From Candidatus Limnocylindrales bacterium (GTDB lineage: Bacteria; Chloroflexota; Limnocylindria; Limnocylindrales; CSP1-4): a DNA stretch of 64,000 bases. Shown piece by piece: positions 1 to 64,000 of the stretch. The translations under genes were made by a program, and so were the position numbers. Location of the stretch: contig DATGGQ010000039.1 of assembly GCA_035308445.1 (NCBI GenBank), forward strand, positions 16,875 to 80,874, given 5' to 3'. Position 1 is the stretch's first letter, and each line of letters opens with the position of its first letter. Below the pieces are notes generated by a model. It did not search any database. It saw only the letters and a program-made list of their open reading frames with translations, and had not been told where the DNA came from.

Positions 1-559
1 CCTGGACGCCCTGGGCCCGACCGTCTCGAGCGTGCCGTTCATGCCGCGACTCGAGCACGTCCAGCTCTGCCATCCCGACGACCGGACCCGCTTCGCCGGG
101 CTCGGCATCGCCGCCTCGGTCCAGCCGGTCCACCTCCGCGAGGACGCCGCCACCGCTCGCCGTGACTGGGGCCGCCGGGCCGAGGCCTGGGGCTACGCCT
201 GGCAGACGCTGCTCGACGACGGCGCCGTGATCGCGTTCGGCACCGACGCCCCGATCGAGCCGATCGATCCGTGGCCCGGCATCGCCCTCGCCGTCCTGCG
301 GCGCGATCCATCGTGGGGGCCGGACGCCGAGCCCTTCGGGCCGCACGAGTCGCTCACCCTCGAGGCGGCCCTTCGGGCGAACGCCGTGGCCCCGTGGACG
401 ACCCTCCGCGATCCGCTCGGCGGGCGCCTCGTGCCCGGTGCCCGGGCCGATCTCATCGTTCTGCCCGCCGCTCCCCAGGCGCCCGAGGCCGCCGCCGCGT
501 TCGCGAGCGTCCGGCCAAGGCTCGTCATGCTCGGTGGCGAGGTCACCTTCGAGCGCTGA
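1..559 (+). CDS. Amidohydrolase-family protein, C-terminal part (5' end outside window)
   Basis: The frame of ORF 32..559 stays open to the window edge. C-terminal motifs AFGTDAPIEP and GARADLIVL are typical of metal-dependent amidohydrolases (YtcJ-like). Confidence 0.7.
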   Translation, partial: LDALGPTVSSVPFMPRLEHVQLCHPDDRTRFAGLGIAASVQPVHLREDAATARRDWGRRAEAWGYAWQTLLDDGAVIAFGTDAPIEPIDPWPGIALAVLRRDPSWGPDAEPFGPHESLTLEAALRANAVAPWTTLRDPLGGRLVPGARADLIVLPAAPQAPEAAAAFASVRPRLVMLGGEVTFER

Positions 560-1948
560 TCAGGGCAGCTTCGGGGCCTTCCTCGGGATCGACCGCTCGG
601 CCTCCGCGAACAGCCCGTTCAGGATCCGGCCGGTCGACGGGAAGGCGTGGATCGTGTCGGCGAGGACATCGAGCGGGACGCGCGCCCGGATGGCCAGCAC
701 GCACTCGTGGATCGCGGCCGACGCATCGGGGCAGGCGATCGCGGCGCCGACCAGCGTCCGCGCCCGACGGTCGAACACGAGCGTCACGTGGCCCATGGTG
801 GCCTGGATGCCGTAGCCCCGGACCGAGGTCGCGAACGGCGCCGTGAGCTCGACCGCATCGATCCCCGCATCTCTCGCCTGCTCGACGCTCAGCCCGACGA
901 ACGCCGCCTCGGGGTCCGTGTACGTGGCCCGCGGCAGCGCGCGATAGTCCGGCGTCACCGGGTCGCCGAGGGCCATCGCAATCGCCATCTCGCCCTGGTA
1001 ATGGGCCTGGTGGGTGTGGAGCTCCGGGCCGGCGGGGTCGCCGATGACCCACAGCCCGTCCGCGATCCGGAGCCGGCCGTCGCGTGGGAACGCCGTCCGC
1101 CCCGAGGTGTCGATGCCGTACGCCTCGAGCCCGAGATCCTCGAGCGGGAAGTCGCGGCCGACGGCGAGCAGGATCACGTGGCCCTCGGCGGAGCCGCCGT
1201 CCGACAGGTCCACGACGTGGGCTCCGTCGCGTCCCGCGGCGGCCCGGGCGCCGACGGCCCGGACGCCGAGCCGGACGTCGACGCCGTCACCGCGGAGGGC
1301 CTCGGCGACAACCGCCGAGTTCCGGGGATGATCGGTGGGCGCCAGCCGATCGCCCGACTGGACGATCACGGTCGGGACCCCGAAGCGGGCGTACATCTGG
1401 GCGAGCTCGCAGCCCGTCGGGCCGCCGCCGAGGACGAGCAGGCTCCTCGGGAGGTCGCGGGCCAGCGTCGCCTGCCGGTTCGTCCAGACCGGGATCTGGT
1501 CGAGCCCGGGCACCGGCGGCACCTTCGAGAAGGAGCCGACCGCGACGACGACGTTCCTCGCCCGGAGGTCGTGCGTGATCCCGTCGTGGCGCACCTCGAC
1601 CGTGCCCCGGCCGGTGATCCGAGCCTCCCCTCGATAGCACAGCGCCCCGTCGGCCTCGAGGGCCTTGACGTGCGAGGAGTCGTCCGGCTCGGCGGCGTCG
1701 GGCGGCCGGTTCACCATCCAGTCGCGTCGATCGGAGGCCTGCTTCCAGGTCCAGGCGGCGGCGTTCAGGTGGTGACGCTCGGCCGAGCTCAGCAGCGACT
1801 TGGACGGGATGCAGCCGATGTGCGGGCAGCTGCCGCCGAACCACTGGCGATCGACGATGGCGACCGTCGCCCGGCGGCGACGGGCCTCGTGGGCCGCGGC
1901 CTCGCCGGCCGGCCCGGCGCCGATGACGATGAAGTCGAGCTCGTCCAC
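560..1948 (-). CDS. Class I FAD/NAD(P)-dependent pyridine nucleotide-disulfide oxidoreductase (dihydrolipoyl dehydrogenase / mercuric reductase-like)
   Basis: ORF 560..2242 trimmed to GTG at 1946-1948 (VDELDFIVIGAGPAGE), with GAGG 5 nt upstream. Contains the GxGxxG FAD fold, the redox CPHIGC disulfide motif, a second GGGPTG NAD fold, and a C-terminal dimerisation domain (HAFPS). Confidence 0.85.
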   Translation of the reverse strand: MDELDFIVIGAGPAGEAAAHEARRRRATVAIVDRQWFGGSCPHIGCIPSKSLLSSAERHHLNAAAWTWKQASDRRDWMVNRPPDAAEPDDSSHVKALEADGALCYRGEARITGRGTVEVRHDGITHDLRARNVVVAVGSFSKVPPVPGLDQIPVWTNRQATLARDLPRSLLVLGGGPTGCELAQMYARFGVPTVIVQSGDRLAPTDHPRNSAVVAEALRGDGVDVRLGVRAVGARAAAGRDGAHVVDLSDGGSAEGHVILLAVGRDFPLEDLGLEAYGIDTSGRTAFPRDGRLRIADGLWVIGDPAGPELHTHQAHYQGEMAIAMALGDPVTPDYRALPRATYTDPEAAFVGLSVEQARDAGIDAVELTAPFATSVRGYGIQATMGHVTLVFDRRARTLVGAAIACPDASAAIHECVLAIRARVPLDVLADTIHAFPSTGRILNGLFAEAERSIPRKAPKLP

Positions 1949-1962
1949 GCTGCCTCGCGATC

Positions 1963-2811
1963 TCAGGTTGGGATGCCAGTGTCGCCGGTCTCGGCGGCAT
2001 CGCGCTGGCGACGGGCCTCGTACAGGAGGATCGCCCCGGCCGCGGCAACGTTGAGGCTGTCGGCCATGCCGAGCATCGGCAATCGGACCGCCTCGATGTC
2101 GGGCCCGCGCCACGTGTCGGACAGCCCGGCGGCCTCGCTGCCCAGGAGGATCGCCAGCGGTCCGGTGAGGTTCGCCTCCGTGTAGAGCCGGGAGCCGTCG
2201 ACCCGGGCCGCGACGACCTGGACGTCCTGCTCCCGGAGCCACGCCCTCGCCCGGTCCGCCGGAGCGGTCGCCAGGCCGACCGCGAACACCGTGCCGGCGC
2301 TCGCCCGGATCACGTTCGGGTTGTAGACGTCGGTCCCGCCGACCGCGATGACCCCGTCGGCGCCGGCGCCGTCTGCCGATCTCAGGATCGCGCCGAGGTT
2401 GCCGGGCTTCTCGACGTCCTCGGTCACGACGAGGAGCGGCGGGTGGTCGAGCAGGCCGAGGGCCAGGGTTTCGAGGCTGGTGAGGGGCGCCTCCACCTCG
2501 AGCACGATGCCATCGGCCCGGTCGCCGTAGGCCAGCCGCTCGAACGCTCGAGGCCCGAGCTCGACGAGCTCGGCGCCAGCGGCCACGGCGGCGCGCGCGG
2601 CCGATCGGGCCGCCTCGGATGCTCCGTCCGCCACGAGGTAGGCGGCGAGGATCCGGATCCCGGCGTCGACGGCTCGGGTCGCTTCGCGGGCGCCATCGAC
2701 GAGCGTCCGCCGGGCCGTCTCGCGGTCGCGCCGGTTGCGGAGGGCAAGGGCCGCGCGGACCCGCGGGTTCGAGGCGCTGTCGATGCGGATGGCCGGGCCG
2801 GGAGCGGTCAC
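1963..2811 (-). CDS. TrmH/SpoU-family RNA 2'-O-methyltransferase
   Basis: ORF 1963..3135 trimmed to GTG at 2809-2811, downstream of the neighbouring gene's stop at 2852. SpoU motifs present: NLGAILRSADGAG, LLGSEAAGLS, SLNVAAAGAILLYE. Confidence 0.8.
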   Translation of the reverse strand: MTAPGPAIRIDSASNPRVRAALALRNRRDRETARRTLVDGAREATRAVDAGIRILAAYLVADGASEAARSAARAAVAAGAELVELGPRAFERLAYGDRADGIVLEVEAPLTSLETLALGLLDHPPLLVVTEDVEKPGNLGAILRSADGAGADGVIAVGGTDVYNPNVIRASAGTVFAVGLATAPADRARAWLREQDVQVVAARVDGSRLYTEANLTGPLAILLGSEAAGLSDTWRGPDIEAVRLPMLGMADSLNVAAAGAILLYEARRQRDAAETGDTGIPT

Positions 2812-2851
2812 GGACCGAATCTTCGCCGGAACGACGGATCGGCGGCGCGCC

Positions 2852-3766
2852 TCACGCGCGGACCCGGACGGCAAGCCCGAGTTGCAGGCGGGCCCCGGAC
2901 TCGGCCTCGAGCTCCAGGGGCAGGGTGTCGGCGCGTTGGCTGGGCACCGGGAACGCTTCGCGGACGGCACCGGCGAGCTGGTCGGCCTCAAGCCCCGTTG
3001 CGTGGGCGGTGACGAGCACGACGGCGTCCTTCGAGGCGACGGCCACGCAGGCTCCGAGGAGGGCGGGCAGGTCCGTGTCGAAGCGCCAGGCATTCCGGCT
3101 CCCCGGCCGACCGTGGCCGTAGGTCGGCGGGTCAAGCAGGATGCCGTCGTAGCGCCGGCCGCGGCGTGCCTCGCGCCGCACGAACCCGAGCGCGTCGTCG
3201 ACGATCCAGCGAATCGGCCGATCCGCGAGGCCGGACAGCTCGGCGTTGCGGCGGGCCCAGGCGACCGCGCCCCGCGCCGCGTCGACGTGGGTGACGCTGG
3301 CTCCGGCCGCGGCCGCGACGAGGGTGAGCAGGCCCGTGTGGGCGAACAGGTTCAGCACCGCCGGAGCCGCTCGGCCGTCCGCCCGCGCATCGAGCCCGCC
3401 GTTCGCGTCGAGGTCGCCGCGCCCGGCTCGCGCGCTGAGCGCGGCGACCTCGGCGGCGAGCCAGGCCGCGTTTGCCGCGTGCTCCGGGTACAGGCCGACG
3501 CCCCCGGACTCGGTGGCCCGCAGCTCGAGGGTCAGGCGGCCTCCGGACACCGTCCACGGGGAACGGGAATCCGCCGGTCCGGTCCAACCGCCCTCCCGAT
3601 CGAACCGCAGGTCGGCCGCCGCCCACGCACCGGGTCGCGGGCGACGCTCCCACGCGGCCGGGTGTGGCCGGTCGACGAGGCGTTCGCCGAACCGGTCGAG
3701 CCGCCGCCCGTCGCCAGCGTCGACGAGCGCCACGTCGGCGAGCCACTTGTCACCCGAAGACGTCAC
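2852..3766 (-). CDS. Class I SAM-dependent methyltransferase (RlmI/YwbD-like)
   Basis: ORF 2852..3874. SAM-binding LNLFAHTG and DPPTYG motifs are present. The start is uncertain; GTG at 3766 is preferred because ATG at 3874 would overlap the divergent arsA-like gene. Confidence 0.7.
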   Translation of the reverse strand: MTSSGDKWLADVALVDAGDGRRLDRFGERLVDRPHPAAWERRPRPGAWAAADLRFDREGGWTGPADSRSPWTVSGGRLTLELRATESGGVGLYPEHAANAAWLAAEVAALSARAGRGDLDANGGLDARADGRAAPAVLNLFAHTGLLTLVAAAAGASVTHVDAARGAVAWARRNAELSGLADRPIRWIVDDALGFVRREARRGRRYDGILLDPPTYGHGRPGSRNAWRFDTDLPALLGACVAVASKDAVVLVTAHATGLEADQLAGAVREAFPVPSQRADTLPLELEAESGARLQLGLAVRVRA

Positions 3767-3797
3767 CTCCGGATCATGGACGAGTTCGATCGCGGCG

Positions 3798-3803
3798 TAG
3801 GCT
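3798..3803 (+). promoter_or_regulatory. -10-like hexamer TAGGCT, 7 nt before the GTG start of the arsA-like gene (leaderless candidate)
   Basis: TAGGCT-tcacccc-GTG(3811) with no Shine-Dalgarno in between. The same architecture recurs at nine other genes in the window. Confidence 0.4.
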
Positions 3804-3810
3804 TCACCCC

Positions 3811-5016
3811 GTGACCCGGATCCTCCTGTACACGGGCAAGGGCGGCGTCGGCAAGACGAGCATCGCTGCGGCAAGCGCGTTGCTGAGCGCCCGGCGCGGC
3901 CATCGGACGATCGTGCTGTCGACCGACATCGCCCACAGCCTCGCCGATGCTTTCGACATGAAGCTCGGCCCGGAGCCGACGAAGATCGCCGAGAACCTGT
4001 GGGGCCAGGAGCCGGACGTCTACTTCAACATCGGCCGCTACTGGCGGACGATCCAGACGTACATGGCCGACCTCTTCAGCTGGCGCGGCCTCGACGAGGT
4101 CCTCGCCGAGGAGATGACGGTCCTCCCTGGCATGGACGAGCTCGGCAACCTGCTGTGGATCGCCGACCACGTCGAGTCCCGCCAATACGACGTGGTCGTC
4201 GTCGACGCCGCGCCGACCGGCGAGACGCTCCGCCTGCTGAGCCTGCCCGAGGCCAGCCGCTGGTGGATCGAGCGGATCGCCCCGATCGGGCGCCGCGTCA
4301 GCCGGATCGGCCGGCCGATGCTCGAGCGGATGATCGGCGTGCCGATGCCGCGCGACGAGGTCTTCGCGGCGGCCGAGCGGCTCCTGAACCGCCTGGACAA
4401 GGTCCATCACCTCCTCGCGGATCCGGAGCAGTCGTCCGTCCGGATCGTGCTCGCGCTCGAGAAGCTCTCGATCGTCGAGGCCCAGCGCTCGTTCACCTAC
4501 TTCCACCTGTTCGGCTATCCGAGCGACCTCGTGATCTGCAACCGCGTCCTCCCGGCCGACCTCGCCGGGGACGGCTCGTTCGGGGGCCTCCGGGCCGTCC
4601 AGCAGCGCCACAAGCCGGTGGTCGAGGCGCAGTTCGCGCCGGTGCCAGTGCGCAGCGTGCCGCTGTTCGATCGCGAGATGATCGGGCCGGACAACCTCGT
4701 AACGATCGGCGAGGCGCTCTTCCCCGACGGTGGCGATCCGACGGACTTCTACTATCGTGGGCGGCCGTACAAGGTCACGACCGTGGACGGCCGGTTCGTG
4801 CTGGAGGTCGCGCTACCCTTCGCCAGCAAGGACGAGGTCCAGCTGACCCGCAACAGCGACGAGATCCTGCTGCAGGTCGGCGGCTGGCGGCGGACGCTCA
4901 TGCTGCCGCGGGTGCTCGTCGAGGCGCCGACCGTCGGCGCCACGATGGCGGACGGAGTCCTGCGGCTGGAGTTCGACGCGCGGGCACGGGACGCCCGCCA
5001 AGGAGCGAAGCGATGA
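3811..5016 (+). CDS. ArsA/GET3-family ATPase with C-terminal HSP20-like domain
   Basis: ORF 3472..5016 trimmed to GTG 3811 (VTRILLYTGKGGVGKTS deviant Walker A). DTAPTGETLRLL-type switch (VVVDAAPTGETLRLLSLP). The C-terminal beta-sandwich (LEVALPFASKDEVQLTRNSDEILLQVGGWRR) resembles the ArsA_HSP20 domain. Confidence 0.85.
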   Translation: MTRILLYTGKGGVGKTSIAAASALLSARRGHRTIVLSTDIAHSLADAFDMKLGPEPTKIAENLWGQEPDVYFNIGRYWRTIQTYMADLFSWRGLDEVLAEEMTVLPGMDELGNLLWIADHVESRQYDVVVVDAAPTGETLRLLSLPEASRWWIERIAPIGRRVSRIGRPMLERMIGVPMPRDEVFAAAERLLNRLDKVHHLLADPEQSSVRIVLALEKLSIVEAQRSFTYFHLFGYPSDLVICNRVLPADLAGDGSFGGLRAVQQRHKPVVEAQFAPVPVRSVPLFDREMIGPDNLVTIGEALFPDGGDPTDFYYRGRPYKVTTVDGRFVLEVALPFASKDEVQLTRNSDEILLQVGGWRRTLMLPRVLVEAPTVGATMADGVLRLEFDARARDARQGAKR

Positions 5017-5315
5017 CGGAGACGCGCAAGCGGGGCTCGGCCGGGATGCCGAGCATGGATGCGAGCGACGATCGGGTCAGCGACCTCGAAGCGCGGCTCG
5101 CGCGACTCGAGGGCTCGCCCAGCCTGCGCGAGCGCGGCCGCGACCTCATGGACCGGGTGATGCCGTCCGACGCGAGCCGGCATTTCCGGAATGCTGGCCG
5201 CGAGCAGCTCCTCGGCGTCCGGGCGATCGTCGACCACCTGATCCGCCGGATCGACGCGATGGATGCCCGGGCCTCGGGCGGCGACCCATCGCGGGAGCGC
5301 ATCGAGCTCGACTGA
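5013..5315 (+). CDS. Hypothetical charged/coiled-coil protein, translationally coupled to the arsA-like gene
   Basis: ATG 5013 overlaps the arsA-like stop (ATGA). AAGGAG lies 7 nt upstream. This is the tail of spurious ORF 3999..5315 (MTETRKRGS...RERIELD, 100 aa). Confidence 0.6.
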   Translation: MTETRKRGSAGMPSMDASDDRVSDLEARLARLEGSPSLRERGRDLMDRVMPSDASRHFRNAGREQLLGVRAIVDHLIRRIDAMDARASGGDPSRERIELD

Positions 5316-5317
5316 GC

Positions 5318-5737
5318 ATGGGGGTCCTCACGCGCGGTTGGCGCCTCGCGCGATACGTCGGCCTGGTCGCGGCACTCGCGCTCATCGTCGGGACGTTCCT
5401 GCCCTGGATCGTGGCGACCGACCAGAACCTCGGCGTGACGGTCACCCGGTCGGGGGTGGACGGTGGGACGAGTGGGCTGACAGTGCTGGCCTTCGCGGTC
5501 GTGGCGGGGATCGCCCTGTTCGTCAATACCCGGACGGCGGCGTACGTCGCGACGGGTGCCGCGTTCCTCGCCCTTTGCCTGGCGGTCATCGGGATCCAGC
5601 CGTCATCGGACCTCCTGACCTCGATGGGCCTGCCGTCCGTGGGCAGCCCCGGCATCGGGATCTTCCTGTCGATCGGCGGCGCGGCCATCGTCACCGTCGT
5701 CGGGGCGTGGGGCATCGTGGCGATCCAGGACGAATAG
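5318..5737 (+). CDS. Hypothetical integral membrane protein (about 4 TM segments)
   Basis: ORF 5318..5737 starts 2 nt after the preceding stop. It has four hydrophobic segments and high GC3. Confidence 0.65.
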   Translation: MGVLTRGWRLARYVGLVAALALIVGTFLPWIVATDQNLGVTVTRSGVDGGTSGLTVLAFAVVAGIALFVNTRTAAYVATGAAFLALCLAVIGIQPSSDLLTSMGLPSVGSPGIGIFLSIGGAAIVTVVGAWGIVAIQDE

Positions 5738-5738
5738 C

Positions 5739-6803
5739 CTGGCTCTCGATCCGCTCGCCTCGATCCGCTGGCGCCCGGCTCGGCCGGTCCTGACCGTCGT
5801 CGGCTGCCACGCCGGCGGCGAGATCGGCAACGTCGTCGTGGCGGGCGTGGACCCCCCGCCAGGCAGCACGGTCTTCGAGCAGATGCAGTCGATCCGCGCC
5901 GACGACTCGATCCGCCGACTCCTGCTCCATGAGCCGCGCGGCAGCGTGGCCGTCCACACGAGCATCGTCCTGCCGTCGAACCGTCCGGACTGCGCGTTCG
6001 GCTACGTGATCATGGAGCCGACCGAGTATCCGGCCATGTCCGGCTCGAACACGATCTGCGTCGCGACCGTTCTGCTCGAGACCGGGCTGGTCGGGATGCG
6101 CGAGCCAGTCACGACGTTCCGGCTCGAGGCGCCCGGCGGCCCGGTCGAGATCACCGCCGGGTGTCGGGACGGGAAGGCCGAGTGGGTCGAGGTCGAGAAC
6201 GTCCCGTCGTTCGTCGACCGCCTCGACGCCCCGCTCGAGGTGCCTGGGATCGGGAGGCTCACGGTCGATGTCGCGTTCGGCGGCATGTGGTACGCGATCG
6301 CTGACGGCTCCGCGCTCGGCTTCTCGTTCGAGCCGGGCGAGGCCCGCGACCTGTCACGGATCGGGACGCTGATCCATGACGCCGCCCGCGGGCAGCTGCA
6401 CCCGGTCCACCCGGAGAACCCGGGGATCGCCGGGGTGAGCATCGTCGAGATCGCCGAGCCGTGGCGCGGGGTGGGGGAGACGACGAGGAATGCCGTGGTC
6501 GTCGCTCCGGGACGCCTCGACCGCTCCGGGACCGGGACGGGCCTGTCGGCCCGCCTGGCGGTGCTCCACGCTCGTGGTTCGATGCGAGTCGGCGAGTCGA
6601 TGCGCCATGCGTCGGTGCTGGGCTCGACGTTCGAGGGCCGGATCGTCAGGGAGATCCAGGTCGCGGGGCGCCCGGCGATCGTGCCCGCGATCCGCGGCAC
6701 GGCCTGGATCACCGGCGTGAGCCGCGTCCTCCTCGACCCGACCGACCCGTTCCCCGAGGGCTACACCCTCTCCGACACCTGGCCCGGCGCGGACACCCAG
6801 TAG
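5739..6803 (+). CDS. Proline racemase / 4-hydroxyproline epimerase superfamily protein (Ser/Thr variant of the catalytic pair)
   Basis: The ORF track starts at GTG 5838, but the conserved N-terminus (LTVVGCHAGGEIGNVVVAGV, matching the ID-HT-GEP-R-V core) lies upstream in frame. There is no ATG/GTG/TTG between stop 5616-5618 and 5838. CTG 5739 is preceded by AGGA with an 8-nt spacer. Family motifs MSGSNTICV and DRSGTGTGLSA are present. Confidence 0.8.
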   Translation: MALDPLASIRWRPARPVLTVVGCHAGGEIGNVVVAGVDPPPGSTVFEQMQSIRADDSIRRLLLHEPRGSVAVHTSIVLPSNRPDCAFGYVIMEPTEYPAMSGSNTICVATVLLETGLVGMREPVTTFRLEAPGGPVEITAGCRDGKAEWVEVENVPSFVDRLDAPLEVPGIGRLTVDVAFGGMWYAIADGSALGFSFEPGEARDLSRIGTLIHDAARGQLHPVHPENPGIAGVSIVEIAEPWRGVGETTRNAVVVAPGRLDRSGTGTGLSARLAVLHARGSMRVGESMRHASVLGSTFEGRIVREIQVAGRPAIVPAIRGTAWITGVSRVLLDPTDPFPEGYTLSDTWPGADTQ

Positions 6804-6863
6804 GGTCGCGGTATCAGCTGAGGTCGCTCACGCCGCGGCGCTGCGAGGCACGGTTTCCCGAGG

Positions 6864-6894
6864 CCACCGGGACCGATCGCGCTGGGCCCGGTGG
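6864..6894 (+). terminator. Possible terminator hairpin after the proline-racemase-like gene
   Basis: CCACCGGG (6864-6871) pairs with CCCGGTGG (6887-6894), an 8-bp stem. There is no clear U-tract. Confidence 0.3.
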
Positions 6895-7050
6895 TATCCT
6901 GCGCGGGCGTTGCGGGGTGAATCTGGATCGGGCGAGTACCTCCGACTGACGGAACGGAACATCAGTCAGCGGGCGATATTCGAGCGAGCCAGGCGATCCC
7001 CATAACGCAAAGATCTCTCGGTTCCGCACTCGAACCGAGCACGATCGAGC

Positions 7051-7127
7051 GGGCGGCTAGCTCAGCTGGTTAGAGCACTTGCTTGACATGCAAGAGGTCA
7101 CTGGTTCGAGTCCAGTGTCGCCCACCA
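7051..7127 (+). tRNA. tRNA-Val (anticodon GAC), CCA encoded
   Basis: Cloverleaf read by eye: acceptor GGGCGGC/GTCGCCC, D arm GCTC-AGCTGGTT-AGAGC, anticodon stem CTTGC/GCAAG with loop TTGACAT, T arm ACTGG-TTCGAGT-CCAGT, discriminator A, then CCA. Confidence 0.95.
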
Positions 7128-7337
7128 CCCTCACGACCGCGTTCGTTGCCGTCGTTCGCCGTCCGGGACCCATCTGGTTCCTCTCAGAAGTGCCTGATCC
7201 GAACACGAGGGTGCTGTCCGCCGCCTGAACAGACGCAGCTGTGCTGAGTCACGGACATCTGCGCCGGCTTCGCGGATGTGGTGTGCGAAATCGGAACTTC
7301 TGAGGCGAAGCCGACGATCGCGGCGCCCAGCCCCGAC

Positions 7338-7416
7338 GATCGCCCCGGCAGGCGGGGCTCGACGGTCGCCCCGGCAGGCGGGGCTCGAGGATCGCGCCGG
7401 CGGGCGGGCTCGAGGG
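7338..7416. repeat. Three tandem 26-27-nt repeats, each a GC hairpin (GCCCC-ggcaggc-GGGGC)
   Basis: Units at 7338-7364, 7365-7390 and 7391-7416: gatcgccccggcaggcggggctcgacg / gtcgccccggcaggcggggctcgagg / atcgcgccggcgggcgggctcgaggg. Confidence 0.6.
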
Positions 7417-7523
7417 ATCAGATCAGCGCGACCCGCCACCGGACTGTCATGCTCGGCCCCGCGGCTCGCGGATGAATGTGAGGGCTTCCGCTCCATCGTC
7501 CTGGTGGAAGGAGGCTCCCTGCA

Positions 7524-7607
7524 TTGATCGCCCTGCTGCTGTGGATCCTGGGGGTCCCCGGCCTGATCATCATCCTGCTGCTGCTCTTCGGTGTGATCCA
7601 CATCTAG
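7524..7607 (+). CDS. Candidate 27-aa hydrophobic small membrane protein
   Basis: GGAAGGAGG (7508-7516) is followed by TTG 7524. The product is LIALLLWILGVPGLIIILLLLFGVIHI, ending at TAG 7605-7607. 26 of 27 codons end in G or C. It is below the ORF-track size cutoff. Confidence 0.4.
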   Translation: MIALLLWILGVPGLIIILLLLFGVIHI

Positions 7608-7677
7608 GCCAGCGGCGCCGTCGACGCGGCACCACCAGCCAGGTCGGTGCCCGCTCGTCCATCGCCCTCCCCCTCGA

Positions 7678-7708
7678 GCCGCCGCGGCTGTGCCTGGGTC
7701 GCGGCGGC
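7678..7708 (+). terminator. Perfect 9-bp GC hairpin (possible terminator after the small ORF)
   Basis: GCCGCCGCG (7678-7686) pairs with CGCGGCGGC (7700-7708) around a 13-nt loop. No U-tract. Confidence 0.3.
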
Positions 7709-7767
7709 TCCGCCGTGTGCGTCGCGCCACCTCGCGTTGACCGGGCAGGCCGCTTGCCGCCCTGGGG

Positions 7768-7773
7768 TATAGT
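7768..7773 (+). promoter_or_regulatory. -10-like TATAGT upstream of the T-box leader
   Basis: ggggTATAGTcc lies about 40 nt before the first T-box stem. The identical TATAGTCC occurs upstream of infC (9945). Confidence 0.35.
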
Positions 7774-7811
7774 CCGGCCAACGCACCGATCGGGACGCGC
7801 CGCGCGCCGCG

Positions 7812-8056
7812 GTCGATCTCCAGAGAGCCGGGTCGAGCCGCAAGGCGAGGCTGGAAGCCCGGCGATCGACGAACCTTCGGCACCACCCGTGAGCGGCCGC
7901 TGAACCGGCCCGGGACCGCCCGTTAGCGCGGCACGAAAGCGCACGGCGCTTCGACGGCGCAGGCCGACGACGAGCCGTGAAGGCGGGTGGAACCGCGGGA
8001 AGTCGAGTCATCGGCCTCTCGTCCTGTCGAGGGCGAGGGGTCATTTCGATTCTCGG
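7812..8056 (+). promoter_or_regulatory. T-box riboswitch leader of thrS (candidate specifier ACC = Thr)
   Basis: T-box core AAGGCGGGTGGAACCGCG (7980-7997) matches the AANNNGGGTGGNACCGCG consensus. Stem I has an AGAGAG bulge (7822-7827) inside GTCGATC...GATCGAC (7812-7818 / 7864-7870). GAA...GGC-ACCACC-C sits at 7871-7888. A terminator-like hairpin CCTCTCG/CGAGGGG (8015-8040) is followed by TCATTTCGATTCT, then GGAGG and ATG 8061. Confidence 0.75.
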
Positions 8057-8060
8057 AGGC

Positions 8061-9920
8061 ATGAACGTGGTGGTCGAGGACAGACAGGGACAGGGCAGCG
8101 AGCCGGAGGAGGACGTCCTCCTGGCGCCCGAGCGCGGCTCGGTCGACGAGCTGCTCGACGCGGGCGCCCACGACGAGCTCGACGCGATGCGTCACTCGAC
8201 CGCCCACGTGATGGCCGAAGCGGTCCTCGACCTCTTCGAGGGCGCGAAGCTGGGCATCGGGCCGGCGATCGCCGACGGCTTCTACTACGACTTCGAGCTG
8301 CCGCGCGCGCTGACGCCCGAGGACCTGGCCGCGATCGAGGAGCGGATGCACGTCAGCGTCGCGGCCGACCATCCGTTCGTCCGGCGCGAGCTGGGGTTCG
8401 ACGACGCCCGCTCGGTGGAGGAGGGGCGGGATCAGTCGTTCAAGGTCGAGATCCTCGACGATCTCGCCGCCCGGGCGACAGCGGCCGGTGAGCCGCCGCC
8501 CGTCGTCTCGTTCTACGAGCACGGCCCGTTCAGCGACCTGTGCAAGGGCCCCCACGTGGCAAGCACGGGCCGGATCGGCCCGTTCAAGCTGCTGAGCGTC
8601 GCGGGTGCCTATTGGCGCGGCGACGAGAAGCGGCCGATGCTCCAGCGGATCTACGGAACCGTCTGGCCGAGCGACGATGAGCTCGCCCAGTTCCTGTGGC
8701 GGCGGGCCGAAGCTAAGAAGCGCGACCACCGCCGGCTCGGCGTCCAGCTCGACCTGTTCAGCTTCCATGACGTCGCGCCCGGCTCGGCGTTCTGGCATCC
8801 GAAGGGCCAGCGGATGTGGCGGACCCTGGAGTCGGCGATGCGCGAGGCCCAGGCTCGCCGCGGCTACGACGAGGTCAGCACGCCGATCCTCGTCCACAAG
8901 AAGCTCTGGGAGCAGTCCGGCCACTGGTCGAACTACGACGACAACATGTTCAAGCTCGATGTCGAGGGCCAGACGTTCAGCCTGAAGCCGATGAACTGCC
9001 CCGAGAGCACGTTCATCTACCGGGCGAGGATCCGCTCGTACCGCGACTTCCCGCTCCGCTACGCGGAGTACGGGCGCCTGCACCGCAACGAGCGGTCGGG
9101 GACGCTCTCCGGCCTGACGCGGGTCCGCCAGTTCATCCAGGACGATGCCCACATCTACCTCCGGCCGGACCAGGTCCAGGGCGAGATCGCCGAGCTCCTC
9201 GACTTCGTGAAGGAGGTCTACGGCTGGTTCGGGCTCGAGCCACGACTGACGTTCGCGACGAAGCCGGACAAGGCGATCGGCGACCCGGCCCTGTGGGCGA
9301 GCGCCGAGGCCCAGATGCAGGAGGCGCTGACGGCCTCCGGCATGGCCTACCGGGTCAAGCCCAGGGACGGCACGTTCTACGCGCCCAAGATCGACATCTA
9401 CATCGATGACGCTCTCGGCCGGGAGTGGCAGATGGCGACGATCCAGGTCGACCTGACGATGCTGCCCGAGCGATTCGACCTCACCTATGTCGACGAGCAC
9501 GGTGCCCAGGTCCGGCCGGTCGCCATCCATCGCGCGATCTACGGCTCGCTGGAGCGGTTCATCGGCATCCTCGTCGAGCACTTCGGCGGGGCGTTTCCGC
9601 TCTGGCTGGCGCCGGTCCAGGCCGTCGTGATCCCGATCGCGGATCGCCACGTCCCGGCGGCGCAGGAGCTCGCCGCGGTCCTCGGGGCGCAGGGGCTGCG
9701 GGTCGAGGTCGACGCGTCCGACAACCGGATGCAGAACAAGATCCGGCTGGCGCAGGAGCAGAAGGTCCCGTACATGCTGATCCTCGGCGATCGCGAGGCC
9801 GAGGCGCGGTCGGCGACGATCCGGCGGCGCGACGCAGCTCGGGACGCGGCGCAGGAGACGCTCGCCTGGCAGGCAATCGCCGAACGGCTCGCAAGCGAAG
9901 CCGCCGCTCGGGGTGCCTGA
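8061..9920 (+). CDS. thrS: Threonine--tRNA ligase
   Basis: ORF 7977..9920 trimmed to ATG 8061 (GGAGG 3 nt upstream). Contains the editing-domain HSTAH motif, class II core motifs (FRYRARIRSYRDFPLRYAEYGRLHRNE; QFIQDDAHIY) and a C-terminal anticodon-binding domain. Confidence 0.95.
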   Translation: MNVVVEDRQGQGSEPEEDVLLAPERGSVDELLDAGAHDELDAMRHSTAHVMAEAVLDLFEGAKLGIGPAIADGFYYDFELPRALTPEDLAAIEERMHVSVAADHPFVRRELGFDDARSVEEGRDQSFKVEILDDLAARATAAGEPPPVVSFYEHGPFSDLCKGPHVASTGRIGPFKLLSVAGAYWRGDEKRPMLQRIYGTVWPSDDELAQFLWRRAEAKKRDHRRLGVQLDLFSFHDVAPGSAFWHPKGQRMWRTLESAMREAQARRGYDEVSTPILVHKKLWEQSGHWSNYDDNMFKLDVEGQTFSLKPMNCPESTFIYRARIRSYRDFPLRYAEYGRLHRNERSGTLSGLTRVRQFIQDDAHIYLRPDQVQGEIAELLDFVKEVYGWFGLEPRLTFATKPDKAIGDPALWASAEAQMQEALTASGMAYRVKPRDGTFYAPKIDIYIDDALGREWQMATIQVDLTMLPERFDLTYVDEHGAQVRPVAIHRAIYGSLERFIGILVEHFGGAFPLWLAPVQAVVIPIADRHVPAAQELAAVLGAQGLRVEVDASDNRMQNKIRLAQEQKVPYMLILGDREAEARSATIRRRDAARDAAQETLAWQAIAERLASEAAARGA

Positions 9921-9941
9921 GGCTCCGGCGAAGGACCCTGT

Positions 9942-9950
9942 GCTATAGTC
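9942..9950 (+). promoter_or_regulatory. Extended -10-like TGcTATAGT upstream of infC
   Basis: gTGcTATAGTcc begins 22 nt after the thrS stop and about 80 nt before the infC start. Confidence 0.35.
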
Positions 9951-10029
9951 CCGCGGCGGCCGGGACGGCTGCGGCTTTTGCCGTTGCCGCGACGGGCGCC
10001 CAAGCAGCACCGTTCGAGAGGGCAGCGCC

Positions 10030-10659
10030 ATCAGTCGAGACCTGCGAGTCAACCAGATGATCCGGATCCCACAGGTCCGGGTGATCGACGAAGAGGGGAA
10101 CCAGCTGGGCGTCATGCCCACGCCGCGGGCCCTCGAGATGGCGCAGGAACGAGGCCTCGACCTCGTCGAGGTGGCCCCGATGGCGGCCCCGCCGGTGACC
10201 CGTTTCCTCGACTTCGGTCAGTACAAGTACGAGCTGACGAAGAAGGAAAAGGAGAACAAGCGGCGGCAACGCTCGGTGACGTTCAAGGAGGTCCGCCTCT
10301 CGCCGAAGATCGGTGTCGGGGACTTCACGACGAAGCTGAACCGGGCGATCGAGTTCCTCGAGGAGGGTGATCGGATCAAGGTGACGGTCCGCTTCCGGGG
10401 CCGGGAGCTGACCCATCCGGAGCTGGGACGGGCACTGCTGCTGCGGTTCACGGAGGCGGTGAAGGACCACGGCGTCATGGAACGGCCCCCGCTCCTCGAG
10501 GGCAAGTCCATGTTCACGACCCTCGCCTCGACGCACAAGCCGAAGACGGATCACGCACCGGGCCCGGGCGGTCAGCCGGCGCACGCCGATGAAGCGCCGA
10601 GTCCGGTGCCCGCGCCACAGGAACGGCCCGCGGGAGAAGCCGCGGCCACCGGAGGTTGA
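10030..10659 (+). CDS. infC: Translation initiation factor IF-3, with probable ATC start
   Basis: The ORF track starts at ATG 10057 (MIRIPQVRVIDEEG). The in-frame upstream ATC-AGT-CGA-GAC-CTG-CGA-GTC-AAC-CAG gives ISRDLRVNQMIRIPQVRVID, matching the conserved IF-3 N-terminus (B. subtilis MISKDQLVNEGIRAREVRLIG). GAGAGGG lies 7 nt upstream. There is a Pro-rich C-terminal tail. Confidence 0.9.
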   Translation: MSRDLRVNQMIRIPQVRVIDEEGNQLGVMPTPRALEMAQERGLDLVEVAPMAAPPVTRFLDFGQYKYELTKKEKENKRRQRSVTFKEVRLSPKIGVGDFTTKLNRAIEFLEEGDRIKVTVRFRGRELTHPELGRALLLRFTEAVKDHGVMERPPLLEGKSMFTTLASTHKPKTDHAPGPGGQPAHADEAPSPVPAPQERPAGEAAATGG

Positions 10660-10666
10660 GCCCGCA

Positions 10667-10864
10667 ATGCCGAAGATGAAGAGCCACCAGGCGGCCAAGA
10701 AGCGCATCGCCGCGACGGGCTCGGGCAAGATCGTCCGCGTCAACGCCTGGAAGGGCCATCACCTCGAGATCAAGTCGTCCCGCCGCGTCCGCCGCTACGC
10801 CGGCAAGACCGTCCTCGGCGGGCTCCACCTCAAGCAGGTCCGACGCCTGCTGCCGTACCTGTAG
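10667..10864 (+). CDS. rpmI: 50S ribosomal protein L35
   Basis: ORF 10589..10864 trimmed to ATG 10667 (MPKMKSHQAAKKRI...). GGAGG lies 11 nt upstream. Confidence 0.9.
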   Translation: MPKMKSHQAAKKRIAATGSGKIVRVNAWKGHHLEIKSSRRVRRYAGKTVLGGLHLKQVRRLLPYL

Positions 10865-10876
10865 GAGCGACCGCAC

Positions 10877-11227
10877 ATGGCACGGGTCAAGCGGGGCGTC
10901 ACCGCCCACCGGCGGCACAAGCGCCTCCTCGACGCAGCCGAGGGCCGCAAGGGCACGAAGTCCCGGCTGATCAAGCCGGCCCGCGAGGCGCTCCTCCACG
11001 CGATGGCCTACGCCACGCGGGACCGGAAGCAGCGCAAACGCCAGCTCCGCGGCCTCTGGATCGTCCGGATCAACGCCGCGGCTCGCGGCCGCGGCCTCAG
11101 CTACGGCAAGTTCATCCAGGGCCTGAAGGCCGCCGGCGTCGAGCTCGACCGCAAGATCCTCGCCGACCTCGCCGTCCGGGACGAGGGCACATTCACCCAG
11201 ATCGTGGAGGTTGCGAAGGGCGGCTGA
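10877..11227 (+). CDS. rplT: 50S ribosomal protein L20
   Basis: ORF 10877..11227 ([18 protein letters not shown]...). AGGAG lies upstream. Confidence 0.95.
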
Positions 11228-11251
11228 GCGAAGCGCCCGGAGCGATCTCCA

Positions 11252-11295
11252 GAGCCCTCGACGTCGACGCGACGGTCGGGGGCTCGGTCGTTTCA
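11252..11295 (+). terminator. Hairpin plus short T-run after rplT (terminator/attenuator candidate)
   Basis: GAGCCCTCGAC (11252-11262) pairs with GTCGGGGGCTC (11275-11285), 11 bp including one G-U. It is followed by GGTCGTTTC. Confidence 0.45.
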
Positions 11296-11329
11296 GGGCC
11301 CACCTCGCGCCGTACCATCGCCACGACCC

Positions 11330-12370
11330 ATGGACCTCGCCCAGATCCAGCACGACCTCGACGCGCTCGGCGCCGAGACCCGGGCCGCGGTCGACACTGC
11401 GACCGACGTCGCGGCATTGGACGCCCTCGAGCTCGACGTGCTCGGCAAGAAGGGCCGGCTGACCGCGATCCTGCGCGGGATCGGCGCCCTGCCGGTTGAG
11501 GACCGGCCGAAGGTCGGGGCGATCGCCAACGAGGTCCGCCGTTCGATCGAGGGCTCGATCGCGGACCGTCGAGCAGAGCTGTCCGATCGGGAGCTCGATG
11601 CGCGGCTGGCCGCCGAGCGGGTCGACGTCACGACCCCCGGGCGGTCGATCCGTCGAGGCGCGCTCCATCCGATCCCCGAGACGATCAACGCCATCGCCGA
11701 GGTCTTCGGCCGGTTCGGGTTCGTCGTCGTCGAGAGCCCCGAGGTCGAGGACGACGTCCGCAACTTCCAGATGCTCAACATCCCGCCGGACCATCCGGCC
11801 CGGGATCTCTGGGACACGCTCTACGTCGACATCCCCGGTGGCCTCCTGCGAACCCATACCTCGCCCGGCCAGGTTCGGGTGATGACGACGCAGGCGCCGC
11901 CGATCCGGGTCCTGTCGCCGGGCCGCTGCTACCGCTACGAGAACGTTGCCGCCGATCGGAACTTCGAGTTCTTCCAGGTCGAGGGGTTGATGGTCGACGA
12001 GGGCACGACGCTCGCCGACCTGCGCGGCCTCCTCGACGAGTTCGCCCACGCGATGTTCGGCGCGGGCAAGAAGACCCGCTTCCGGCCCGGGTACTACCCG
12101 TTCACCGAGCCGTCGGTGGCGTTCGACGTGGAGTGCCTCGTCTGCGGCGGAGTCGGATGCCCGGCCTGCAAGCGGACGGGCTGGATGACGATCCTCGGCG
12201 CGGGAATGGTCCATCCCGCGGTCCTGCGCAACTCCGGCATCGACCCGGAGCGCTACCAGGGCTTCGCCTTCGGGATGGGCGTCGAGCGGATCGCCAACCT
12301 GCGGCACGGCGTCCCGGACCTGCGCCTCTACCTCGAGGACGACCTGCGGTTCCTGGAGCAGTTCCGATGA
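11330..12370 (+). CDS. pheS: Phenylalanine--tRNA ligase alpha subunit
   Basis: ORF 11330..12370 with class II motifs (RTHTSPGQVR; GRCYRYE; GFAFGMGVERI). Confidence 0.95.
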   Translation: MDLAQIQHDLDALGAETRAAVDTATDVAALDALELDVLGKKGRLTAILRGIGALPVEDRPKVGAIANEVRRSIEGSIADRRAELSDRELDARLAAERVDVTTPGRSIRRGALHPIPETINAIAEVFGRFGFVVVESPEVEDDVRNFQMLNIPPDHPARDLWDTLYVDIPGGLLRTHTSPGQVRVMTTQAPPIRVLSPGRCYRYENVAADRNFEFFQVEGLMVDEGTTLADLRGLLDEFAHAMFGAGKKTRFRPGYYPFTEPSVAFDVECLVCGGVGCPACKRTGWMTILGAGMVHPAVLRNSGIDPERYQGFAFGMGVERIANLRHGVPDLRLYLEDDLRFLEQFR

Positions 12371-12383
12371 GCGAGGTGCGGCC

Positions 12384-14882
12384 GTGAAGGTGCCGCTGTC
12401 CTGGCTCCGGGAGTACGTCGACGTCGACCTCGAGCCGGAGGCCCTCGCGGCCCGCCTGACGCTGCTCGGGATGGAGGTCCAGGGCATCGAGCGTCGGGGG
12501 AGCGAGTGGCGGGACGTCGTCGTCGGCGAGCTGCTGACCGTCGAGAAGCATCCGCGGGCGGATCGGCTGTCGCTGACGACCGTCCGGACCGGCGACGGGC
12601 CGGCCCTCGAGATCGTCTGCGGCGCGACGAACATCGCTCCCGGCCAGCGGGTGCCGGTTGCCCTCCCTGGTGCGGTCCTGCCGGGCGATCGCCGGATCGA
12701 GCGGACCGAGAAGATGGGCGTCGTCTCGAACGGGATGCTCTGCTCGGGTGACGAGCTCGGGCTGACCGGCGACGCCGACGGGATCCTGATCCTGTCCCCG
12801 ACAACGCCGGTCGGGGTGTCGCTCGCGGATCTGTACGGCGACGTCGTCCTCGACGTCGACGTCAAGCCGAACCGCGGCGACGCGCTGTCGATCATCGGCA
12901 TCGCCCGCGAGGTCTCGGCCGTGACCGGTGCGCCGGTCCGCTGGCCGGCAACGGACGTCGAGGAGGGTGGAGGAGCGGTCGCGGACCACCTGGCCGTGGA
13001 CGTCGCGGACACGAGGCTGTGCCCCCGATTCGTGGGCCGCTGGGCTTCGGGAGTGACCATCCGGCCGTCGCCGGACTGGGTCCAGATGCGCCTCCTGGCG
13101 GCCGGCATGCGGCCGGTCAGCAACGTCGTGGATGCGTCGAACTACGTGATGCTCGAGCTCGGCAAGCCGATCCACACGTTCGACGCAGCGGCCGTCAGCG
13201 GCGGTCGGATCGTCGTCCGGCCGGCGAGGGCGGGCGAGCGCCTCGAGACGCTCGACCACGTCGTCCGGGAGCTGGATCCATCGACCCTGGTCATCGCCGA
13301 CCCGTCTGGCCCGATCGGCATCGCCGGCGTCATGGGCGGCGCCGGCTCGGAGATCGGCGAGACGTCGAGGAACGTCGTCATCGAGTCGGCTATCTTCGAC
13401 CCGGTCTCGATCCGCCGGACCGCGTTCCGCTACGCGTTGCGGTCCGAGGCGAGCCTTCGCTTCGAGAAGGGCCAGGAGCTCCGCCTCGCGAGGATCGGTG
13501 CCGACCGGACGGCCCGGCTCGTCCACGAGTGGGCCGGCGGGGAGGTCGCCCGCGGGCGGGTGGACACCAACCCGATGGAGCCGGAGGAGCGCACGGTCGC
13601 ATTCCGGCCGGGTCGCGTGGATCGGCTGCTCGGCACGTCGCTCGGGCCCGGCGAGCAGCACGCCCTGCTGGCGCGCGTCGGCATCACGACCGCCGCGCCC
13701 GGCGGCCCGGTGACCGTGCCCGTCGCCGGTGGAGCGGCGCCCACGACCGTGACCGCGCCCGCGAGCGAGGCCCTCGTGGCCACGATCCCGACGTGGCGCC
13801 GGGACCTCGAGATCGAGGCGGACATCGCCGAGGAGGTCGCCCGCGTCCGGGGCTACGAGCTCACGGCCCCGACGCTCCCGGCCACGGTCCCGCCCGGCTG
13901 GCAACCGTCGCCGCTCGGGCTGCGGGATCGACTCCGGGGCACGCTCGTCGGCGCCGGCCTCACCGAGGCCGTGACGTATGCGCTGGTCTCACGCCGTGAC
14001 CTCGAGGCTTTCGGCTGGACGGTCGCGGACCGGCCGGCCGCGGGCGAGGCCGCCCGGCGCGGCGCCCCGATCGGGGTCATGAACCCGCTCTCGCTCGACC
14101 ATGCCGTCCTGCGCCAGTCGCTCGTCGGCAGCCTGACCGGCGTCGTCTCGACGAACACCCGGCGCGGCAACGCCGACGTGGCGGTGTTCGAAATCGGCAA
14201 GGGCTACGGCCGGCTCGACGACGGCGGAACCGAGTGGTGGCGGCTCGGAATCGCCCTGACCGGCGAGCTCGAGCCGGCGAGCTGGAACCGGGCCGGGCGC
14301 GCGGTCGACGTCGACGACGCGAAGGGCCTGGTCGAGCTGCTCGCCTCCGAGCTGGGGGCCGGTCCCGCGACGTACGAACCGCTCCGCGACGAGCCGATCC
14401 TCCATCCCGGCCGCTCGGCCACGGTCCTGGCGACCTTCGCGGACGGATCCGCGGCCGTCACCGGCGTGGTGGGCGAGCTGCATCCGCGGCTGCTCGCCGC
14501 GCTGGACCTCCGGTTCGAGCGGCTCGTCGTGGCCGAGCTGTCGATCGCCGGCCTCGGCGGCGGCAGCCCGCGGGTGCCGCGGGTCGAGGCGCCACCGCGG
14601 TTCCCGGCCGTCGAGCGCGATCTGGCGGCCGTCGTTCCCGACGCGGTGGCCGCAGGCGCGGTGGAAGCCGTGATCCGCGAGGCCGGTGGTGCGCTCCTGA
14701 CCGACGCTCGCCTGTTCGACGTGTATCGCGGCAAGTCGCTCGACGCCGACGCGCGGAGCCTCGCCTATCGACTCCGGTTCGGGGCATCCGACCGGACCCT
14801 CACCGAGCCGGAGGTCGACGCTGCGGTGGCCGCGATCGTCGTGGCGCTGGGCGACCGGCTGGGAGCTCGCATCCGCGGCTGA
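12384..14882 (+). CDS. pheT: Phenylalanine--tRNA ligase beta subunit
   Basis: ORF 12384..14882 (GTG; MKVPLSWLREYVD). Has the tRNA-binding, B3/4, B5 and FDX-ACB domain order. Confidence 0.95.
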   Translation: MKVPLSWLREYVDVDLEPEALAARLTLLGMEVQGIERRGSEWRDVVVGELLTVEKHPRADRLSLTTVRTGDGPALEIVCGATNIAPGQRVPVALPGAVLPGDRRIERTEKMGVVSNGMLCSGDELGLTGDADGILILSPTTPVGVSLADLYGDVVLDVDVKPNRGDALSIIGIAREVSAVTGAPVRWPATDVEEGGGAVADHLAVDVADTRLCPRFVGRWASGVTIRPSPDWVQMRLLAAGMRPVSNVVDASNYVMLELGKPIHTFDAAAVSGGRIVVRPARAGERLETLDHVVRELDPSTLVIADPSGPIGIAGVMGGAGSEIGETSRNVVIESAIFDPVSIRRTAFRYALRSEASLRFEKGQELRLARIGADRTARLVHEWAGGEVARGRVDTNPMEPEERTVAFRPGRVDRLLGTSLGPGEQHALLARVGITTAAPGGPVTVPVAGGAAPTTVTAPASEALVATIPTWRRDLEIEADIAEEVARVRGYELTAPTLPATVPPGWQPSPLGLRDRLRGTLVGAGLTEAVTYALVSRRDLEAFGWTVADRPAAGEAARRGAPIGVMNPLSLDHAVLRQSLVGSLTGVVSTNTRRGNADVAVFEIGKGYGRLDDGGTEWWRLGIALTGELEPASWNRAGRAVDVDDAKGLVELLASELGAGPATYEPLRDEPILHPGRSATVLATFADGSAAVTGVVGELHPRLLAALDLRFERLVVAELSIAGLGGGSPRVPRVEAPPRFPAVERDLAAVVPDAVAAGAVEAVIREAGGALLTDARLFDVYRGKSLDADARSLAYRLRFGASDRTLTEPEVDAAVAAIVVALGDRLGARIRG

Positions 14883-14956
14883 CGTGACTTCCGGCGCCTT
14901 GCGACCGGCCGAATCGCGCTGGTACGCTCCCGCCACCTTCTAGGGAGGCTGGCCCG

Positions 14957-15529
14957 GTGGGTTCGATGACCCTGTTCGACCTGGTGATGTTCCTTGCCCT
15001 CTTCGGCATGTTCATCATCGGCTACTTCCAGGGCATCACCCGGCGCCTCCTCGGCCTCGTCGCGGTCCTCTTCTCGTTCATCATCGGGGCGCAGCTGCGG
15101 ACGCCGCTCGGCGGCTACCTGGCCGGCCAGTGGACCGGCATCTCCCCGGACTACAGCTACATGGTCGGGTTTCTGGCCGTGTTCCTCGCGGCCTGGATCG
15201 CCCTGACGGTGGGCATCCAGATCTCGTTCCGGCCGGCGCCGCTCCTGTACCGCTATCCGGTCCTCGACGAGGTGCTCGGCGGGGTGATCGGGGTCCTCGA
15301 GGGGATCGTCGTCCTCATGGTCTTCCTCGTGATCACCGATCCCTATCTCTCCGGGATCGCGCCCGGCAGCGGGGCGACCGGCGAGTTCGGCCTCATCCGC
15401 TCGCTCCACGACTTCATCGACGACTCGATCTCGGCGTCGATCCTTCGGGAGAACGTCATCCCGGGCGTCCTGAACGTCCTGTCGTTCCTCTTCCCGCAGT
15501 CCGTCGTCGACTACTTCAACCACCACTGA
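14957..15529 (+). CDS. cvpA: CvpA-family membrane protein
   Basis: ORF 14957..15529 with AGGGAGG 8 nt upstream. It is a 4-TM protein with the CvpA-like N-terminus FDLVMFLALFGMFIIGYFQGITRRLLGL. Its position after pheT matches B. subtilis yshB. Confidence 0.75.
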   Translation: MGSMTLFDLVMFLALFGMFIIGYFQGITRRLLGLVAVLFSFIIGAQLRTPLGGYLAGQWTGISPDYSYMVGFLAVFLAAWIALTVGIQISFRPAPLLYRYPVLDEVLGGVIGVLEGIVVLMVFLVITDPYLSGIAPGSGATGEFGLIRSLHDFIDDSISASILRENVIPGVLNVLSFLFPQSVVDYFNHH

Positions 15530-15551
15530 GGCGGGCACGCTCGACCGGCGG

Positions 15552-16187
15552 CTGCTGGCCGCCCCGACCCTCGCCGCGGCGCGCTCGCTGCTGGGGTCCC
15601 GGCTCGTCCGCGGCGACCGAGTGGGCCGCATCGTCGAGGTCGAGGCGTACGTCGGGACCGAGGACCAGGCCTCCCATGCGCGCTTCGGGCGGACCGCCCG
15701 GAACGCCGTCATGTTCGGGCCTCCGGGAGTGGCCTACGTGTACCTTGTCTACGGGATGTACGACTGCCTGAACGTCGTCACCGAGCCCGACGGCCGGCCG
15801 GCGGCGGTGCTGATCCGTGCCGTGGAGCCACTCGAGGGCCAGGGCGCCATCCGGCAGGCCCGCATCGACTGGGCGCGGCGCCGGGCGGCCGCGGCCGATC
15901 GCGAGGCGGCCGCCACCGTGGCTCGCATCGAGCCCATCCCGACCGATCGGCTGTGTCGCGGTCCGGGCCTCGTGGCGGCCGGGTTCAGCCTGACCCGGCA
16001 GGACACGGGCATGGACCTGCTCGACCCGGCGTCGCCGGTGCGGATCGAGGCGCCGGCCGCTGGCGACCGGGCGCCGGTGGTTCGAGCCACTCCGCGCATC
16101 GGGATCCTTTATGCCGCGGAGCCGTGGCGGTCCCTGCCGTGGCGTCTGATCGACGCGTCGAGCGGAGCGGTGTCGGGGCCGCGCTGA
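15552..16187 (+). CDS. mpg: DNA-3-methyladenine glycosylase (Mpg/AAG family); start codon unresolved
   Basis: The ORF track starts at GTG 15621 (GRIVEVEAYVG). The in-frame upstream LDRRLLAAPTLAAARSLLGSRLVRGDR is the conserved Mpg N-terminus, yet 15528-15620 contains no ATG/GTG/TTG. CTG 15552 is used as a placeholder. Confidence 0.85.
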   Translation: MLAAPTLAAARSLLGSRLVRGDRVGRIVEVEAYVGTEDQASHARFGRTARNAVMFGPPGVAYVYLVYGMYDCLNVVTEPDGRPAAVLIRAVEPLEGQGAIRQARIDWARRRAAAADREAAATVARIEPIPTDRLCRGPGLVAAGFSLTRQDTGMDLLDPASPVRIEAPAAGDRAPVVRATPRIGILYAAEPWRSLPWRLIDASSGAVSGPR

Positions 16188-16200
16188 CGCGGCCGAGACG

Positions 16201-18606
16201 ATGGACACCCGCTCGCTGGCGCTCCTCGAGTTCCCGCTCATCCGCGAGCGGCTCGCGAGCCACACCGCGTTCGCGCCCGGCCGGCGGCTCGCGGAGTCGC
16301 TCGAGCCCTCGGCCGACCGCGTCGTCGTCGCGAGAGCCCTCGACGAGACCGACCAGGCCCGCGAGCTCCTCACCGAGCGTCGCGGCGTCGGCATCGGCGG
16401 CGCCCGCGACATCGGCGCATGGGTCGACCGCGCAGGCCGCGGCGGCCGCCTTGATCCGGCGCACCTCCTGGACGTCGCCGCGACGCTCGACGGCGCGGCG
16501 AAGCTGAAGGTCGCGCTCGGCGAGGGGCGCTGGCCGCTCCTCCGCGAGCTGGGCAAGCAGCTGCATCCGCTGCCCGCCGTTGCCTCGACGCTCGCGCGCT
16601 CGTTCGATCCGGCCGGCGAGCTCCTCGACACGGCGTCGCCGAGGCTCGGCGGACTCCGCGCCGCCGTCCGCGTCGCGTTCGATCGCCTCCGCCGCCGGCT
16701 CGACACGCTCGTCGCGTCGCCGGAGCTCGCCGGCTCGCTCCAGGAGCCGATCGTGACGCTTCGGAACGGCCGCTACGTGGTGCCGGTGAAGGCCGAGTCG
16801 CGGTCGCGCGTGAAGGGCATCGTCCACGACGCCTCGGGCAGCGGCCAGACGCTGTTCGTCGAGCCGCTCGTGGTCGTCGAATTGGGGAACGCCTGGCGCG
16901 AGGCGCAGGTGGCCGAGCGCGAGGAGGTCGAGCGGATCCTCGACGAGCTGTCGGCGCTGATCGCGGCCAACGGCCCGGCGCTGCGGGCGACGCTCGATGC
17001 CCTCGCCCACTTCGATTTCTGGTCGGCGAAGGCGCTGCTGGCCTCCGAGCTGGACGCCACCCGCGCCGAGACCTCGACGGACGACCGGGTCGTGCTGCTG
17101 TCGGCGCGCCATCCCGGCCTGTCGGGCCGGGTCGTCCCGATCGACGTCCGGCTCGGTGACGGCTTCACCGCGCTCGTCGTCACCGGTCCGAACACCGGCG
17201 GCAAGACGGTGACGCTGCGGACGCTCGGCCTCCTGGCGCTCATGCACCAGGCCGGGCTCCACGTGCCGGCCGCTCCCGGCAGCTCGCTGCCCGTCTTCCG
17301 CGACGTCTTCGCCGACATCGGCGACGAGCAATCCGTCGCCCAGTCGCTCTCGACGTTCTCGGGTCACATGCGCTCGATCATCCGGATCGTCGAAGCGGCG
17401 GGGCCGGGAACGCTGGTGCTGCTCGACGAGCTCGGCGCCGGGACCGACCCGACCGAAGGCTCGGCGCTCGCCCAGGCGCTGCTCGACCACTTCATCCGGG
17501 CCGGTGCGCTGGTCGCGGCGACGACCCACTACGCCGAGCTGAAGGCCTATGCCCACACGACGGCCGGGGCGATGAACGCCGCGGTCGAGTTCGACCTCGA
17601 CACCCTCAGCCCGACGTACCACCTGACGATCGGGCTGCCGGGTGGATCCCAGGCGTTCGCGATCGCCGAGCGGCTCGGCCTGCCCGAGCGGCTCGTGGCC
17701 GACGCCCGATCGCGCCTGACCGAGAACGAGCTGGCCTTCGAGGCCACCCTCGCGCGGATCCGCGAGACCGAGGGCGAGACCGCCGACGCGCTCGAACGGG
17801 CGCGGTCCGCGGAAGCCCGCGCGGCTGACGCCCTCCGGACCGCGGACGAGGAACGTCGCCGCGCCCGACGCGAGCGCGACGACGTCACCCGGCGTTCGCG
17901 CGAAGAGGCGGAGCAGATCATCGTCGACCTCCGCGATGAGCTCGAGGCGGCGCGTCGACAGCTCGAGCGCGGCTCGCTGACCGTGCCCGCGATCGACGCC
18001 GTTCTGGGTCGCGCCGACGAGCAGCTGGGCCGGCTCCCGCTTCCCGATGACACGGACGACGCCGACGCCCCGGCCCTCGCCTCAGATGCCACGACGGCCG
18101 GGGCGTCGCGCGGCTCGCGCCGAACCCGCGTCGCGCGCGTGTGGCAGCCTGGCCAGCGCGCCCGCAGCCGCTCTGGCGGCTGGGAGGGTCGGGTCGCGGC
18201 CCTGGATCGGACCGGCAAGCGCGCCACCCTCGAGGCCGGGGCGATGCGGATCAGCGTCCCGCTCGACGACCTCGAACCGGTCGATGGCGCGGCTGCGGCG
18301 CGGTCACTCCCCGCCGCCGGCGGCACGAACGTCGCCGCGCTCCGGCTCGAGCGGGCCCAGGCCGTGCCGCTCTCTCTCGACCTCCGCGGCGCGCGGGTCG
18401 ACGAGGCCCTGGCCGCGCTCGACGCCTACCTGAACGACGCGTCGGTCGCGGGTCTCGACCGGGTGACGGTGATCCACGGCCACGGGACCGGGGCGCTCCG
18501 CGACGCCGTCCGCAGCGAGAGCGCGGGCCACCCGCTGGTGAGATCGGTGCGGGCGGGGGAGCGGGGCGAGGGCGGCGACGGCGTGACGGTGGTCAGCCTG
18601 GGCTGA
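16201..18606 (+). CDS. mutS2: Endonuclease MutS2 (MutS domain V ATPase plus C-terminal Smr domain)
   Basis: ORF 16201..18606. Walker A VVTGPNTGGKTVTLRT, a coiled-coil region, and the Smr tail LDLRGARVDEAL...VIHGHGTGALR. Confidence 0.9.
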   Translation: MDTRSLALLEFPLIRERLASHTAFAPGRRLAESLEPSADRVVVARALDETDQARELLTERRGVGIGGARDIGAWVDRAGRGGRLDPAHLLDVAATLDGAAKLKVALGEGRWPLLRELGKQLHPLPAVASTLARSFDPAGELLDTASPRLGGLRAAVRVAFDRLRRRLDTLVASPELAGSLQEPIVTLRNGRYVVPVKAESRSRVKGIVHDASGSGQTLFVEPLVVVELGNAWREAQVAEREEVERILDELSALIAANGPALRATLDALAHFDFWSAKALLASELDATRAETSTDDRVVLLSARHPGLSGRVVPIDVRLGDGFTALVVTGPNTGGKTVTLRTLGLLALMHQAGLHVPAAPGSSLPVFRDVFADIGDEQSVAQSLSTFSGHMRSIIRIVEAAGPGTLVLLDELGAGTDPTEGSALAQALLDHFIRAGALVAATTHYAELKAYAHTTAGAMNAAVEFDLDTLSPTYHLTIGLPGGSQAFAIAERLGLPERLVADARSRLTENELAFEATLARIRETEGETADALERARSAEARAADALRTADEERRRARRERDDVTRRSREEAEQIIVDLRDELEAARRQLERGSLTVPAIDAVLGRADEQLGRLPLPDDTDDADAPALASDATTAGASRGSRRTRVARVWQPGQRARSRSGGWEGRVAALDRTGKRATLEAGAMRISVPLDDLEPVDGAAAARSLPAAGGTNVAALRLERAQAVPLSLDLRGARVDEALAALDAYLNDASVAGLDRVTVIHGHGTGALRDAVRSESAGHPLVRSVRAGERGEGGDGVTVVSLG

Positions 18607-18663
18607 CCTCGCATCGGCTCGGAATGCCTTGGCGGGCACACTCCGCCCTTGGACCCTCGAGCG

Positions 18664-21429
18664 TCAGCTCGGGACGGGAAGGAGCGTCGGCAGCGGGCCC
18701 GTGGACGGCGAAGGCGTCGGCTTGCCATGGGTGGGGGTCGGCTGGGGCGTGCCGCTCGGGCCGGGCGTCGGGCAGGGCCCCGGGGTCGCGCCGGGTGGTC
18801 CGCCGCCCTGGCCGCCGCCGGGGTTGCACTGCTGGACGGGTGAGCAGGTCTGGGTCGGCGCGAACTTGCCGCCCCAGGTCGCGCCGAACGGCGTGAAGAA
18901 CGCGTTGTAGAAATACGAGGTCCGATTGTTGTCCGGGCCGCCGATCACGCCCGGCCCCTTGGCCGCTCGGGCCGCCCACTCCTGCGTGTACGGCTGCCAC
19001 TGCGGGAACTGCTGCTCGACCTGGCTGAAGTCGAGGAATGGCTCCTGGACCATGGGGCCGGTGCAGCCGTTCTGCCAGAGCAGGCCCGTCGCCTGATCAA
19101 TGTCAACGAGCGTGTGGATGTTGTCCGTTCGCGTCGGGACGGTGCCCTTGATGAAGAGCTCGTTCACCGTCGCGACGGTGTACGGGCCCGGCAGGAGCCC
19201 GCTGAACGCGTCGACCTTGGCCGTCACGAGGCCCGATGGTGCGTGGAAGTTGGCGATCGGGAGGCCCTGGCTGATGTCGGTCAGGATCCGCGACCAGACC
19301 GGTGCGGACGACGCGAGCGACAGGACGTGGCTGTTCGGCGTCGAGTCGGAGTTGCCCATCCAGACGCCGACGGCCAGGGCCGGCGCGTTCGGATCCGACG
19401 GTGGGGCGAGGTAGCCGTAGGCGGCGACGTCCTTGTTGTTATCGGTGGTGCCCGTCTTGTAGGCCGCCGGCCGGCGACCCTGACCCTTCTGGATGATCTG
19501 CCATTCCGCCCACGGCGGGTTGACCGACTTGATCGTGTTCCCGTTCAGGATGTCGGTGATGATGTACGAGGCCTGTGGCGTGTCGACGCGCTTGCCCTGC
19601 GCCGGCGGCGTCCCCGGGACGGGGTAGACCGGCTTGCCGCTCGGGTCGGTCACGGACAGGAGCGTCGTCCGCGGCATCAGGACGCCGCCGTCGGCGATGG
19701 CCGAGTACGCGCTGAGCATGTCGGCCGGGTGCGTCTCCAATGTCCCGATCGACTGCGACACGACCGGGACCGTGCCCGGCAGGAAGTCGAGCCCGAACTC
19801 CTGGAAGTGGGCGAAGGCGTTCGGCAGCCCGATCTCGAGACCCGCTTTTATGGACGAGATGTTCTGCGAGAACTGGAGAGCGATCCGGAGGCGCTCCGGT
19901 CCGCGCTCGAGCTTGTCGTCCTCCTGCGGGTAGTAGGGGGCCGCCTTCGTCCCGAAGTTCGTGACGACGTGCATGAACATCGACGCCGCGGTCAGGGTGT
20001 GCTGGTCGATGCCGGTGATGTAGTTGAGCGGCTTGATGGACGATCCCGGCTGGCGGTAGCCGTCATCCCAGACGTCGAACTGCGGCTGGAACTTGGCGTT
20101 GCCGGTGAGGTAGTAGCCCGCGCTGCCGCCGATCGCGAGCACCTGGCCAGTTCGGTAGTCCTCCACCCCGGCGGCCCCGTTGAAGATGTTCTTGCTGCGA
20201 AGGTTCTGGAGCCACGGCCAATCCGATCTCGGGATCTTCAGCTGCGTCCAGATCTTCTGCGGGTTCGACATGTGCGTCGTCTGAGCCGCGACGTACAGCC
20301 ACTTCTCGACGACCTGCTGCATGTTCCAATCCAGCGTTGTCGTCACGGAGTAGCCGCCCGTATCCAGTTGTTGGCACCCGCCTGTGGTGTCGGTCCCGCA
20401 GATCACGGAGGAGAGCTCCTGGCGGACCTGCCAGACGAACTGGGGGGCCTTCCACTGGGGCACTGCCTGAGAGACAAGGATGACCGGCTCCTGCTCGGCG
20501 GCGTCGTAGTCAGCGATCGTGTGCTTCGAGCCGGAGAGGACGCTGCGCGTCTTCATCAGCTCGAGGACGGTGTTCCGGCGCTGGACGATCGGGGACGTGG
20601 CCGGCACGACGAGCTGGATGTCCGCCGGCGGGCAGTCGCCGCCGTTGGGGGGCGTGATCGAGCATTGCTCGACGGCGTTCCGGACGAGGTCGTACTGGGT
20701 CGGTGATTTCGGGATCGAGGCGATGATGGCGTCCTGGGCGAGATCGAGCTGCGAGAGGTCCTTGCCGAAGTAGCCCTTGGCCGCCGCGGCGACGCCGTAC
20801 GACTGGTTGCCGTAGAAGTTCTGGTTCAGGTACGCGGTGATGATCTGCTGCTTGCCGGCCGTGCCGGGGAACTCCTGGGTGAGCCGGATCGACTGGATGA
20901 TCTCCCGGATCTTGCGGTCGTAGACCGAGGCGCCGGTGTCGGGCGGCAGCAGCCGGGCTCGGACGAGCTGCTGGGTGATGGTCGAGCCGCCGCGGGGATG
21001 GCCGGTCAGCGTGTCGATCGTGGCCGAGAGGAAGCCTCCGACGTCGAAGCCGGGGTTCGTCCAGAAGTCCTTGTCCTCGATCGCGGTCGTCGCGTCGATG
21101 AGCTCGGGCGGGATCTGGTCGAACGTCACCAGCTGGCGGTTCTGGTCACCGAACGTGGCGAGCAGGACCTGGCCGGTCCGGTCGTAGATCTTGGTCGGCT
21201 GGTCGAACGACAGGTTCGAGAACGCCTGGGCCGGGTCCGGCAGGCCGTTCGAGTAGTAGGCATAGGCGCTGACCGTGGCCACGAAGCCGACGCCGCCCAG
21301 CACAAGGAAGCTGCCGAAGAGCAGAACGGGGATCGCGAGTGCGGCGCGGCGCCCGGCGCCACCTCCACGTCCGCGACGAGCGGCTCCGTTCCGGCGGTGC
21401 CGCGATCGCCTCTGGAGGGCGGTTTGCAT
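18664..21429 (-). CDS. Class A penicillin-binding protein (GT51 transglycosylase plus transpeptidase) with Pro/Gly-rich C-terminal tail
   Basis: ORF 18664..21429. N-terminal TM segment, GT51 motifs (EDKDFWTNPGFD, GGSTITQQLV), transpeptidase SSIKP, and a tail PGGGQGGGPPGATPGPCPTPGPSGTPQPTPT. Confidence 0.9.
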   Translation of the reverse strand: MQTALQRRSRHRRNGAARRGRGGGAGRRAALAIPVLLFGSFLVLGGVGFVATVSAYAYYSNGLPDPAQAFSNLSFDQPTKIYDRTGQVLLATFGDQNRQLVTFDQIPPELIDATTAIEDKDFWTNPGFDVGGFLSATIDTLTGHPRGGSTITQQLVRARLLPPDTGASVYDRKIREIIQSIRLTQEFPGTAGKQQIITAYLNQNFYGNQSYGVAAAAKGYFGKDLSQLDLAQDAIIASIPKSPTQYDLVRNAVEQCSITPPNGGDCPPADIQLVVPATSPIVQRRNTVLELMKTRSVLSGSKHTIADYDAAEQEPVILVSQAVPQWKAPQFVWQVRQELSSVICGTDTTGGCQQLDTGGYSVTTTLDWNMQQVVEKWLYVAAQTTHMSNPQKIWTQLKIPRSDWPWLQNLRSKNIFNGAAGVEDYRTGQVLAIGGSAGYYLTGNAKFQPQFDVWDDGYRQPGSSIKPLNYITGIDQHTLTAASMFMHVVTNFGTKAAPYYPQEDDKLERGPERLRIALQFSQNISSIKAGLEIGLPNAFAHFQEFGLDFLPGTVPVVSQSIGTLETHPADMLSAYSAIADGGVLMPRTTLLSVTDPSGKPVYPVPGTPPAQGKRVDTPQASYIITDILNGNTIKSVNPPWAEWQIIQKGQGRRPAAYKTGTTDNNKDVAAYGYLAPPSDPNAPALAVGVWMGNSDSTPNSHVLSLASSAPVWSRILTDISQGLPIANFHAPSGLVTAKVDAFSGLLPGPYTVATVNELFIKGTVPTRTDNIHTLVDIDQATGLLWQNGCTGPMVQEPFLDFSQVEQQFPQWQPYTQEWAARAAKGPGVIGGPDNNRTSYFYNAFFTPFGATWGGKFAPTQTCSPVQQCNPGGGQGGGPPGATPGPCPTPGPSGTPQPTPTHGKPTPSPSTGPLPTLLPVPS

Positions 21430-21438
21430 GCGGCGGCG

Positions 21439-21444
21439 ACGATA
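21439..21444 (-). promoter_or_regulatory. -10-like TATCGT (extended TGg) 9 nt before the PBP ATG
   Basis: Minus strand reads catgGTATCGT-cgccgccgc-ATG(21429). No SD within 15 nt. Confidence 0.35.
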
Positions 21445-21509
21445 CCATGCGCCCGTGAGGGACTCCTTCCCCCATCGGTTGGCCTGACGACGCCGACATT
21501 GCAGTTCGT

Positions 21510-22847
21510 GTGACGCGAGTGACGACGTTCGATCCCGGGCCGGCCGGCCTCCTCGCGGAGCTCCGCTGGCGCGGCATGTTCCACGCCGCTTCCGACGGCC
21601 TCGAGGCGCGCCTCGCGACCGGCCGTCCGATCACGGGCTACAACGGCTTCGACCCGTCGGGCCCGTGGCTCCACATCGGCCACCTCGTGCCGATCTTCGG
21701 GCTCATCCATCTCCAGCGCCACGGAGGCCGTCCGATCGCCGTGGTCGGCGGGGGGACGGGCATGATCGGCGACCCGTCGGGGACCTCGAACGAGCGCCGC
21801 CTGCTCGATCGCGAGACGCTCGAGGCGAACGTCGCCTCGCAGCGCGACCAGCTCGAGCGCTTCCTGGATTTCTCGGGCGAGCGTGGCGCGGTGATGGTGA
21901 ACAACCTCGACTGGCTCGGTCCGCTGCACCTGCTCGACTGGCTCCGGGACGTCGGCAAGCACTTCACGATCCCATACATGCTCGCCAAGGACTCGGTCAC
22001 GACGCGGCTCGAGCGCGGCCTGTCGTACACCGAGTTCAGCTACATGCTCATCCAGGCGACCGACTTCGCCCATCTCCGCCAGACCATGGGCGTCGAGCTG
22101 CAGATGGGCGGCGCCGACCAATGGGGCAACATCACCGCCGGGCTCGAGCTCATCCGGCGGCAGGGCATCGGCGCCTCGGAGCAGACGGGATCTGATGCTG
22201 CTCGCGGCTCCGATGCCGGCGACGCGGCCTTCGCCCTCGCGTATCCGCTCCTGCTCGCCCCATCCGGCACGAAGTTCGGCAAGAGCGAAGGCGGCGACAC
22301 GGTCTGGCTGCACGAGTCGCAGACCTCGCCGTTCGCCTTCTACCAGCACTGGCTGAACACCGACGACCGCGACGTCTCGATCTACCTGCGCTGGTTCACG
22401 ACCTTCCCCCCGGACGAGATCGAAGGTCTCGAGGCGGAGGCGGCCGCTCAGCCCGAAGCACGGGCCGCGCAGCGGGCGCTGGCTAACGACCTGACGGCCC
22501 GCGTCCATGGCGTGGACGCCGCGCGCGAAGCGGCCGATGTCTCCGCCGCGGCGTTCTCCGGCGGCCCCATCGAAGACCCGCGGATCCTCGCGGCGCTGCA
22601 CGGAGCGACCGACGGGTTCGACTTCCGGGCCGTCGAAGCTCGAGCCGGCCTCGTGCCGCTCCTCGTCGCCTCGGGGACGTTCGCGTCGAACGGGGAGGCG
22701 CGCCGGATGATCGCCGCGGGCGGCCTCTCGGTGAACGGCGTCCGCGTGGCCGACGCGAGCGAGCCGGTCCCGACGCCGATCGCCGGGGAGTGGCTGGTGA
22801 TCCGGGTCGGCAAGCGCCGCCTGCGGGTGGGTCGCCAGGTCGGCTAG
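21510..22847 (+). CDS. tyrS: Tyrosine--tRNA ligase
   Basis: ORF 21510..22847 with HIGH (LHIGHL), KMSKS (KFGKS) and a C-terminal S4 domain. Confidence 0.95.
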   Translation: MTRVTTFDPGPAGLLAELRWRGMFHAASDGLEARLATGRPITGYNGFDPSGPWLHIGHLVPIFGLIHLQRHGGRPIAVVGGGTGMIGDPSGTSNERRLLDRETLEANVASQRDQLERFLDFSGERGAVMVNNLDWLGPLHLLDWLRDVGKHFTIPYMLAKDSVTTRLERGLSYTEFSYMLIQATDFAHLRQTMGVELQMGGADQWGNITAGLELIRRQGIGASEQTGSDAARGSDAGDAAFALAYPLLLAPSGTKFGKSEGGDTVWLHESQTSPFAFYQHWLNTDDRDVSIYLRWFTTFPPDEIEGLEAEAAAQPEARAAQRALANDLTARVHGVDAAREAADVSAAAFSGGPIEDPRILAALHGATDGFDFRAVEARAGLVPLLVASGTFASNGEARRMIAAGGLSVNGVRVADASEPVPTPIAGEWLVIRVGKRRLRVGRQVG

Positions 22848-22867
22848 TGCCGGGAGCCTCGTTCGGG

Positions 22868-24007
22868 CTACAGGAGCTCGCGAGCGGCGGCGATCAGGCG
22901 ATCGTCCTGCGCCTCGTCTCGGACCGTCAGGCGCAGGTACGCCGCGAGCGGGTGCTCGGCCGGGAAGGTCCGCGGGACGAGCCCGCGACGGAGGAGCCGG
23001 TCGGTGACGGCCGCCGCTCGCTCGGCCGAGCCGAACGACACCAGCACGAAGTTCGTCACCGACGGCCCGACGTCCCAGCCGGCCGACGCCAGCCCGGCCG
23101 CGAGCCGCGCTCGCTCGGCTTCGATCCGGGCGCGACCTGCCGCCATGACGTCGGGATCCTCGAGCACGTCGGCGCCCACCGAGACCGAGACGACCGACAC
23201 GGAACCGGGCGGCCGGTACGGGGCGAGGGCCTCGATGAGCGCTGGCTGGCCGATCGCGAACCCGACCCGCAACCCGGCCAGGGCGTAGACCTTGCTCAGC
23301 GTCCGGACGACGACCAGGCCCGGATAGCGCGTCCGGAGCGGCAGGAGCGACGTGCCGGTGAACTCGGCATAGGCCTCGTCGAGGACCACGATCGGAAGCG
23401 ACCGGCGAGCGGCGGCCGCATCGGCCGCGATCCCGTCGAGGAGCGTCTCGATCGCCCCGTCAGGCTCCCCGAGGGCCGTGGGGTTGTTGGGGTTGCAGAG
23501 CCACACGAGGTTGGCGGAGGCCGCTGCCGCGCGGACCGCCGCCACGTCCAGCCGGAACCCCTCCGACCGCGGGCGCCGCGGCACGACGACCGGGATCGCG
23601 TCCCGCTGCTCCGTCAGGACCCGGTACATCGCGTAGGTCGGAGCGGGCAGGACGGCGCGGCCGCCGGCGGGCAGGAACGCCTTGACGACGATGTCGAGGA
23701 CCTCGTCCGCGCCGGCACCGACGAGGATCTCGTCGGTCGCCACGCCGTACCGGGCCGTGGCAGCCGCGACCAGCCGGCGGTAGTCCGACGGCGGGTACTC
23801 CGACAGCGGCAGGTCAAGCCGGCCCGTGGCGAGGACCCGCGACGCAAGCTCGGGCGGTGCGGGGGACGTGTTCAGGTCGAAGCGCGCGACCTGCTCGAGC
23901 GGGATCCGGTACCGCTCGGCGACCGCCTCGCTCGTCGCCTCCCACGCGTAGGCCAGGGGCGCGCCCGGAGCCGCGAACGTGACCGGCGTCACCGGCTTGG
24001 GGCTCAC
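22868..24007 (-). CDS. hisC: Histidinol-phosphate aminotransferase (class II PLP aminotransferase)
   Basis: ORF 22868..24616 trimmed to GTG 24007, downstream of the EF-G-like stop at 24046. Motifs: NPNNPTA, the PLP-Lys context RTLSKVYALAGLRVG, and YLRLTV. Confidence 0.8.
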   Translation of the reverse strand: MSPKPVTPVTFAAPGAPLAYAWEATSEAVAERYRIPLEQVARFDLNTSPAPPELASRVLATGRLDLPLSEYPPSDYRRLVAAATARYGVATDEILVGAGADEVLDIVVKAFLPAGGRAVLPAPTYAMYRVLTEQRDAIPVVVPRRPRSEGFRLDVAAVRAAAASANLVWLCNPNNPTALGEPDGAIETLLDGIAADAAAARRSLPIVVLDEAYAEFTGTSLLPLRTRYPGLVVVRTLSKVYALAGLRVGFAIGQPALIEALAPYRPPGSVSVVSVSVGADVLEDPDVMAAGRARIEAERARLAAGLASAGWDVGPSVTNFVLVSFGSAERAAAVTDRLLRRGLVPRTFPAEHPLAAYLRLTVRDEAQDDRLIAAARELL

Positions 24008-24045
24008 GGCGCCGGGGCGCTCACGACGGACGGCCAACCGGCGGG

Positions 24046-26127
24046 TCAGTGGCCCGCGGCCGCCTCGTCCTTGCGGTGCGCGGCGATGACCTTCTCGGCG
24101 AGGTGCGCGGGCACCTCCTCGTACCGGTCGAGGGTTGACTTGAACGTGCCGCGTCCGCCGGTGATCGACCGCAGCTCGGTCGCGTACGAGAAGAGCTCGG
24201 ACTGCGGCACGGAAGCATGGATGACCTGCATCCCGTCGGTCGTGTCCATCCCGAGAACCCGCCCGCGCCGACCGTTCAGGTCGCGGTTGACCTCGCCCAT
24301 GAACTCCTCGGGGACCCGGACCGAGACCGTCATGATCGGCTCGAGGAGGACGGGCTTCGCCTGCAGGACGCCCTCCTTCAGGGCCATCGACGCGGCGATC
24401 TTGAACGACAGCTCGTTCGAGTCGACCGCGTGGTACGAGCCGTCGTACAGCGTGGCCCTGAAGTCGGACAACGGATACCCGGCGAGCACGCCCTCGGCGG
24501 CGGTCTCGCGGATGCCCTTCTCGACGCCCGGGAAGAAGTTCTTCGGGACCGAGCCGCCGACGACGCGCTCGGCGAACGCCACGCCGCCGTCCGGGTTCGG
24601 CTCCAGCTCGAGCCACACGTCGCCGAACATCCCGTGCCCCCCGGTCTGCTTCTTGTAGCGACCATGGACCTGGGTCTTGCCGCGGATCGACTCGCGGTAC
24701 GGCACGCGTGGCGGATGGGTGACGATCGCCGAGCCGAACTTCCGCTTGAGCCGCTCGATGATGACCGCGGTCTGGGCCTCGCCGATCGTCCGGAGGATCT
24801 GCTCGCCGGCATCGCTCCGTTCGAGTCGGGCCGACGGCTCCTCGTCCAGCATCCGCTGGAGGGCCGGTCCCATCTTGTCGAGGTCGGCCTTCGTCTCGGG
24901 CTCGATCGCGACGCTCAGTGTCGGCTCCGGGAACTCGAGATCGGGCAGGGTGAGCGGCTTCTCCTTCGAGGACAGCGTGTCGCCGGTGGCCGTGACCGCC
25001 AGCTTGGCGATCGCCCCGATCTCGCCGGCCTCCAGCTCGCCGATCGGCTCCTGGTCCTTGCCGTGCAGCAGGAGCAGCTGGCCGATCCGCTCGTCGGCGT
25101 CGCGCTTCTGGTTCCAGACGTGCGCCTGGGAGTGGAGCGTGCCGGACAACACCCGGAGGTAGGTCAGCCGGCCGACGAACGGGTCCGCGGCCGTCTTGAA
25201 GACGCGAACAAGGAGCGGACCGTTCGGGTCCGGCCCGACCTCGACCTCGGCGCCGCTCCGGTCGCGGGCCTTGACAGGGCCTTCGTCGGCGGGGGAGGGC
25301 AGGTAGCGGACGATCGCGTCGAGGAGCGCCTGCAGCCCGGTGCCGGTGTGGGCGCTGCCGACGAGGACCGGCGCGAGGATCGACTCCTTGACGCCCTTGC
25401 GGAGGCAGGCCTCGAGCTCCGGGTCCGTGATCTCCTCGCCGTCGAGGTACTTCATCAGCACCTCGTCATCGGCCTCGGCGGCCGCCTCGAGCAGCTGGTC
25501 GCGGCGGCGAGCGACCTCGTCGCCGAGGTCGGCCGGAACCGGGACCTCGACGTCCCTGCCGCCCTCGGTCCGGTACGCCTTGCGGTGGACGAGGTCGACG
25601 TACCCGCTGAACGCGTGGGCCGCGCCGATCGCGATCTGGAGGGGCGCGATCTTGTTCCCGAAGGACGACCGCAGGGCGTCGAGCGCCCGGTTCGGATCGG
25701 CGTTCTCCTTGTCGGCCTTGTTGATGAAGAAGCAGGCCGCCGTGCCGGAGCTGCGGCCGAGGGCCACGGCCTGCTCGAGCCCGGCCTCCACCACGCCGGT
25801 CGCGTCGATGACGAAGATCGCGCCGTCGGCGGCGTGGAAGCCGGAGATCATCTCGGCAGCGAAGTCGAGGTAGCCCGGCGTGTCGACGATCGTGATCCGC
25901 GTGCCGTCGGCTTCGAACGTCGCGACCGCCAGGCTCAGTGACTCCCGGCGCTTCTGCTCCTCGGGCTCGAAGTCGAGGTGCGAGCTGCCGTCGTCGACCC
26001 TGCCGACCCGGCCGACCGCGCCGGATCGAAAGAGGAGCTGTTCGCCGAGCGTCGTCTTGCCGGAGCCCGCATGGCCGGCCAGGACGACGCTCCGAAGGTG
26101 GGGAAGGTCGACGCTCTTCATGGTCAT
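24046..26127 (-). CDS. Elongation factor G paralogue (EF-G2-like GTPase)
   Basis: ORF 24046..26127. G1 AGHAGSGKTTL, DTPGYLDF, NKAD, and domains II-V. It is not in an rpsL-rpsG-fusA-tuf context. Confidence 0.85.
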   Translation of the reverse strand: MTMKSVDLPHLRSVVLAGHAGSGKTTLGEQLLFRSGAVGRVGRVDDGSSHLDFEPEEQKRRESLSLAVATFEADGTRITIVDTPGYLDFAAEMISGFHAADGAIFVIDATGVVEAGLEQAVALGRSSGTAACFFINKADKENADPNRALDALRSSFGNKIAPLQIAIGAAHAFSGYVDLVHRKAYRTEGGRDVEVPVPADLGDEVARRRDQLLEAAAEADDEVLMKYLDGEEITDPELEACLRKGVKESILAPVLVGSAHTGTGLQALLDAIVRYLPSPADEGPVKARDRSGAEVEVGPDPNGPLLVRVFKTAADPFVGRLTYLRVLSGTLHSQAHVWNQKRDADERIGQLLLLHGKDQEPIGELEAGEIGAIAKLAVTATGDTLSSKEKPLTLPDLEFPEPTLSVAIEPETKADLDKMGPALQRMLDEEPSARLERSDAGEQILRTIGEAQTAVIIERLKRKFGSAIVTHPPRVPYRESIRGKTQVHGRYKKQTGGHGMFGDVWLELEPNPDGGVAFAERVVGGSVPKNFFPGVEKGIRETAAEGVLAGYPLSDFRATLYDGSYHAVDSNELSFKIAASMALKEGVLQAKPVLLEPIMTVSVRVPEEFMGEVNRDLNGRRGRVLGMDTTDGMQVIHASVPQSELFSYATELRSITGGRGTFKSTLDRYEEVPAHLAEKVIAAHRKDEAAAGH

Positions 26128-26210
26128 CGGCCGATGAAACCTCGCTCATTCGGGGGCTTCCAGGAAGGGTTCGAAGGGGTCCGGCCATCATAGTCCGGGA
26201 GATCGGCCGG

Positions 26211-26216
26211 TATACT
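26211..26216 (+). promoter_or_regulatory. -10-like TATACT 8 nt before the yebC ATG (leaderless candidate)
   Basis: ggTATACT-cccggccg-ATG(26225) with no SD. Confidence 0.45.
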
Positions 26217-26224
26217 CCCGGCCG

Positions 26225-26977
26225 ATGTCCGGACACTCCAAATGGTCGACGATCAAGCGCCAGAAGGGCGCCAACGACGCCAGGCGCGGCGCCGTCTTCA
26301 CGAAGATGACACGCGAGATCATGGTCGCGGCGCGAGCCGGCGGCGGCGATCCCGACGGCAACTTCCGGCTCCGGCTCGCCATGGACAAGGCCCGCTCGGT
26401 CAACATGCCCCAGGACAACATCAAGCGGGCGATCGAGAAGGCGACGGGCGCCGGCGAGGGCGAGCAGTTCGAGGAGATCCTCTACGAGGGCTACGGCCCG
26501 GGCGGCGTGGCGGTCCTCGTCGAGGCGGCAACGGACAACCGCAATCGGACCGCCGCCGACGTCCGCTCGATCTTCACGAAGGCCGGCGGGCAGCTGGCGG
26601 GCTCGGGGGCCGTCGCCTGGCAGTTCGAGCCGCGGGGCCTCATCACCGTTCCGGCCGATGGCCAGGACGCCGACACGGTCGCGCTCGCGGCGATCGACGC
26701 GGGGGCCGATGACGTCGATACCTCCGAGGGCGATCGGGTCGAGGTCTACACCTCGCCCGCCGAGCTCGAGCGGGTCCGGATCGCGCTCGACAAGGCCGGC
26801 ATCCAGGTCGAGTCCGCCGAGAACGCGATGATCGCCAAGCAACAGGTCGCGGTAGACGAGAACCGGGCCCGCCAGAACCTCCGGCTGGTGGAGATGCTGG
26901 AGGAGCTCGACGACGTCCAGCGGGTGACCGCGAACTTCGACATCCCCGAGGAGCTGTACGCCGAGGTCGCCGGGTGA
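26225..26977 (+). CDS. yebC: YebC/PmpR-family DNA-binding transcriptional regulator
   Basis: ORF 26225..26977 ([22 protein letters not shown]...). Classic position upstream of ruvC. Confidence 0.9.
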
Positions 26978-27008
26978 CCCTGGCGCCCCGGGTCGCGAGG
27001 CGCTTCCG

Positions 27009-27674
27009 GTGATCGTCCTCGGGATCGACCCGGGAACGGCCGCGCTCGGCTACGGCATCGTCGAGCGGCGCGGTGGGCGTCTCCTGATGATCGACACCGG
27101 GGTGCTGTCGACACCATCCAGCGACGCGCTGCCGGACAGGCTCCTCGCCATCCACCGGTTCGTCGCCGAGCTGATCGAGCTGCACCGACCCGACCTGGTC
27201 GCCGTGGAGCGGCTCTTCTTCTCGCGCAACGCCCAGACGGCGTTCGCGGTCGGCCAGGCGCGCGGGGTCGTGCTGCTGGCGGGCGCGGCCGCGCACCTGC
27301 CCGTCCGCGAGGCGACCCCCAACGAGATCAAGACCGCTGTCTCCGGGTACGGCGCGGCCGACAAGGAGCAGGTGGGCCGGATGGTCGCGGTCTGCCTCGG
27401 GCTCAACGCCGCACCCCGACCGGACGATGCGGCCGACGCGCTCGCGGTCGCGATCTGGGCGGCCAACTCCGAGCGCGACCTGAACGGAAACGGTCACGGG
27501 TCGGGCGAAGGCGACGGGAACGGCGCCGGCCGGTCGGGCCTGCTCGACCTGTCGTCGATCGCGCCGGCCCGCGGTGAGTCGGCCTACGAGCGGGCGGTTC
27601 GCGAGGCCCTGGCGAAGGAGAAGCCTGGCGCGAGTCACCGCGCCGGCGGCGGAAAGGCACACTCCGGCCGGTGA
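27009..27674 (+). CDS. ruvC: Holliday junction resolvase RuvC with a Gly/Asn-rich C-terminal extension of about 65 aa
   Basis: ORF 27009..27674 (GTG; [15 protein letters not shown]; [11 protein letters not shown]). Its end overlaps the ruvA start by 4 nt. Confidence 0.9.
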
Positions 27675-28288
27675 TCGCCTCGCTCGAAGGCACCGTCGGC
27701 GCGGTCGGGCTCGACTCGCTCGTCGTCGAGGTCGGCGGCGTCGGCTACCGCGTCTTCGCCGCGCCCTCGCTCCTCGTGCTGTCGACCCCCGGGACGCGGA
27801 TCAAGGTCTTCACCCACCACGTCGTCCGCGAGGACGCCCAGCAGCTGTTCGGCTTCCGGACCGTCGAGGAGCTCGGCTTCTTCGGGCTGCTGCTGACGGT
27901 GACCGGCGTCGGCCCGAAGGTCGCGATGGCGATCGTCGGCTCGCGACCGACCGCCGAGCTCCAGCTCGCGATCATGCAGCAGGACATGGCGATGCTCGTC
28001 GCCATCCCGGGGATCGGCAAGAAGCTCGCCGAGCGGGTGATCTTCGAGCTCAAGGAGAAGGTTGCCGCGGCCGGACTGGCGGCCGGCGTCGCCGCGGGCG
28101 GCGCGCCGACAGCGGGCCTCGTCATCGGCGCCGGCACGGAGGACGAGGTCGCCGGCGCGCTGCAGGCGCTCGGCTACTCCCTCGGGGAGGCGCGCGAAGC
28201 CGCCCGCATGGTCATGCGCTCGACCGAGCCCGGGGTCTCGCTGGAGGAACGGGTAAAGGGCGCGCTCCGGCTGCTCGCCAGGGACTGA
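27671..28288 (+). CDS. ruvA: Holliday junction DNA helicase RuvA
   Basis: ORF 27671..28288 (MIASLEGTV...GVGYRV; Hh[13 protein letters not shown]). Confidence 0.9.
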
Positions 28289-28328
28289 ACCTCGCTCAAC
28301 GAATCGCGACCACCGAATCGTCCCTGTA

Positions 28329-28365
28329 GAACATCTGTACGAAAGGTCATCGGCGCTGGTAGACT
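28329..28365 (+). promoter_or_regulatory. Candidate internal promoter for ruvB: GAAC-N4-GTAC (near Cheo/SOS box) plus extended -10 TGgTAGACT, 7 nt before ATG
   Basis: GAACATCTGTAC at 28329-28340. TGGTAGACT at 28357-28365, then gccgacg-ATG(28373) with no SD. The 84-nt spacer is conspicuously lower in GC. Confidence 0.35.
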
Positions 28366-28372
28366 GCCGACG

Positions 28373-29443
28373 ATGGCCGACGATGCCTCCCGGATCCTCG
28401 CGGCGGACCTCCACGACGCCGACGTGGTCGTCGAGAGCTCGCTCCGTCCTCGCTCGCTCGACGAGTACATCGGGCAGCAGGAGGTCAAGGCCAACCTCGG
28501 GATCCTGCTGACCGCGGCTCGGGCGAGGGGAGAGGCCGCGGATCACGTCCTCCTGTACGGGCCGCCGGGCCTCGGCAAGACGACGCTCGCGACGATCATC
28601 GCCCGCGAGCTCGGGGTGAACGTCCGGTACACGAGTGGGCCGGCCGTCGAGCGGCCCGGCGACCTCGCGGCCGTGCTGACGAGCCTCGATGAGCACGACG
28701 TCCTGTTCATCGACGAGATCCATCGCCTGAACCGGGCGGTCGAGGAGATCCTGTACCCGGCGATGGAGGACTACGCCCTCGACGTGATGATCGGCAAGGG
28801 CCCGTCGGCCCGCAGCCTTCGGCTCAGCCTGAAGCCGTTCACGGTCGTCGGCGCGACGACCCGCGCGGGCCGCATCTCGTCGCCGCTGCGGGACCGCTTC
28901 GGCGCCACGTACCGCCTGGACTTCTACGAGGAGCCCGAGCTCACCGAGATCGTCGAGCGGTCGGCCGGCATCCTCGGCGTCGAGGTCGAGCACGACGCGG
29001 CCCTGGCGATCGCGCGGCGCGGCCGCGGCACGCCCCGGATCGTGAACCGGCTCCTCAAGCGGGTCCGCGATCATGCGGAGGTCCACGGCGATGGCCGGGT
29101 CACCGTGCCGGCCGCCATCGAGGCGATGCGCCTCCTCGAGATCGACGACGCCGGCCTTGATTCGACCGATCGGAAGCTCCTGGCCGCGATCGTCCAGAAG
29201 TTCGGGTCCGGGCCGGTCGGCGTCGCCGCGCTGGCAGCCGTCCTCAGCGAGGAGGTCGAGACGATCGAGGACGTCTACGAGCCGTACCTGCTGCGGCTCG
29301 GGTTCCTCGACCGGACGCCATCGGGTCGCATCGCGACCGAGCTGGCCCGGAACCACCTCACGAGCCTCGGCTACGAGATCCCGCCGCCCCGTCGCTCGGA
29401 GCCCGAGATCGTGCCCCTCTGGGACGACGGCCGGAGCCGGTGA
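28373..29443 (+). CDS. ruvB: Holliday junction DNA helicase RuvB
   Basis: ORF 28373..29443 (Walker [12 protein letters not shown]; DEIHRL). Confidence 0.95.
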
Positions 29444-30639
29444 TCGACGCTCCGACGCGCTCGCCGGCCTCGTTCGCCGTCACCGCGACCGCTCCGGGCA
29501 CGCGCGCTCGCGCGGGCCGGCTGAGCCTGCCGCACGGGGAGGTGGAGACGCCCCAGTTCATGCCGGTCGGCACGAACGCGACGGTCAAGGCGCTCGACCC
29601 AGACGACCTGGTCGCGTCGGGCGCCACGATCATCCTCGCCAACACCTATCACCTGTACCTCCGGCCCGGCCACGATCGGATCGGCCGGCTCGGCGGGCTC
29701 CACCGGTTCATGGCCTGGGACCGGCCAATCCTCACGGATTCGGGCGGCTTCCAGGTGGTCTCGCTGGGCGACCTGCGCGAGGTGGACGATGACGGCGTCA
29801 CGTTCCGCAGCCACCTCGACGGATCGACGCATCGGCTGACCCCGGAGGGCTCGATCGCCATCCAGGAGGCGCTCGGCGCGGACGTCGCCGTCGCGCTCGA
29901 TCAGCCCGTCTTCCCGACCTCGGCGCGGGACGTCGTCGAGGAGGCGACGGACCGCACCCACCGGTGGGCAGAGCGGTCGCTCGGCGCCCACCGGCGCGAG
30001 GACCAGGCGCTGTTCGGGATCGTCCAGGGCGGCCTCGACCCCGAGCTGCGCGAACGCTCCACGCGGTTCATCGCGAGCCTGCCGTTCGACGGCATCTGCA
30101 TCGGCGGGCTGGCCGGCGACGAGACCGCGATCCAGCGGGCCGAAACGCTCGATGTCGTCGTGCCCATGCTGGCCGATGATCCGCGCCCGCGCTACCTCAT
30201 GGGCCTCGGCTCGCCGGGCGACCTGCTCGACGCCGTCGACCACGGTGTCGATCTCTTCGACTCGGTGCTGCCCTCGAGGGTCGCCCGGACCGGCCAGGTC
30301 TGGATTCCCGGGGCCCGCCTGAATCTCCGCAACGCGGCGTTCCTCGACGATCCACGCCCGATCCAGGACGACTGCCCGTGCCTTGCCTGCCGGCGGTTCT
30401 CGCGGGCCTACATCGCCCATCTCTTCCGGGCGAGGGAGCTCCTCGCCTACCGCCTCGCGACGCGTCACAACCTCACCTTCACGCTAGACTTCATGGCCAG
30501 GATCCGAGCCGCGATCGGGGCCGGGACCTTCTCCGAATCGCTCGCCGAGCTGCGCCTGCGCGCGGATCGGGGCGGGTCGGGAAGCGATGCCGAAACCGGC
30601 TCGAACGACGCCGGTGAAGCGACAGGTGATCCGGCGTGA
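29440..30639 (+). CDS. tgt: Queuine tRNA-ribosyltransferase
   Basis: ORF 29440..30639. GTG overlaps the ruvB stop (GTGA). Motifs: [17 protein letters not shown], and the Zn site [17 protein letters not shown]. Confidence 0.95.
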
Positions 30640-30681
30640 AGCGGTCACCGCTACGGTTGGGAAAGCGCGGAGGAACCCTCG

Positions 30682-30843
30682 ATGGGCTCTCGAGATCGAC
30701 CTCATCGCGAAGCCAAGAAGAAGCCGAAGGACCGATCCGGCGCGCCGAAGGTCCAGCCGCTCGCGGAGCCGCCGATGAACGTCGAGCTCATCAAGAAGCC
30801 CCGCAAGCCGCGCTGGGAGGACGAGGAGCGCGAGGAGTCCTGA
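30682..30843 (+). CDS. Candidate 53-aa highly charged (Lys/Arg/Glu) small protein upstream of recA
   Basis: GGAGGAA (30670-30676) is followed by a 5-nt spacer and ATG 30682. The product is [53 protein letters not shown], ending at TGA 30841-30843. It is not in the ORF track (<60 aa). An internal ATG 30775 with GGAG 6 nt upstream is an alternative start. Confidence 0.4.
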
Positions 30844-30868
30844 CGGGCCGGATGGAGGTCACGCGACG

Positions 30869-31930
<1,062 letters not shown>

Positions 31931-31954
31931 CAGGGCCGGGTCGAACCGATCCAG

Positions 31955-32488
31955 GTGGCCGCGACCCAGCGACGGCGCGAGCTCCCCGCCGCCAGGCGCG
32001 AGCGGCTGTCGCAGGTCGACGATCCGCAGGTCGTGCTCGACGCGGCACTCCGGTTCCTCGAGAGCCGTCAGCGGTCGGTCGATGAGGTCCGCCGGCGACT
32101 CACCACGGCCGGCTACCGCCCGGAGCTGGTCGCCGGCGCGATCGAGCGGCTGCTGGGGCTTGGCGTCCTTGATGACGCGGCATTCACGGCCGCCTGGGTC
32201 GAGTCGCGCGACCGGGCGCGGCCACGCGGCGAGCGCGCCCTGCGCCGGGAGCTGCTGCTGAAAGGTGTCGATCGCGGGCAGGTCGACGACGCGCTCGCTG
32301 CCCGGAGGCCGGAACCCGGCGCCGACGACGATCCCGATGTCGCGGCCGCGCGGCGACTGCTGGAGCGGCATGCGCGGACGCTCGACCGGATCGTGGATCC
32401 GCGGGACCGTCGACAGCGCGCCTACGCGCTCCTGGCGCGGAACGGCTTCGACCTCGATCTCGCCGCCGCGCTGTCCCGAGAGGGCTGA
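31955..32488 (+). CDS. recX: Recombination regulator RecX
   Basis: ORF 31955..32488 (GTG). Three-helix repeat pattern; the RSVDEVRRRL and LDDAAFTAAWVESR motifs are typical of RecX. It lies immediately after recA. Confidence 0.85.
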   Translation: MAATQRRRELPAARRERLSQVDDPQVVLDAALRFLESRQRSVDEVRRRLTTAGYRPELVAGAIERLLGLGVLDDAAFTAAWVESRDRARPRGERALRRELLLKGVDRGQVDDALAARRPEPGADDDPDVAAARRLLERHARTLDRIVDPRDRRQRAYALLARNGFDLDLAAALSREG

Positions 32489-32553
32489 CGTCGCCATCGC
32501 GGAGGGCTATCGTCCGGGTGCCGGGAGTCGGTCAGTTCGAGGAGGCGGGTCCG

Positions 32554-32955
32554 ATGCCGTTCCTGTCGCGCTTCTGGGCGTCCCTCAGCATGGGCGAGCG
32601 ACTCGCCGTGGGCGGGGCGCTGTTCCTGCTCGTGATCTGCGACTGGATCCTGGGAGATCTGCTGCGGATCAGCGGCCTGGCCATCACCCAGGAGCTCGGG
32701 GCCGCGGAGATCGTGCTGCTCGCCCTCATCCGCCACGCCCGGCCCGGCATTGCCTGGCCGCTGCCCTACGCGGTCCTGCTCGCCGGCTTCTCGGTCCTCA
32801 TCGTCATCCCGACGATCTCGGACTTCCTCGGCACGCTCGGCGACCTCGGCCAGCTGGCCGGCGGCACGAACGTCCTCGGCGACGTCCTCGTCTGGCTCGG
32901 CGCGGCCGCGGTCGCCTACGGCGCGTACCTCGTCTGGAAGACCGAGCCCGCGTAA
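32554..32955 (+). CDS. Hypothetical membrane protein
   Basis: ORF 32518..32955 trimmed to ATG 32554, with GAGGAGG 8 nt upstream. Three to four hydrophobic segments. Confidence 0.55.
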   Translation: MPFLSRFWASLSMGERLAVGGALFLLVICDWILGDLLRISGLAITQELGAAEIVLLALIRHARPGIAWPLPYAVLLAGFSVLIVIPTISDFLGTLGDLGQLAGGTNVLGDVLVWLGAAAVAYGAYLVWKTEPA

Positions 32956-32999
32956 CGGTTGGGGCTGGGCCGGACCGCCGGCTCGGCCGGAGCTCCGGC

Positions 33000-34283
33000 T
33001 CAGCCGGCCCAGGCCTCGACGAGGGCGCGGGCGTCGCGCTCGAGGCCGACGAGGTTCGCCGAGCCCATGTCGACGAGGTACGGGGTGCCGATGAACGACA
33101 GGCCGGGAACGGGCGTCCGCCCGCCGTCCTGGATCGGCAGCCCGACGTCGTCGAGCGCGGGCAGCTCGATCCAGTCGAATCGAGGTCGGTAGCCGCTGGT
33201 CCAGAGGATCGTCGAGATGCCCTCGGCGGCGAGATCGAGCTCGAGGACCTCCGGGGGCTCGTAGGCGACCTGCGCCAGCTCATCGTTCGGGAGGTCGAGC
33301 CCGGCCAGGGTGGCGTATCGATCGAAGATCGGCTGCAGCCGGTTCTCGAACGCGGAGTCGGCGAAGGCGAGATTCGAGGCAAGGTCGGGGGCGAGCCGGA
33401 CGCGCGTGCCCGCAGCGTCGGCGACCCGACCGACCACCCGCATCCCGTCGCGGGCCATCGCCCGGAGGTTCGTGTCGTGGCCGCCGTCATGACCCGACAG
33501 GTGCGGGTTGCAGGCAAACCGGGCGCGCGCGTCGGGGAGCGTCGCCGGAGATGGCAGGCCGACGCCGAAGGCGGCGCCCCGCGTGGCGACCTCGCGCAGC
33601 CACCAGAACACGTCCCGGTCGCGGTAGCGCCGCGGCGCCCGCCCGCACCGTCCCGTGGCCATCGTGACGGACCGATCGGCCGCGACCAGCTCCTCGGCGA
33701 GCTGGACCCCCGACTGGCCGCTGCCGACGATGAGGACGTCACCAGGCGGCAGCGCCTCGGGACGTCGGTAGTCGTGGACGTGGACCTGGGCGATCGACGG
33801 ATCGATGGCGGCGGCGAACGACGGCACGTGCGGGACCTGGAACGGACCGCCGGCGACGACGACGTGACGGGCGTCGAGCCGGCCGCGGTTGGTCGTGACG
33901 CGGAATCGCGCCGCCCGGCTGTCGCCCAGCGGCTCGAGCCGTGTGACGTCGGTGCCGAGCTCGACGGGTGCCGAGATCGCCGCGGCGTAGTCGCGCCAGT
34001 GGGCGATCAGCTCGTCCTTCGCCATGAACCCGTCGAGCTCGGAGCCCCGATACGGGAAGCCCTCGACCGTGGTCGTCCAGTTCGGCGACACGAGCTGGAA
34101 CGCGTCCCAGCGGTCCTGCCAGCCGCCGCCCAGCGTCTCGCGCCGCTCGAGCAGCACGTGCTCGACGCCGGCCTGCGCCAGCAGCCCGCTGACGATGAGC
34201 CCGGCCTGGCCGGCGCCGACGATCGCGGTGTCGACCGATCGCGTCACGGGCGGACCGTAGCCGGACGGAGGTCCGAGGCGCAA
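33000..34283 (-). CDS. FAD-dependent oxidoreductase / flavin-containing monooxygenase-like (CzcO-type)
   Basis: ORF 33000..34283 (TTG start; alternative GTG 34247 giving VTRSVDTAIVGAGQAG). Two dinucleotide-binding motifs, GAGQAG and GSGQSG. Confidence 0.8.
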   Translation of the reverse strand: MRLGPPSGYGPPVTRSVDTAIVGAGQAGLIVSGLLAQAGVEHVLLERRETLGGGWQDRWDAFQLVSPNWTTTVEGFPYRGSELDGFMAKDELIAHWRDYAAAISAPVELGTDVTRLEPLGDSRAARFRVTTNRGRLDARHVVVAGGPFQVPHVPSFAAAIDPSIAQVHVHDYRRPEALPPGDVLIVGSGQSGVQLAEELVAADRSVTMATGRCGRAPRRYRDRDVFWWLREVATRGAAFGVGLPSPATLPDARARFACNPHLSGHDGGHDTNLRAMARDGMRVVGRVADAAGTRVRLAPDLASNLAFADSAFENRLQPIFDRYATLAGLDLPNDELAQVAYEPPEVLELDLAAEGISTILWTSGYRPRFDWIELPALDDVGLPIQDGGRTPVPGLSFIGTPYLVDMGSANLVGLERDARALVEAWAG

Positions 34284-34399
34284 ATCGGCGCGGGTAGTAG
34301 GCTACGCGGTGAGTCCGGGTGGCCCCCGACAACAGCCTCCCGTACCCGCACCGAATGTGACGCGTCCGGCCCCGAGGGAGGCCGGATGGGAGGACGAAG

Positions 34400-35932
34400 A
34401 TGGACCAAGTCGCCGTCGCCGTATTGGCGCTGGTCGGCGGTCTCGTCGTTGGCGCGGCCGTTGGTTTCGTGGGCCGCAGCCGATGGGCGAGCCAGTCGGT
34501 CAAGGTTGCGCAGGAGAAGGCCGGCCGGATCGTCGCGGATGCGCGAGCCCAGCAGAAGGACCTGATCCTCGAGGCCAAGGAAGAGAAGATCCGGCTCCAG
34601 CGCGAGGCCGAGGAAGAGGCCCGGGCGCGACGGAACGAGTCCGCCGCGCTGGAGCGCCGGCTCCTCGCCCGGGACGAGCAGCTCGACCAGCGGGCCGACA
34701 TGCTCGAGCAGCGAGATCGCAAGCTCCTCGAGCGCGAGCTCGACCTCGATCGCCAGCGCGAGGAGCTCGGCAAGCTGAACGCCGAGCGGGTCACCGCCCT
34801 CGAGCAGGTGAGCGGGATGTCCGCCGATGATGCCAAGAGCGTGCTGCTCGAGGCGATCCGTGAAGAGGCGGAGCACGACGCCGTCAAGCTCGCCCGCTCG
34901 ATCGAGCGTCGCGCCCGCGAGGAGGCCAACGACAAGGCCCGCGACATCATCCTGACGGCGATGCAGCGCGTCGCCGCGGATCACACGGCCGAGCACACCG
35001 TGTCCGTCGTCCATCTCCCGAATGACGAGATGAAGGGCCGGATCATCGGCCGCGAGGGCCGCAACATCCGGGCCCTCGAGCAGGCCACGGGGATCGACCT
35101 GATCATCGACGACACGCCCGAGACCGTGGTGCTGTCCGGGTTCGACCCGGTCCGCCGCGAGGTTGCTCGGATCGCCCTCACGAAGCTCATGGGCGATGGC
35201 CGCATCCACCCGGGCCGGATCGAGGAGGTCGTCGCGAAGGCGCGGGCCGAGGTCGAGCTGATCATCCGTCAGGCCGGCGAGCAGGCCGCCTATGACGCCG
35301 GCGTGCCGGGCCTGCCGCCCGACATCCTGAAGCTCCTCGGACGGCTCAAGTACCGGACCTCGTACGGCCAGAACGTGCTCGTCCACTCGATCGAGACGAG
35401 CTTCCTCGCCGCGACCATCGCCTCGGAGACCGGGGCCGACGTCATGGCCGCGAAGACCGGCGGGCTGCTCCACGACATCGGCAAGGCGGTCGATCACGAG
35501 GTCGAGGGACCGCACGCCGCGATCGGGGCGCAGATCGCCCAGAAGCACGAGCTGCCCTTCAAGGTCGTCAACTGCATCGCCGCCCATCACCAGGAGGTCG
35601 AGTACGCCTGCACAGAGGCGCCGATCGTCCAGGTCGCCGACGCGATCAGCGCGTCGAGGCCGGGCGCCCGAGGCGAGACGATGGAGACGTACGTGAAGCG
35701 CCTCGAGGATCTGCAGGCGATCGCGGAGAGCTTCGGCGGGGTCGAGAAGTCGTTCGCCGTCCAGGCCGGACGCGAGGTCCGGATCCTGGTCCGACCCGAG
35801 GAGATCGACGACCTCTCCGCCACGCGGCTCGCTCGCGACATCGTCAAGAAGATCGAGGAGCAGCTGACCTACCCGGGCCAGATCAAGGTCACGGTCATTC
35901 GCGAGACGCGCGCGGTCGAGTACGCCAAGTAG
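34400..35932 (+). CDS. rny: Ribonuclease Y
   Basis: ORF 34400..35932 with GGAGGA 6 nt upstream. N-terminal TM segment, coiled coil, KH ([12 protein letters not shown]) and HD (LLHDIGKA) domains. Confidence 0.92.
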
Positions 35933-35960
35933 CCCGGACCCCGCGGCCCGGGGGGCGCGG

Positions 35961-36788
35961 ATGCGGCTCGTGCCTGCCCGCGACGGGGTCCGGCTTGCGG
36001 TCACTGAGGCCGGCTCGGGACCGCCGATCGTCTTCGTCCACGAGTTCGGTGGCGACTCGACGAGCTGGGACGGCCAGGTCGCAGCGTTCGTCGACCGCTA
36101 TCGGTGCGTCACGTTCAACGCCCGCGGGTACCCGCCGTCGGACGTGCCCGAGGACGTCGACGCGTACTCGCAGTGGCACGCGCGGGACGACGTGCTCGCC
36201 GTGCTCGACGGACTCGGGATCGTGCGGACGGCGCTCGTCGGCCTGTCGATGGGCGCCTTCTCGTCGCTGCACGTCGCCCTCGCGGCGCCCGAGCGGGTGG
36301 CTGCCATCGTGATCGCCGGGATCGGCTACGGGGCTCCACCCGCCGGGCGGGAGCGGTTCCAGGCCGAGATGCGGGCCAACGCGGAGGCGATCGAGCGCGA
36401 CGGGATCGCGGCATTCGCCGAGACCTACGGCCGCACGCCGGCGCGGGCCCTCCTGGCGCGGAAGGATCCGACCGCATACGCGGCGCAGCACGCCCGGCTG
36501 GCGGCCCACTCGGCGCTCGGTTCGGCCAACACGATGCGCGGCGTCCAGGGCCGGCGACCGTCGCTGTACGACTTCGAGGACTCGCTTCGGGACCTTCGCG
36601 TGCCGACGCTCATCGTCGGCGGCGAGGCCGACGAGGCTGCCCTCGAGGCGACCCGGATGCTGGCCGCCACGATCCCCGGGAGCCGCCTCGAGCTCCTGCC
36701 GGCGACGGGCCACCTGATCAACCTCGAGGAGCCCGCCCGCTTCGATGCGCTCGTCGGGTCCTTCCTCGATGAGGTTGGCTGGCGCTAG
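35961..36788 (+). CDS. Alpha/beta-fold hydrolase
   Basis: ORF 35961..36788 (HEFGGD oxyanion region; nucleophile elbow GLSMGA). Confidence 0.8.
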   Translation: MRLVPARDGVRLAVTEAGSGPPIVFVHEFGGDSTSWDGQVAAFVDRYRCVTFNARGYPPSDVPEDVDAYSQWHARDDVLAVLDGLGIVRTALVGLSMGAFSSLHVALAAPERVAAIVIAGIGYGAPPAGRERFQAEMRANAEAIERDGIAAFAETYGRTPARALLARKDPTAYAAQHARLAAHSALGSANTMRGVQGRRPSLYDFEDSLRDLRVPTLIVGGEADEAALEATRMLAATIPGSRLELLPATGHLINLEEPARFDALVGSFLDEVGWR

Positions 36789-36810
36789 TCGGCCAGGCCG
36801 GCGACGGTGC

Positions 36811-36816
36811 TAGCCT
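36811..36816 (+). promoter_or_regulatory. Extended -10-like TGcTAGCCT 8 nt before the ymdB ATG (leaderless candidate)
   Basis: gTGcTAGCCT-cgctcggc-ATG(36825) with no SD. Confidence 0.4.
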
Positions 36817-36824
36817 CGCTCGGC

Positions 36825-37691
36825 ATGTCCGATCAGCTGGCGGGCCGGGTTCGGCTCGGCAACCCGCCCAACAGCGGGACTCCACGCCCGGATGGCGCGT
36901 GCCGGATCCTGATGATCGGCGATGTCATCGGCAAGCCCGGCCGGCAGGCCGTCGAGGCCATCGTCCCGGACCTCCGCGGCGAGCGAGCCATCGACTTCGT
37001 GACCGCCAACGGCGAGAACCTCGCGGGCGGGATGGGCCTGACGGTGTCGGTCGCCGAGGCGCTCTTCGCCCATGGCGTCGACGTCATCACGTCGGGCAAC
37101 CACATCTGGGACAAGCGCGAGATCTACGACTACCTCGAGTCGAGCGAGCGCGTCCTGCGGCCGCTGAACTACGGCACGACCGGCGTGCCCGGGCGAGGCT
37201 GGGGCATCTACGAGGCGCTCGACGGGACGCATCTCGCGGTCCTGAACCTCCAGGGCCGGACCTACATGCAGCCGATCGACAGCCCCTTCACGGACGTCGA
37301 TCGGCTCCTCGACGAGTCGTCCGAAGCGTTGCCACCGGTTCGGGTCGTCGACTTCCACTGCGAGGTCACGTCCGAGAAGAACGCCTTCGGGCTGCACCTC
37401 GACGGGCGCGTCTCGGCGGTCGTCGGCACGCATACCCACGTGGTGACGGGCGACGAGCGGATCCTGCCGAAGGGCACGGCCTTCCAGAGCGACATCGGGA
37501 TGACGGGCCCGATCTGGAGCGTCATCGGCTTCACGCCGGCGTCCGTCCTGCCGCGCTTCCTGAACGGGCTGCCGACGCGCTTCGAGGTCGGTGAGGGTGC
37601 GGTCGTCTTCAACGCGACCCAGATCGACGTCGATCCGGCCACGGGGCGGGCGCTCGCGATCGAGCGGGTTCAGCGCCTGTGGGAGGCGTAG
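36825..37691 (+). CDS. ymdB: YmdB-family metallophosphoesterase (2',3'-cyclic-nucleotide phosphodiesterase, TIGR00282-like)
   Basis: ORF 36807..37691 trimmed to ATG 36825. Motifs: ILMIGDVIGKPGR, ANGENLAGGMG, TSGNHIWD, DFHCEVTSEK, GTHTHV. Confidence 0.88.
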   Translation: MSDQLAGRVRLGNPPNSGTPRPDGACRILMIGDVIGKPGRQAVEAIVPDLRGERAIDFVTANGENLAGGMGLTVSVAEALFAHGVDVITSGNHIWDKREIYDYLESSERVLRPLNYGTTGVPGRGWGIYEALDGTHLAVLNLQGRTYMQPIDSPFTDVDRLLDESSEALPPVRVVDFHCEVTSEKNAFGLHLDGRVSAVVGTHTHVVTGDERILPKGTAFQSDIGMTGPIWSVIGFTPASVLPRFLNGLPTRFEVGEGAVVFNATQIDVDPATGRALAIERVQRLWEA

Positions 37692-38656
37692 TGCGGGAGC
37701 CCGCGACTCCGCCCGCGTATCGCACAGCGACCGACGCGAGCCAGGAGCGCCACGAGTGGGCGCGCGGCCCGATGGTCGTGCCGCCCGGTCCCTCGCCAAT
37801 CGACCTCCATACGCACACACTGCGATCCGACGGGATCCTGACGCCCGAGGCCCTCGTCGGCCAGGCCGCGGCCGTCGGGGTGCGGCTCCTCTCGATCACC
37901 GACCACGACACGCTGGCCGGCGTCCGGGAGCTCCGGCGGTCCGGCCTGCCGGCCGGTCTTGAACTGCTGCCGGGGGTCGAGATCAACGCCGTCGCGGGCG
38001 ATCGGGCGGACCTTCGCGACGAGGAGATCCACGTCCTGGGGATCGGCGTCGACGCGGACGACGACGCGTTCGAGGCCGTGCTGGCCGCCCAGCGCGACTC
38101 GCGCCGCCAGCGGTTCGACCGGATGGTCGATCGCCTCCGCGAGCTCGAGCTGCCGATCGACCGGGAGCTCGAGGATCAGCCCGCGACAGACGACGAGCAC
38201 GCGCTCGGGCGGCCACGGGTCGCTCGGGCGATGATGCAGTGCGGCTACGTGACCAGCCTCGACGACGCATTCAACCGCTACCTGTCGCGGGGCCGGCCGG
38301 CCTATGTGCCGCGTGACGGCATCGGCCCGATCGAGGCCATCCGGATCATCTCGGCGGCGCGCGGGGTGCCGGTCCTGGCCCACTTCGCCGAGGCCCCGCG
38401 GCGGATGGACGTGATCCGCGAGCTCATGGCGGCGGGCCTCCGCGGGCTCGAGGTCTTCTACCGGACGTACGATCAGGGGACCGTGGAGATCCTCCGATCG
38501 ATCGCCGTGAACCTGCGACTCGTGGCCACGGGTGGCAGCGACTATCACGGCGATCGCGAGACGTACGCCCAGGCGCACGCCCAGCTCTGGGTTCCGCCGG
38601 CCGTCGAGGCGCCGCTGCGGGCGGCAATGGCCACGGCGGCCGAGGCCGCCGCGTGA
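37691..38656 (+). CDS. PHP-domain phosphoesterase (TrpH/YciV-like)
   Basis: ORF 37679..38656. GTG 37691 overlaps the ymdB stop (TAGTG) and follows GGGAGG. Alternative start ATG 37772. Motifs IDLHTHTLRSDG and ITDHDT. Confidence 0.8.
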   Translation: MREPATPPAYRTATDASQERHEWARGPMVVPPGPSPIDLHTHTLRSDGILTPEALVGQAAAVGVRLLSITDHDTLAGVRELRRSGLPAGLELLPGVEINAVAGDRADLRDEEIHVLGIGVDADDDAFEAVLAAQRDSRRQRFDRMVDRLRELELPIDRELEDQPATDDEHALGRPRVARAMMQCGYVTSLDDAFNRYLSRGRPAYVPRDGIGPIEAIRIISAARGVPVLAHFAEAPRRMDVIRELMAAGLRGLEVFYRTYDQGTVEILRSIAVNLRLVATGGSDYHGDRETYAQAHAQLWVPPAVEAPLRAAMATAAEAAA

Positions 38657-40317
38657 TCACGAAGGCGCCGGAGCGGCGGCTGCTCCCGATGCTCGAGGTC
38701 GCGCCACCGACCCCGAGCGCGGGACGCCAAGCGAGCCGGCCCGCGGACGATCGCGTGGCCGAGTTTCGGCCGGAGACACGGGCGCTGCCCTCGTTCTTCG
38801 TCTGGACGCTCGGCTGCCAGATGAACCGGAGCGACTCGGAGGAGATGGCGGGCCGCCTGCTGGTCGCCGGCTGCGCCGAGTCCTTGACGATGGATGCGGC
38901 CGACCTGATCGTCATCAACACCTGTGCGATCCGGGAGGCGGCCGAAGCCAAGGTCGTCGGCCGCCAGGGCCGGCTGGCCGCGCTGAAGGCGGCGAATCCC
39001 GGGTTGCGGGTCGTCATGACCGGCTGCTCCGTCCGGGAGATGGACCGCACGCGCCTCGCGAAGCGGTATCCGGCGATCGACCTGTTCCTCCGCCCGGACG
39101 AGGAGCCGGAGCTCGTCGATCGGCTCGGGCTGGCATCGGCCCAGGCACCGGTCGGGCTGACCGGTCTTACGACCGGCGCGACGACCGTCGTCGGCCGGGC
39201 GGTCGTCGGCGTCGCGGACCACCTGGCCGCCACGCGGGCGAGCGCGGTCGGCAGCGGGGCGGTGCGGCGATCGTCGCCGACGTCGGCCTGGCTGCCGATC
39301 ATCTACGGCTGCGACAAGACCTGCACCTACTGCATCGTGCCGTTCAGTCGCGGCCCGGAGCGGAGCCGGCCATTCGACGAGATCGTCGACGAGGCTCGGA
39401 CGATCGCGAGCCAGGGCTTCCACGAGGTCACGCTGCTGGGCCAGAACGTGAACTCCTACGGGCACGACCTGGCGCCCGATCCGAGATTCCGGCACGTCCG
39501 GACGTCGCGCTGGGCCGGGCGCCGCCTCGACCTCGACGGCAAGCCTGATCTCGCGGAGCTCATCCGCGCCATCGACGGGGTCCGGACGGCGGACGGCGCT
39601 CCGGCCATCCCGCGCCTGCGCTTCATCACCTCGCATCCGTGGGACCTCTCGGATCGCCTCATCGAGGCGATGGCCGAGTGCCCATCGGTGTGCGAGGCCC
39701 TCCACCTGCCGGTCCAGTCGGGCGACGACGCGATGCTCCGCCGGATGGGCCGCCAATACACGATCGAGCACTATCTCGAGCGGCTCGCGCGGATCCGCGA
39801 AGCCGTCCCGGACATCGCGATCTCGACCGACGTGATCGTCGGGTTCTGCGGCGAGACGGAGGCCCAGTTCGAGTCGACGCTCCGCCTGCTCGACGCCGTC
39901 GGCTACGACCAGGTCTTCGCCGCGGCCTACTCGGAGCGGCCCGGGACGCCGGCGACGCACCTCGCCGACGACGTGCCAGCCGACGAGAAGCGACGCCGCC
40001 TCAATGTCCTCCTCGATCGGCAGGAGCCAATCGGCCACGACCGCAACCGGGCCTGGACCGGGCGGACCGTCGAGGTGCTGGTCGACGCGATCGTGCCGCC
40101 CCGCTCCCACGACCACGACCACGACCATGACGAGCCGATGGAGCGGATCGAGGCCGGCGCCGCGGGCGCGGCGGACGGCGACGTCGCCCTGTCTGGCCGA
40201 ACGCGGCAGAACAAGCTCGTTCACCTGGCCGGCCCGCCCGAGTGGGTCGGGCGCCTCGTCGGCGTGCGGATCGAGCATGCCGGCCCGTACTCGCTCCGGG
40301 GTTCCGCCGCCGCGTGA
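38653..40317 (+). CDS. miaB: tRNA (i6A37) methylthiotransferase MiaB (radical SAM)
   Basis: ORF 38653..40317. GTG overlaps the preceding stop (GTGA). Contains the MTTase N-domain TLGCQMN, the radical-SAM motif CDKTCTYC, and a TRAM domain carrying an (HD)4 insertion. Confidence 0.92.
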   Translation: MITKAPERRLLPMLEVAPPTPSAGRQASRPADDRVAEFRPETRALPSFFVWTLGCQMNRSDSEEMAGRLLVAGCAESLTMDAADLIVINTCAIREAAEAKVVGRQGRLAALKAANPGLRVVMTGCSVREMDRTRLAKRYPAIDLFLRPDEEPELVDRLGLASAQAPVGLTGLTTGATTVVGRAVVGVADHLAATRASAVGSGAVRRSSPTSAWLPIIYGCDKTCTYCIVPFSRGPERSRPFDEIVDEARTIASQGFHEVTLLGQNVNSYGHDLAPDPRFRHVRTSRWAGRRLDLDGKPDLAELIRAIDGVRTADGAPAIPRLRFITSHPWDLSDRLIEAMAECPSVCEALHLPVQSGDDAMLRRMGRQYTIEHYLERLARIREAVPDIAISTDVIVGFCGETEAQFESTLRLLDAVGYDQVFAAAYSERPGTPATHLADDVPADEKRRRLNVLLDRQEPIGHDRNRAWTGRTVEVLVDAIVPPRSHDHDHDHDEPMERIEAGAAGAADGDVALSGRTRQNKLVHLAGPPEWVGRLVGVRIEHAGPYSLRGSAAA

Positions 40318-41258
40318 CGGCGCCGCCGCTCCTCGTGATCGCCGGCCCGACCGCGACCGGCAAGACCGGCCTCTCGATCAAAGTCGCCCGACGCCTCCGA
40401 GCGGATGGCATCGCGGCCGAGATCATCTCGGCCGACTCGCGGCAGGTGTATCGCGGGCTCGACATCGGCACGGCCAAGGTCTCGGTGGGGGAGCGGGGAG
40501 GGGTCCCGCATCACGGCCTCGACCTCGTCGAGCCCGATCAGCCGTACTCGGTCGCCGACTACGTGCGCGACGCGCGAGGGGCGCTTGGCGGCATCGCCGA
40601 GCGGGGCGGCCTCGCGATCCTCGTGGGGGGCACGGGGCTGTACCTGCGGGCCATTGTCCGCGGCCTCGATCCGGAGGCCCTGCCATCCGATCCCGAGGCG
40701 CGCCGACGCATCAATGCCACGATCGAGGCCACCGGCGTCGACGCGGCCGCCGATCGACTCCGGACCCTGGCGCCTCTCCGCGCCGCGCGCGTCGACCTGC
40801 GCAACCCGCGGCGCGTCGCGCGGGCGCTCGAGGTGGCCGAGCTCATCGGCGACGAGCCGCTGCCTCCGGAGCGGCCATACGACGGCCCGATCGGCTGGGT
40901 CGGCCTGACCCTCGATGCGGCGACCCACGCGGCGTGGATCGGTCGGCGGGCCCGCTCGCAGTTCGAGGCTGGGCTCCTCGACGAGGCCCGTGCGCTGCGG
41001 GAGCGCTTCGATCCGACGCTGCCCGCGTTCTCGGCGATCGGCTATCGCGAGGCCTGGGCGGTCCTCGATGGCCAGCTGGACCTGGAGGCGGCGATCGAGC
41101 TCGACGCTCGACGCAATCGCCAGTTCGCGAAGCGACAGGCGACCTGGTTCCGCCGCGAGCCGGGCATGACCTGGCTCGATGCCGAAACCGACCAGGTCCC
41201 GACACTCCTCGAACTGGGGCGCCGGCTGGCGAGCTCCGCCGCCGCGGTGAAGGCGTAG
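40314..41258 (+). CDS. miaA: tRNA dimethylallyltransferase MiaA
   Basis: ORF 40242..41258 trimmed to GTG 40314, overlapping the miaB stop (GTGA). P-loop GPTATGKT; DSRQVYRGLDIGTAK. Confidence 0.92.
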   Translation: MTAPPLLVIAGPTATGKTGLSIKVARRLRADGIAAEIISADSRQVYRGLDIGTAKVSVGERGGVPHHGLDLVEPDQPYSVADYVRDARGALGGIAERGGLAILVGGTGLYLRAIVRGLDPEALPSDPEARRRINATIEATGVDAAADRLRTLAPLRAARVDLRNPRRVARALEVAELIGDEPLPPERPYDGPIGWVGLTLDAATHAAWIGRRARSQFEAGLLDEARALRERFDPTLPAFSAIGYREAWAVLDGQLDLEAAIELDARRNRQFAKRQATWFRREPGMTWLDAETDQVPTLLELGRRLASSAAAVKA

Positions 41259-41265
41259 ATCGTCC

Positions 41266-42453
41266 GTGGCTCGGCGGACGCCCGCGGCGATTCGGCTCGA
41301 CCCGCGCCGCGTCGCGGCCTGGCGGCTCGGGCGCCAGCTCATCGCGCCGGCGACGGCGACGAGCCCGGAGGAGATCGCGAAGCGCCTCGTCGGCGTCCAG
41401 GCCCAGGTCGTCTCAGCCGCGGCGCTGGCCGTGGCCCTGCGCAGCGACGGGCTGACGATCGACAGCGTTCCGGCGGCCCTCGCCGGGCGGCGTCTCGTTC
41501 GCGCGTGGGCGATGCGCGGCACGCTGCATGCGTTCGACGCGGACGACTACCCGGTGATCGTCGGCGCGCTCCGGCGACGCGACACCTGGCGACGACCCGT
41601 GTGGTTTCGGTACTTCGAGGTCACCGAGCCCGAGATGGAGGCGCTCATCGAGGCCGTCGGCGTCGTCCTCGACGACGCTCGCCCCCGGACGCGCCGCGAG
41701 CTGGCGGAGGACGTGGGGCGACGCCTCGGCCGGAATATCGACCGCCAGCTGTCGTCGAGCTGGGGCACCCTCCTCAAGCCGGCCGCGGATCGCGGCTATC
41801 TGATCCACGCGGCGGGGGAGGGGAATGCCGTCACCTTCACCCGCCCGAGCCGCTGGATCGGCCGTTGGCGGGAGGTCGATCCGGACCAGGCCATCCCGCT
41901 CGTCCTGCGTCGCTACCTCGCGGTCTACGGTCCCGCGTCCACCCACGAGGTCAGGCGCTGGTGGGGCGGCCTGCGATCGACGTTCATCCGGACCGCGCTC
42001 GAGTCGCTCGGCGAGACCATCGTGACCGTCGACGTGGACGGGTCGCAGGGCCTCCTGGCCGCGGCCGACATCCCGGGGATCGAGGCCACGGAGCCGTTCG
42101 CCGGCTCAGTCCACCTGCTCGGCCCGTTCGATCCGTTCATCGTCGGGGCAGGGGCGCGCGACGCGCTCATCCCGTCCGCCCGGTACGGGCGCGTCTCGCG
42201 GACCGCCGGCTGGATCTCGGCGGTGGTGCTCATCGACGGTGTCGTGGGCGGAATCTGGACGTCGTCACGGGCCGGAGACCAGACGACGGTCACCGTCGAG
42301 CTGTTCGATCGGGTGACGCGCACGATGAGGAGACGGCTGGCCGCTGCCGTCGATCGGCTGGGCGTCCGGCTGGGCACGCCGGTGACGCTCGCGTTCGGCC
42401 CGGTCCATGCCGACCAGCCGGCGTCAGTCGCCGGCGGAGCGGACGCGGACTAG
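41266..42453 (+). CDS. Winged-helix DNA-binding protein, YcaQ/AlkZ-like (putative interstrand-crosslink DNA glycosylase family)
   Basis: ORF 41266..42453. The N-terminal WRLGRQLI...LVGVQAQ and RAWAMRGTLH motifs are characteristic of the HTH_42/YcaQ family. Confidence 0.75.
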   Translation: MARRTPAAIRLDPRRVAAWRLGRQLIAPATATSPEEIAKRLVGVQAQVVSAAALAVALRSDGLTIDSVPAALAGRRLVRAWAMRGTLHAFDADDYPVIVGALRRRDTWRRPVWFRYFEVTEPEMEALIEAVGVVLDDARPRTRRELAEDVGRRLGRNIDRQLSSSWGTLLKPAADRGYLIHAAGEGNAVTFTRPSRWIGRWREVDPDQAIPLVLRRYLAVYGPASTHEVRRWWGGLRSTFIRTALESLGETIVTVDVDGSQGLLAAADIPGIEATEPFAGSVHLLGPFDPFIVGAGARDALIPSARYGRVSRTAGWISAVVLIDGVVGGIWTSSRAGDQTTVTVELFDRVTRTMRRRLAAAVDRLGVRLGTPVTLAFGPVHADQPASVAGGADAD

Positions 42454-42461
42454 GCCCGCCG

Positions 42462-42467
42462 TATCCT
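42462..42467 (+). promoter_or_regulatory. -10-like TATCCT 7 nt before the hflX ATG (leaderless candidate)
   Basis: cgTATCCT-gtcgcgg-ATG(42475) with no SD. Confidence 0.45.
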
Positions 42468-42474
42468 GTCGCGG

Positions 42475-43791
42475 ATGCCACGCCAGACGATGATCGAGCT
42501 CGAGGCACCGGTCGAGCGCGCCTTCCTGGTCGCCGTCGACACCGGCGACGACGGCGGCTGGACCGCGGAGGAATCGCTCGGCGAGCTCGCCAACCTCGCG
42601 ACGACCGCCGGCGCCGAGGTCGTCGGCGCCGAATGGCAGAACCGGCGCCACGTCGACCCCAACTGGTACATCGGCAAGGGCAAGGCGACGGAGCTCGTCG
42701 CCGCCAAGTCGGAGACCGGGTTCGACCTGCTCGTCGCCGACGACGAGCTGTCGCCGAGCCAGCAGAAGGCGCTCGAGCAGCTGTTGAACACGAAGGTCAT
42801 CGACCGCAGCCGCCTGATCCTCGACATCTTCGCCCTGCACGCCCGGACCCACGAAGGCCGCCTCCAGGTGGAGCTCGCCCAGCTCGAATACCAGCTGCCG
42901 CGGCTGACGCGCCTCTGGACGCACCTGTCGCGGACCGGTGGCGGCATCGGGACGCGGGGGCCCGGCGAGTCCCAGCTCGAGACGGACCGCCGGATCATCC
43001 GCGACCGGATCAAGAAGATGAAGGAGCGGGTCGAGGACGTCCGCCAGGCCCGGGCCACCGCGGCCCGCGGCCGGGACCGCCGGATGTGGCCAACCGTCGG
43101 CATCGTCGGCTACACCAACTCGGGCAAGTCGACCCTGCTGAACTCGCTCGTGGGCAGCGAGGTCACGCTCGCCGAGAACAAGCTCTTCGCGACCCTCGAC
43201 CCGACCTCGCGCCAGGTCCGCCTCGGCGACGGCCAGACGGCGATCCTGACCGATACCGTGGGCTTCATCCACAAGCTCCCGCACCAGCTCGTCGACGCGT
43301 TCCGGGCCACCCTCGAGGAGGTCAACCGGGCCGACGTCCTCATCGAGGTGGTCGACGCCTCCGACCCGCACCTGGCCGAGCATCGGGCGACCGTCCAGCA
43401 GGTGCTCGACGACCTCGGCGCGGGCGAGAAGCCCCGGCTCGTCGCCTACAACAAGGCCGACCTGCTCGATCCCGCCGCGGCGGCGGCCGGGCTGCACGCG
43501 CCGGCGGTCGGCGGGGCCGTCTCGATCTCGGCGCTGACCGGCTTCGGGCTCGACACGCTCCGGACCGAGCTCTCGGCGCTGCTCGCCTCGCTCTGGGTCG
43601 ACGTCGACGTCAGCGTGCTGTACACCGCCGGCGCGCTGCTCGCCCGGGTCCGGGAACGCGGGACCGTCGACATCGACTATCGGGCTCGAGACGTCCGGAT
43701 CCGCGGGCGCGTCGCGCCGGCCCTCGCCGCCGAGCTGACCGCCGCGGCCGCGACTGGCCGAACCGCCGACGAGGAGGACGATCGGTCATGA
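42475..43791 (+). CDS. hflX: GTPase HflX
   Basis: ORF 42475..43791 (HflX N-domain; G1 GYTNSGKST; DTVGF; NKAD). Confidence 0.93.
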   Translation: MPRQTMIELEAPVERAFLVAVDTGDDGGWTAEESLGELANLATTAGAEVVGAEWQNRRHVDPNWYIGKGKATELVAAKSETGFDLLVADDELSPSQQKALEQLLNTKVIDRSRLILDIFALHARTHEGRLQVELAQLEYQLPRLTRLWTHLSRTGGGIGTRGPGESQLETDRRIIRDRIKKMKERVEDVRQARATAARGRDRRMWPTVGIVGYTNSGKSTLLNSLVGSEVTLAENKLFATLDPTSRQVRLGDGQTAILTDTVGFIHKLPHQLVDAFRATLEEVNRADVLIEVVDASDPHLAEHRATVQQVLDDLGAGEKPRLVAYNKADLLDPAAAAAGLHAPAVGGAVSISALTGFGLDTLRTELSALLASLWVDVDVSVLYTAGALLARVRERGTVDIDYRARDVRIRGRVAPALAAELTAAAATGRTADEEDDRS

Positions 43792-44351
43792 GCCGCGAGG
43801 CGCGAGTTGCCGCCCACGAGCGCGACGCGCGCAACCGCGACGTCGTCTGGACGGTCGCCGACGGCCGCAACGGCCGACGGTGGCGCGAGCTCGCGGTCGA
43901 CGCCTCCGGTGCCGCCCGATCGCTCGTCCTCGAGACCGATGGCCAGGGCACCTGGCAACGGCTGGAGCTGAGCGGCGCGGACGGGTTGCTGACGCTGCAT
44001 CCCGAAGGCGATGGATCGATCCACGGCAACGTGACGTCGCGGGCCGGCGTCCGGCACCTCTCGCTGGGCAAGGTGAAGCCGGCCCGGATCGACATCCCGG
44101 GGTCGCTCGTCGCCGAGGCCGCGCTGTGCTGGGCGATGACGCGCCAGCTTCGGGTCGGCGAGCGCCGGACCATCGCGGTGGTCACGGTCGCCGAGCCCGT
44201 GACGGTCGCCCTCAGCGAGATCGTCGTCGAGCGGCGAACGACGGCCACCTGGGAGCTCCGGGACGGCGACCGTCGGCGCCTGGTCGAGCTCGACGAGGAT
44301 GGGCTCCCCGTCGGCCACCTCGGGGCCGATCGCTGGCCGCTGGAGGCCTGA
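43788..44351 (+). CDS. Hypothetical beta-rich protein, translationally coupled to hflX
   Basis: ATG 43788 overlaps the hflX stop (ATGA). This is the tail of spurious ORF 41505..44351 (MSREARVAAHERD...RWPLEA, 187 aa) and has high GC3. Confidence 0.6.
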   Translation: MSREARVAAHERDARNRDVVWTVADGRNGRRWRELAVDASGAARSLVLETDGQGTWQRLELSGADGLLTLHPEGDGSIHGNVTSRAGVRHLSLGKVKPARIDIPGSLVAEAALCWAMTRQLRVGERRTIAVVTVAEPVTVALSEIVVERRTTATWELRDGDRRRLVELDEDGLPVGHLGADRWPLEA

Positions 44352-44380
44352 CGAGGGTCGGTCCACCGGTGATCGCGCCG

Positions 44381-44615
44381 GATCGTGGACGGGCTGTGGA
44401 CGGGACCCCCGAAAACCGCCCCCGAACTTCGAAAGTCGTGGATAAGTCCCTTCCGGAGGGGTGTCGCCGGCCCCTACTCTTCGTCTTGCCCAGAGGGGCC
44501 TCGAAAACCTGCTGATCCCGGCGGTGCTTGCATCGCCAAGTCGGCCCTCGTGCTTGCATGGGGGACGATGGAGCAGTAAGGAGGCGGCGGTTCCTCTGGG
44601 CGTTTCGTTTTGCCC
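44381..44615 (+). repeat. Unit 1 of a tandemly duplicated noncoding element (candidate structured RNA or protein-binding array)
   Basis: Shares ordered blocks with unit 2: CGTGGAC-GGCTGTGGACG, CCCCCGAAA, an AT-rich mini-hairpin followed by GTGGATAAG, a hairpin with loop TCTTGCCC (44469-44500), two GTGCTTGCA boxes 26 nt apart (44524, 44550), GGAGGCGGCGGT, and GGGCGTTTCG. Local GC drops. Confidence 0.55.
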
Positions 44616-44718
44616 TCGGACACCGGGGGAGGCCGCCGACGGGAGGAGCCGGCGAGCCGGTCGGACGGGAGAGGTGGCGGAGCTCGGGGTCGGCGGGCTC
44701 CGCTCACCATCGCCGGGC

Positions 44719-44960
44719 CCTCGTGGATCGGCTGTGGACGATCCCCCGAAATCGGGCGTCCAAGATCCAATCTTGTGGATAAGGGCGTAGCGTGCGTCCC
44801 TGCCTGCCCCGTAGTCTTCCTCTTGCCCGAAGGGGCCCATGAACCAGCGGTAGCGAACCAGTCGGTGCTCGCATCGACAAGTCGCATCCAGTGCTTGCAC
44901 GGGAGGCGGCGGTCCGCTCGGCGGGACGAGGGTTCCTTCGGGCGTTTCGATTCCGCGGAC
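44719..44960 (+). repeat. Unit 2 of the tandemly duplicated noncoding element, immediately upstream of the CPBP gene
   Basis: Same block order, 338 nt downstream of unit 1. Perfect TGTGGATAA at 44774-44782. Hairpin 44806-44836 has compensatory changes relative to unit 1. GTGCTCGCA and GTGCTTGCA lie 26 nt apart (44865, 44891). Confidence 0.55.
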
Positions 44961-44990
44961 TGAGCTGACCGCCCGATCGCGCCATCGGCG

Positions 44991-45821
44991 GTGGCGCATC
45001 CTTCGCCCGTGCGGCCCTCCCAGGCGATCCAGGGCGTGGTGGTCGTGGCCGCGCTCGGCGTCGTCGCGGTCGTACAGCCGCTCCGGCCCTTCCTCGCCCT
45101 GGGTCTCGTCGTGCTGTACGTCCGATCGGGACCCCGCAGCGAACGGAGCCCGGCCCTGGGTGCGTCACTGCCGGTCGCCGCGATCCTGGCGTGGGGCGCG
45201 ATCGCGCAGCCCGAGGCAGCGGCCGCCGCCGCCCAATGCACGGACGTCTTCGCACCCCCCGCGGTCTGGCGGTTCCTCGAGGCGATCGTCGGCGTCGCCA
45301 TGCTCGGGCTTCTCATCGTGGAGCGGCGCGCCGACCTTGCCGAGCTCGGTGTCCGGATCGGATCGCCACGCGTCGCCGTCGCGGGGGTGGTGCTGGCGGT
45401 CGTCGGGGTGCCCGTCGCGCTGACGGCAGCGACGTGGCTCGGCGGCGCGGCGCTCGGCGGCTCGTTCTTCGGCGCGTACCAGCTCGACCTGTCGCAGCCG
45501 GCGGCGCTCGTGCCGGCGCTCCTCTTCGCGGTCTCGAATGCGTTCGCGGAGGAGGTCGCCTACCGTGGCGCCCTGATGCGCTGGCTCTCGCCCGGCATCG
45601 GCATCGTCGGCGCGAACCTCGGCCAGGCCGTCGTCTTCGGGCTCGCCCACACGGGCGCGGATTTCGTGGGCTCGGTGCTCCCGACCGCGACCGCGATGAT
45701 CCTCGCCGGCTTCATCGCGGGGGCCATCGCCAGGCGGTCGGGCTCCCTCGCCTTCGTGATCGCCGTCCACGCCGCGGCGGACATCCCGATCTACTACTTC
45801 TGGGCCTGTCGACTCGCATGA
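44991..45821 (+). CDS. CPBP-family intramembrane glutamic endopeptidase (CAAX protease/Abi)
   Basis: ORF 44991..45821 (GTG). Multi-TM protein with the EExxxR motif (FAEEVAYRG) and the FxxxH motif (VFGLAHTG). Confidence 0.85.
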   Translation: MAHPSPVRPSQAIQGVVVVAALGVVAVVQPLRPFLALGLVVLYVRSGPRSERSPALGASLPVAAILAWGAIAQPEAAAAAAQCTDVFAPPAVWRFLEAIVGVAMLGLLIVERRADLAELGVRIGSPRVAVAGVVLAVVGVPVALTAATWLGGAALGGSFFGAYQLDLSQPAALVPALLFAVSNAFAEEVAYRGALMRWLSPGIGIVGANLGQAVVFGLAHTGADFVGSVLPTATAMILAGFIAGAIARRSGSLAFVIAVHAAADIPIYYFWACRLA

Positions 45822-46642
45822 CGACCGCGGATCCCGTCGACCGCCAGATCGCCGCGGTCGTCGACCACCTCCGCGCGGATCTCGGCGACGAGCTCGTCGG
45901 CGCGTGGCTGTACGGCTCGGCCGTCGTCGGCGGCCTGCAGGCCCGGAGCGACATCGACCTGCTCGTGCTGGCGGGGAGTCGCCTGGCGCCCGATGCCAAG
46001 CGCCGATGCGCCGCCGCCCTGCTGGGGATCTCGGTGCCCCTCTCGAGACCGGCTCCCGATCGGCCCGGCGGCCGGCCGCTGGAGGTCACGATCGTCGCCG
46101 ACCCCGAGGTCCATCCATGGCGATCCGATGCCCGCCTCGAGCTCCAGTACGGGGAGTGGCTCCGGGCGACCTTCGAGGCCGGCGAGGTCGAGCCGCCGGA
46201 CGGTGGCGCCAGCCCCGACCTCGCGATGCTCATCGAGGCGGTCCGGCGCGATGGTCGAACCATCGTCGGACCACCGGCCCGGGTCGCCTTCGAGCCGATC
46301 CCCGGCCGCGACCTCGCGGCGGGCATGCTCGGCAGCCTCGACGCGCTCCTGGCCGACCTCGAGCCAGACACGGCGAACGTGCTCCTCACCCTGGTCCGGA
46401 TGTGGTTCACGCTCGAGACCGGCGAGATCGCGCCGAAGGACCTGGCGGCGGAGTGGGGGATGGCTCGATTGGCTCCCGAGGATCGGGCGGTCCTGGATCG
46501 GGCTCGAGCGGCATATCTCGGCGAGGATGCCGATTGGCGAAGCCTGGACATGTCCCGCATTCGCCGGGTCGCGGGCCGCCTGGCCGGCCAAGTGCGCCGG
46601 GCAGGCGAGGATGCGATCGCCGCCGATGCATCGACCCTGTAG
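45818..46642 (+). CDS. Aminoglycoside nucleotidyltransferase ANT(3'')/AadA-like (NTase domain plus DUF4111)
   Basis: ORF 45191..46642 trimmed to ATG 45818, overlapping the CPBP stop (ATGA). LYGSAVVGGLQARSDIDLLVL matches AadA LFGSAVDGGLKPHSDIDLLV. The C-terminal AAEWGMARLAPEDRAVLDRARAAYLG matches AadA AADWAMERLP...ARQAYLG. Confidence 0.85.
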   Translation: MTTADPVDRQIAAVVDHLRADLGDELVGAWLYGSAVVGGLQARSDIDLLVLAGSRLAPDAKRRCAAALLGISVPLSRPAPDRPGGRPLEVTIVADPEVHPWRSDARLELQYGEWLRATFEAGEVEPPDGGASPDLAMLIEAVRRDGRTIVGPPARVAFEPIPGRDLAAGMLGSLDALLADLEPDTANVLLTLVRMWFTLETGEIAPKDLAAEWGMARLAPEDRAVLDRARAAYLGEDADWRSLDMSRIRRVAGRLAGQVRRAGEDAIAADASTL

Positions 46643-46698
46643 CGCCGGGGGAGCGCGGCGATCCGACGCCCGGGCCGGCGATCGACGACCATGACGGG

Positions 46699-47382
46699 AT
46701 GCCAGCCAACTCCCTGCCTCGGCCCGAGGCCGTGCTCTTCGACCTCGACGGGACCCTCGTCGACACCGTCGAGTTCCGGATCGAGGCGTGGGCGCGTGTC
46801 TTCGCCGAGTGGGGCATTCCCGTGGATCGGGGGCGTCTGGCGACGCTGATCGGCATCGACGGCCGCCGCCTCGTCCGCGAAGTCGGAGCGATGGCCGGCG
46901 TGGACGTCGGCGCCGAGCGGACCGAGGCCATCGACAAGCGCTGTGGCGAGATCTACGAGGCCCTTAACACCGATCCGAAGCCGCTGCCGGGCGTGCGTGA
47001 GCTCGTCGAGTCGCTCGAGCACGCCCGGCTGCCGTGGGCGATCGCGACCTCGAGCCGGCGCGAGCAGGTCGGGACCTCGGTGGAGGCCCTGGGCCTGACG
47101 AGGGAGCCGACCATCGTTGACGGCAGCCATGTCGAGCACGCGAAGCCCGAGCCGGACCTCCTGCTGCTCGGAGCGAAGGCCCTGCAAGTCGATGCGACTC
47201 GGTGCTGGTACGTCGGTGACTCGACCTGGGACATGGCCGCGGCGATCGCGGCTGGAATGATCCCGATCGGCGTCACGGCCGGCTCCGCGGTCTCGGCCGC
47301 TGTCCTGACCGGCGCCGGCGCCGCGCTCGTCGTCGAAACGCTCGATGCGATCGTTGAGCAACTGCCCGACGTCGCTGGCTGA
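46699..47382 (+). CDS. HAD-superfamily hydrolase (phosphoglycolate phosphatase / beta-phosphoglucomutase-like)
   Basis: ORF 45904..47382 trimmed to ATG 46699. Motif I is FDLDGTLVDT; also ATSS, K, and GDSTWD. Confidence 0.85.
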   Translation: MPANSLPRPEAVLFDLDGTLVDTVEFRIEAWARVFAEWGIPVDRGRLATLIGIDGRRLVREVGAMAGVDVGAERTEAIDKRCGEIYEALNTDPKPLPGVRELVESLEHARLPWAIATSSRREQVGTSVEALGLTREPTIVDGSHVEHAKPEPDLLLLGAKALQVDATRCWYVGDSTWDMAAAIAAGMIPIGVTAGSAVSAAVLTGAGAALVVETLDAIVEQLPDVAG

Positions 47383-47507
47383 TTGACCCGGCCGACCGCC
47401 CTACCCGGTCTAACTACTTCCGATAAGGTAAGTTATGTCTGTCCCAGGTGTCGGCTGCGATGCGCCGGCCCCACGGCAACGCGCGCCGGTGGTCAGTTGA
47501 CAGAGAG

Positions 47508-47960
47508 TCAAGATCGCGCTGTGCGACTCGCACTGGCGAATGGCTTGGCGGCGGCCTGCTGCATCCAAGAGACGATCCGGGGTTCGTCGAGCTCATCCAC
47601 GGATGACAGCTCGACCCCTCGTGTCTGCCAGCCCATGCCGATCGGCGTCACCGGCGGCTCCGGCTCGAGCTCCGTGCCGCGGATGAACATCAGCTTGACG
47701 TGGCCGACGAACGCGCCCGACGTGAAGCACCAGCCTCCGTCCACCCCGTAGTAGGCCATCCCCCACTTCACTGCCCGCCGCAGGCCCGGCACGGTCGCCG
47801 CGGCAAGGGCATCGATCCGCTCAGCGATGGCGCGATGGGACTGGGGCAGGCTCGCGATGTAGGCGAGCACGGGCGCGTCGCCGACTGCAGCATTCGTGTC
47901 ACTGGCCCTGCCGGTCATGGCCGGGCGGAGCTTCGCGGCCTTCGCGCCATCCGAGGTCAT
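47508..47960 (-). CDS. DUF1801 (YdhG-like) domain protein
   Basis: ORF 47508..47960. The KWGMAYYGVDGGWCFTSGAFVGHVKLMF pattern is typical of DUF1801. GCGAGG lies 6 nt upstream. Confidence 0.75.
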   Translation of the reverse strand: MTSDGAKAAKLRPAMTGRASDTNAAVGDAPVLAYIASLPQSHRAIAERIDALAAATVPGLRRAVKWGMAYYGVDGGWCFTSGAFVGHVKLMFIRGTELEPEPPVTPIGMGWQTRGVELSSVDELDEPRIVSWMQQAAAKPFASASRTARS

Positions 47961-48071
47961 CCCGGACCTCGCCCGCGACGACGCAGGCAGCCCCTATGCT
48001 CGGCTCGCGTGCGCATGGACAACCCTCCTCGGTCAGCTCCTGACGGAGGGTACGGCGCGACGGGCAGGGAG

Positions 48072-48947
48072 ATGACGATGCGCGTCGCCGCCGATCCGCT
48101 CACCCAGTACCTGACGACGGCCGACGGCCGGACGCTCTGCTACGCGGACTGGGGCGCCGCGCCCGGGGGCGCACCCGATGGCTATCCGGTCCTCAGCCTG
48201 CACGGCAGCGCCGGCTGCCGGCTCGGCGTGCGATCGCCGGAGCAGGTCGGGGCGCTCGGCGCGAGGCTGATCACCTACGACCGGCCGGGCTACGGCCGCT
48301 CGCATCGGCGCGGGCCGGGGACCGCGGTCGTCGATCACGTGGTGGACGTCGAGGCCGTCGCCGACGCGCTCGGCATCGACGAGTTCGCGATCACGGGCGG
48401 CTCGGGTGGCGGCCCGCACGCGCTGGCCGTGGCGGCGCGCCTTCCCGGACGCGTCTCGCGGCTCTCCAACTTCGCGGCGCTGGCGCCGTTCGACCTCATG
48501 GGCTTCGAGGCGTACACCCGCGACCAGGACGACTGGACGAAGGACTACCTCGCGAAGGTCCGCGAGAGCGAGGCCGTCTGCGAGGCCTTCTTCAAGGGCA
48601 TGGACGACGAGATGCGGGGCGAGCTTGCCGCCGACGACCCGATGCGCGAGGCCTCCCTCGAGCAGTGTCGCGACGGTGTGATGGGCTGGGTGGACGACGA
48701 GCGGGCCCTCCAGGCGCCATGGGGCTTCGATGTCGGCGACATCACCGCGCCGACGGTCGTCTACGCGAACCCGAACGATCCCACGACGCCGCCGAACCAC
48801 GCCGAGTGGCTGGTCGCGCGCATCCCGGGCGCCGTCCTGGTGACATCGACGAACGCCAATGCCCACGTGGCGATCGACGATCCCGATCGCTGGCGGCAGG
48901 CGCTCTACTCGTGGCTGGTCCAGGGTGGCACCCCGGCCGTTCCCTGA
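48072..48947 (+). CDS. Alpha/beta-fold hydrolase
   Basis: ORF 47700..48947 trimmed to ATG 48072 (or 48078). HGSAGC; nucleophile elbow variant GGSGGG. Confidence 0.8.
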   Translation: MTMRVAADPLTQYLTTADGRTLCYADWGAAPGGAPDGYPVLSLHGSAGCRLGVRSPEQVGALGARLITYDRPGYGRSHRRGPGTAVVDHVVDVEAVADALGIDEFAITGGSGGGPHALAVAARLPGRVSRLSNFAALAPFDLMGFEAYTRDQDDWTKDYLAKVRESEAVCEAFFKGMDDEMRGELAADDPMREASLEQCRDGVMGWVDDERALQAPWGFDVGDITAPTVVYANPNDPTTPPNHAEWLVARIPGAVLVTSTNANAHVAIDDPDRWRQALYSWLVQGGTPAVP

Positions 48948-48961
48948 CGGCGCGTGGGGCA

Positions 48962-51900
48962 ATGGCTACGCTGCGCATCCATATGGTCTGCTCGAACTGC
49001 GGAGCCACCAATCCGGCAGCCTCGAAGTTCTGCTCCGAATGCGGCACGCCGCTGAGCCAGAACTGTGCGGCCTGCGGCTCCCCATTGGCGTCGGGCGCCC
49101 GGTTCTGCTCGAACTGCGGCACGCCGACGAGCGCCGCCACGGGCTCGGTCATCCCCCGGACGGCCCCCGCCACCCCTGCCCCGGCGAGCGGCAACGGCGC
49201 CGCGGTCGCCGAGCGACGCCTGGTATCGGTGCTGTTCGCCGACCTCGTCGGGTTCACCACCCTGGCGGAGGGCCGCGACGCCGAGGAGACGCGCGACCTC
49301 CTGTCCGGCTACTTCGAGCAGTCGCGGACGATCATCGAACGCTACGGTGGCACGGTCGAGAAGTTCATCGGCGATGCGGTCATGGCCGTCTGGGGCGCCC
49401 CGATCGCGCGCGAGAACGACGCCGAGCGGGCGGTCCGCGCCGCCCTCGACCTCGTGGGCACGATCCCCTCCCTCGGCCCCGGGCTCCAGGCGCGCGCGGG
49501 CGTCCTCACCGGCGAGGCGGCGGTGACGCTCGGCGCGACGAACCAGGGCATGGTCGCCGGGGATCTCGTCAACACGGCGAGCCGCCTCCAGTCGATCGCC
49601 CCGCCCGGGACGGTCCTCGTCGGCGAGAGCACCGAGCGATCGGCGAGCTCGGCGATCGTGTTCGAGCCGGTCGGCGACCAGGTGCTCAAGGGCAAGGAGG
49701 CACCGGTCCCGGCGTACCGGGCGCTGCGGGTCGTCGCCGAGCGTGGTGGGCGTGGCCGGTCGGACCGGATCGAGGCTCCGTTCGTGGGCCGCGACAACGA
49801 GTTCCGGCTCATCAAGGAGCTCGTCCACGCCACGGGCAAGGATCGCCGGGCTCGCCTGGTCTCGATCACCGGCGTCGCCGGGATCGGCAAGAGCCGCCTG
49901 GCCTGGGAGCTGAACAAGTACCTCGACGGGATCGCCGAACGGATCCTGTGGCACGCCGGCCGCTCCCCGGCCTACGGCGAGGGCATCACGTTCTGGGCCC
50001 TGGGCGAGATGGTTCGAGGACGGGTCGGTCTGCTCGAGACCGACGACGAGCACACGACCCGCCGCAAGATCTCGGCCGCCGTGGCCCGCTGGGTCCCGGT
50101 CGAGTCGGAGCGATCGTGGATCGAGGGCGCGCTGCTGGCGCTGCTCGGCTTCGACACCGCCGCGACCCCCAGCCGCGAGGAGCTGTTCTCGGCCTGGCGG
50201 ACGTTCTTCGAGCGGATCGCCGACACCGGCACCGCCATCCTCGTGTTCGAGGACATCCACTGGGCGGATCCCGGTCTGCTCGACTTCATCGACCACATCC
50301 TCGAGTGGAGCCGGAGCGTCCCGATCCTCATCGTGACCCTGGCCCGGCCTGAGCTCTTGGAGCGCCGGCCGACGTGGGGTGCCGGGCGCCGGAACTTCGT
50401 CGCACTCGACCTCGAGCCGATCTCCGATGCCTCGATGCGCGAGCTCCTCGAGGGCCTCGTCACGGGGCTGCCCGAGCCCGTCGTCAAGGCGATCGTCGCC
50501 CGGGCCGACGGCATCCCGCTCTATGCGGTCGAGACCGTCCGGATGCTGGTGGCCGAGGGTCGCCTCGCGGAGGTCGACGGCCGCTACCGGCCCGTCGCCG
50601 AGATCGAGGCCCTGGCCGTCCCGGAGACCCTCCAGGAGCTGATCGCAGCGCGTCTCGACTCGCTCGAGACCGCCGATCGAACCGTCCTGCAGGATGCGGC
50701 GGTCCTCGGCCAGAGCTTCACCGTGGGCGCCTTGGCCGCGGTCTCGGGGCTCGATGCCGCGGCCGTCGAGGGGCGCCTGCGCACGCTCGTCCGCCGGGAG
50801 CTGGTGGTCCTCGACACCGATCCGCGCTCCCCGGAGCACGGCCAGTACGCGTTCGTCCAGGCGCTCATCCGCGAGGTCGCCTACGGCACGCTCTCGAAGC
50901 GCGACCGTCGGTCGCGGCACCTGGCCGCGGCCCGCTACTTCGAATCGCTCGGCGAGGAGGAGATCGCGGGCGCGCTGGCCGCGCACTACCTCGCCGCGTA
51001 CCGGACCTCGTGCGGCGACGATGAGGCCCAGGCGCTCGCGGCCCAGGCCCGGATCGCCCTGAAGGCGGCCGCCGCCCGAGCCGCCTCGCTCGGCAGCTAC
51101 GAGCAGGCCGCCTCGTACCTCGTCGAGGCGATCGAGGTCACCTCGGATCATGCCGAAGCCGCCGACCTCCTGGAGCGGGCCGGAGCGGCCTTCGGCCAGG
51201 CGGCCGAGATCGATGCCGCCGAGACGCACCTCCGGCGGGCCATCGCCCAGCGTCGCGAATCGGGCGACAACCTGGGCGCCGCCCGGGCGATCGGCATCCT
51301 CGGCCAGGCCCTCGGCAACGGCTACCGGCGACGCGAGGCAATCGAGCTCCTGCGGCCCGCCGTCGAGGAGTTCGCCGGCCTCGGCGACGACCCCGCGCTC
51401 GCGTTCCTCGAGCACGAGCTGGCCCGGTCGCAGTGGCTGCTCGGCGACGGCGAGGGCGCCATCTGGCTCGCCGACCGGGCGCTCGCCCGGGCCGAGCGCA
51501 TCGACGCCGTCGCCCAGATCGCGGACACGATGGTCTCGAAGGGCTCGATCATCGCCGAGGGCGGTCGCTACCACGAAGGGTTCGCGCTGCTCGAGGCCGG
51601 CAACCGGCTGGCCGAGGAGCTCGGGCTCGCGAACACGCAGGCGCGCGCGCTCCTGAACATCGGCGCGTCGAGCTTCGGTCGCGATCCGGTGCTGGCCCTG
51701 GACTATGCCCGGCGTGCCCTCAGCCTGGCCCGTCGACTCGGCCTGCGGGCCCAGCTCGACGTGGCGGCGGGCAACGCCCTCGAGGCCGCGGCCCGGGTCG
51801 GCGAGTGGGACTGGGTCGAGATCGAGGGTCGGCAGATCCTGGACCAGGAGGTCGCGGAGGCCCAGCGCCAGTCCGTCCTGCGTGGCATCGAGGAGGTGCG

Positions 51901-52540
51901 GGCGTTCCGCGGCGAGCCTGTCGACGACCTGCTCGACGAGCATCGACGGCTCGTTGAGGGCGGCGAGAACACGGCGGTCTCGAACTATCACGGTGCGCTG
52001 GCGCCGGCCCGCCTCGCGGAAGGGCGGTTCGCCGACGCCGCAGCCGACTGGGTCAGGTCCGCCGAGCTGAACGCGACGAACGAGGCGACCGACCTGCCGA
52101 AGGCCGCCCGCGCCTGGCTCTGGGCGGGCAACCGGGCCGAGATGGAGCGTGTCGCCCGGCAGTTCGTGGACCTTCGGGCCCACGGCCCGGCCTCGGCGGC
52201 TTCCGTCACGACGATGCGCGCGGCCACCGCGGGCCTGGACGGCAGGCGCGACGAGTCGCTGGCGCTGTACGCGGACGCGCTCGCGAAGTGGTCGGCGGCC
52301 GGCCTGCCCATCGATCGGGCAATGGCGGCGATCGACATGATCTTCGTGCTCGGTCCCGATGAGGCGGCCGCCCGAACGGCGGCCGAGGAGGCCCGGGCGA
52401 CGTTCGAGGAGCTGCGGGCCGAGAAGCTGATCGCGATCCTCGACCGGGCGCTGGCCGGTGGATCCGTCGGCCCGACCGAGGCGCCTCGCGGCGCGGGCGC
52501 TCCGGCGAGGGCAGCCGGCTCGGAGCCTAGGACAGCCTAG
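48962..52540 (+). CDS. Multidomain signalling protein: double zinc ribbon, class III adenylate/guanylate cyclase, AAA/STAND ATPase, and TPR-like repeats
   Basis: ORF 48665..52540 trimmed to ATG 48962. Four CxxC pairs (CSNCG...CSECG...CAACG...CSNCG). Cyclase core LVSVLFADLVGFT...KFIGDAVMAVWG. Walker A GVAGIGKSRL. Long helical-repeat C-terminus. Confidence 0.88.
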   Translation: MATLRIHMVCSNCGATNPAASKFCSECGTPLSQNCAACGSPLASGARFCSNCGTPTSAATGSVIPRTAPATPAPASGNGAAVAERRLVSVLFADLVGFTTLAEGRDAEETRDLLSGYFEQSRTIIERYGGTVEKFIGDAVMAVWGAPIARENDAERAVRAALDLVGTIPSLGPGLQARAGVLTGEAAVTLGATNQGMVAGDLVNTASRLQSIAPPGTVLVGESTERSASSAIVFEPVGDQVLKGKEAPVPAYRALRVVAERGGRGRSDRIEAPFVGRDNEFRLIKELVHATGKDRRARLVSITGVAGIGKSRLAWELNKYLDGIAERILWHAGRSPAYGEGITFWALGEMVRGRVGLLETDDEHTTRRKISAAVARWVPVESERSWIEGALLALLGFDTAATPSREELFSAWRTFFERIADTGTAILVFEDIHWADPGLLDFIDHILEWSRSVPILIVTLARPELLERRPTWGAGRRNFVALDLEPISDASMRELLEGLVTGLPEPVVKAIVARADGIPLYAVETVRMLVAEGRLAEVDGRYRPVAEIEALAVPETLQELIAARLDSLETADRTVLQDAAVLGQSFTVGALAAVSGLDAAAVEGRLRTLVRRELVVLDTDPRSPEHGQYAFVQALIREVAYGTLSKRDRRSRHLAAARYFESLGEEEIAGALAAHYLAAYRTSCGDDEAQALAAQARIALKAAAARAASLGSYEQAASYLVEAIEVTSDHAEAADLLERAGAAFGQAAEIDAAETHLRRAIAQRRESGDNLGAARAIGILGQALGNGYRRREAIELLRPAVEEFAGLGDDPALAFLEHELARSQWLLGDGEGAIWLADRALARAERIDAVAQIADTMVSKGSIIAEGGRYHEGFALLEAGNRLAEELGLANTQARALLNIGASSFGRDPVLALDYARRALSLARRLGLRAQLDVAAGNALEAAARVGEWDWVEIEGRQILDQEVAEAQRQSVLRGIEEVRAFRGEPVDDLLDEHRRLVEGGENTAVSNYHGALAPARLAEGRFADAAADWVRSAELNATNEATDLPKAARAWLWAGNRAEMERVARQFVDLRAHGPASAASVTTMRAATAGLDGRRDESLALYADALAKWSAAGLPIDRAMAAIDMIFVLGPDEAAARTAAEEARATFEELRAEKLIAILDRALAGGSVGPTEAPRGAGAPARAAGSEPRTA

Positions 52541-52569
52541 GAAGCCGCTCGTCGCTCCGGCGATCGACG

Positions 52570-53337
52570 TCAGGCGTCGACCGTCAGCGTCATCGTCCAG
52601 GGTCGGCCGCGACGCTCCGGCTCCTCGAGCCGCACCGGCCAGCGATCGGCGAGCGCGTCGGCGAGCGCCTCTGGATCCTCCGGCTCGACGGCCGACTCGA
52701 GGAGGTGGTGCGCCGCCTCGCCACGGACCCGCTTCGCGATGACGTCGCCGACCTGGTGGTTCGGCCCCTGATCGATCTTCAGGGCCACCGTCCGATCCTC
52801 GAGGCCCTTCGGCAGGCCCATCGCCTGGTAGTAGATCGAGCGCAGGTCGACGACGAGGCGATCCCCGGCGACGGCCGCGAGGACGTCGGGCAGGACCGCC
52901 CGCCAGGTGGCGTCGATCCGGTCGATCCCGATCGGGCGAGCGTTCACGTGAAGGCGATACGGCGGCACGTGGTCGCTCGGCCGGAGGAGGCCCCAGAGGG
53001 CCGAGCTGACGACGAGGCCGTCGCGGAGCCGCGCTTTCGCAGGCAGGGAGAGCCGAGCCGCGTCGAGACCAGCGTGGAGCGGGCCGGTGTACAGGTCGAG
53101 CACCGGGATCGTGGGCAGCTCGGTCAGCCACGTGTTCCGGGCGATCTCCGGGGCGTGGCTCGGACGAAGGCCCAGGCGCCGGAACGCGTCGGGGCGCGCA
53201 CTGGTCGTCACGAGCGCCTCGATCAGCAGCGCGCGGGTCGACGTCAGCTCCGGGAAGGACAGCCCGGCCAGGTCAAGGGCCGGACCCGACTCCGGGGCTG
53301 GGCGCTTCGACTCCGACGGCGGGACGATGATCAGCAC
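52570..53337 (-). CDS. yaaA: YaaA-family peroxide stress protein (UPF0246/DUF328)
   Basis: ORF 52570..53337 (GTG; LIIVPPSESK...YTGPLH...PPYRL motifs). Confidence 0.85.
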   Translation of the reverse strand: MLIIVPPSESKRPAPESGPALDLAGLSFPELTSTRALLIEALVTTSARPDAFRRLGLRPSHAPEIARNTWLTELPTIPVLDLYTGPLHAGLDAARLSLPAKARLRDGLVVSSALWGLLRPSDHVPPYRLHVNARPIGIDRIDATWRAVLPDVLAAVAGDRLVVDLRSIYYQAMGLPKGLEDRTVALKIDQGPNHQVGDVIAKRVRGEAAHHLLESAVEPEDPEALADALADRWPVRLEEPERRGRPWTMTLTVDA

Positions 53338-53365
53338 CGAGCCATTCTGGGGTCCCGGGCCGGGC

Positions 53366-53743
53366 TCAGGTCGGCGCCGTCGCGTCCTCGCGCTCGCCGG
53401 CCTCGGCGGGCCAGGATTCCGCCTCGCGCTCCGCCTCGCGCTCGGTTCGGCTCAGGTGGCTGACCTCGACGATCCGGGGGCCGCCCTCGCGGTCCTTCCA
53501 CCGTGTCTGGATCCTGACCTCGTCGGAGCCGCTCGCGAGCCGCAGGACGACGACGAACGCCGACGCGCCCCGGTCGATCGACTCGATCAGCGCCTCCGAC
53601 ACGGGCACCGGCAGCAGGCTGAGGACCTCGCCGACGTTCCGGCGCAGCTCGTCGCTGAAGGAGCCGATCGCCGCGTCGATGTTGCCGGCCACCAGGGCGT
53701 CGCCGAACGTCTCGGCGCGCTCGCGAACCGTTGGCTCGTCCAT
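53366..53743 (-). CDS. Hypothetical protein (NTF2/SnoaL-like size and pattern)
   Basis: ORF 53366..53743 with high GC3. No family is recognisable with certainty. Confidence 0.6.
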   Translation of the reverse strand: MDEPTVRERAETFGDALVAGNIDAAIGSFSDELRRNVGEVLSLLPVPVSEALIESIDRGASAFVVVLRLASGSDEVRIQTRWKDREGGPRIVEVSHLSRTEREAEREAESWPAEAGEREDATAPT

Positions 53744-53751
53744 CGGCTGGG

Positions 53752-53757
53752 ACCGTA
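53752..53757 (-). promoter_or_regulatory. -10-like TACGGT 8 nt before ATG 53743 (leaderless candidate)
   Basis: Minus strand reads ggcTACGGT-cccagccg-ATG with no SD. Confidence 0.35.
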
Positions 53758-53785
53758 GCCCGGCGGCATGACGCCGGCCTTGCAG

Positions 53786-54448
53786 CTAGCGGGCTCGGCG
53801 CCGCATCTCCGTGGCGACCGCCCGCTCCGTGGGCGAGCCGGCCTCGAGCCCCTCGATCGCGCCCTCGATGTCATCGTCGCTGCGGTTCTGGCCGAGCTTG
53901 CGCTTCGCCTCGAGGCGGGTGATGTGCAGCTCGAGCCCGACAATCGCCCGGGCCTGGGATCGGACGTAGTCGTCGGGCGCGTCCGAGAGCGCCCACGGGT
54001 GGCTGCGGTTTGCCTCGTGGCGCGCGACGAGCCGGCCGACGTGCGGGATCAGCCAGTCGGGATCGTGCCGGGTCGTGATCGTGCCGTGGGCCTGGACCGT
54101 GACGTAGTTCCACGTGGGGACGACCCGGCCCGTCCGGCGCTTCTCCGGATACCAGGCCGGAGAGACGTAGGCGTCGGGGCCGTCGAAGATCGCGAGGGCC
54201 TCCCCTGCCCCATCGCCGCCGGCCGCGATCGCCGACTCGAGCTCGCGCCACTGCGGGTTGCCGCGGGCGAGATGCCCACGCAGCGTGCCATGCGGCCCAT
54301 CAACCGCATCGAACAGCATCGGCAGGATCGAGGCCCGGAAGCCCTCCGAGCCGAGGGTCACGAGGGTGGCCGGCACGACGGCGCAGAGCTCGGCGAGGAT
54401 CGCGGCGGGATCCCCGACCTCGAACTTCCGGTGGGCCGGCTGGTACAT
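53786..54448 (-). CDS. paiB: FMN-binding negative transcriptional regulator, PaiB family
   Basis: ORF 53786..54628 trimmed to ATG 54448 (MYQPAHRKFEV...). The pattern GHLARGNPQW...AYVSPAWYP...VPTWNY...KLGQN is typical of PaiB. Confidence 0.85.
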   Translation of the reverse strand: MYQPAHRKFEVGDPAAILAELCAVVPATLVTLGSEGFRASILPMLFDAVDGPHGTLRGHLARGNPQWRELESAIAAGGDGAGEALAIFDGPDAYVSPAWYPEKRRTGRVVPTWNYVTVQAHGTITTRHDPDWLIPHVGRLVARHEANRSHPWALSDAPDDYVRSQARAIVGLELHITRLEAKRKLGQNRSDDDIEGAIEGLEAGSPTERAVATEMRRRAR

Positions 54449-54455
54449 CGCCCGA

Positions 54456-54461
54456 ACCCTA
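54456..54461 (-). promoter_or_regulatory. -10-like TAGGGT 7 nt before the paiB ATG, overlapping the M28 peptidase stop codon
   Basis: Minus strand reads cggcTAGGGT-tcgggcg-ATG(54448) with no SD. Confidence 0.35.
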
Positions 54462-55499
54462 GCCGGCCAGCTGCTCGACCGCCAACGCCGCCGCGGCAAC
54501 GATGTCGGCGAGGGTCTCGTAGTCGAGCGTGGCCGGGAGGTCGGTGGGCTCGTGGTAGTTCGGGTTCCTGAACTCGCCCGTCGTCGAGACCATGACGGCC
54601 GGCAGGCGGGCCCGCCAGAAATCGACATGGTCGCTGCGCGAGAAGTTGCGGGTGGCCGGGATCGCCCGGGCGACCGGCCCGAGGACCGGCAGGTCGTGCG
54701 GGTCCCGGACCAGCAGGACGCGGTCTCGGCCGATCGTCGTTGCGAGGCAGCGAGCCCAGGTCCGGGCCAGCTCGGCGCCGCGAGCCTGGTAGAGGTTGAA
54801 CAGCGTGTCGCCGGCGAACCCGCGGGCTCGCAGCCGTCGGATCTGGCCCGGATAGAGCGCCCCGATCCCGCCGGGCAGGTGCTGCGCCCCGGGCGTCGGG
54901 TCGAAGTAGCCGATCGCGTCGAGGACGATCGCGCCGGTGACCCGGTAGCGCTCCCGGAGCCACGGCACGAGGTGGCGCGAGCCGATGAGCCCGATCTCCT
55001 CGAAGTCGGGCGTCGCGAGGATCACCGTGCGCCGGAATCGGCGGCCGGCGAGCAGCCGCGCCAGGACGAGGAGGGCGACGACGGCCGCGCCATTGTCGTC
55101 GGCCCCGGGCGAGCCGCGTACGGTGTCGTGATGGCCGACGAAGACGATCGCCTCCTTCGACTGGCCGGGCAGCTCGGCGATGAGGTTCACCCCGCTGAGC
55201 GCCGGGTAGACGAGGTGCTGCAGGCGGGTCCCGTGCTCCTTGTAGTCGAGGTTGCCGGGCTCGTTCGTGAGGTCCAGCGGCTGGCGCTGCACTCGCCAGC
55301 CCGCGGCCTGCCACTCGGCGGCGATCAGCTCATCGGTGGCGGCCATCGCCGCCGGCGCATGCAGCCGGCTCCGTGGCGCCGGCAGGGATTCGACGAGATG
55401 CCGGAGGTCCGCCGGATCGACGCGAGCTCGCCACTGGCGGGCCGCCTCGAGCAGCACGGCATCCGGGTCGGCGAAGCGCGGCTCAGCTGTCCAGGCCAT
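54459..55499 (-). CDS. M28-family zinc metallopeptidase
   Basis: ORF 54459..56198 trimmed to ATG 55499 (MAWTAEPRF). Metal ligands are in GHHDTV, GADDNGAAV, FEEIGLIGS and the HVDF region. Confidence 0.85.
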   Translation of the reverse strand: MAWTAEPRFADPDAVLLEAARQWRARVDPADLRHLVESLPAPRSRLHAPAAMAATDELIAAEWQAAGWRVQRQPLDLTNEPGNLDYKEHGTRLQHLVYPALSGVNLIAELPGQSKEAIVFVGHHDTVRGSPGADDNGAAVVALLVLARLLAGRRFRRTVILATPDFEEIGLIGSRHLVPWLRERYRVTGAIVLDAIGYFDPTPGAQHLPGGIGALYPGQIRRLRARGFAGDTLFNLYQARGAELARTWARCLATTIGRDRVLLVRDPHDLPVLGPVARAIPATRNFSRSDHVDFWRARLPAVMVSTTGEFRNPNYHEPTDLPATLDYETLADIVAAAALAVEQLAG

Positions 55500-55506
55500 C
55501 ACCTGC

Positions 55507-55512
55507 ACGCTA
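55507..55512 (-). promoter_or_regulatory. -10-like TAGCGT 7 nt before the M28 peptidase ATG (leaderless candidate)
   Basis: Minus strand reads gtgTAGCGT-gcaggtg-ATG(55499) with no SD. Confidence 0.35.
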
Positions 55513-55532
55513 CACGGCCCCACACTCCGCCG

Positions 55533-56075
55533 GTGAAGATCCGCGCGCTCACCACCGCTGAGCTGTCGCCCGCCGACGTCGGGGCGATCCGCGACCTGCT
55601 CACCGCGGCCTTCGCCGAGGACGAGCACGGCGGCTTCACGGAGGACGACTGGCAGCGTTCGATCGGTGGGACCCACTTCCTCCTCGAGGACGCCGGCCGG
55701 CTCGTCGGGCACGCCTCCGTGGTCGAACGTGACCTTTACGTGGACGGCCATCCGATCCGGACCGGCTATGTCGAGGCGGTCGCGATCGAGCCGTCGAGGC
55801 AGCGGCAGGGCCTCGGTTCGCGGCTCATGGACGCCGTCAACGCCCACGTCGACGCCGGGTTCGATCTCGGCGGGCTCGGAACCGGCAGCCAGCCGTTCTA
55901 CGAGCGCCTCGGCTGGCAGATCTGGCAGGGCCCGACATCCGTCCGCACGGCCACAGGGACGGTCCCGTCGTCCGAGGAGGACGGCTACATCCTCGTCCGC
56001 CGGACGCCCTCCTCCCCTCCCCTGCGGCTCACCGACCCCATCAGCTGCGAGTGGCGACCCGGCGACGCCTGGTGA
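55533..56075 (+). CDS. GNAT acetyltransferase, aminoglycoside 2'-N-acetyltransferase AAC(2')-I-like
   Basis: ORF 54258..56075 trimmed to GTG 55533. TEDDWQRSIGGTHFLL, GYVEAVAIEPSRQRQGLGSRLMDAV, and the C-terminal CEWRPGDAW parallel M. tuberculosis AAC(2')-Ic (TETDWEHTLGGMHAL...CDWRAGDVW, recalled from memory). Confidence 0.85.
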   Translation: MKIRALTTAELSPADVGAIRDLLTAAFAEDEHGGFTEDDWQRSIGGTHFLLEDAGRLVGHASVVERDLYVDGHPIRTGYVEAVAIEPSRQRQGLGSRLMDAVNAHVDAGFDLGGLGTGSQPFYERLGWQIWQGPTSVRTATGTVPSSEEDGYILVRRTPSSPPLRLTDPISCEWRPGDAW

Positions 56076-56164
56076 TCCGGGCGGTATCGTCACATCCAGC
56101 CGCCCGCGGGTCGTCCGGGCTGCACGCGCCCACCGGATCGATCGCAGCGGAGACCCACCTGATC

Positions 56165-57928
56165 GTGTCGAAACGCCTTGCGCCCCTGCTCCTCGCACTC
56201 GCCCTTGCCCTGCCGAGCTCGGCCGCGATCGGGGCGAAGCCCGCGGCGGCGAGCCCGACGTACGCCCAGCTCGTCGGCCAGAAGCTGATGGTGGCCATGA
56301 CCGGCACGACGCCGAGCGCGGCCCTCCTCGACCGCATCAAGCTCGGGCAGGTCGGCGGCGTGATCCTCTTCGGCACGAACATCACCGACGCGGCCCACCT
56401 CGCCGCCCTCACGGCGAAGCTCCGTGGCGCCGCCACGGCCGGCGGTCAGCCGCCGCTCCTCATCGCCACGGACCAGGAGGGTGGCTCGGTCAAACGGGTC
56501 CCGTGGGCTCCGCCGACCCTCACCGTCCCCCAGATGGGGACCCTCGGGAGCGCCTCGACGGCGACCTCGCAGGGCCGCGCCACGGCGACGATCCTCGGCT
56601 GCGCGGGCATCAACAACGACCTCGCGCCGGTCGCCGACGTCCCGGTCACGACGAGCTCGTTCATGTACCAGCAGGGCCGGACCTGGTCGTTCAGCGCGGC
56701 CACGACCACGACGCTCTCGGACGCGTTCGCGACGGGCCTGGAGGATGGCGGCGGCGTTCCGACCATGAAGCACTTCCCGGGCCTCGGCTACGCGGCCGCG
56801 AACACCGACTCGAACGTCGTGACGATCAGCGCCTCGACCTCGGCGCTTGCGCCCGGCCTGCAGCCCTACGAGGCGGCGATCGGTCACGGCATCCCGATGA
56901 TCATGCTGTCGAACGCGACCTACACCGCCTACGACAGCGCGAATGCCGCCGGCTGGTCGCACGCGATCTCGGTGGGCCTCCTCCGGACGACGCTCGGCTT
57001 CACCGGCGTCTCCATCACCGACTCGCTGACCGGGACTGCGGCCGCGCGCGGCGTCACGCCGACGTCCCTCGCCATCAGGGCCGCGATCGCCGGTACGGAC
57101 ATGATCCTGCTCACCGGCTCCGAGGCCTCGACGAGCGCCAGCTATTCGAGCCTGGTGACCGCGGCCACGAACGGCACGATCCCGCTCGCGACCCTGGAAG
57201 CCTCGTACACGCGCATCCTCGCCCTGAAGGCGACCCTGCAGGCGCCGACGGGGGACACCACCGCCCCGAGCCTCACGGCGCCAGTCTCGAACCCCTTCTC
57301 GGCATCGACGCTCGGGACGACGACCACCCCGATCCGCACGGCCTGGACCGGCTCGGACCCGTGCGGGATCTCCCGCTACACCGTCGAGCGCCGCGTCAAC
57401 GGCGGCGGTTGGGCCGTCCAGGCGCTCGCGAGCCCGGGCACGGCGCCATCGATCGTCCAGTCGCTGACCTTCGGCGACACCTATCGCTACGTCGTCAAGG
57501 CGACCGACGGAGCGGGCAACACGACGACGTGGCGCTACGGTCCGACGTTCGAGGCCCTGCTGACCCAGAACTCGAGCTCGGCGATCGCCTACGGGCCAGG
57601 CTGGCTGGCGGTCGGCAACAGCTACGCGTCGGGCGGGACGCTGGCCTACTCGACCGCGGGCGGCGCCTCGGCCACGTTCCACTTCACCGGCCGGGCGGTC
57701 AGCTGGGTCGCCATGCGCGGCCCGTCACGTGGCTCGGCCAAGGTCTACGTCGACGGCGTCTACCGGACGACCATCAACCTGTACGCGACGACGTTCGCGG
57801 CGAAGCAGATCCTGTTCGCGGCGACGTGGGCGTCGAACGGCAGCCACTCGATCACGATCGTGAACGCGGGTACGGCCGGTCATTCCCGCGTCGACATCGA
57901 CGCGTTCGTGCGCGTGGTGGACCTGTAG
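56165..57928 (+). CDS. Secreted glycoside hydrolase family 3 (NagZ-like beta-N-acetylhexosaminidase) with C-terminal Fn3-like and beta-sandwich domains
   Basis: ORF 56051..57928 trimmed to GTG 56165. Signal peptide KRLAPLLLALALALPSSAAIGA. GH3 motifs GGVILF, TDQEGGSV, KHFPGLG. C-terminal extension of about 220 aa. Confidence 0.85.
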   Translation: MSKRLAPLLLALALALPSSAAIGAKPAAASPTYAQLVGQKLMVAMTGTTPSAALLDRIKLGQVGGVILFGTNITDAAHLAALTAKLRGAATAGGQPPLLIATDQEGGSVKRVPWAPPTLTVPQMGTLGSASTATSQGRATATILGCAGINNDLAPVADVPVTTSSFMYQQGRTWSFSAATTTTLSDAFATGLEDGGGVPTMKHFPGLGYAAANTDSNVVTISASTSALAPGLQPYEAAIGHGIPMIMLSNATYTAYDSANAAGWSHAISVGLLRTTLGFTGVSITDSLTGTAAARGVTPTSLAIRAAIAGTDMILLTGSEASTSASYSSLVTAATNGTIPLATLEASYTRILALKATLQAPTGDTTAPSLTAPVSNPFSASTLGTTTTPIRTAWTGSDPCGISRYTVERRVNGGGWAVQALASPGTAPSIVQSLTFGDTYRYVVKATDGAGNTTTWRYGPTFEALLTQNSSSAIAYGPGWLAVGNSYASGGTLAYSTAGGASATFHFTGRAVSWVAMRGPSRGSAKVYVDGVYRTTINLYATTFAAKQILFAATWASNGSHSITIVNAGTAGHSRVDIDAFVRVVDL

Positions 57929-57934
57929 CGTCCG

Positions 57935-57957
57935 CGGCCGAGTGCCACACTCGGCCG
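57935..57957 (+). other. Perfect 10-bp hairpin abutting the next start codon
   Basis: CGGCCGAGTG (57935-57944) pairs with CACTCGGCCG (57948-57957) around a 3-nt loop. GTG 57958 follows directly. It begins 7 nt after the GH3 stop. Confidence 0.5.
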
Positions 57958-59058
57958 GTGTCCGACCTGACGTCCGTGGTCGCCGACCTGCCAGCCGCGC
58001 CGCCGGCAGCATCCGTCGAGGTCGCCGGTGCGTCGGCGCCCTTCCGGCCAGGGCCGGTGAGTCGCCTGCTGGCGTGGCTGGCCGGGCGCCCCGGAGCCGG
58101 ATTGGCCTTCGTCCTCGGCAGCTTCGTGGCCTTCCTCGTCTGGGGCACGGCCGTCGAATGGCTCTCCGGACGCATCCCGCCTGGCACGCTCGATCCGAAT
58201 CTCGTGCCCGGCCTCGGCTACGCACCCTACTCGCTCGGAGCGCTCATCCTGGGCCGCCGGATCGGCCTCCGGGCGCTCGACGACTTCTGGCCGGCGACCG
58301 GCTGGCCGGAGTCAGCCCGTCCGGAGTGGGCCTACCGGCTCGCGAACGCCCCGGCGCGCAGCGAGTGGGCGGCCCTGGCGATCGGATTCCTCGGCGGGGT
58401 GGCCGCGCTCGCGTCGGCCCCGCCCACGGTCCTGGGTCCCGAGCCGGGCCGCGTCTTCACATACATCGCCTTCATCCCGGGCTACTTCGCCGGATACACG
58501 ATCTCGGGGGTGGCGTTCCTGTGGGCCGCGCGCTGGATCTACCTCGTTGCCGGCATCCATCGCGGCGCGAGGGCGATCGATCCGTTCGACCGGACGCCGA
58601 TCTACGCGTTCTCCCGCCTGACCGTCTTCCTCGGGATCGCGTTCGTGTTCCTGGCGTACTACTCGTTCACGGTCAACGTGCAGAACCAGATCGGGAACGT
58701 GCCATCCCTGACGTTCATCGGCGCCACGATCGTGCTGGGAATCGTGACGTTCATCGCCCCGCTCTGGGGCATCCACGGCCGGCTCGTCACCGAGAAGGAC
58801 CGGCTCGCCCTGGACGTCGAGCGGCGGGTCAACCGGCTCGCGACCGAGATCTACGGCCGCATCGACGCCGGTTCGTTCGAGGCCACGACGCCGCTGAACG
58901 GGTCCCTGGCCGGCCTGATCACCCTCCGCGATCGCATCGCCCACCTGCCGACCTGGCCGTGGCCGCCGAACGTGCTGCGCGGCTTCCTCACCGCCCTGCT
59001 CCTGCCGATCGCGGTGTTCGTCGCCGGCCACGTGATCACCACGCTGATCGGGACCTGA
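57958..59058 (+). CDS. Hypothetical polytopic membrane protein
   Basis: ORF 55666..59058 trimmed to GTG 57958 (VSDLTSVVADL...). About 7 hydrophobic segments with a cytoplasmic coiled segment (TEKDRLALDVERRVNRLATEIYGR). Confidence 0.6.
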   Translation: MSDLTSVVADLPAAPPAASVEVAGASAPFRPGPVSRLLAWLAGRPGAGLAFVLGSFVAFLVWGTAVEWLSGRIPPGTLDPNLVPGLGYAPYSLGALILGRRIGLRALDDFWPATGWPESARPEWAYRLANAPARSEWAALAIGFLGGVAALASAPPTVLGPEPGRVFTYIAFIPGYFAGYTISGVAFLWAARWIYLVAGIHRGARAIDPFDRTPIYAFSRLTVFLGIAFVFLAYYSFTVNVQNQIGNVPSLTFIGATIVLGIVTFIAPLWGIHGRLVTEKDRLALDVERRVNRLATEIYGRIDAGSFEATTPLNGSLAGLITLRDRIAHLPTWPWPPNVLRGFLTALLLPIAVFVAGHVITTLIGT

Positions 59059-59079
59059 TCCGAGCCGTTCCGAACGGCG

Positions 59080-59784
59080 CTAGCCGAGGCGCCAGAACTC
59101 GCCGGTCAGCCCGAGCCGATCGAGGATCGCCTGGTTCTGCTCGCGGATGTGCGGCTGCCAGTCGGGTGACAGCCGGTCCGACCACCAGGCGTTCGCGAGC
59201 TCGGCGAGCTTCGTGATCGGGATCGTCGTGCCCGGAGACCGATCGCCGAGCCAGCGCTGGACGTGGGCTTCCGACCGGAAGACGAGCATCGTCGATCAGG
59301 TGAAGCCGATGTCCGACCACCACTGGGTCGCGGGGACGAGGATGTGGAAGACCGAGCCCGGATCGGTCGGCCGGCCGTCCCGGACATCCAGGTCGACGGG
59401 CTCATCGCAGTCGGCGCAGGTCGTGTGGATCGTCGAATCGACGTGGAGCGCTGCCCCGATCCCGAAGGCGTCCCAGCCGCAGTTCGCGAACCACCGCCGC
59501 CCGTCCGCCTCGACGACGAACGGCGTCTCGACCACCGAGAACGGGTTGAGCATCCGGATCCCGCCCGCTCCGTCGAGGACGAGCGCGTGGGCGTCGTGGA
59601 GCCGCCGCCACGCGGCCGGGACCGCTTCGGAGGCGATCCCGGTTAACGCAGCAACCTCGGCCGGGGTCGGCGCCTGGCCCAGCTGGACGAACAGCCGGTA
59701 GGTCGCTTGCCGGACGGCGAGGTCGTCGGGCGTCATCGGTCGGTCGTCAGGCTCGATCGAGCCAGGCACGCACTCCCGCGACAT
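59080..59784 (-). CDS. MerB-like alkylmercury (organomercurial) lyase family protein with in-frame TGA (candidate selenocysteine) at 59296-59298
   Basis: ORFs 59296..59784 and 59080..59289 are in one frame, separated only by TGA-TCG-ACG. NCGWDAFG matches MerB WC(96)ALD(99)TL. GFT-U-STMLVFRS matches MerB SFC(159)CHVHFFAS. A SECIS-like hairpin lies downstream. Alternative start at ATG 59736. Confidence 0.7.
59262..59298 (-). promoter_or_regulatory. Candidate bacterial SECIS element (recoding signal)
   Basis: The mRNA reads UGA-UCGACGAUGCUCG-U-CUUCC-GGUC-GGAAG-C. It forms a 5-bp stem (59268-59281 on the + strand) with a GGUC tetraloop starting 19 nt after the UGA, and a bulged U on the 5' side. 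The E. coli fdhF SECIS has a GGUC loop 18 nt after its UGA and a bulged U. Confidence 0.5.
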
Positions 59785-60220
59785 GCTCGTCGTGGAGATG
59801 GCCGGTGAAGTCGACCTCGATGAGCGGCGCGCCGACCCACTCGAGGGTCGTCATGAGCTGCTCGTCGGCGAGCAGGGAGAGCGCCCGGATCAGCCGATCG
59901 TAGGAGGCGTCGTAGTCGGCGACGAGCTGCGTCGGCGTCCGGCTCGCATGGTGCTCGTGGATCCAGTCGTTGATCCGATCGTCGTCATCGAGGCTCGTCG
60001 GCCACGGCGGCGCGGGTTCCGGCTCGCCGTTGGCGAACGCCTCGAGCCGAGCGATCGTCCGGTTGCGCCAGCCGACGAGGTGACCGGCCAGGTCGCCGAA
60101 GCTCCACGCCCCCATCGGCCCGGGCTCGGCGTAGCGGGCAGGCCCGACCTCGGCGGCGAGCGAGCGCCAGAACAGCTGATCGGCGCGGATGGCCGCGACC
60201 TGGGCGTCCCTGCTCTGCAT
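59747..60220 (-). CDS. DinB-family (DinB_2 / mycothiol maleylpyruvate isomerase N-terminal-like) protein
   Basis: ORF 59747..60220 with AGGAGGA 5 nt upstream. His triad context: GHLVGW...HH...HLHDEH. Confidence 0.8.
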   Translation of the reverse strand: MQSRDAQVAAIRADQLFWRSLAAEVGPARYAEPGPMGAWSFGDLAGHLVGWRNRTIARLEAFANGEPEPAPPWPTSLDDDDRINDWIHEHHASRTPTQLVADYDASYDRLIRALSLLADEQLMTTLEWVGAPLIEVDFTGHLHDEHVAGVRAWLDRA

Positions 60221-60269
60221 CGGGTCCTCCTGGTGACCGTTACGGTAGCCGACGGGCCGCCAGACGCTC

Positions 60270-60692
60270 TCAGGAACCGGCAGGCATGTCCGGGCTCGCG
60301 CGGTACTCGCTCAGCTCGAAGAGGTGGCCGTCGGGATCGCGCAGGAAGCAGCGGGTCTCCGAGCCGTGGGTGACCGGTGGTGTCAGGAACTCGCCGCCCC
60401 GAGCCCGGACGAGCTCGTACGTCGTCTGGCAATCGGACACCCGGATCGTGAAGAGGTTGTCGCGCCGATCCGGGTCCGCGGGCGGCGCGAGCGTCACGGT
60501 CGGCTTGTCGTCGGTCGGAGCGCCGGCCTCAACGAGCAGCAGCCACGCCCCACCGAAGCTGAGCACGACCGATGAGCCGTATTCCCGGTAGAGGTCGGCG
60601 CCGAGGACATCGAGGTACCAGCGCTTCGATCGAGCCGGATCCGCCACGACCAGGATGTGCGTCAGCACCGTGTCGGCCTCGGGGAAGGTCAT
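60270..60692 (-). CDS. VOC-family (glyoxalase/bleomycin-resistance/dioxygenase) protein
   Basis: ORF 60270..60692 with ACGGAGA 7 nt upstream. Has the paired beta-alpha-beta-beta-beta pattern and the FLRDPDGHLFEL motif. Confidence 0.85.
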   Translation of the reverse strand: MTFPEADTVLTHILVVADPARSKRWYLDVLGADLYREYGSSVVLSFGGAWLLLVEAGAPTDDKPTVTLAPPADPDRRDNLFTIRVSDCQTTYELVRARGGEFLTPPVTHGSETRCFLRDPDGHLFELSEYRASPDMPAGS

Positions 60693-60708
60693 CGGCAGAT
60701 CTCCGTCA

Positions 60709-61542
60709 TCAGCTGAACTTCAGCTCGCGCTCGAGCGTCCGGGGCGCGGGCCGCCGGCCGTCGACGTCGTCGATCTCGAGCTCGTTCGCCAGGGTGCCGA
60801 TGTCGAATGCCTGTCCCGTCCGGCCCATGACGTCGGGATCGGCGGCCAGGCGGGCGACGACGCGGCCATTGAACAGCGGCGTCCAGCCCTGGACCGCGTT
60901 CGGGAACAGCTCGGGATGGGCCAGGACCCCTTCGGTCTGGGTCAACCGCGGCCAGATCGAGACGACCGCCACGCCGTGGGGCCGGAGCTCCTGCGCCATC
61001 GCATGGGTCAGCATGTCCACGCCCGCCTTCACGACGTTGTACGAGACGTTGCCGGTGTACCGGATGGCACCGAGCGACGAGACGTTGACGATCAACCCGT
61101 GGCCCTGCGGGACCATGACCCGCGCGACCTGGCTGCTGGCCACGAAGGCCGATCGCAGCCCGACCCGATGCATGTCGTCCCAGTGGCTGATAGGTTGCTC
61201 CCAGAACGAGCCCTCGCTGGAGGGCCCGTACGGCGTGGCGTACTTCGTGGCGACGTTCACCAGCAGGTCGAGGGCGGGTTGCTCCGCGCGGACGCGCTCG
61301 AAGAGGGCGGCCGTGTCCGCGTCGTCGGCGTGGTCGCATCGAGCGGCGATGCCGGTACCGCCGAGGCGCGTGACCTCGGCCGCCGACGACGCGAGCGACC
61401 CGCCGAGATCGCCATCGCCGCCGATGAGGGTCCGGCCGGTCAGGTAGACGGTCCAGCCCGCTTCGCCGAGGCCCAGCGCGATGCCGCGCCCGACCCCACG
61501 GCTCGCGCCCGTGACGATGGCGACCCCGCGGCCGGTTGGCAT
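60709..61542 (-). CDS. SDR-family oxidoreductase
   Basis: ORF 60709..61881 trimmed to ATG 61542 (MPTGRGVAIVTGASRGVGRG, the TGxxxGxG motif). Catalytic YNVVK. Confidence 0.88.
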   Translation of the reverse strand: MPTGRGVAIVTGASRGVGRGIALGLGEAGWTVYLTGRTLIGGDGDLGGSLASSAAEVTRLGGTGIAARCDHADDADTAALFERVRAEQPALDLLVNVATKYATPYGPSSEGSFWEQPISHWDDMHRVGLRSAFVASSQVARVMVPQGHGLIVNVSSLGAIRYTGNVSYNVVKAGVDMLTHAMAQELRPHGVAVVSIWPRLTQTEGVLAHPELFPNAVQGWTPLFNGRVVARLAADPDVMGRTGQAFDIGTLANELEIDDVDGRRPAPRTLERELKFS

Positions 61543-61549
61543 GGCCGTG

Positions 61550-61555
61550 AGGCTA
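61550..61555 (-). promoter_or_regulatory. -10-like TAGCCT 7 nt before the SDR ATG (leaderless candidate)
   Basis: Minus strand reads gcgcTAGCCT-cacggcc-ATG(61542) with no SD. Confidence 0.4.
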
Positions 61556-61683
61556 GCGCGGCGGCGAGCTTGCGCTGGGACGGAATCCTCATCCGAGCCG
61601 GGACCTTCGACGGGCGGCGTCCGGGTCGGCACGTGCCGGACATTCGATGGCTCGGGGCAGGTGGCGAAGGGAGACCGAGTTCG

Positions 61684-61866
61684 GTGTTCGGCAGCAAGGG
61701 TCGCGACACCCGGAACGACGACGAGCGGCCGCACGCGTACAAGCCCGGCTTCGGGCATGCGAGCTACTGCCTGGCGCTGCTGCCGTCCGGCATCCACTGT
61801 GGCCGCAAGGAGATCGACCCGATCCACATCGTGGATCCGCGGAACCCGTTCCGCCATCGCGGCTGA
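61684..61866 (+). CDS. Candidate 60-aa His/Cys-containing small protein
   Basis: This is the tail of antisense-artefact ORF 60655..61866 and lies beyond the SDR gene. GAAGGGAG is followed by a 10-nt spacer and GTG 61684. The product is VFGSKGRDTRNDDERPHAYKPGFGHASYCLALLPSGIHCGRKEIDPIHIVDPRNPFRHRG. About 56 of 60 codons end in G or C, whereas the alternative frame (ORF 61647..61991) is Arg-rich with poor GC3. Confidence 0.4.
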   Translation: MFGSKGRDTRNDDERPHAYKPGFGHASYCLALLPSGIHCGRKEIDPIHIVDPRNPFRHRG

Positions 61867-61887
61867 CGCCGCGCTCACCATCGCCGG

Positions 61888-63177
61888 CTAGATCTCGAGG
61901 TTCTCCGAGACCGGCACCGCGGGCATCGCATGGGGCTGCGGCGGCGCGCCCGGCGCGAACGACGCCGCCCGCAGCGACTTCACCTGGCTGAAGACCGCGG
62001 CGATGGCGAGCATCGAGATGCCCATCACGAGCAGTGCGCCGGTGCCGCTGATCGTGTCGATCAGGTAGCCGCCGATCAACGAGCCGATCGGCATGAGCCC
62101 CAGGGCCATGACCCGGGCCGTGCTCGCGATCCGGCCGACGAGCGCGTCGGGCGAGTTCGCCGCGCGGGTGGCGATGTAGACGACGGCGAGGGCTGTCTCG
62201 CCGGCTCCGGAGATCGCGGCGAGGAAGACGAGGGCCGGCACCGAGGAGACGAACGCGGTGGCGGCGAGCGGCACCGCCATGACGACGACCGACGCGAGCA
62301 GGACGCGGGCGACGTTCGTCTGCTGCCCGAGACGCGCCGAGATCGCCGATCCGGCGACGCTGCCCACCCCGAGGCCGGTGAGCGTCAGGCCGAAGATCGC
62401 CGGGCTGTAGCCGAGGTCGTGGACGATCCGGAACGTCCACGCCGCGCCGATCGGGGTGAGGATCGCCGAGGTCGACGCGAACAGCAGGATCACCACCCGC
62501 AGGACCGGGTGTCGGAAGACGTAGACGACACCTTCACGGATGTCGTCGACGATCCGGGACGGCGGTCGATCCTTCGGCGCCTTCATCTCCCGGCGGATCA
62601 GGAACAGGCCCGCCGCGGAGACCGCGAACGACGCCGCGTCGACCGCGAGGGTCTCGCCCGGCCCGATGACCGTCACGAGCAGGCCGGCGACGGCCGGGCC
62701 GATGATGAACGTCGTCGAGTAGGCCGTCTCGAGGATGCCGTTGCCACGCGCGAGCTGCGATCGGCCGACGAGGTTCGGCATCGCGGCCAGGTAGCCGGCC
62801 CGGAAGAAGCCGCGCAGGATGGCCAGCGGCGCGGTGATCAGGAACACGACCGCGAGCGTGGGACCGTGCAGCAGCACGCTGATCGGGATCAACGCCGTCA
62901 GGACGGCCCGGCCGGCGTCGGCGAGCAGCATCATCCGCTTGCGATCGCCCCGATCGGCCATCGCCCCGGCGATCGTGCCCATGACGAAGTCGGCCCCGGT
63001 GTTGAGGGCCAGGATCGTGCCCATGACCAGGCCGGATCCCGTCAGGGCGTAGACGAGAAGCGGGAAGGCGGTCGTGCTGACCGAATCGCCGAGGACCGAA
63101 ACGCTCTGGCTGGCGAGCAGGGTCAGGAAGTCGCGGTTCCGGAGGAGCGGCTCGTCCGCCGGTGGCGCGCTCACCAC
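61888..63177 (-). CDS. MFS transporter (EntS/MFS_3-like efflux)
   Basis: ORF 61888..63177. 12 predicted TM segments. N-terminal RNRDFLTLLASQSVSVLGD and the loop motif MADRGDRKR. Confidence 0.88.
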   Translation of the reverse strand: MVSAPPADEPLLRNRDFLTLLASQSVSVLGDSVSTTAFPLLVYALTGSGLVMGTILALNTGADFVMGTIAGAMADRGDRKRMMLLADAGRAVLTALIPISVLLHGPTLAVVFLITAPLAILRGFFRAGYLAAMPNLVGRSQLARGNGILETAYSTTFIIGPAVAGLLVTVIGPGETLAVDAASFAVSAAGLFLIRREMKAPKDRPPSRIVDDIREGVVYVFRHPVLRVVILLFASTSAILTPIGAAWTFRIVHDLGYSPAIFGLTLTGLGVGSVAGSAISARLGQQTNVARVLLASVVVMAVPLAATAFVSSVPALVFLAAISGAGETALAVVYIATRAANSPDALVGRIASTARVMALGLMPIGSLIGGYLIDTISGTGALLVMGISMLAIAAVFSQVKSLRAASFAPGAPPQPHAMPAVPVSENLEI

Positions 63178-64000
63178 CGGCCGTCGCCGTCGCGGCCGGC
63201 CCCGATCGAGCGGTCGAGGAAGGCGAGCACGTCGGCCCGCTCGTCGATGAGCTTCGAGATCGGCTTGCCGACGCCGTGGCCGGCGTCGGTGTCGATCCGG
63301 ACGAGGATCGGCGCGTCACCCTGCTGGGCGTCCTGGAGCGTCGCCGCGAACTTCAGGGAGTGCCCCGGCACGACCCGGTCGTCGTGATCGCCCGTCGTGA
63401 TGAGCGTCGGCGGGTAGCGGTCCGGCCTGATGTTGTGGAGTGGCGAGTACGCCCGCAGCGTCGCGAAGGCCCCGGGATCCGACGGCGAGCCATAGTCGCT
63501 CGTCCAGCCCCAGCCGATCGTGAACTGGTTGAACCGGAGCATGTCCATCACGCCGACCTCGGCGATCGCCGCGCCGAACAGCTCCGGATGCTGGGTGATC
63601 GAGGCGCCGACGAGCAGCCCGCCGTTCGAGCGGCCGCTGATGCCGATCCGCGCCGCCGTCGTCCAGCCGGACGCGGCGAGCCATCGGGCGCAGGCCGCGA
63701 AGTCGTCGAACACGTTCTGCTTGTGCTCGAGCCGGCCGGCTTCGTACCACGCCCGGCCGTACTCGAGGCCACCCCGGAGCGACGCGACGGCCAGGAGGCC
63801 ACCACGTTCCATCCAGGCGAGCCATTCGGGCTTGAAGGTCGGGCCGACGGCGATCTGGAACCCGCCATAGCCGTAGAGCAGCGTCGGGATGTCGCCGGTG
63901 GCTTCCAGGTCGCGCCGATGCGACAGGAACAGCGGGACGGGCGTGCCGTCCGCCGATGTCGCGAACACCTGCTCGGTCACGAAGTCGGCCGGGTTCCAGG
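63171..64000 (-). CDS. Prolyl oligopeptidase family (S9A) serine peptidase, C-terminal catalytic domain (N-terminus outside window)
   Basis: ORF 63171..63980 stays open to the window edge. Catalytic GRSNGG (Ser), DHDDRV (Asp) and AGHG (His). Its stop overlaps the MFS start. Confidence 0.88.
   Translation of the reverse strand, partial: WNPADFVTEQVFATSADGTPVPLFLSHRRDLEATGDIPTLLYGYGGFQIAVGPTFKPEWLAWMERGGLLAVASLRGGLEYGRAWYEAGRLEHKQNVFDDFAACARWLAASGWTTAARIGISGRSNGGLLVGASITQHPELFGAAIAEVGVMDMLRFNQFTIGWGWTSDYGSPSDPGAFATLRAYSPLHNIRPDRYPPTLITTGDHDDRVVPGHSLKFAATLQDAQQGDAPILVRIDTDAGHGVGKPISKLIDERADVLAFLDRSIGAGRDGDGRW

Follow-up and report, generated by a model that had tools for sequence, protein, structure and literature searches.

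A MerB-superfamily gene of soil bacteria with an in-frame UGA, very probably read as selenocysteine, at the catalytic cysteine position

How should a stop codon be read when it falls exactly where an enzyme is expected to carry its catalytic residue? The question is raised by a locus in a stretch of 64,000 nucleotides from Candidatus Limnocylindrales bacterium (GenBank assembly GCA_035308445.1, contig DATGGQ010000039.1, positions 16,875 to 80,874), referred to here as the window. On its minus strand, an open reading frame at 59784..59299 runs into a TGA (59298-59296), which is followed by the codons TCG and ACG and then by the ATG of a second ORF (59289..59080), with one frame kept throughout. 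Are these two genes, a gene broken by mutation or by a sequencing error, or one gene whose UGA is translated? If it is translated, which amino acid is inserted? And what would the product do? The evidence described below makes it very probable that 59736..59080 is a single gene for a 218-residue enzyme of the MerB superfamily, in which the UGA is decoded as selenocysteine (Sec).

The complete gene occupies 59080..59736 on the minus strand, and the UGA at 59298-59296 is the sole interruption of its frame. The 218 sense codons run from Met1 (59736-59734) through Sec147 to Gly218, and are followed by a TAG stop (59082-59080). The ATG at 59736, ten bases past the stop of the upstream DinB-like gene, is almost certainly the true start, to judge from sequence comparison: the homologues all open with M-T/D-P-x-D-L, and the window protein begins MTPDDL at this codon. 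The original prediction had put the product at 234 residues, a length that the N-termini of the homologues reduce to 218. Beyond the UGA lie 71 codons (59083..59295, minus strand) with no in-frame stops, which encode the C-terminal third of the MerB domain and a conserved tail ending in ...LGLTGxFWxLG.

Do the two ORFs make up one protein? Against the Pfam model PF03243 (gathering threshold 27 bits), the N-terminal ORF alone scores 57.7 bits and matches model positions 1-80 of 126, whereas the read-through product scores 91.6 bits and matches positions 1-124. Since read-through extends the match in this way, the two ORFs are two parts of one domain, and the proposal that they form one MerB-family gene split by a UGA is borne out by a Pfam domain covered end to end. 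The best PDB match found with HMMER is MerB2 (5C17; E = 6e-11), followed by the plasmid MerB. In the alignment with PDB MerB, Cys86 and Asp89 fall on Cys96 and Asp99 and the UGA column falls on Cys159, as a by-eye alignment had suggested for both the Cys/Asp pair and the catalytic cysteine; the UGA column is also aligned to the equivalent Cys of MerB2. The codons for Cys86-Gly-Trp-Asp89 (59470..59481, minus strand) belong to an invariant N-C-x-W-D motif, and Cys86, Asp89 and the UGA column are all invariant in the homologue alignment. A second pair of cysteines, Cys107 and Cys110, forms a CxxC motif (59407..59418, minus strand) conserved in 95-96% of 106 orthologues and absent from the Acidimicrobiia forms L027-L029. 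Structural support comes from P0002, a homologue with Cys at the column and 61% identity. Its AlphaFold model (pLDDT 72, pTM 0.62) has 11 significant matches in the PDB (E <= 1e-6), all of them MerB, with a TM-score of about 0.5, and at the level of this predicted structure the MerB fold is demonstrated for a Cys homologue. The NCBIfam MerB equivalogs NF009710 and NF033555 give only 37.0 bits against a cut-off of 193 and 32.2 bits against a cut-off of 200, and within NCBIfam the clade is covered by no model. On sequence grounds, the window protein represents a clade of its own within the MerB superfamily.

How faithfully is the UGA kept? The codon (59296..59298, minus strand) was followed through 109 related loci, 29 from genomes and 80 from metagenomes (mostly soil). 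The genome loci belong to Limnocylindrales and other Chloroflexota, to Gaiellaceae, to Acidimicrobiia and to related MAGs, and their protein identity falls as low as 38%. TGA stands at the column in 29/29 genome loci, which cover three bacterial classes, and is followed there by about 71-74 in-frame codons with the same ...LGLTGxFWxLG end. Among the metagenome loci it is found in 79 of 80, the exception being a single TAG (L059). Reduced to 106 distinct near-full-length sequences, the window included, the count is 105 TGA and one TAG. The surrounding motif is [F/Y]-T-U-[G/S/A] in all orthologues.

Is the conserved UGA accompanied by a SECIS element? A hairpin of this type, G-(U)-CUUCC [GGUC] GGAAG-C, is found at 59267..59283 on the minus strand. 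Its core stem-loop spans 59281-59268, with the loop (59276-59273) starting 19 nt after the UGA; G59283 and C59267 can also pair, leaving U59282 bulged. Judged as a single sequence the hairpin is not unusual for its base composition (folding energy against shuffles, z = 0.34), so its significance comes entirely from comparative data. No Rfam family matches it, and a permissive threshold on the region returned chance matches only. A longer lower stem (GACG/CGUC) suggested by RNAfold was rejected on inspection, as it is not maintained in the orthologues.

The comparative data are of three kinds. First, pairing: none of 104 distinct sequences breaks any of the five core pairs, and the changes that do occur within them are U-A to U.G in 21 sequences and U-A to C-G in one (L023, compensatory). 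The two outer pairs covary (C-G in 41, G-C in 12). None of 500 shuffles reached the observed percentage of pairing or the covariation score, and sliding the register lowers the paired share from 89% to 35-63%. Second, codon usage: the stem-loop is encoded by Phe-Arg-Ser-Glu codons, of which Arg is CGG in 106/106 sequences and Ser is TCG in 105/105. At six other conserved Arg columns, 5-6 codons are in use per column, and the codon entropy is 1.6-2.0 bits. The Glu of the hairpin is GAA in 80 sequences and GAG in 23, opposite to the G-ending preference elsewhere (Gln is CAG in 95 and CAA in 2). Synonymous codons are frozen only within the hairpin, and where the amino acid itself changes, as in L105, L106 and L108 (Glu to Gly, GAA to GGA), pairing is kept as U.G. 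Third, the hairpin is lost from the forms that encode Cys in place of the UGA, described below.

The minimal SECIS of E. coli fdhF, GGUUGCA-GGUC-UGCACC, has its loop 18 nt after the UGA, and the bSECISearch rule places the apical loop roughly 16-37 nt away from the UGA, with a G in the first loop positions. A hairpin with synonymous-site constraint, found only together with a UGA, at the canonical distance and with a loop that begins with G, defines a bacterial SECIS as far as sequence comparison can. The element here and that of fdhF both lie within the coding sequence, directly 3' of the UGA, carry the identical GGUC tetraloop, start it at nearly the same distance (19 nt here, 18 nt in fdhF) and have short, G+C-rich upper stems. 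In contrast to fdhF, the upper stem here consists of five invariant pairs and many orthologues lack the bulged U, which matters for SelB binding in E. coli. The earlier description of an fdhF-like GGUC hairpin at the right distance is upheld, with the loop at +19 nt and the core kept across orthologues. The bulged U to which it also pointed is present in the window and in GUC...GCN variants; as a conserved feature it does not hold, many orthologues having a perfect 7-bp stem.

What happens where the UGA is replaced? The original prediction proposed a Cys/Sec pair test, and on running it two groups of Cys forms were found. P0002, P0003 and P0004 are full-length proteins with Cys exactly on the UGA column. 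P0172, P0182, P0206 and P0239, recovered in a search with the C-terminal piece, are more distant, also full length, and have Cys at the column as well, against TGA in 108/109 of the related loci. None of the five Cys forms whose DNA could be compared has the hairpin: L031 has TTT CGC TCC GAG and L115 has TTC CGC GAC GAG at the corresponding codons, and the Cys form L032 retains a decayed remnant, CUUCC-GGUC-UGAAA. One further homologue, L114/P0231, has TGG at the column and an intact hairpin. Taken together, the features described so far are the standard signature by which a bacterial selenoprotein gene would be recognised.

Could the UGA be recoded to something other than Sec? Either a tRNA-Sec-like tRNA(Cys) could deliver Cys, or the hairpin could stimulate near-cognate read-through with Trp or Cys. 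The inserted amino acid is not readable from sequence data alone, unusual tRNA-Sec-like tRNAs occur in Actinobacteria and Chloroflexi (PMC5389517), and L114/P0231 combines TGG with an intact hairpin. These points speak for it. For Cys, however, UGC would suffice, and the Cys relatives do use UGC or UGU and have lost the hairpin. A costly UGA plus hairpin kept in more than 100 lineages argues instead for a residue that is not otherwise encodable. The GGUC loop matches that of a bona fide SelB-binding SECIS, and SaoL, a published selenoprotein discussed below, sets a direct precedent, with Sec at this very position. Recoding to a residue other than Sec is therefore improbable.

Is the UGA perhaps an ordinary stop? 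The gene would then yield a 146-residue N-terminal fragment, with or without a separately initiated 69-residue peptide, and would be either split or decaying. This is how gene callers annotate it. A search of 5.8 billion proteins gave 1514 homologous protein clusters, and the nearest hundred-odd homologues are nearly all about 146 residues long (146-165), ending in ...DIGFT. Databases mostly list the part after the UGA as an ORF of its own, about 70 aa long, and a search of 1.84 billion representatives with the 69-residue C-terminal piece likewise returned mostly orphan ORFs of about 70 aa. In the window, moreover, an ATG lies two codons past the UGA. Set against this, both pieces would lack the catalytic residue column. 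The same Met is conserved in the fused Cys forms, which marks it as a residue kept for structure, not for initiation, and in L029 the first 14 codons after the UGA include no ATG, GTG or TTG. A plain stop would also not account for the choice of codon, with TGA in 108/109 loci, TAG once and TAA never, and would leave no role for a hairpin frozen at synonymous sites.

The downstream frame itself is informative on this point. Open frames beyond a TGA are not rare in DNA of 72% G+C. In the 106 sequences, nucleotide diversity at codon positions 1, 2 and 3 is 0.235, 0.199 and 0.430 downstream of the UGA and 0.262, 0.268 and 0.490 upstream, and the downstream part contains no stops in frame, while its two alternative frames contain 162 and 62. 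The post-UGA frame is, by this pattern, under purifying selection, with a coding signature like that of the upstream part, and its being kept open in 109 loci lies far beyond chance. A pseudogene is excluded, the downstream frame being conserved as strongly as the upstream one across three bacterial classes. The orphan ORFs of about 70 aa are mis-called downstream halves. The original prediction had named naturally split homologues as an outcome that would refute it; the split in the databases does it no damage, given purifying selection downstream, orthologues that have no restart codon, and a UGA that stands for an essential residue. Termination at the UGA as the normal fate of this message is very improbable.

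An error for TGC or TGT in sequencing or assembly has nothing specific in its favour beyond the existence of single-base variants (TAG in L059, TGG in L114), and 108 independent occurrences of TGA, in assemblies from many studies and technologies, effectively refute it.

Decoding as Sec is by far the most probable reading, and it would require a dedicated machinery. Is it found nearby? The window and 653 kb of related DNA yielded neither selA, selB nor selD and no tRNA-Sec; since this covers only a small part of each genome, the result is neutral either way. The tRNA scan of the window (ARAGORN, Rfam) gave only a tRNA-Val, and no tRNA-Sec was found in the related loci (ARAGORN on all loci, Rfam on nine large ones). 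Searches by tblastn with the E. coli SelA, SelB and SelD sequences returned only EF-G-like or Tet(M)-like GTPases, in the window and in L078. Apart from the MerB-like family, no selenoprotein candidate emerged from the same-frame ORF junctions of the window or from a scan of all the retrieved DNA for a TGA followed by a hairpin with a GGU loop. Sec use, together with an unusual 8/4 tRNA-Sec, has been described in both Chloroflexi and Actinobacteria, which is support at the level of the phylum only. A literature search found nothing that joins Limnocylindr* with selenocysteine.

Does the neighbourhood reveal a function? The MerB-like gene is the last in a minus-strand run made up of an MFS transporter, an SDR, a glyoxalase/VOC protein, a DinB/MDMPI_N protein and the MerB-like protein, and it faces a convergent membrane protein gene. 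Housekeeping genes abound in this region, which is chromosomal. A 10-kb Logan contig has the same gene order as the window. Across the 109 loci no partner gene recurs, whether the window neighbours are searched by tblastn or the flanking ORFs are clustered all against all; the largest cluster of flanking ORFs was discarded as an antisense-ORF artefact of the MerB-like gene itself. The 'detoxification context' of DinB, VOC and SDR genes, to which the original prediction had drawn attention, is specific to this genome and not conserved in the other loci. No mer genes (merR, merT, merP, merA) and no SAO genes were found near the MerB-like gene, and SAO-type neighbours (ABC transporter, efflux, 8Fe-9S) were likewise not found, the context being variable.

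How might the enzyme be made, and how might it work? During translation, the CUUCC-GGUC-GGAAG hairpin would be bound by SelB.GTP.Sec-tRNA(Sec), which would bring Sec into the A site of the ribosome while competing with release factor 2. In the folded protein, Sec147, Cys86 and Asp89 would share a pocket equivalent to that of Cys159, Cys96 and Asp99 in MerB. By analogy with MerB, a carbon-metal(loid) compound could be held by the Cys/Sec pair, and the bond between carbon and metal could be cleaved by protonolysis with Asp as the proton donor. The selenolate would act as a stronger, lower-pKa ligand than a thiolate. Is the compound an organomercurial? As no mer or SAO locus lies nearby, the substrate may be something else. 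Hg-Se bonds are very strong, which makes product release without MerA hard to picture, and for this reason a classical role as an organomercurial lyase is uncertain; the absence of MerA also makes classical mercury resistance doubtful. One could go further and picture a hitherto unrecognised selenoenzyme, very widespread among largely aerobic Chloroflexota and Actinomycetota of soils, that cleaves carbon-metal(loid) bonds, for example in the demethylation of methylmercury or another organometal, without a mer operon. This is a speculative proposal and rather unlikely to hold in full. If it were true, the availability of selenium would have direct control over a microbial sink of organometals in soils that is so far unaccounted for, and the enzyme would counter the view that selenoproteins are rarely kept by aerobic bacteria.

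Other consequences are closer at hand. Annotation is affected on a large scale, with hundreds to thousands of wrong entries (1514 protein clusters and at least 562 metagenome stretches). The current calls are a 146-aa 'alkylmercury lyase' that lacks the catalytic residue and an orphan ORF of about 70 aa; P0019, for instance, is a 146-aa 'organomercurial lyase', and NCBI and JGI annotations still cut the gene at the UGA. For phyla whose known selenoproteomes are small, the family would mean one selenoprotein more. Its short, almost invariant SECIS with an E. coli-type GGUC loop is a handy candidate for heterologous Sec insertion, and the Sec forms, the Cys forms and L032 with its decayed SECIS together offer a clean series for following Sec/Cys exchange.

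How does the window protein compare with known systems? The original prediction was not aware of a described Sec-containing MerB-like enzyme. One had in fact been published in 2022: SaoL (NF040728), a MerB-like selenoprotein whose Sec162 corresponds to MerB Cys159 (Haft & Gwadz 2022, bioRxiv 10.1101/2022.07.06.499078), that is, with Sec at the same position as here. SaoL is set in a nine-gene SAO locus of anaerobes (bioRxiv 10.1101/2022.07.06.499078), and two reviews of selenoproteomes in prokaryotes include it (PMC9312934, PMC13188914). The two proteins have much in common: both match PF03243, both have a UGA-encoded Sec at the Cys159 position of MerB, and both keep the counterparts of Cys96 and Asp99. 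In both groups the proteins are cut at the UGA in databases, and a rare Cys variant is known. There are also differences. Against the SaoL cut-off of 140 bits (NF040728), the window protein scores 46.7 and P0002 scores 47.4. The motif is T-U-[G/S] in the window clade and C-U in SaoL, and about 71 residues follow the Sec compared with about 50. The hosts of the window clade are soil Chloroflexota (Limnocylindrales) and Actinomycetota (Gaiellaceae, Acidimicrobiia), whereas those of SaoL are anaerobic Firmicutes, spirochaetes and Deltaproteobacteria. Finally, the window clade has a stand-alone gene with variable neighbours, while SaoL belongs to its nine-gene SAO locus. The window clade is distinct from SaoL in HMM score, in the C-U motif, in the SAO locus and in the anaerobic hosts.

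With the mercury enzymes proper, MerB and MerB2 (EC 4.99.1.2; PDB 3F0P, 5C17), the window protein shares the Pfam domain, the modelled fold and the spacing of the Cys...Asp pair, at an identity of about 15-21%. As in MerB, the column of Cys159 would supply a third ligand that is a chalcogen. Unlike MerB, it would carry Sec in place of Cys159 and has no Cys160. It differs further in having an additional CxxC and a C-terminal tail, both conserved, and it has no merR, merT, merP or merA as neighbours. Sec at a metal-binding position in this family would widen the case for Sec as a recurrent solution in organometallic chemistry. As a Sec-containing MerB, the window protein would not be the first of its sort; it is very probably a second Sec-bearing branch of the MerB superfamily, widespread in soil lineages and located outside mer and SAO loci.

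What remains of the SECIS-type stem-loop once the UGA has given way to a Cys codon? In locus L032 (174-833; protein P0002), a Cys form of the MerB-like gene with the codon TGC, the hairpin persists as a decayed remnant, CUUCC-GGUC-UGAAA. Because this remnant is still present in a Cys form, the sequence suggests that the Sec-to-Cys conversion in L032 was recent. The remaining Cys forms (L030, L031, L115 and L116) have no hairpin trace. The Sec codon is also replaced in two orthologues whose hairpin is intact, by TAG in L059 (790-843) and by TGG, coding for Trp, in L114 (255-950; protein P0231). Each of these codons is one base away from TGA, and they are either recent mutations, inactivating or altering, or else sequencing errors.

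Frameshift-like stretches occur in L019 and L026, both from long-read MAGs, and look like assembly indels. L019 is one of two copies of the UGA-containing gene in the MAG CAVURB01, the other (L004) being located on a separate contig. Antisense ORFs run across the MerB-like gene in 88 loci, and with them public protein collections hold further wrong-frame or antisense calls over this gene (P0230, P0218, P0184 and P0251). Such calls are typical high-G+C artefacts, which surface as 'homologues' in searches.

The window itself is an ordinary chromosomal region, encoding an ArsA-like ATPase (3439-5016), proline racemase (5619-6803), ThrRS (7893-9920), the PheRS beta subunit (12189-14882), MutS2/Smr (16150-18606), a class A PBP (18664-21630), TyrRS (21459-22847) and an EF-G-like GTPase (24046-26145); the last is not SelB. 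At 48044-52540 the forward strand carries a very large ORF, about 1,500 aa long overall, in which zinc ribbons occur together with two further domains, an adenylate/guanylate cyclase and an AAA_16 ATPase. Proteins resembling its product are encoded close to the MerB-like gene at 12 further loci, though a functional link is improbable because such proteins are common in these genomes. Downstream of the MerB-like gene, at a distance of 3-5 kb, two metagenome contigs carry a tmRNA gene (L068, 13593-13956; L081, 15611-15831), probably a coincidental synteny inside one lineage.

Within the protein, alignment A1 of the MerB-like orthologues reveals a CxxC motif (Cys107 and Cys110; window 59407-59418, reverse strand) which is kept in about 95% of orthologues and missing from the Acidimicrobiia forms L027-L029. 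The two cysteines may form a site for passing metal on, or else play a structural part. Among all the wider-family members seen, a metal-related context occurs only around P0239, a distant homologue in Cys form (L116/L117, 313-657 and 1-316), whose neighbours encode an HTH_5 regulator of the ArsR type and a cation-efflux protein.
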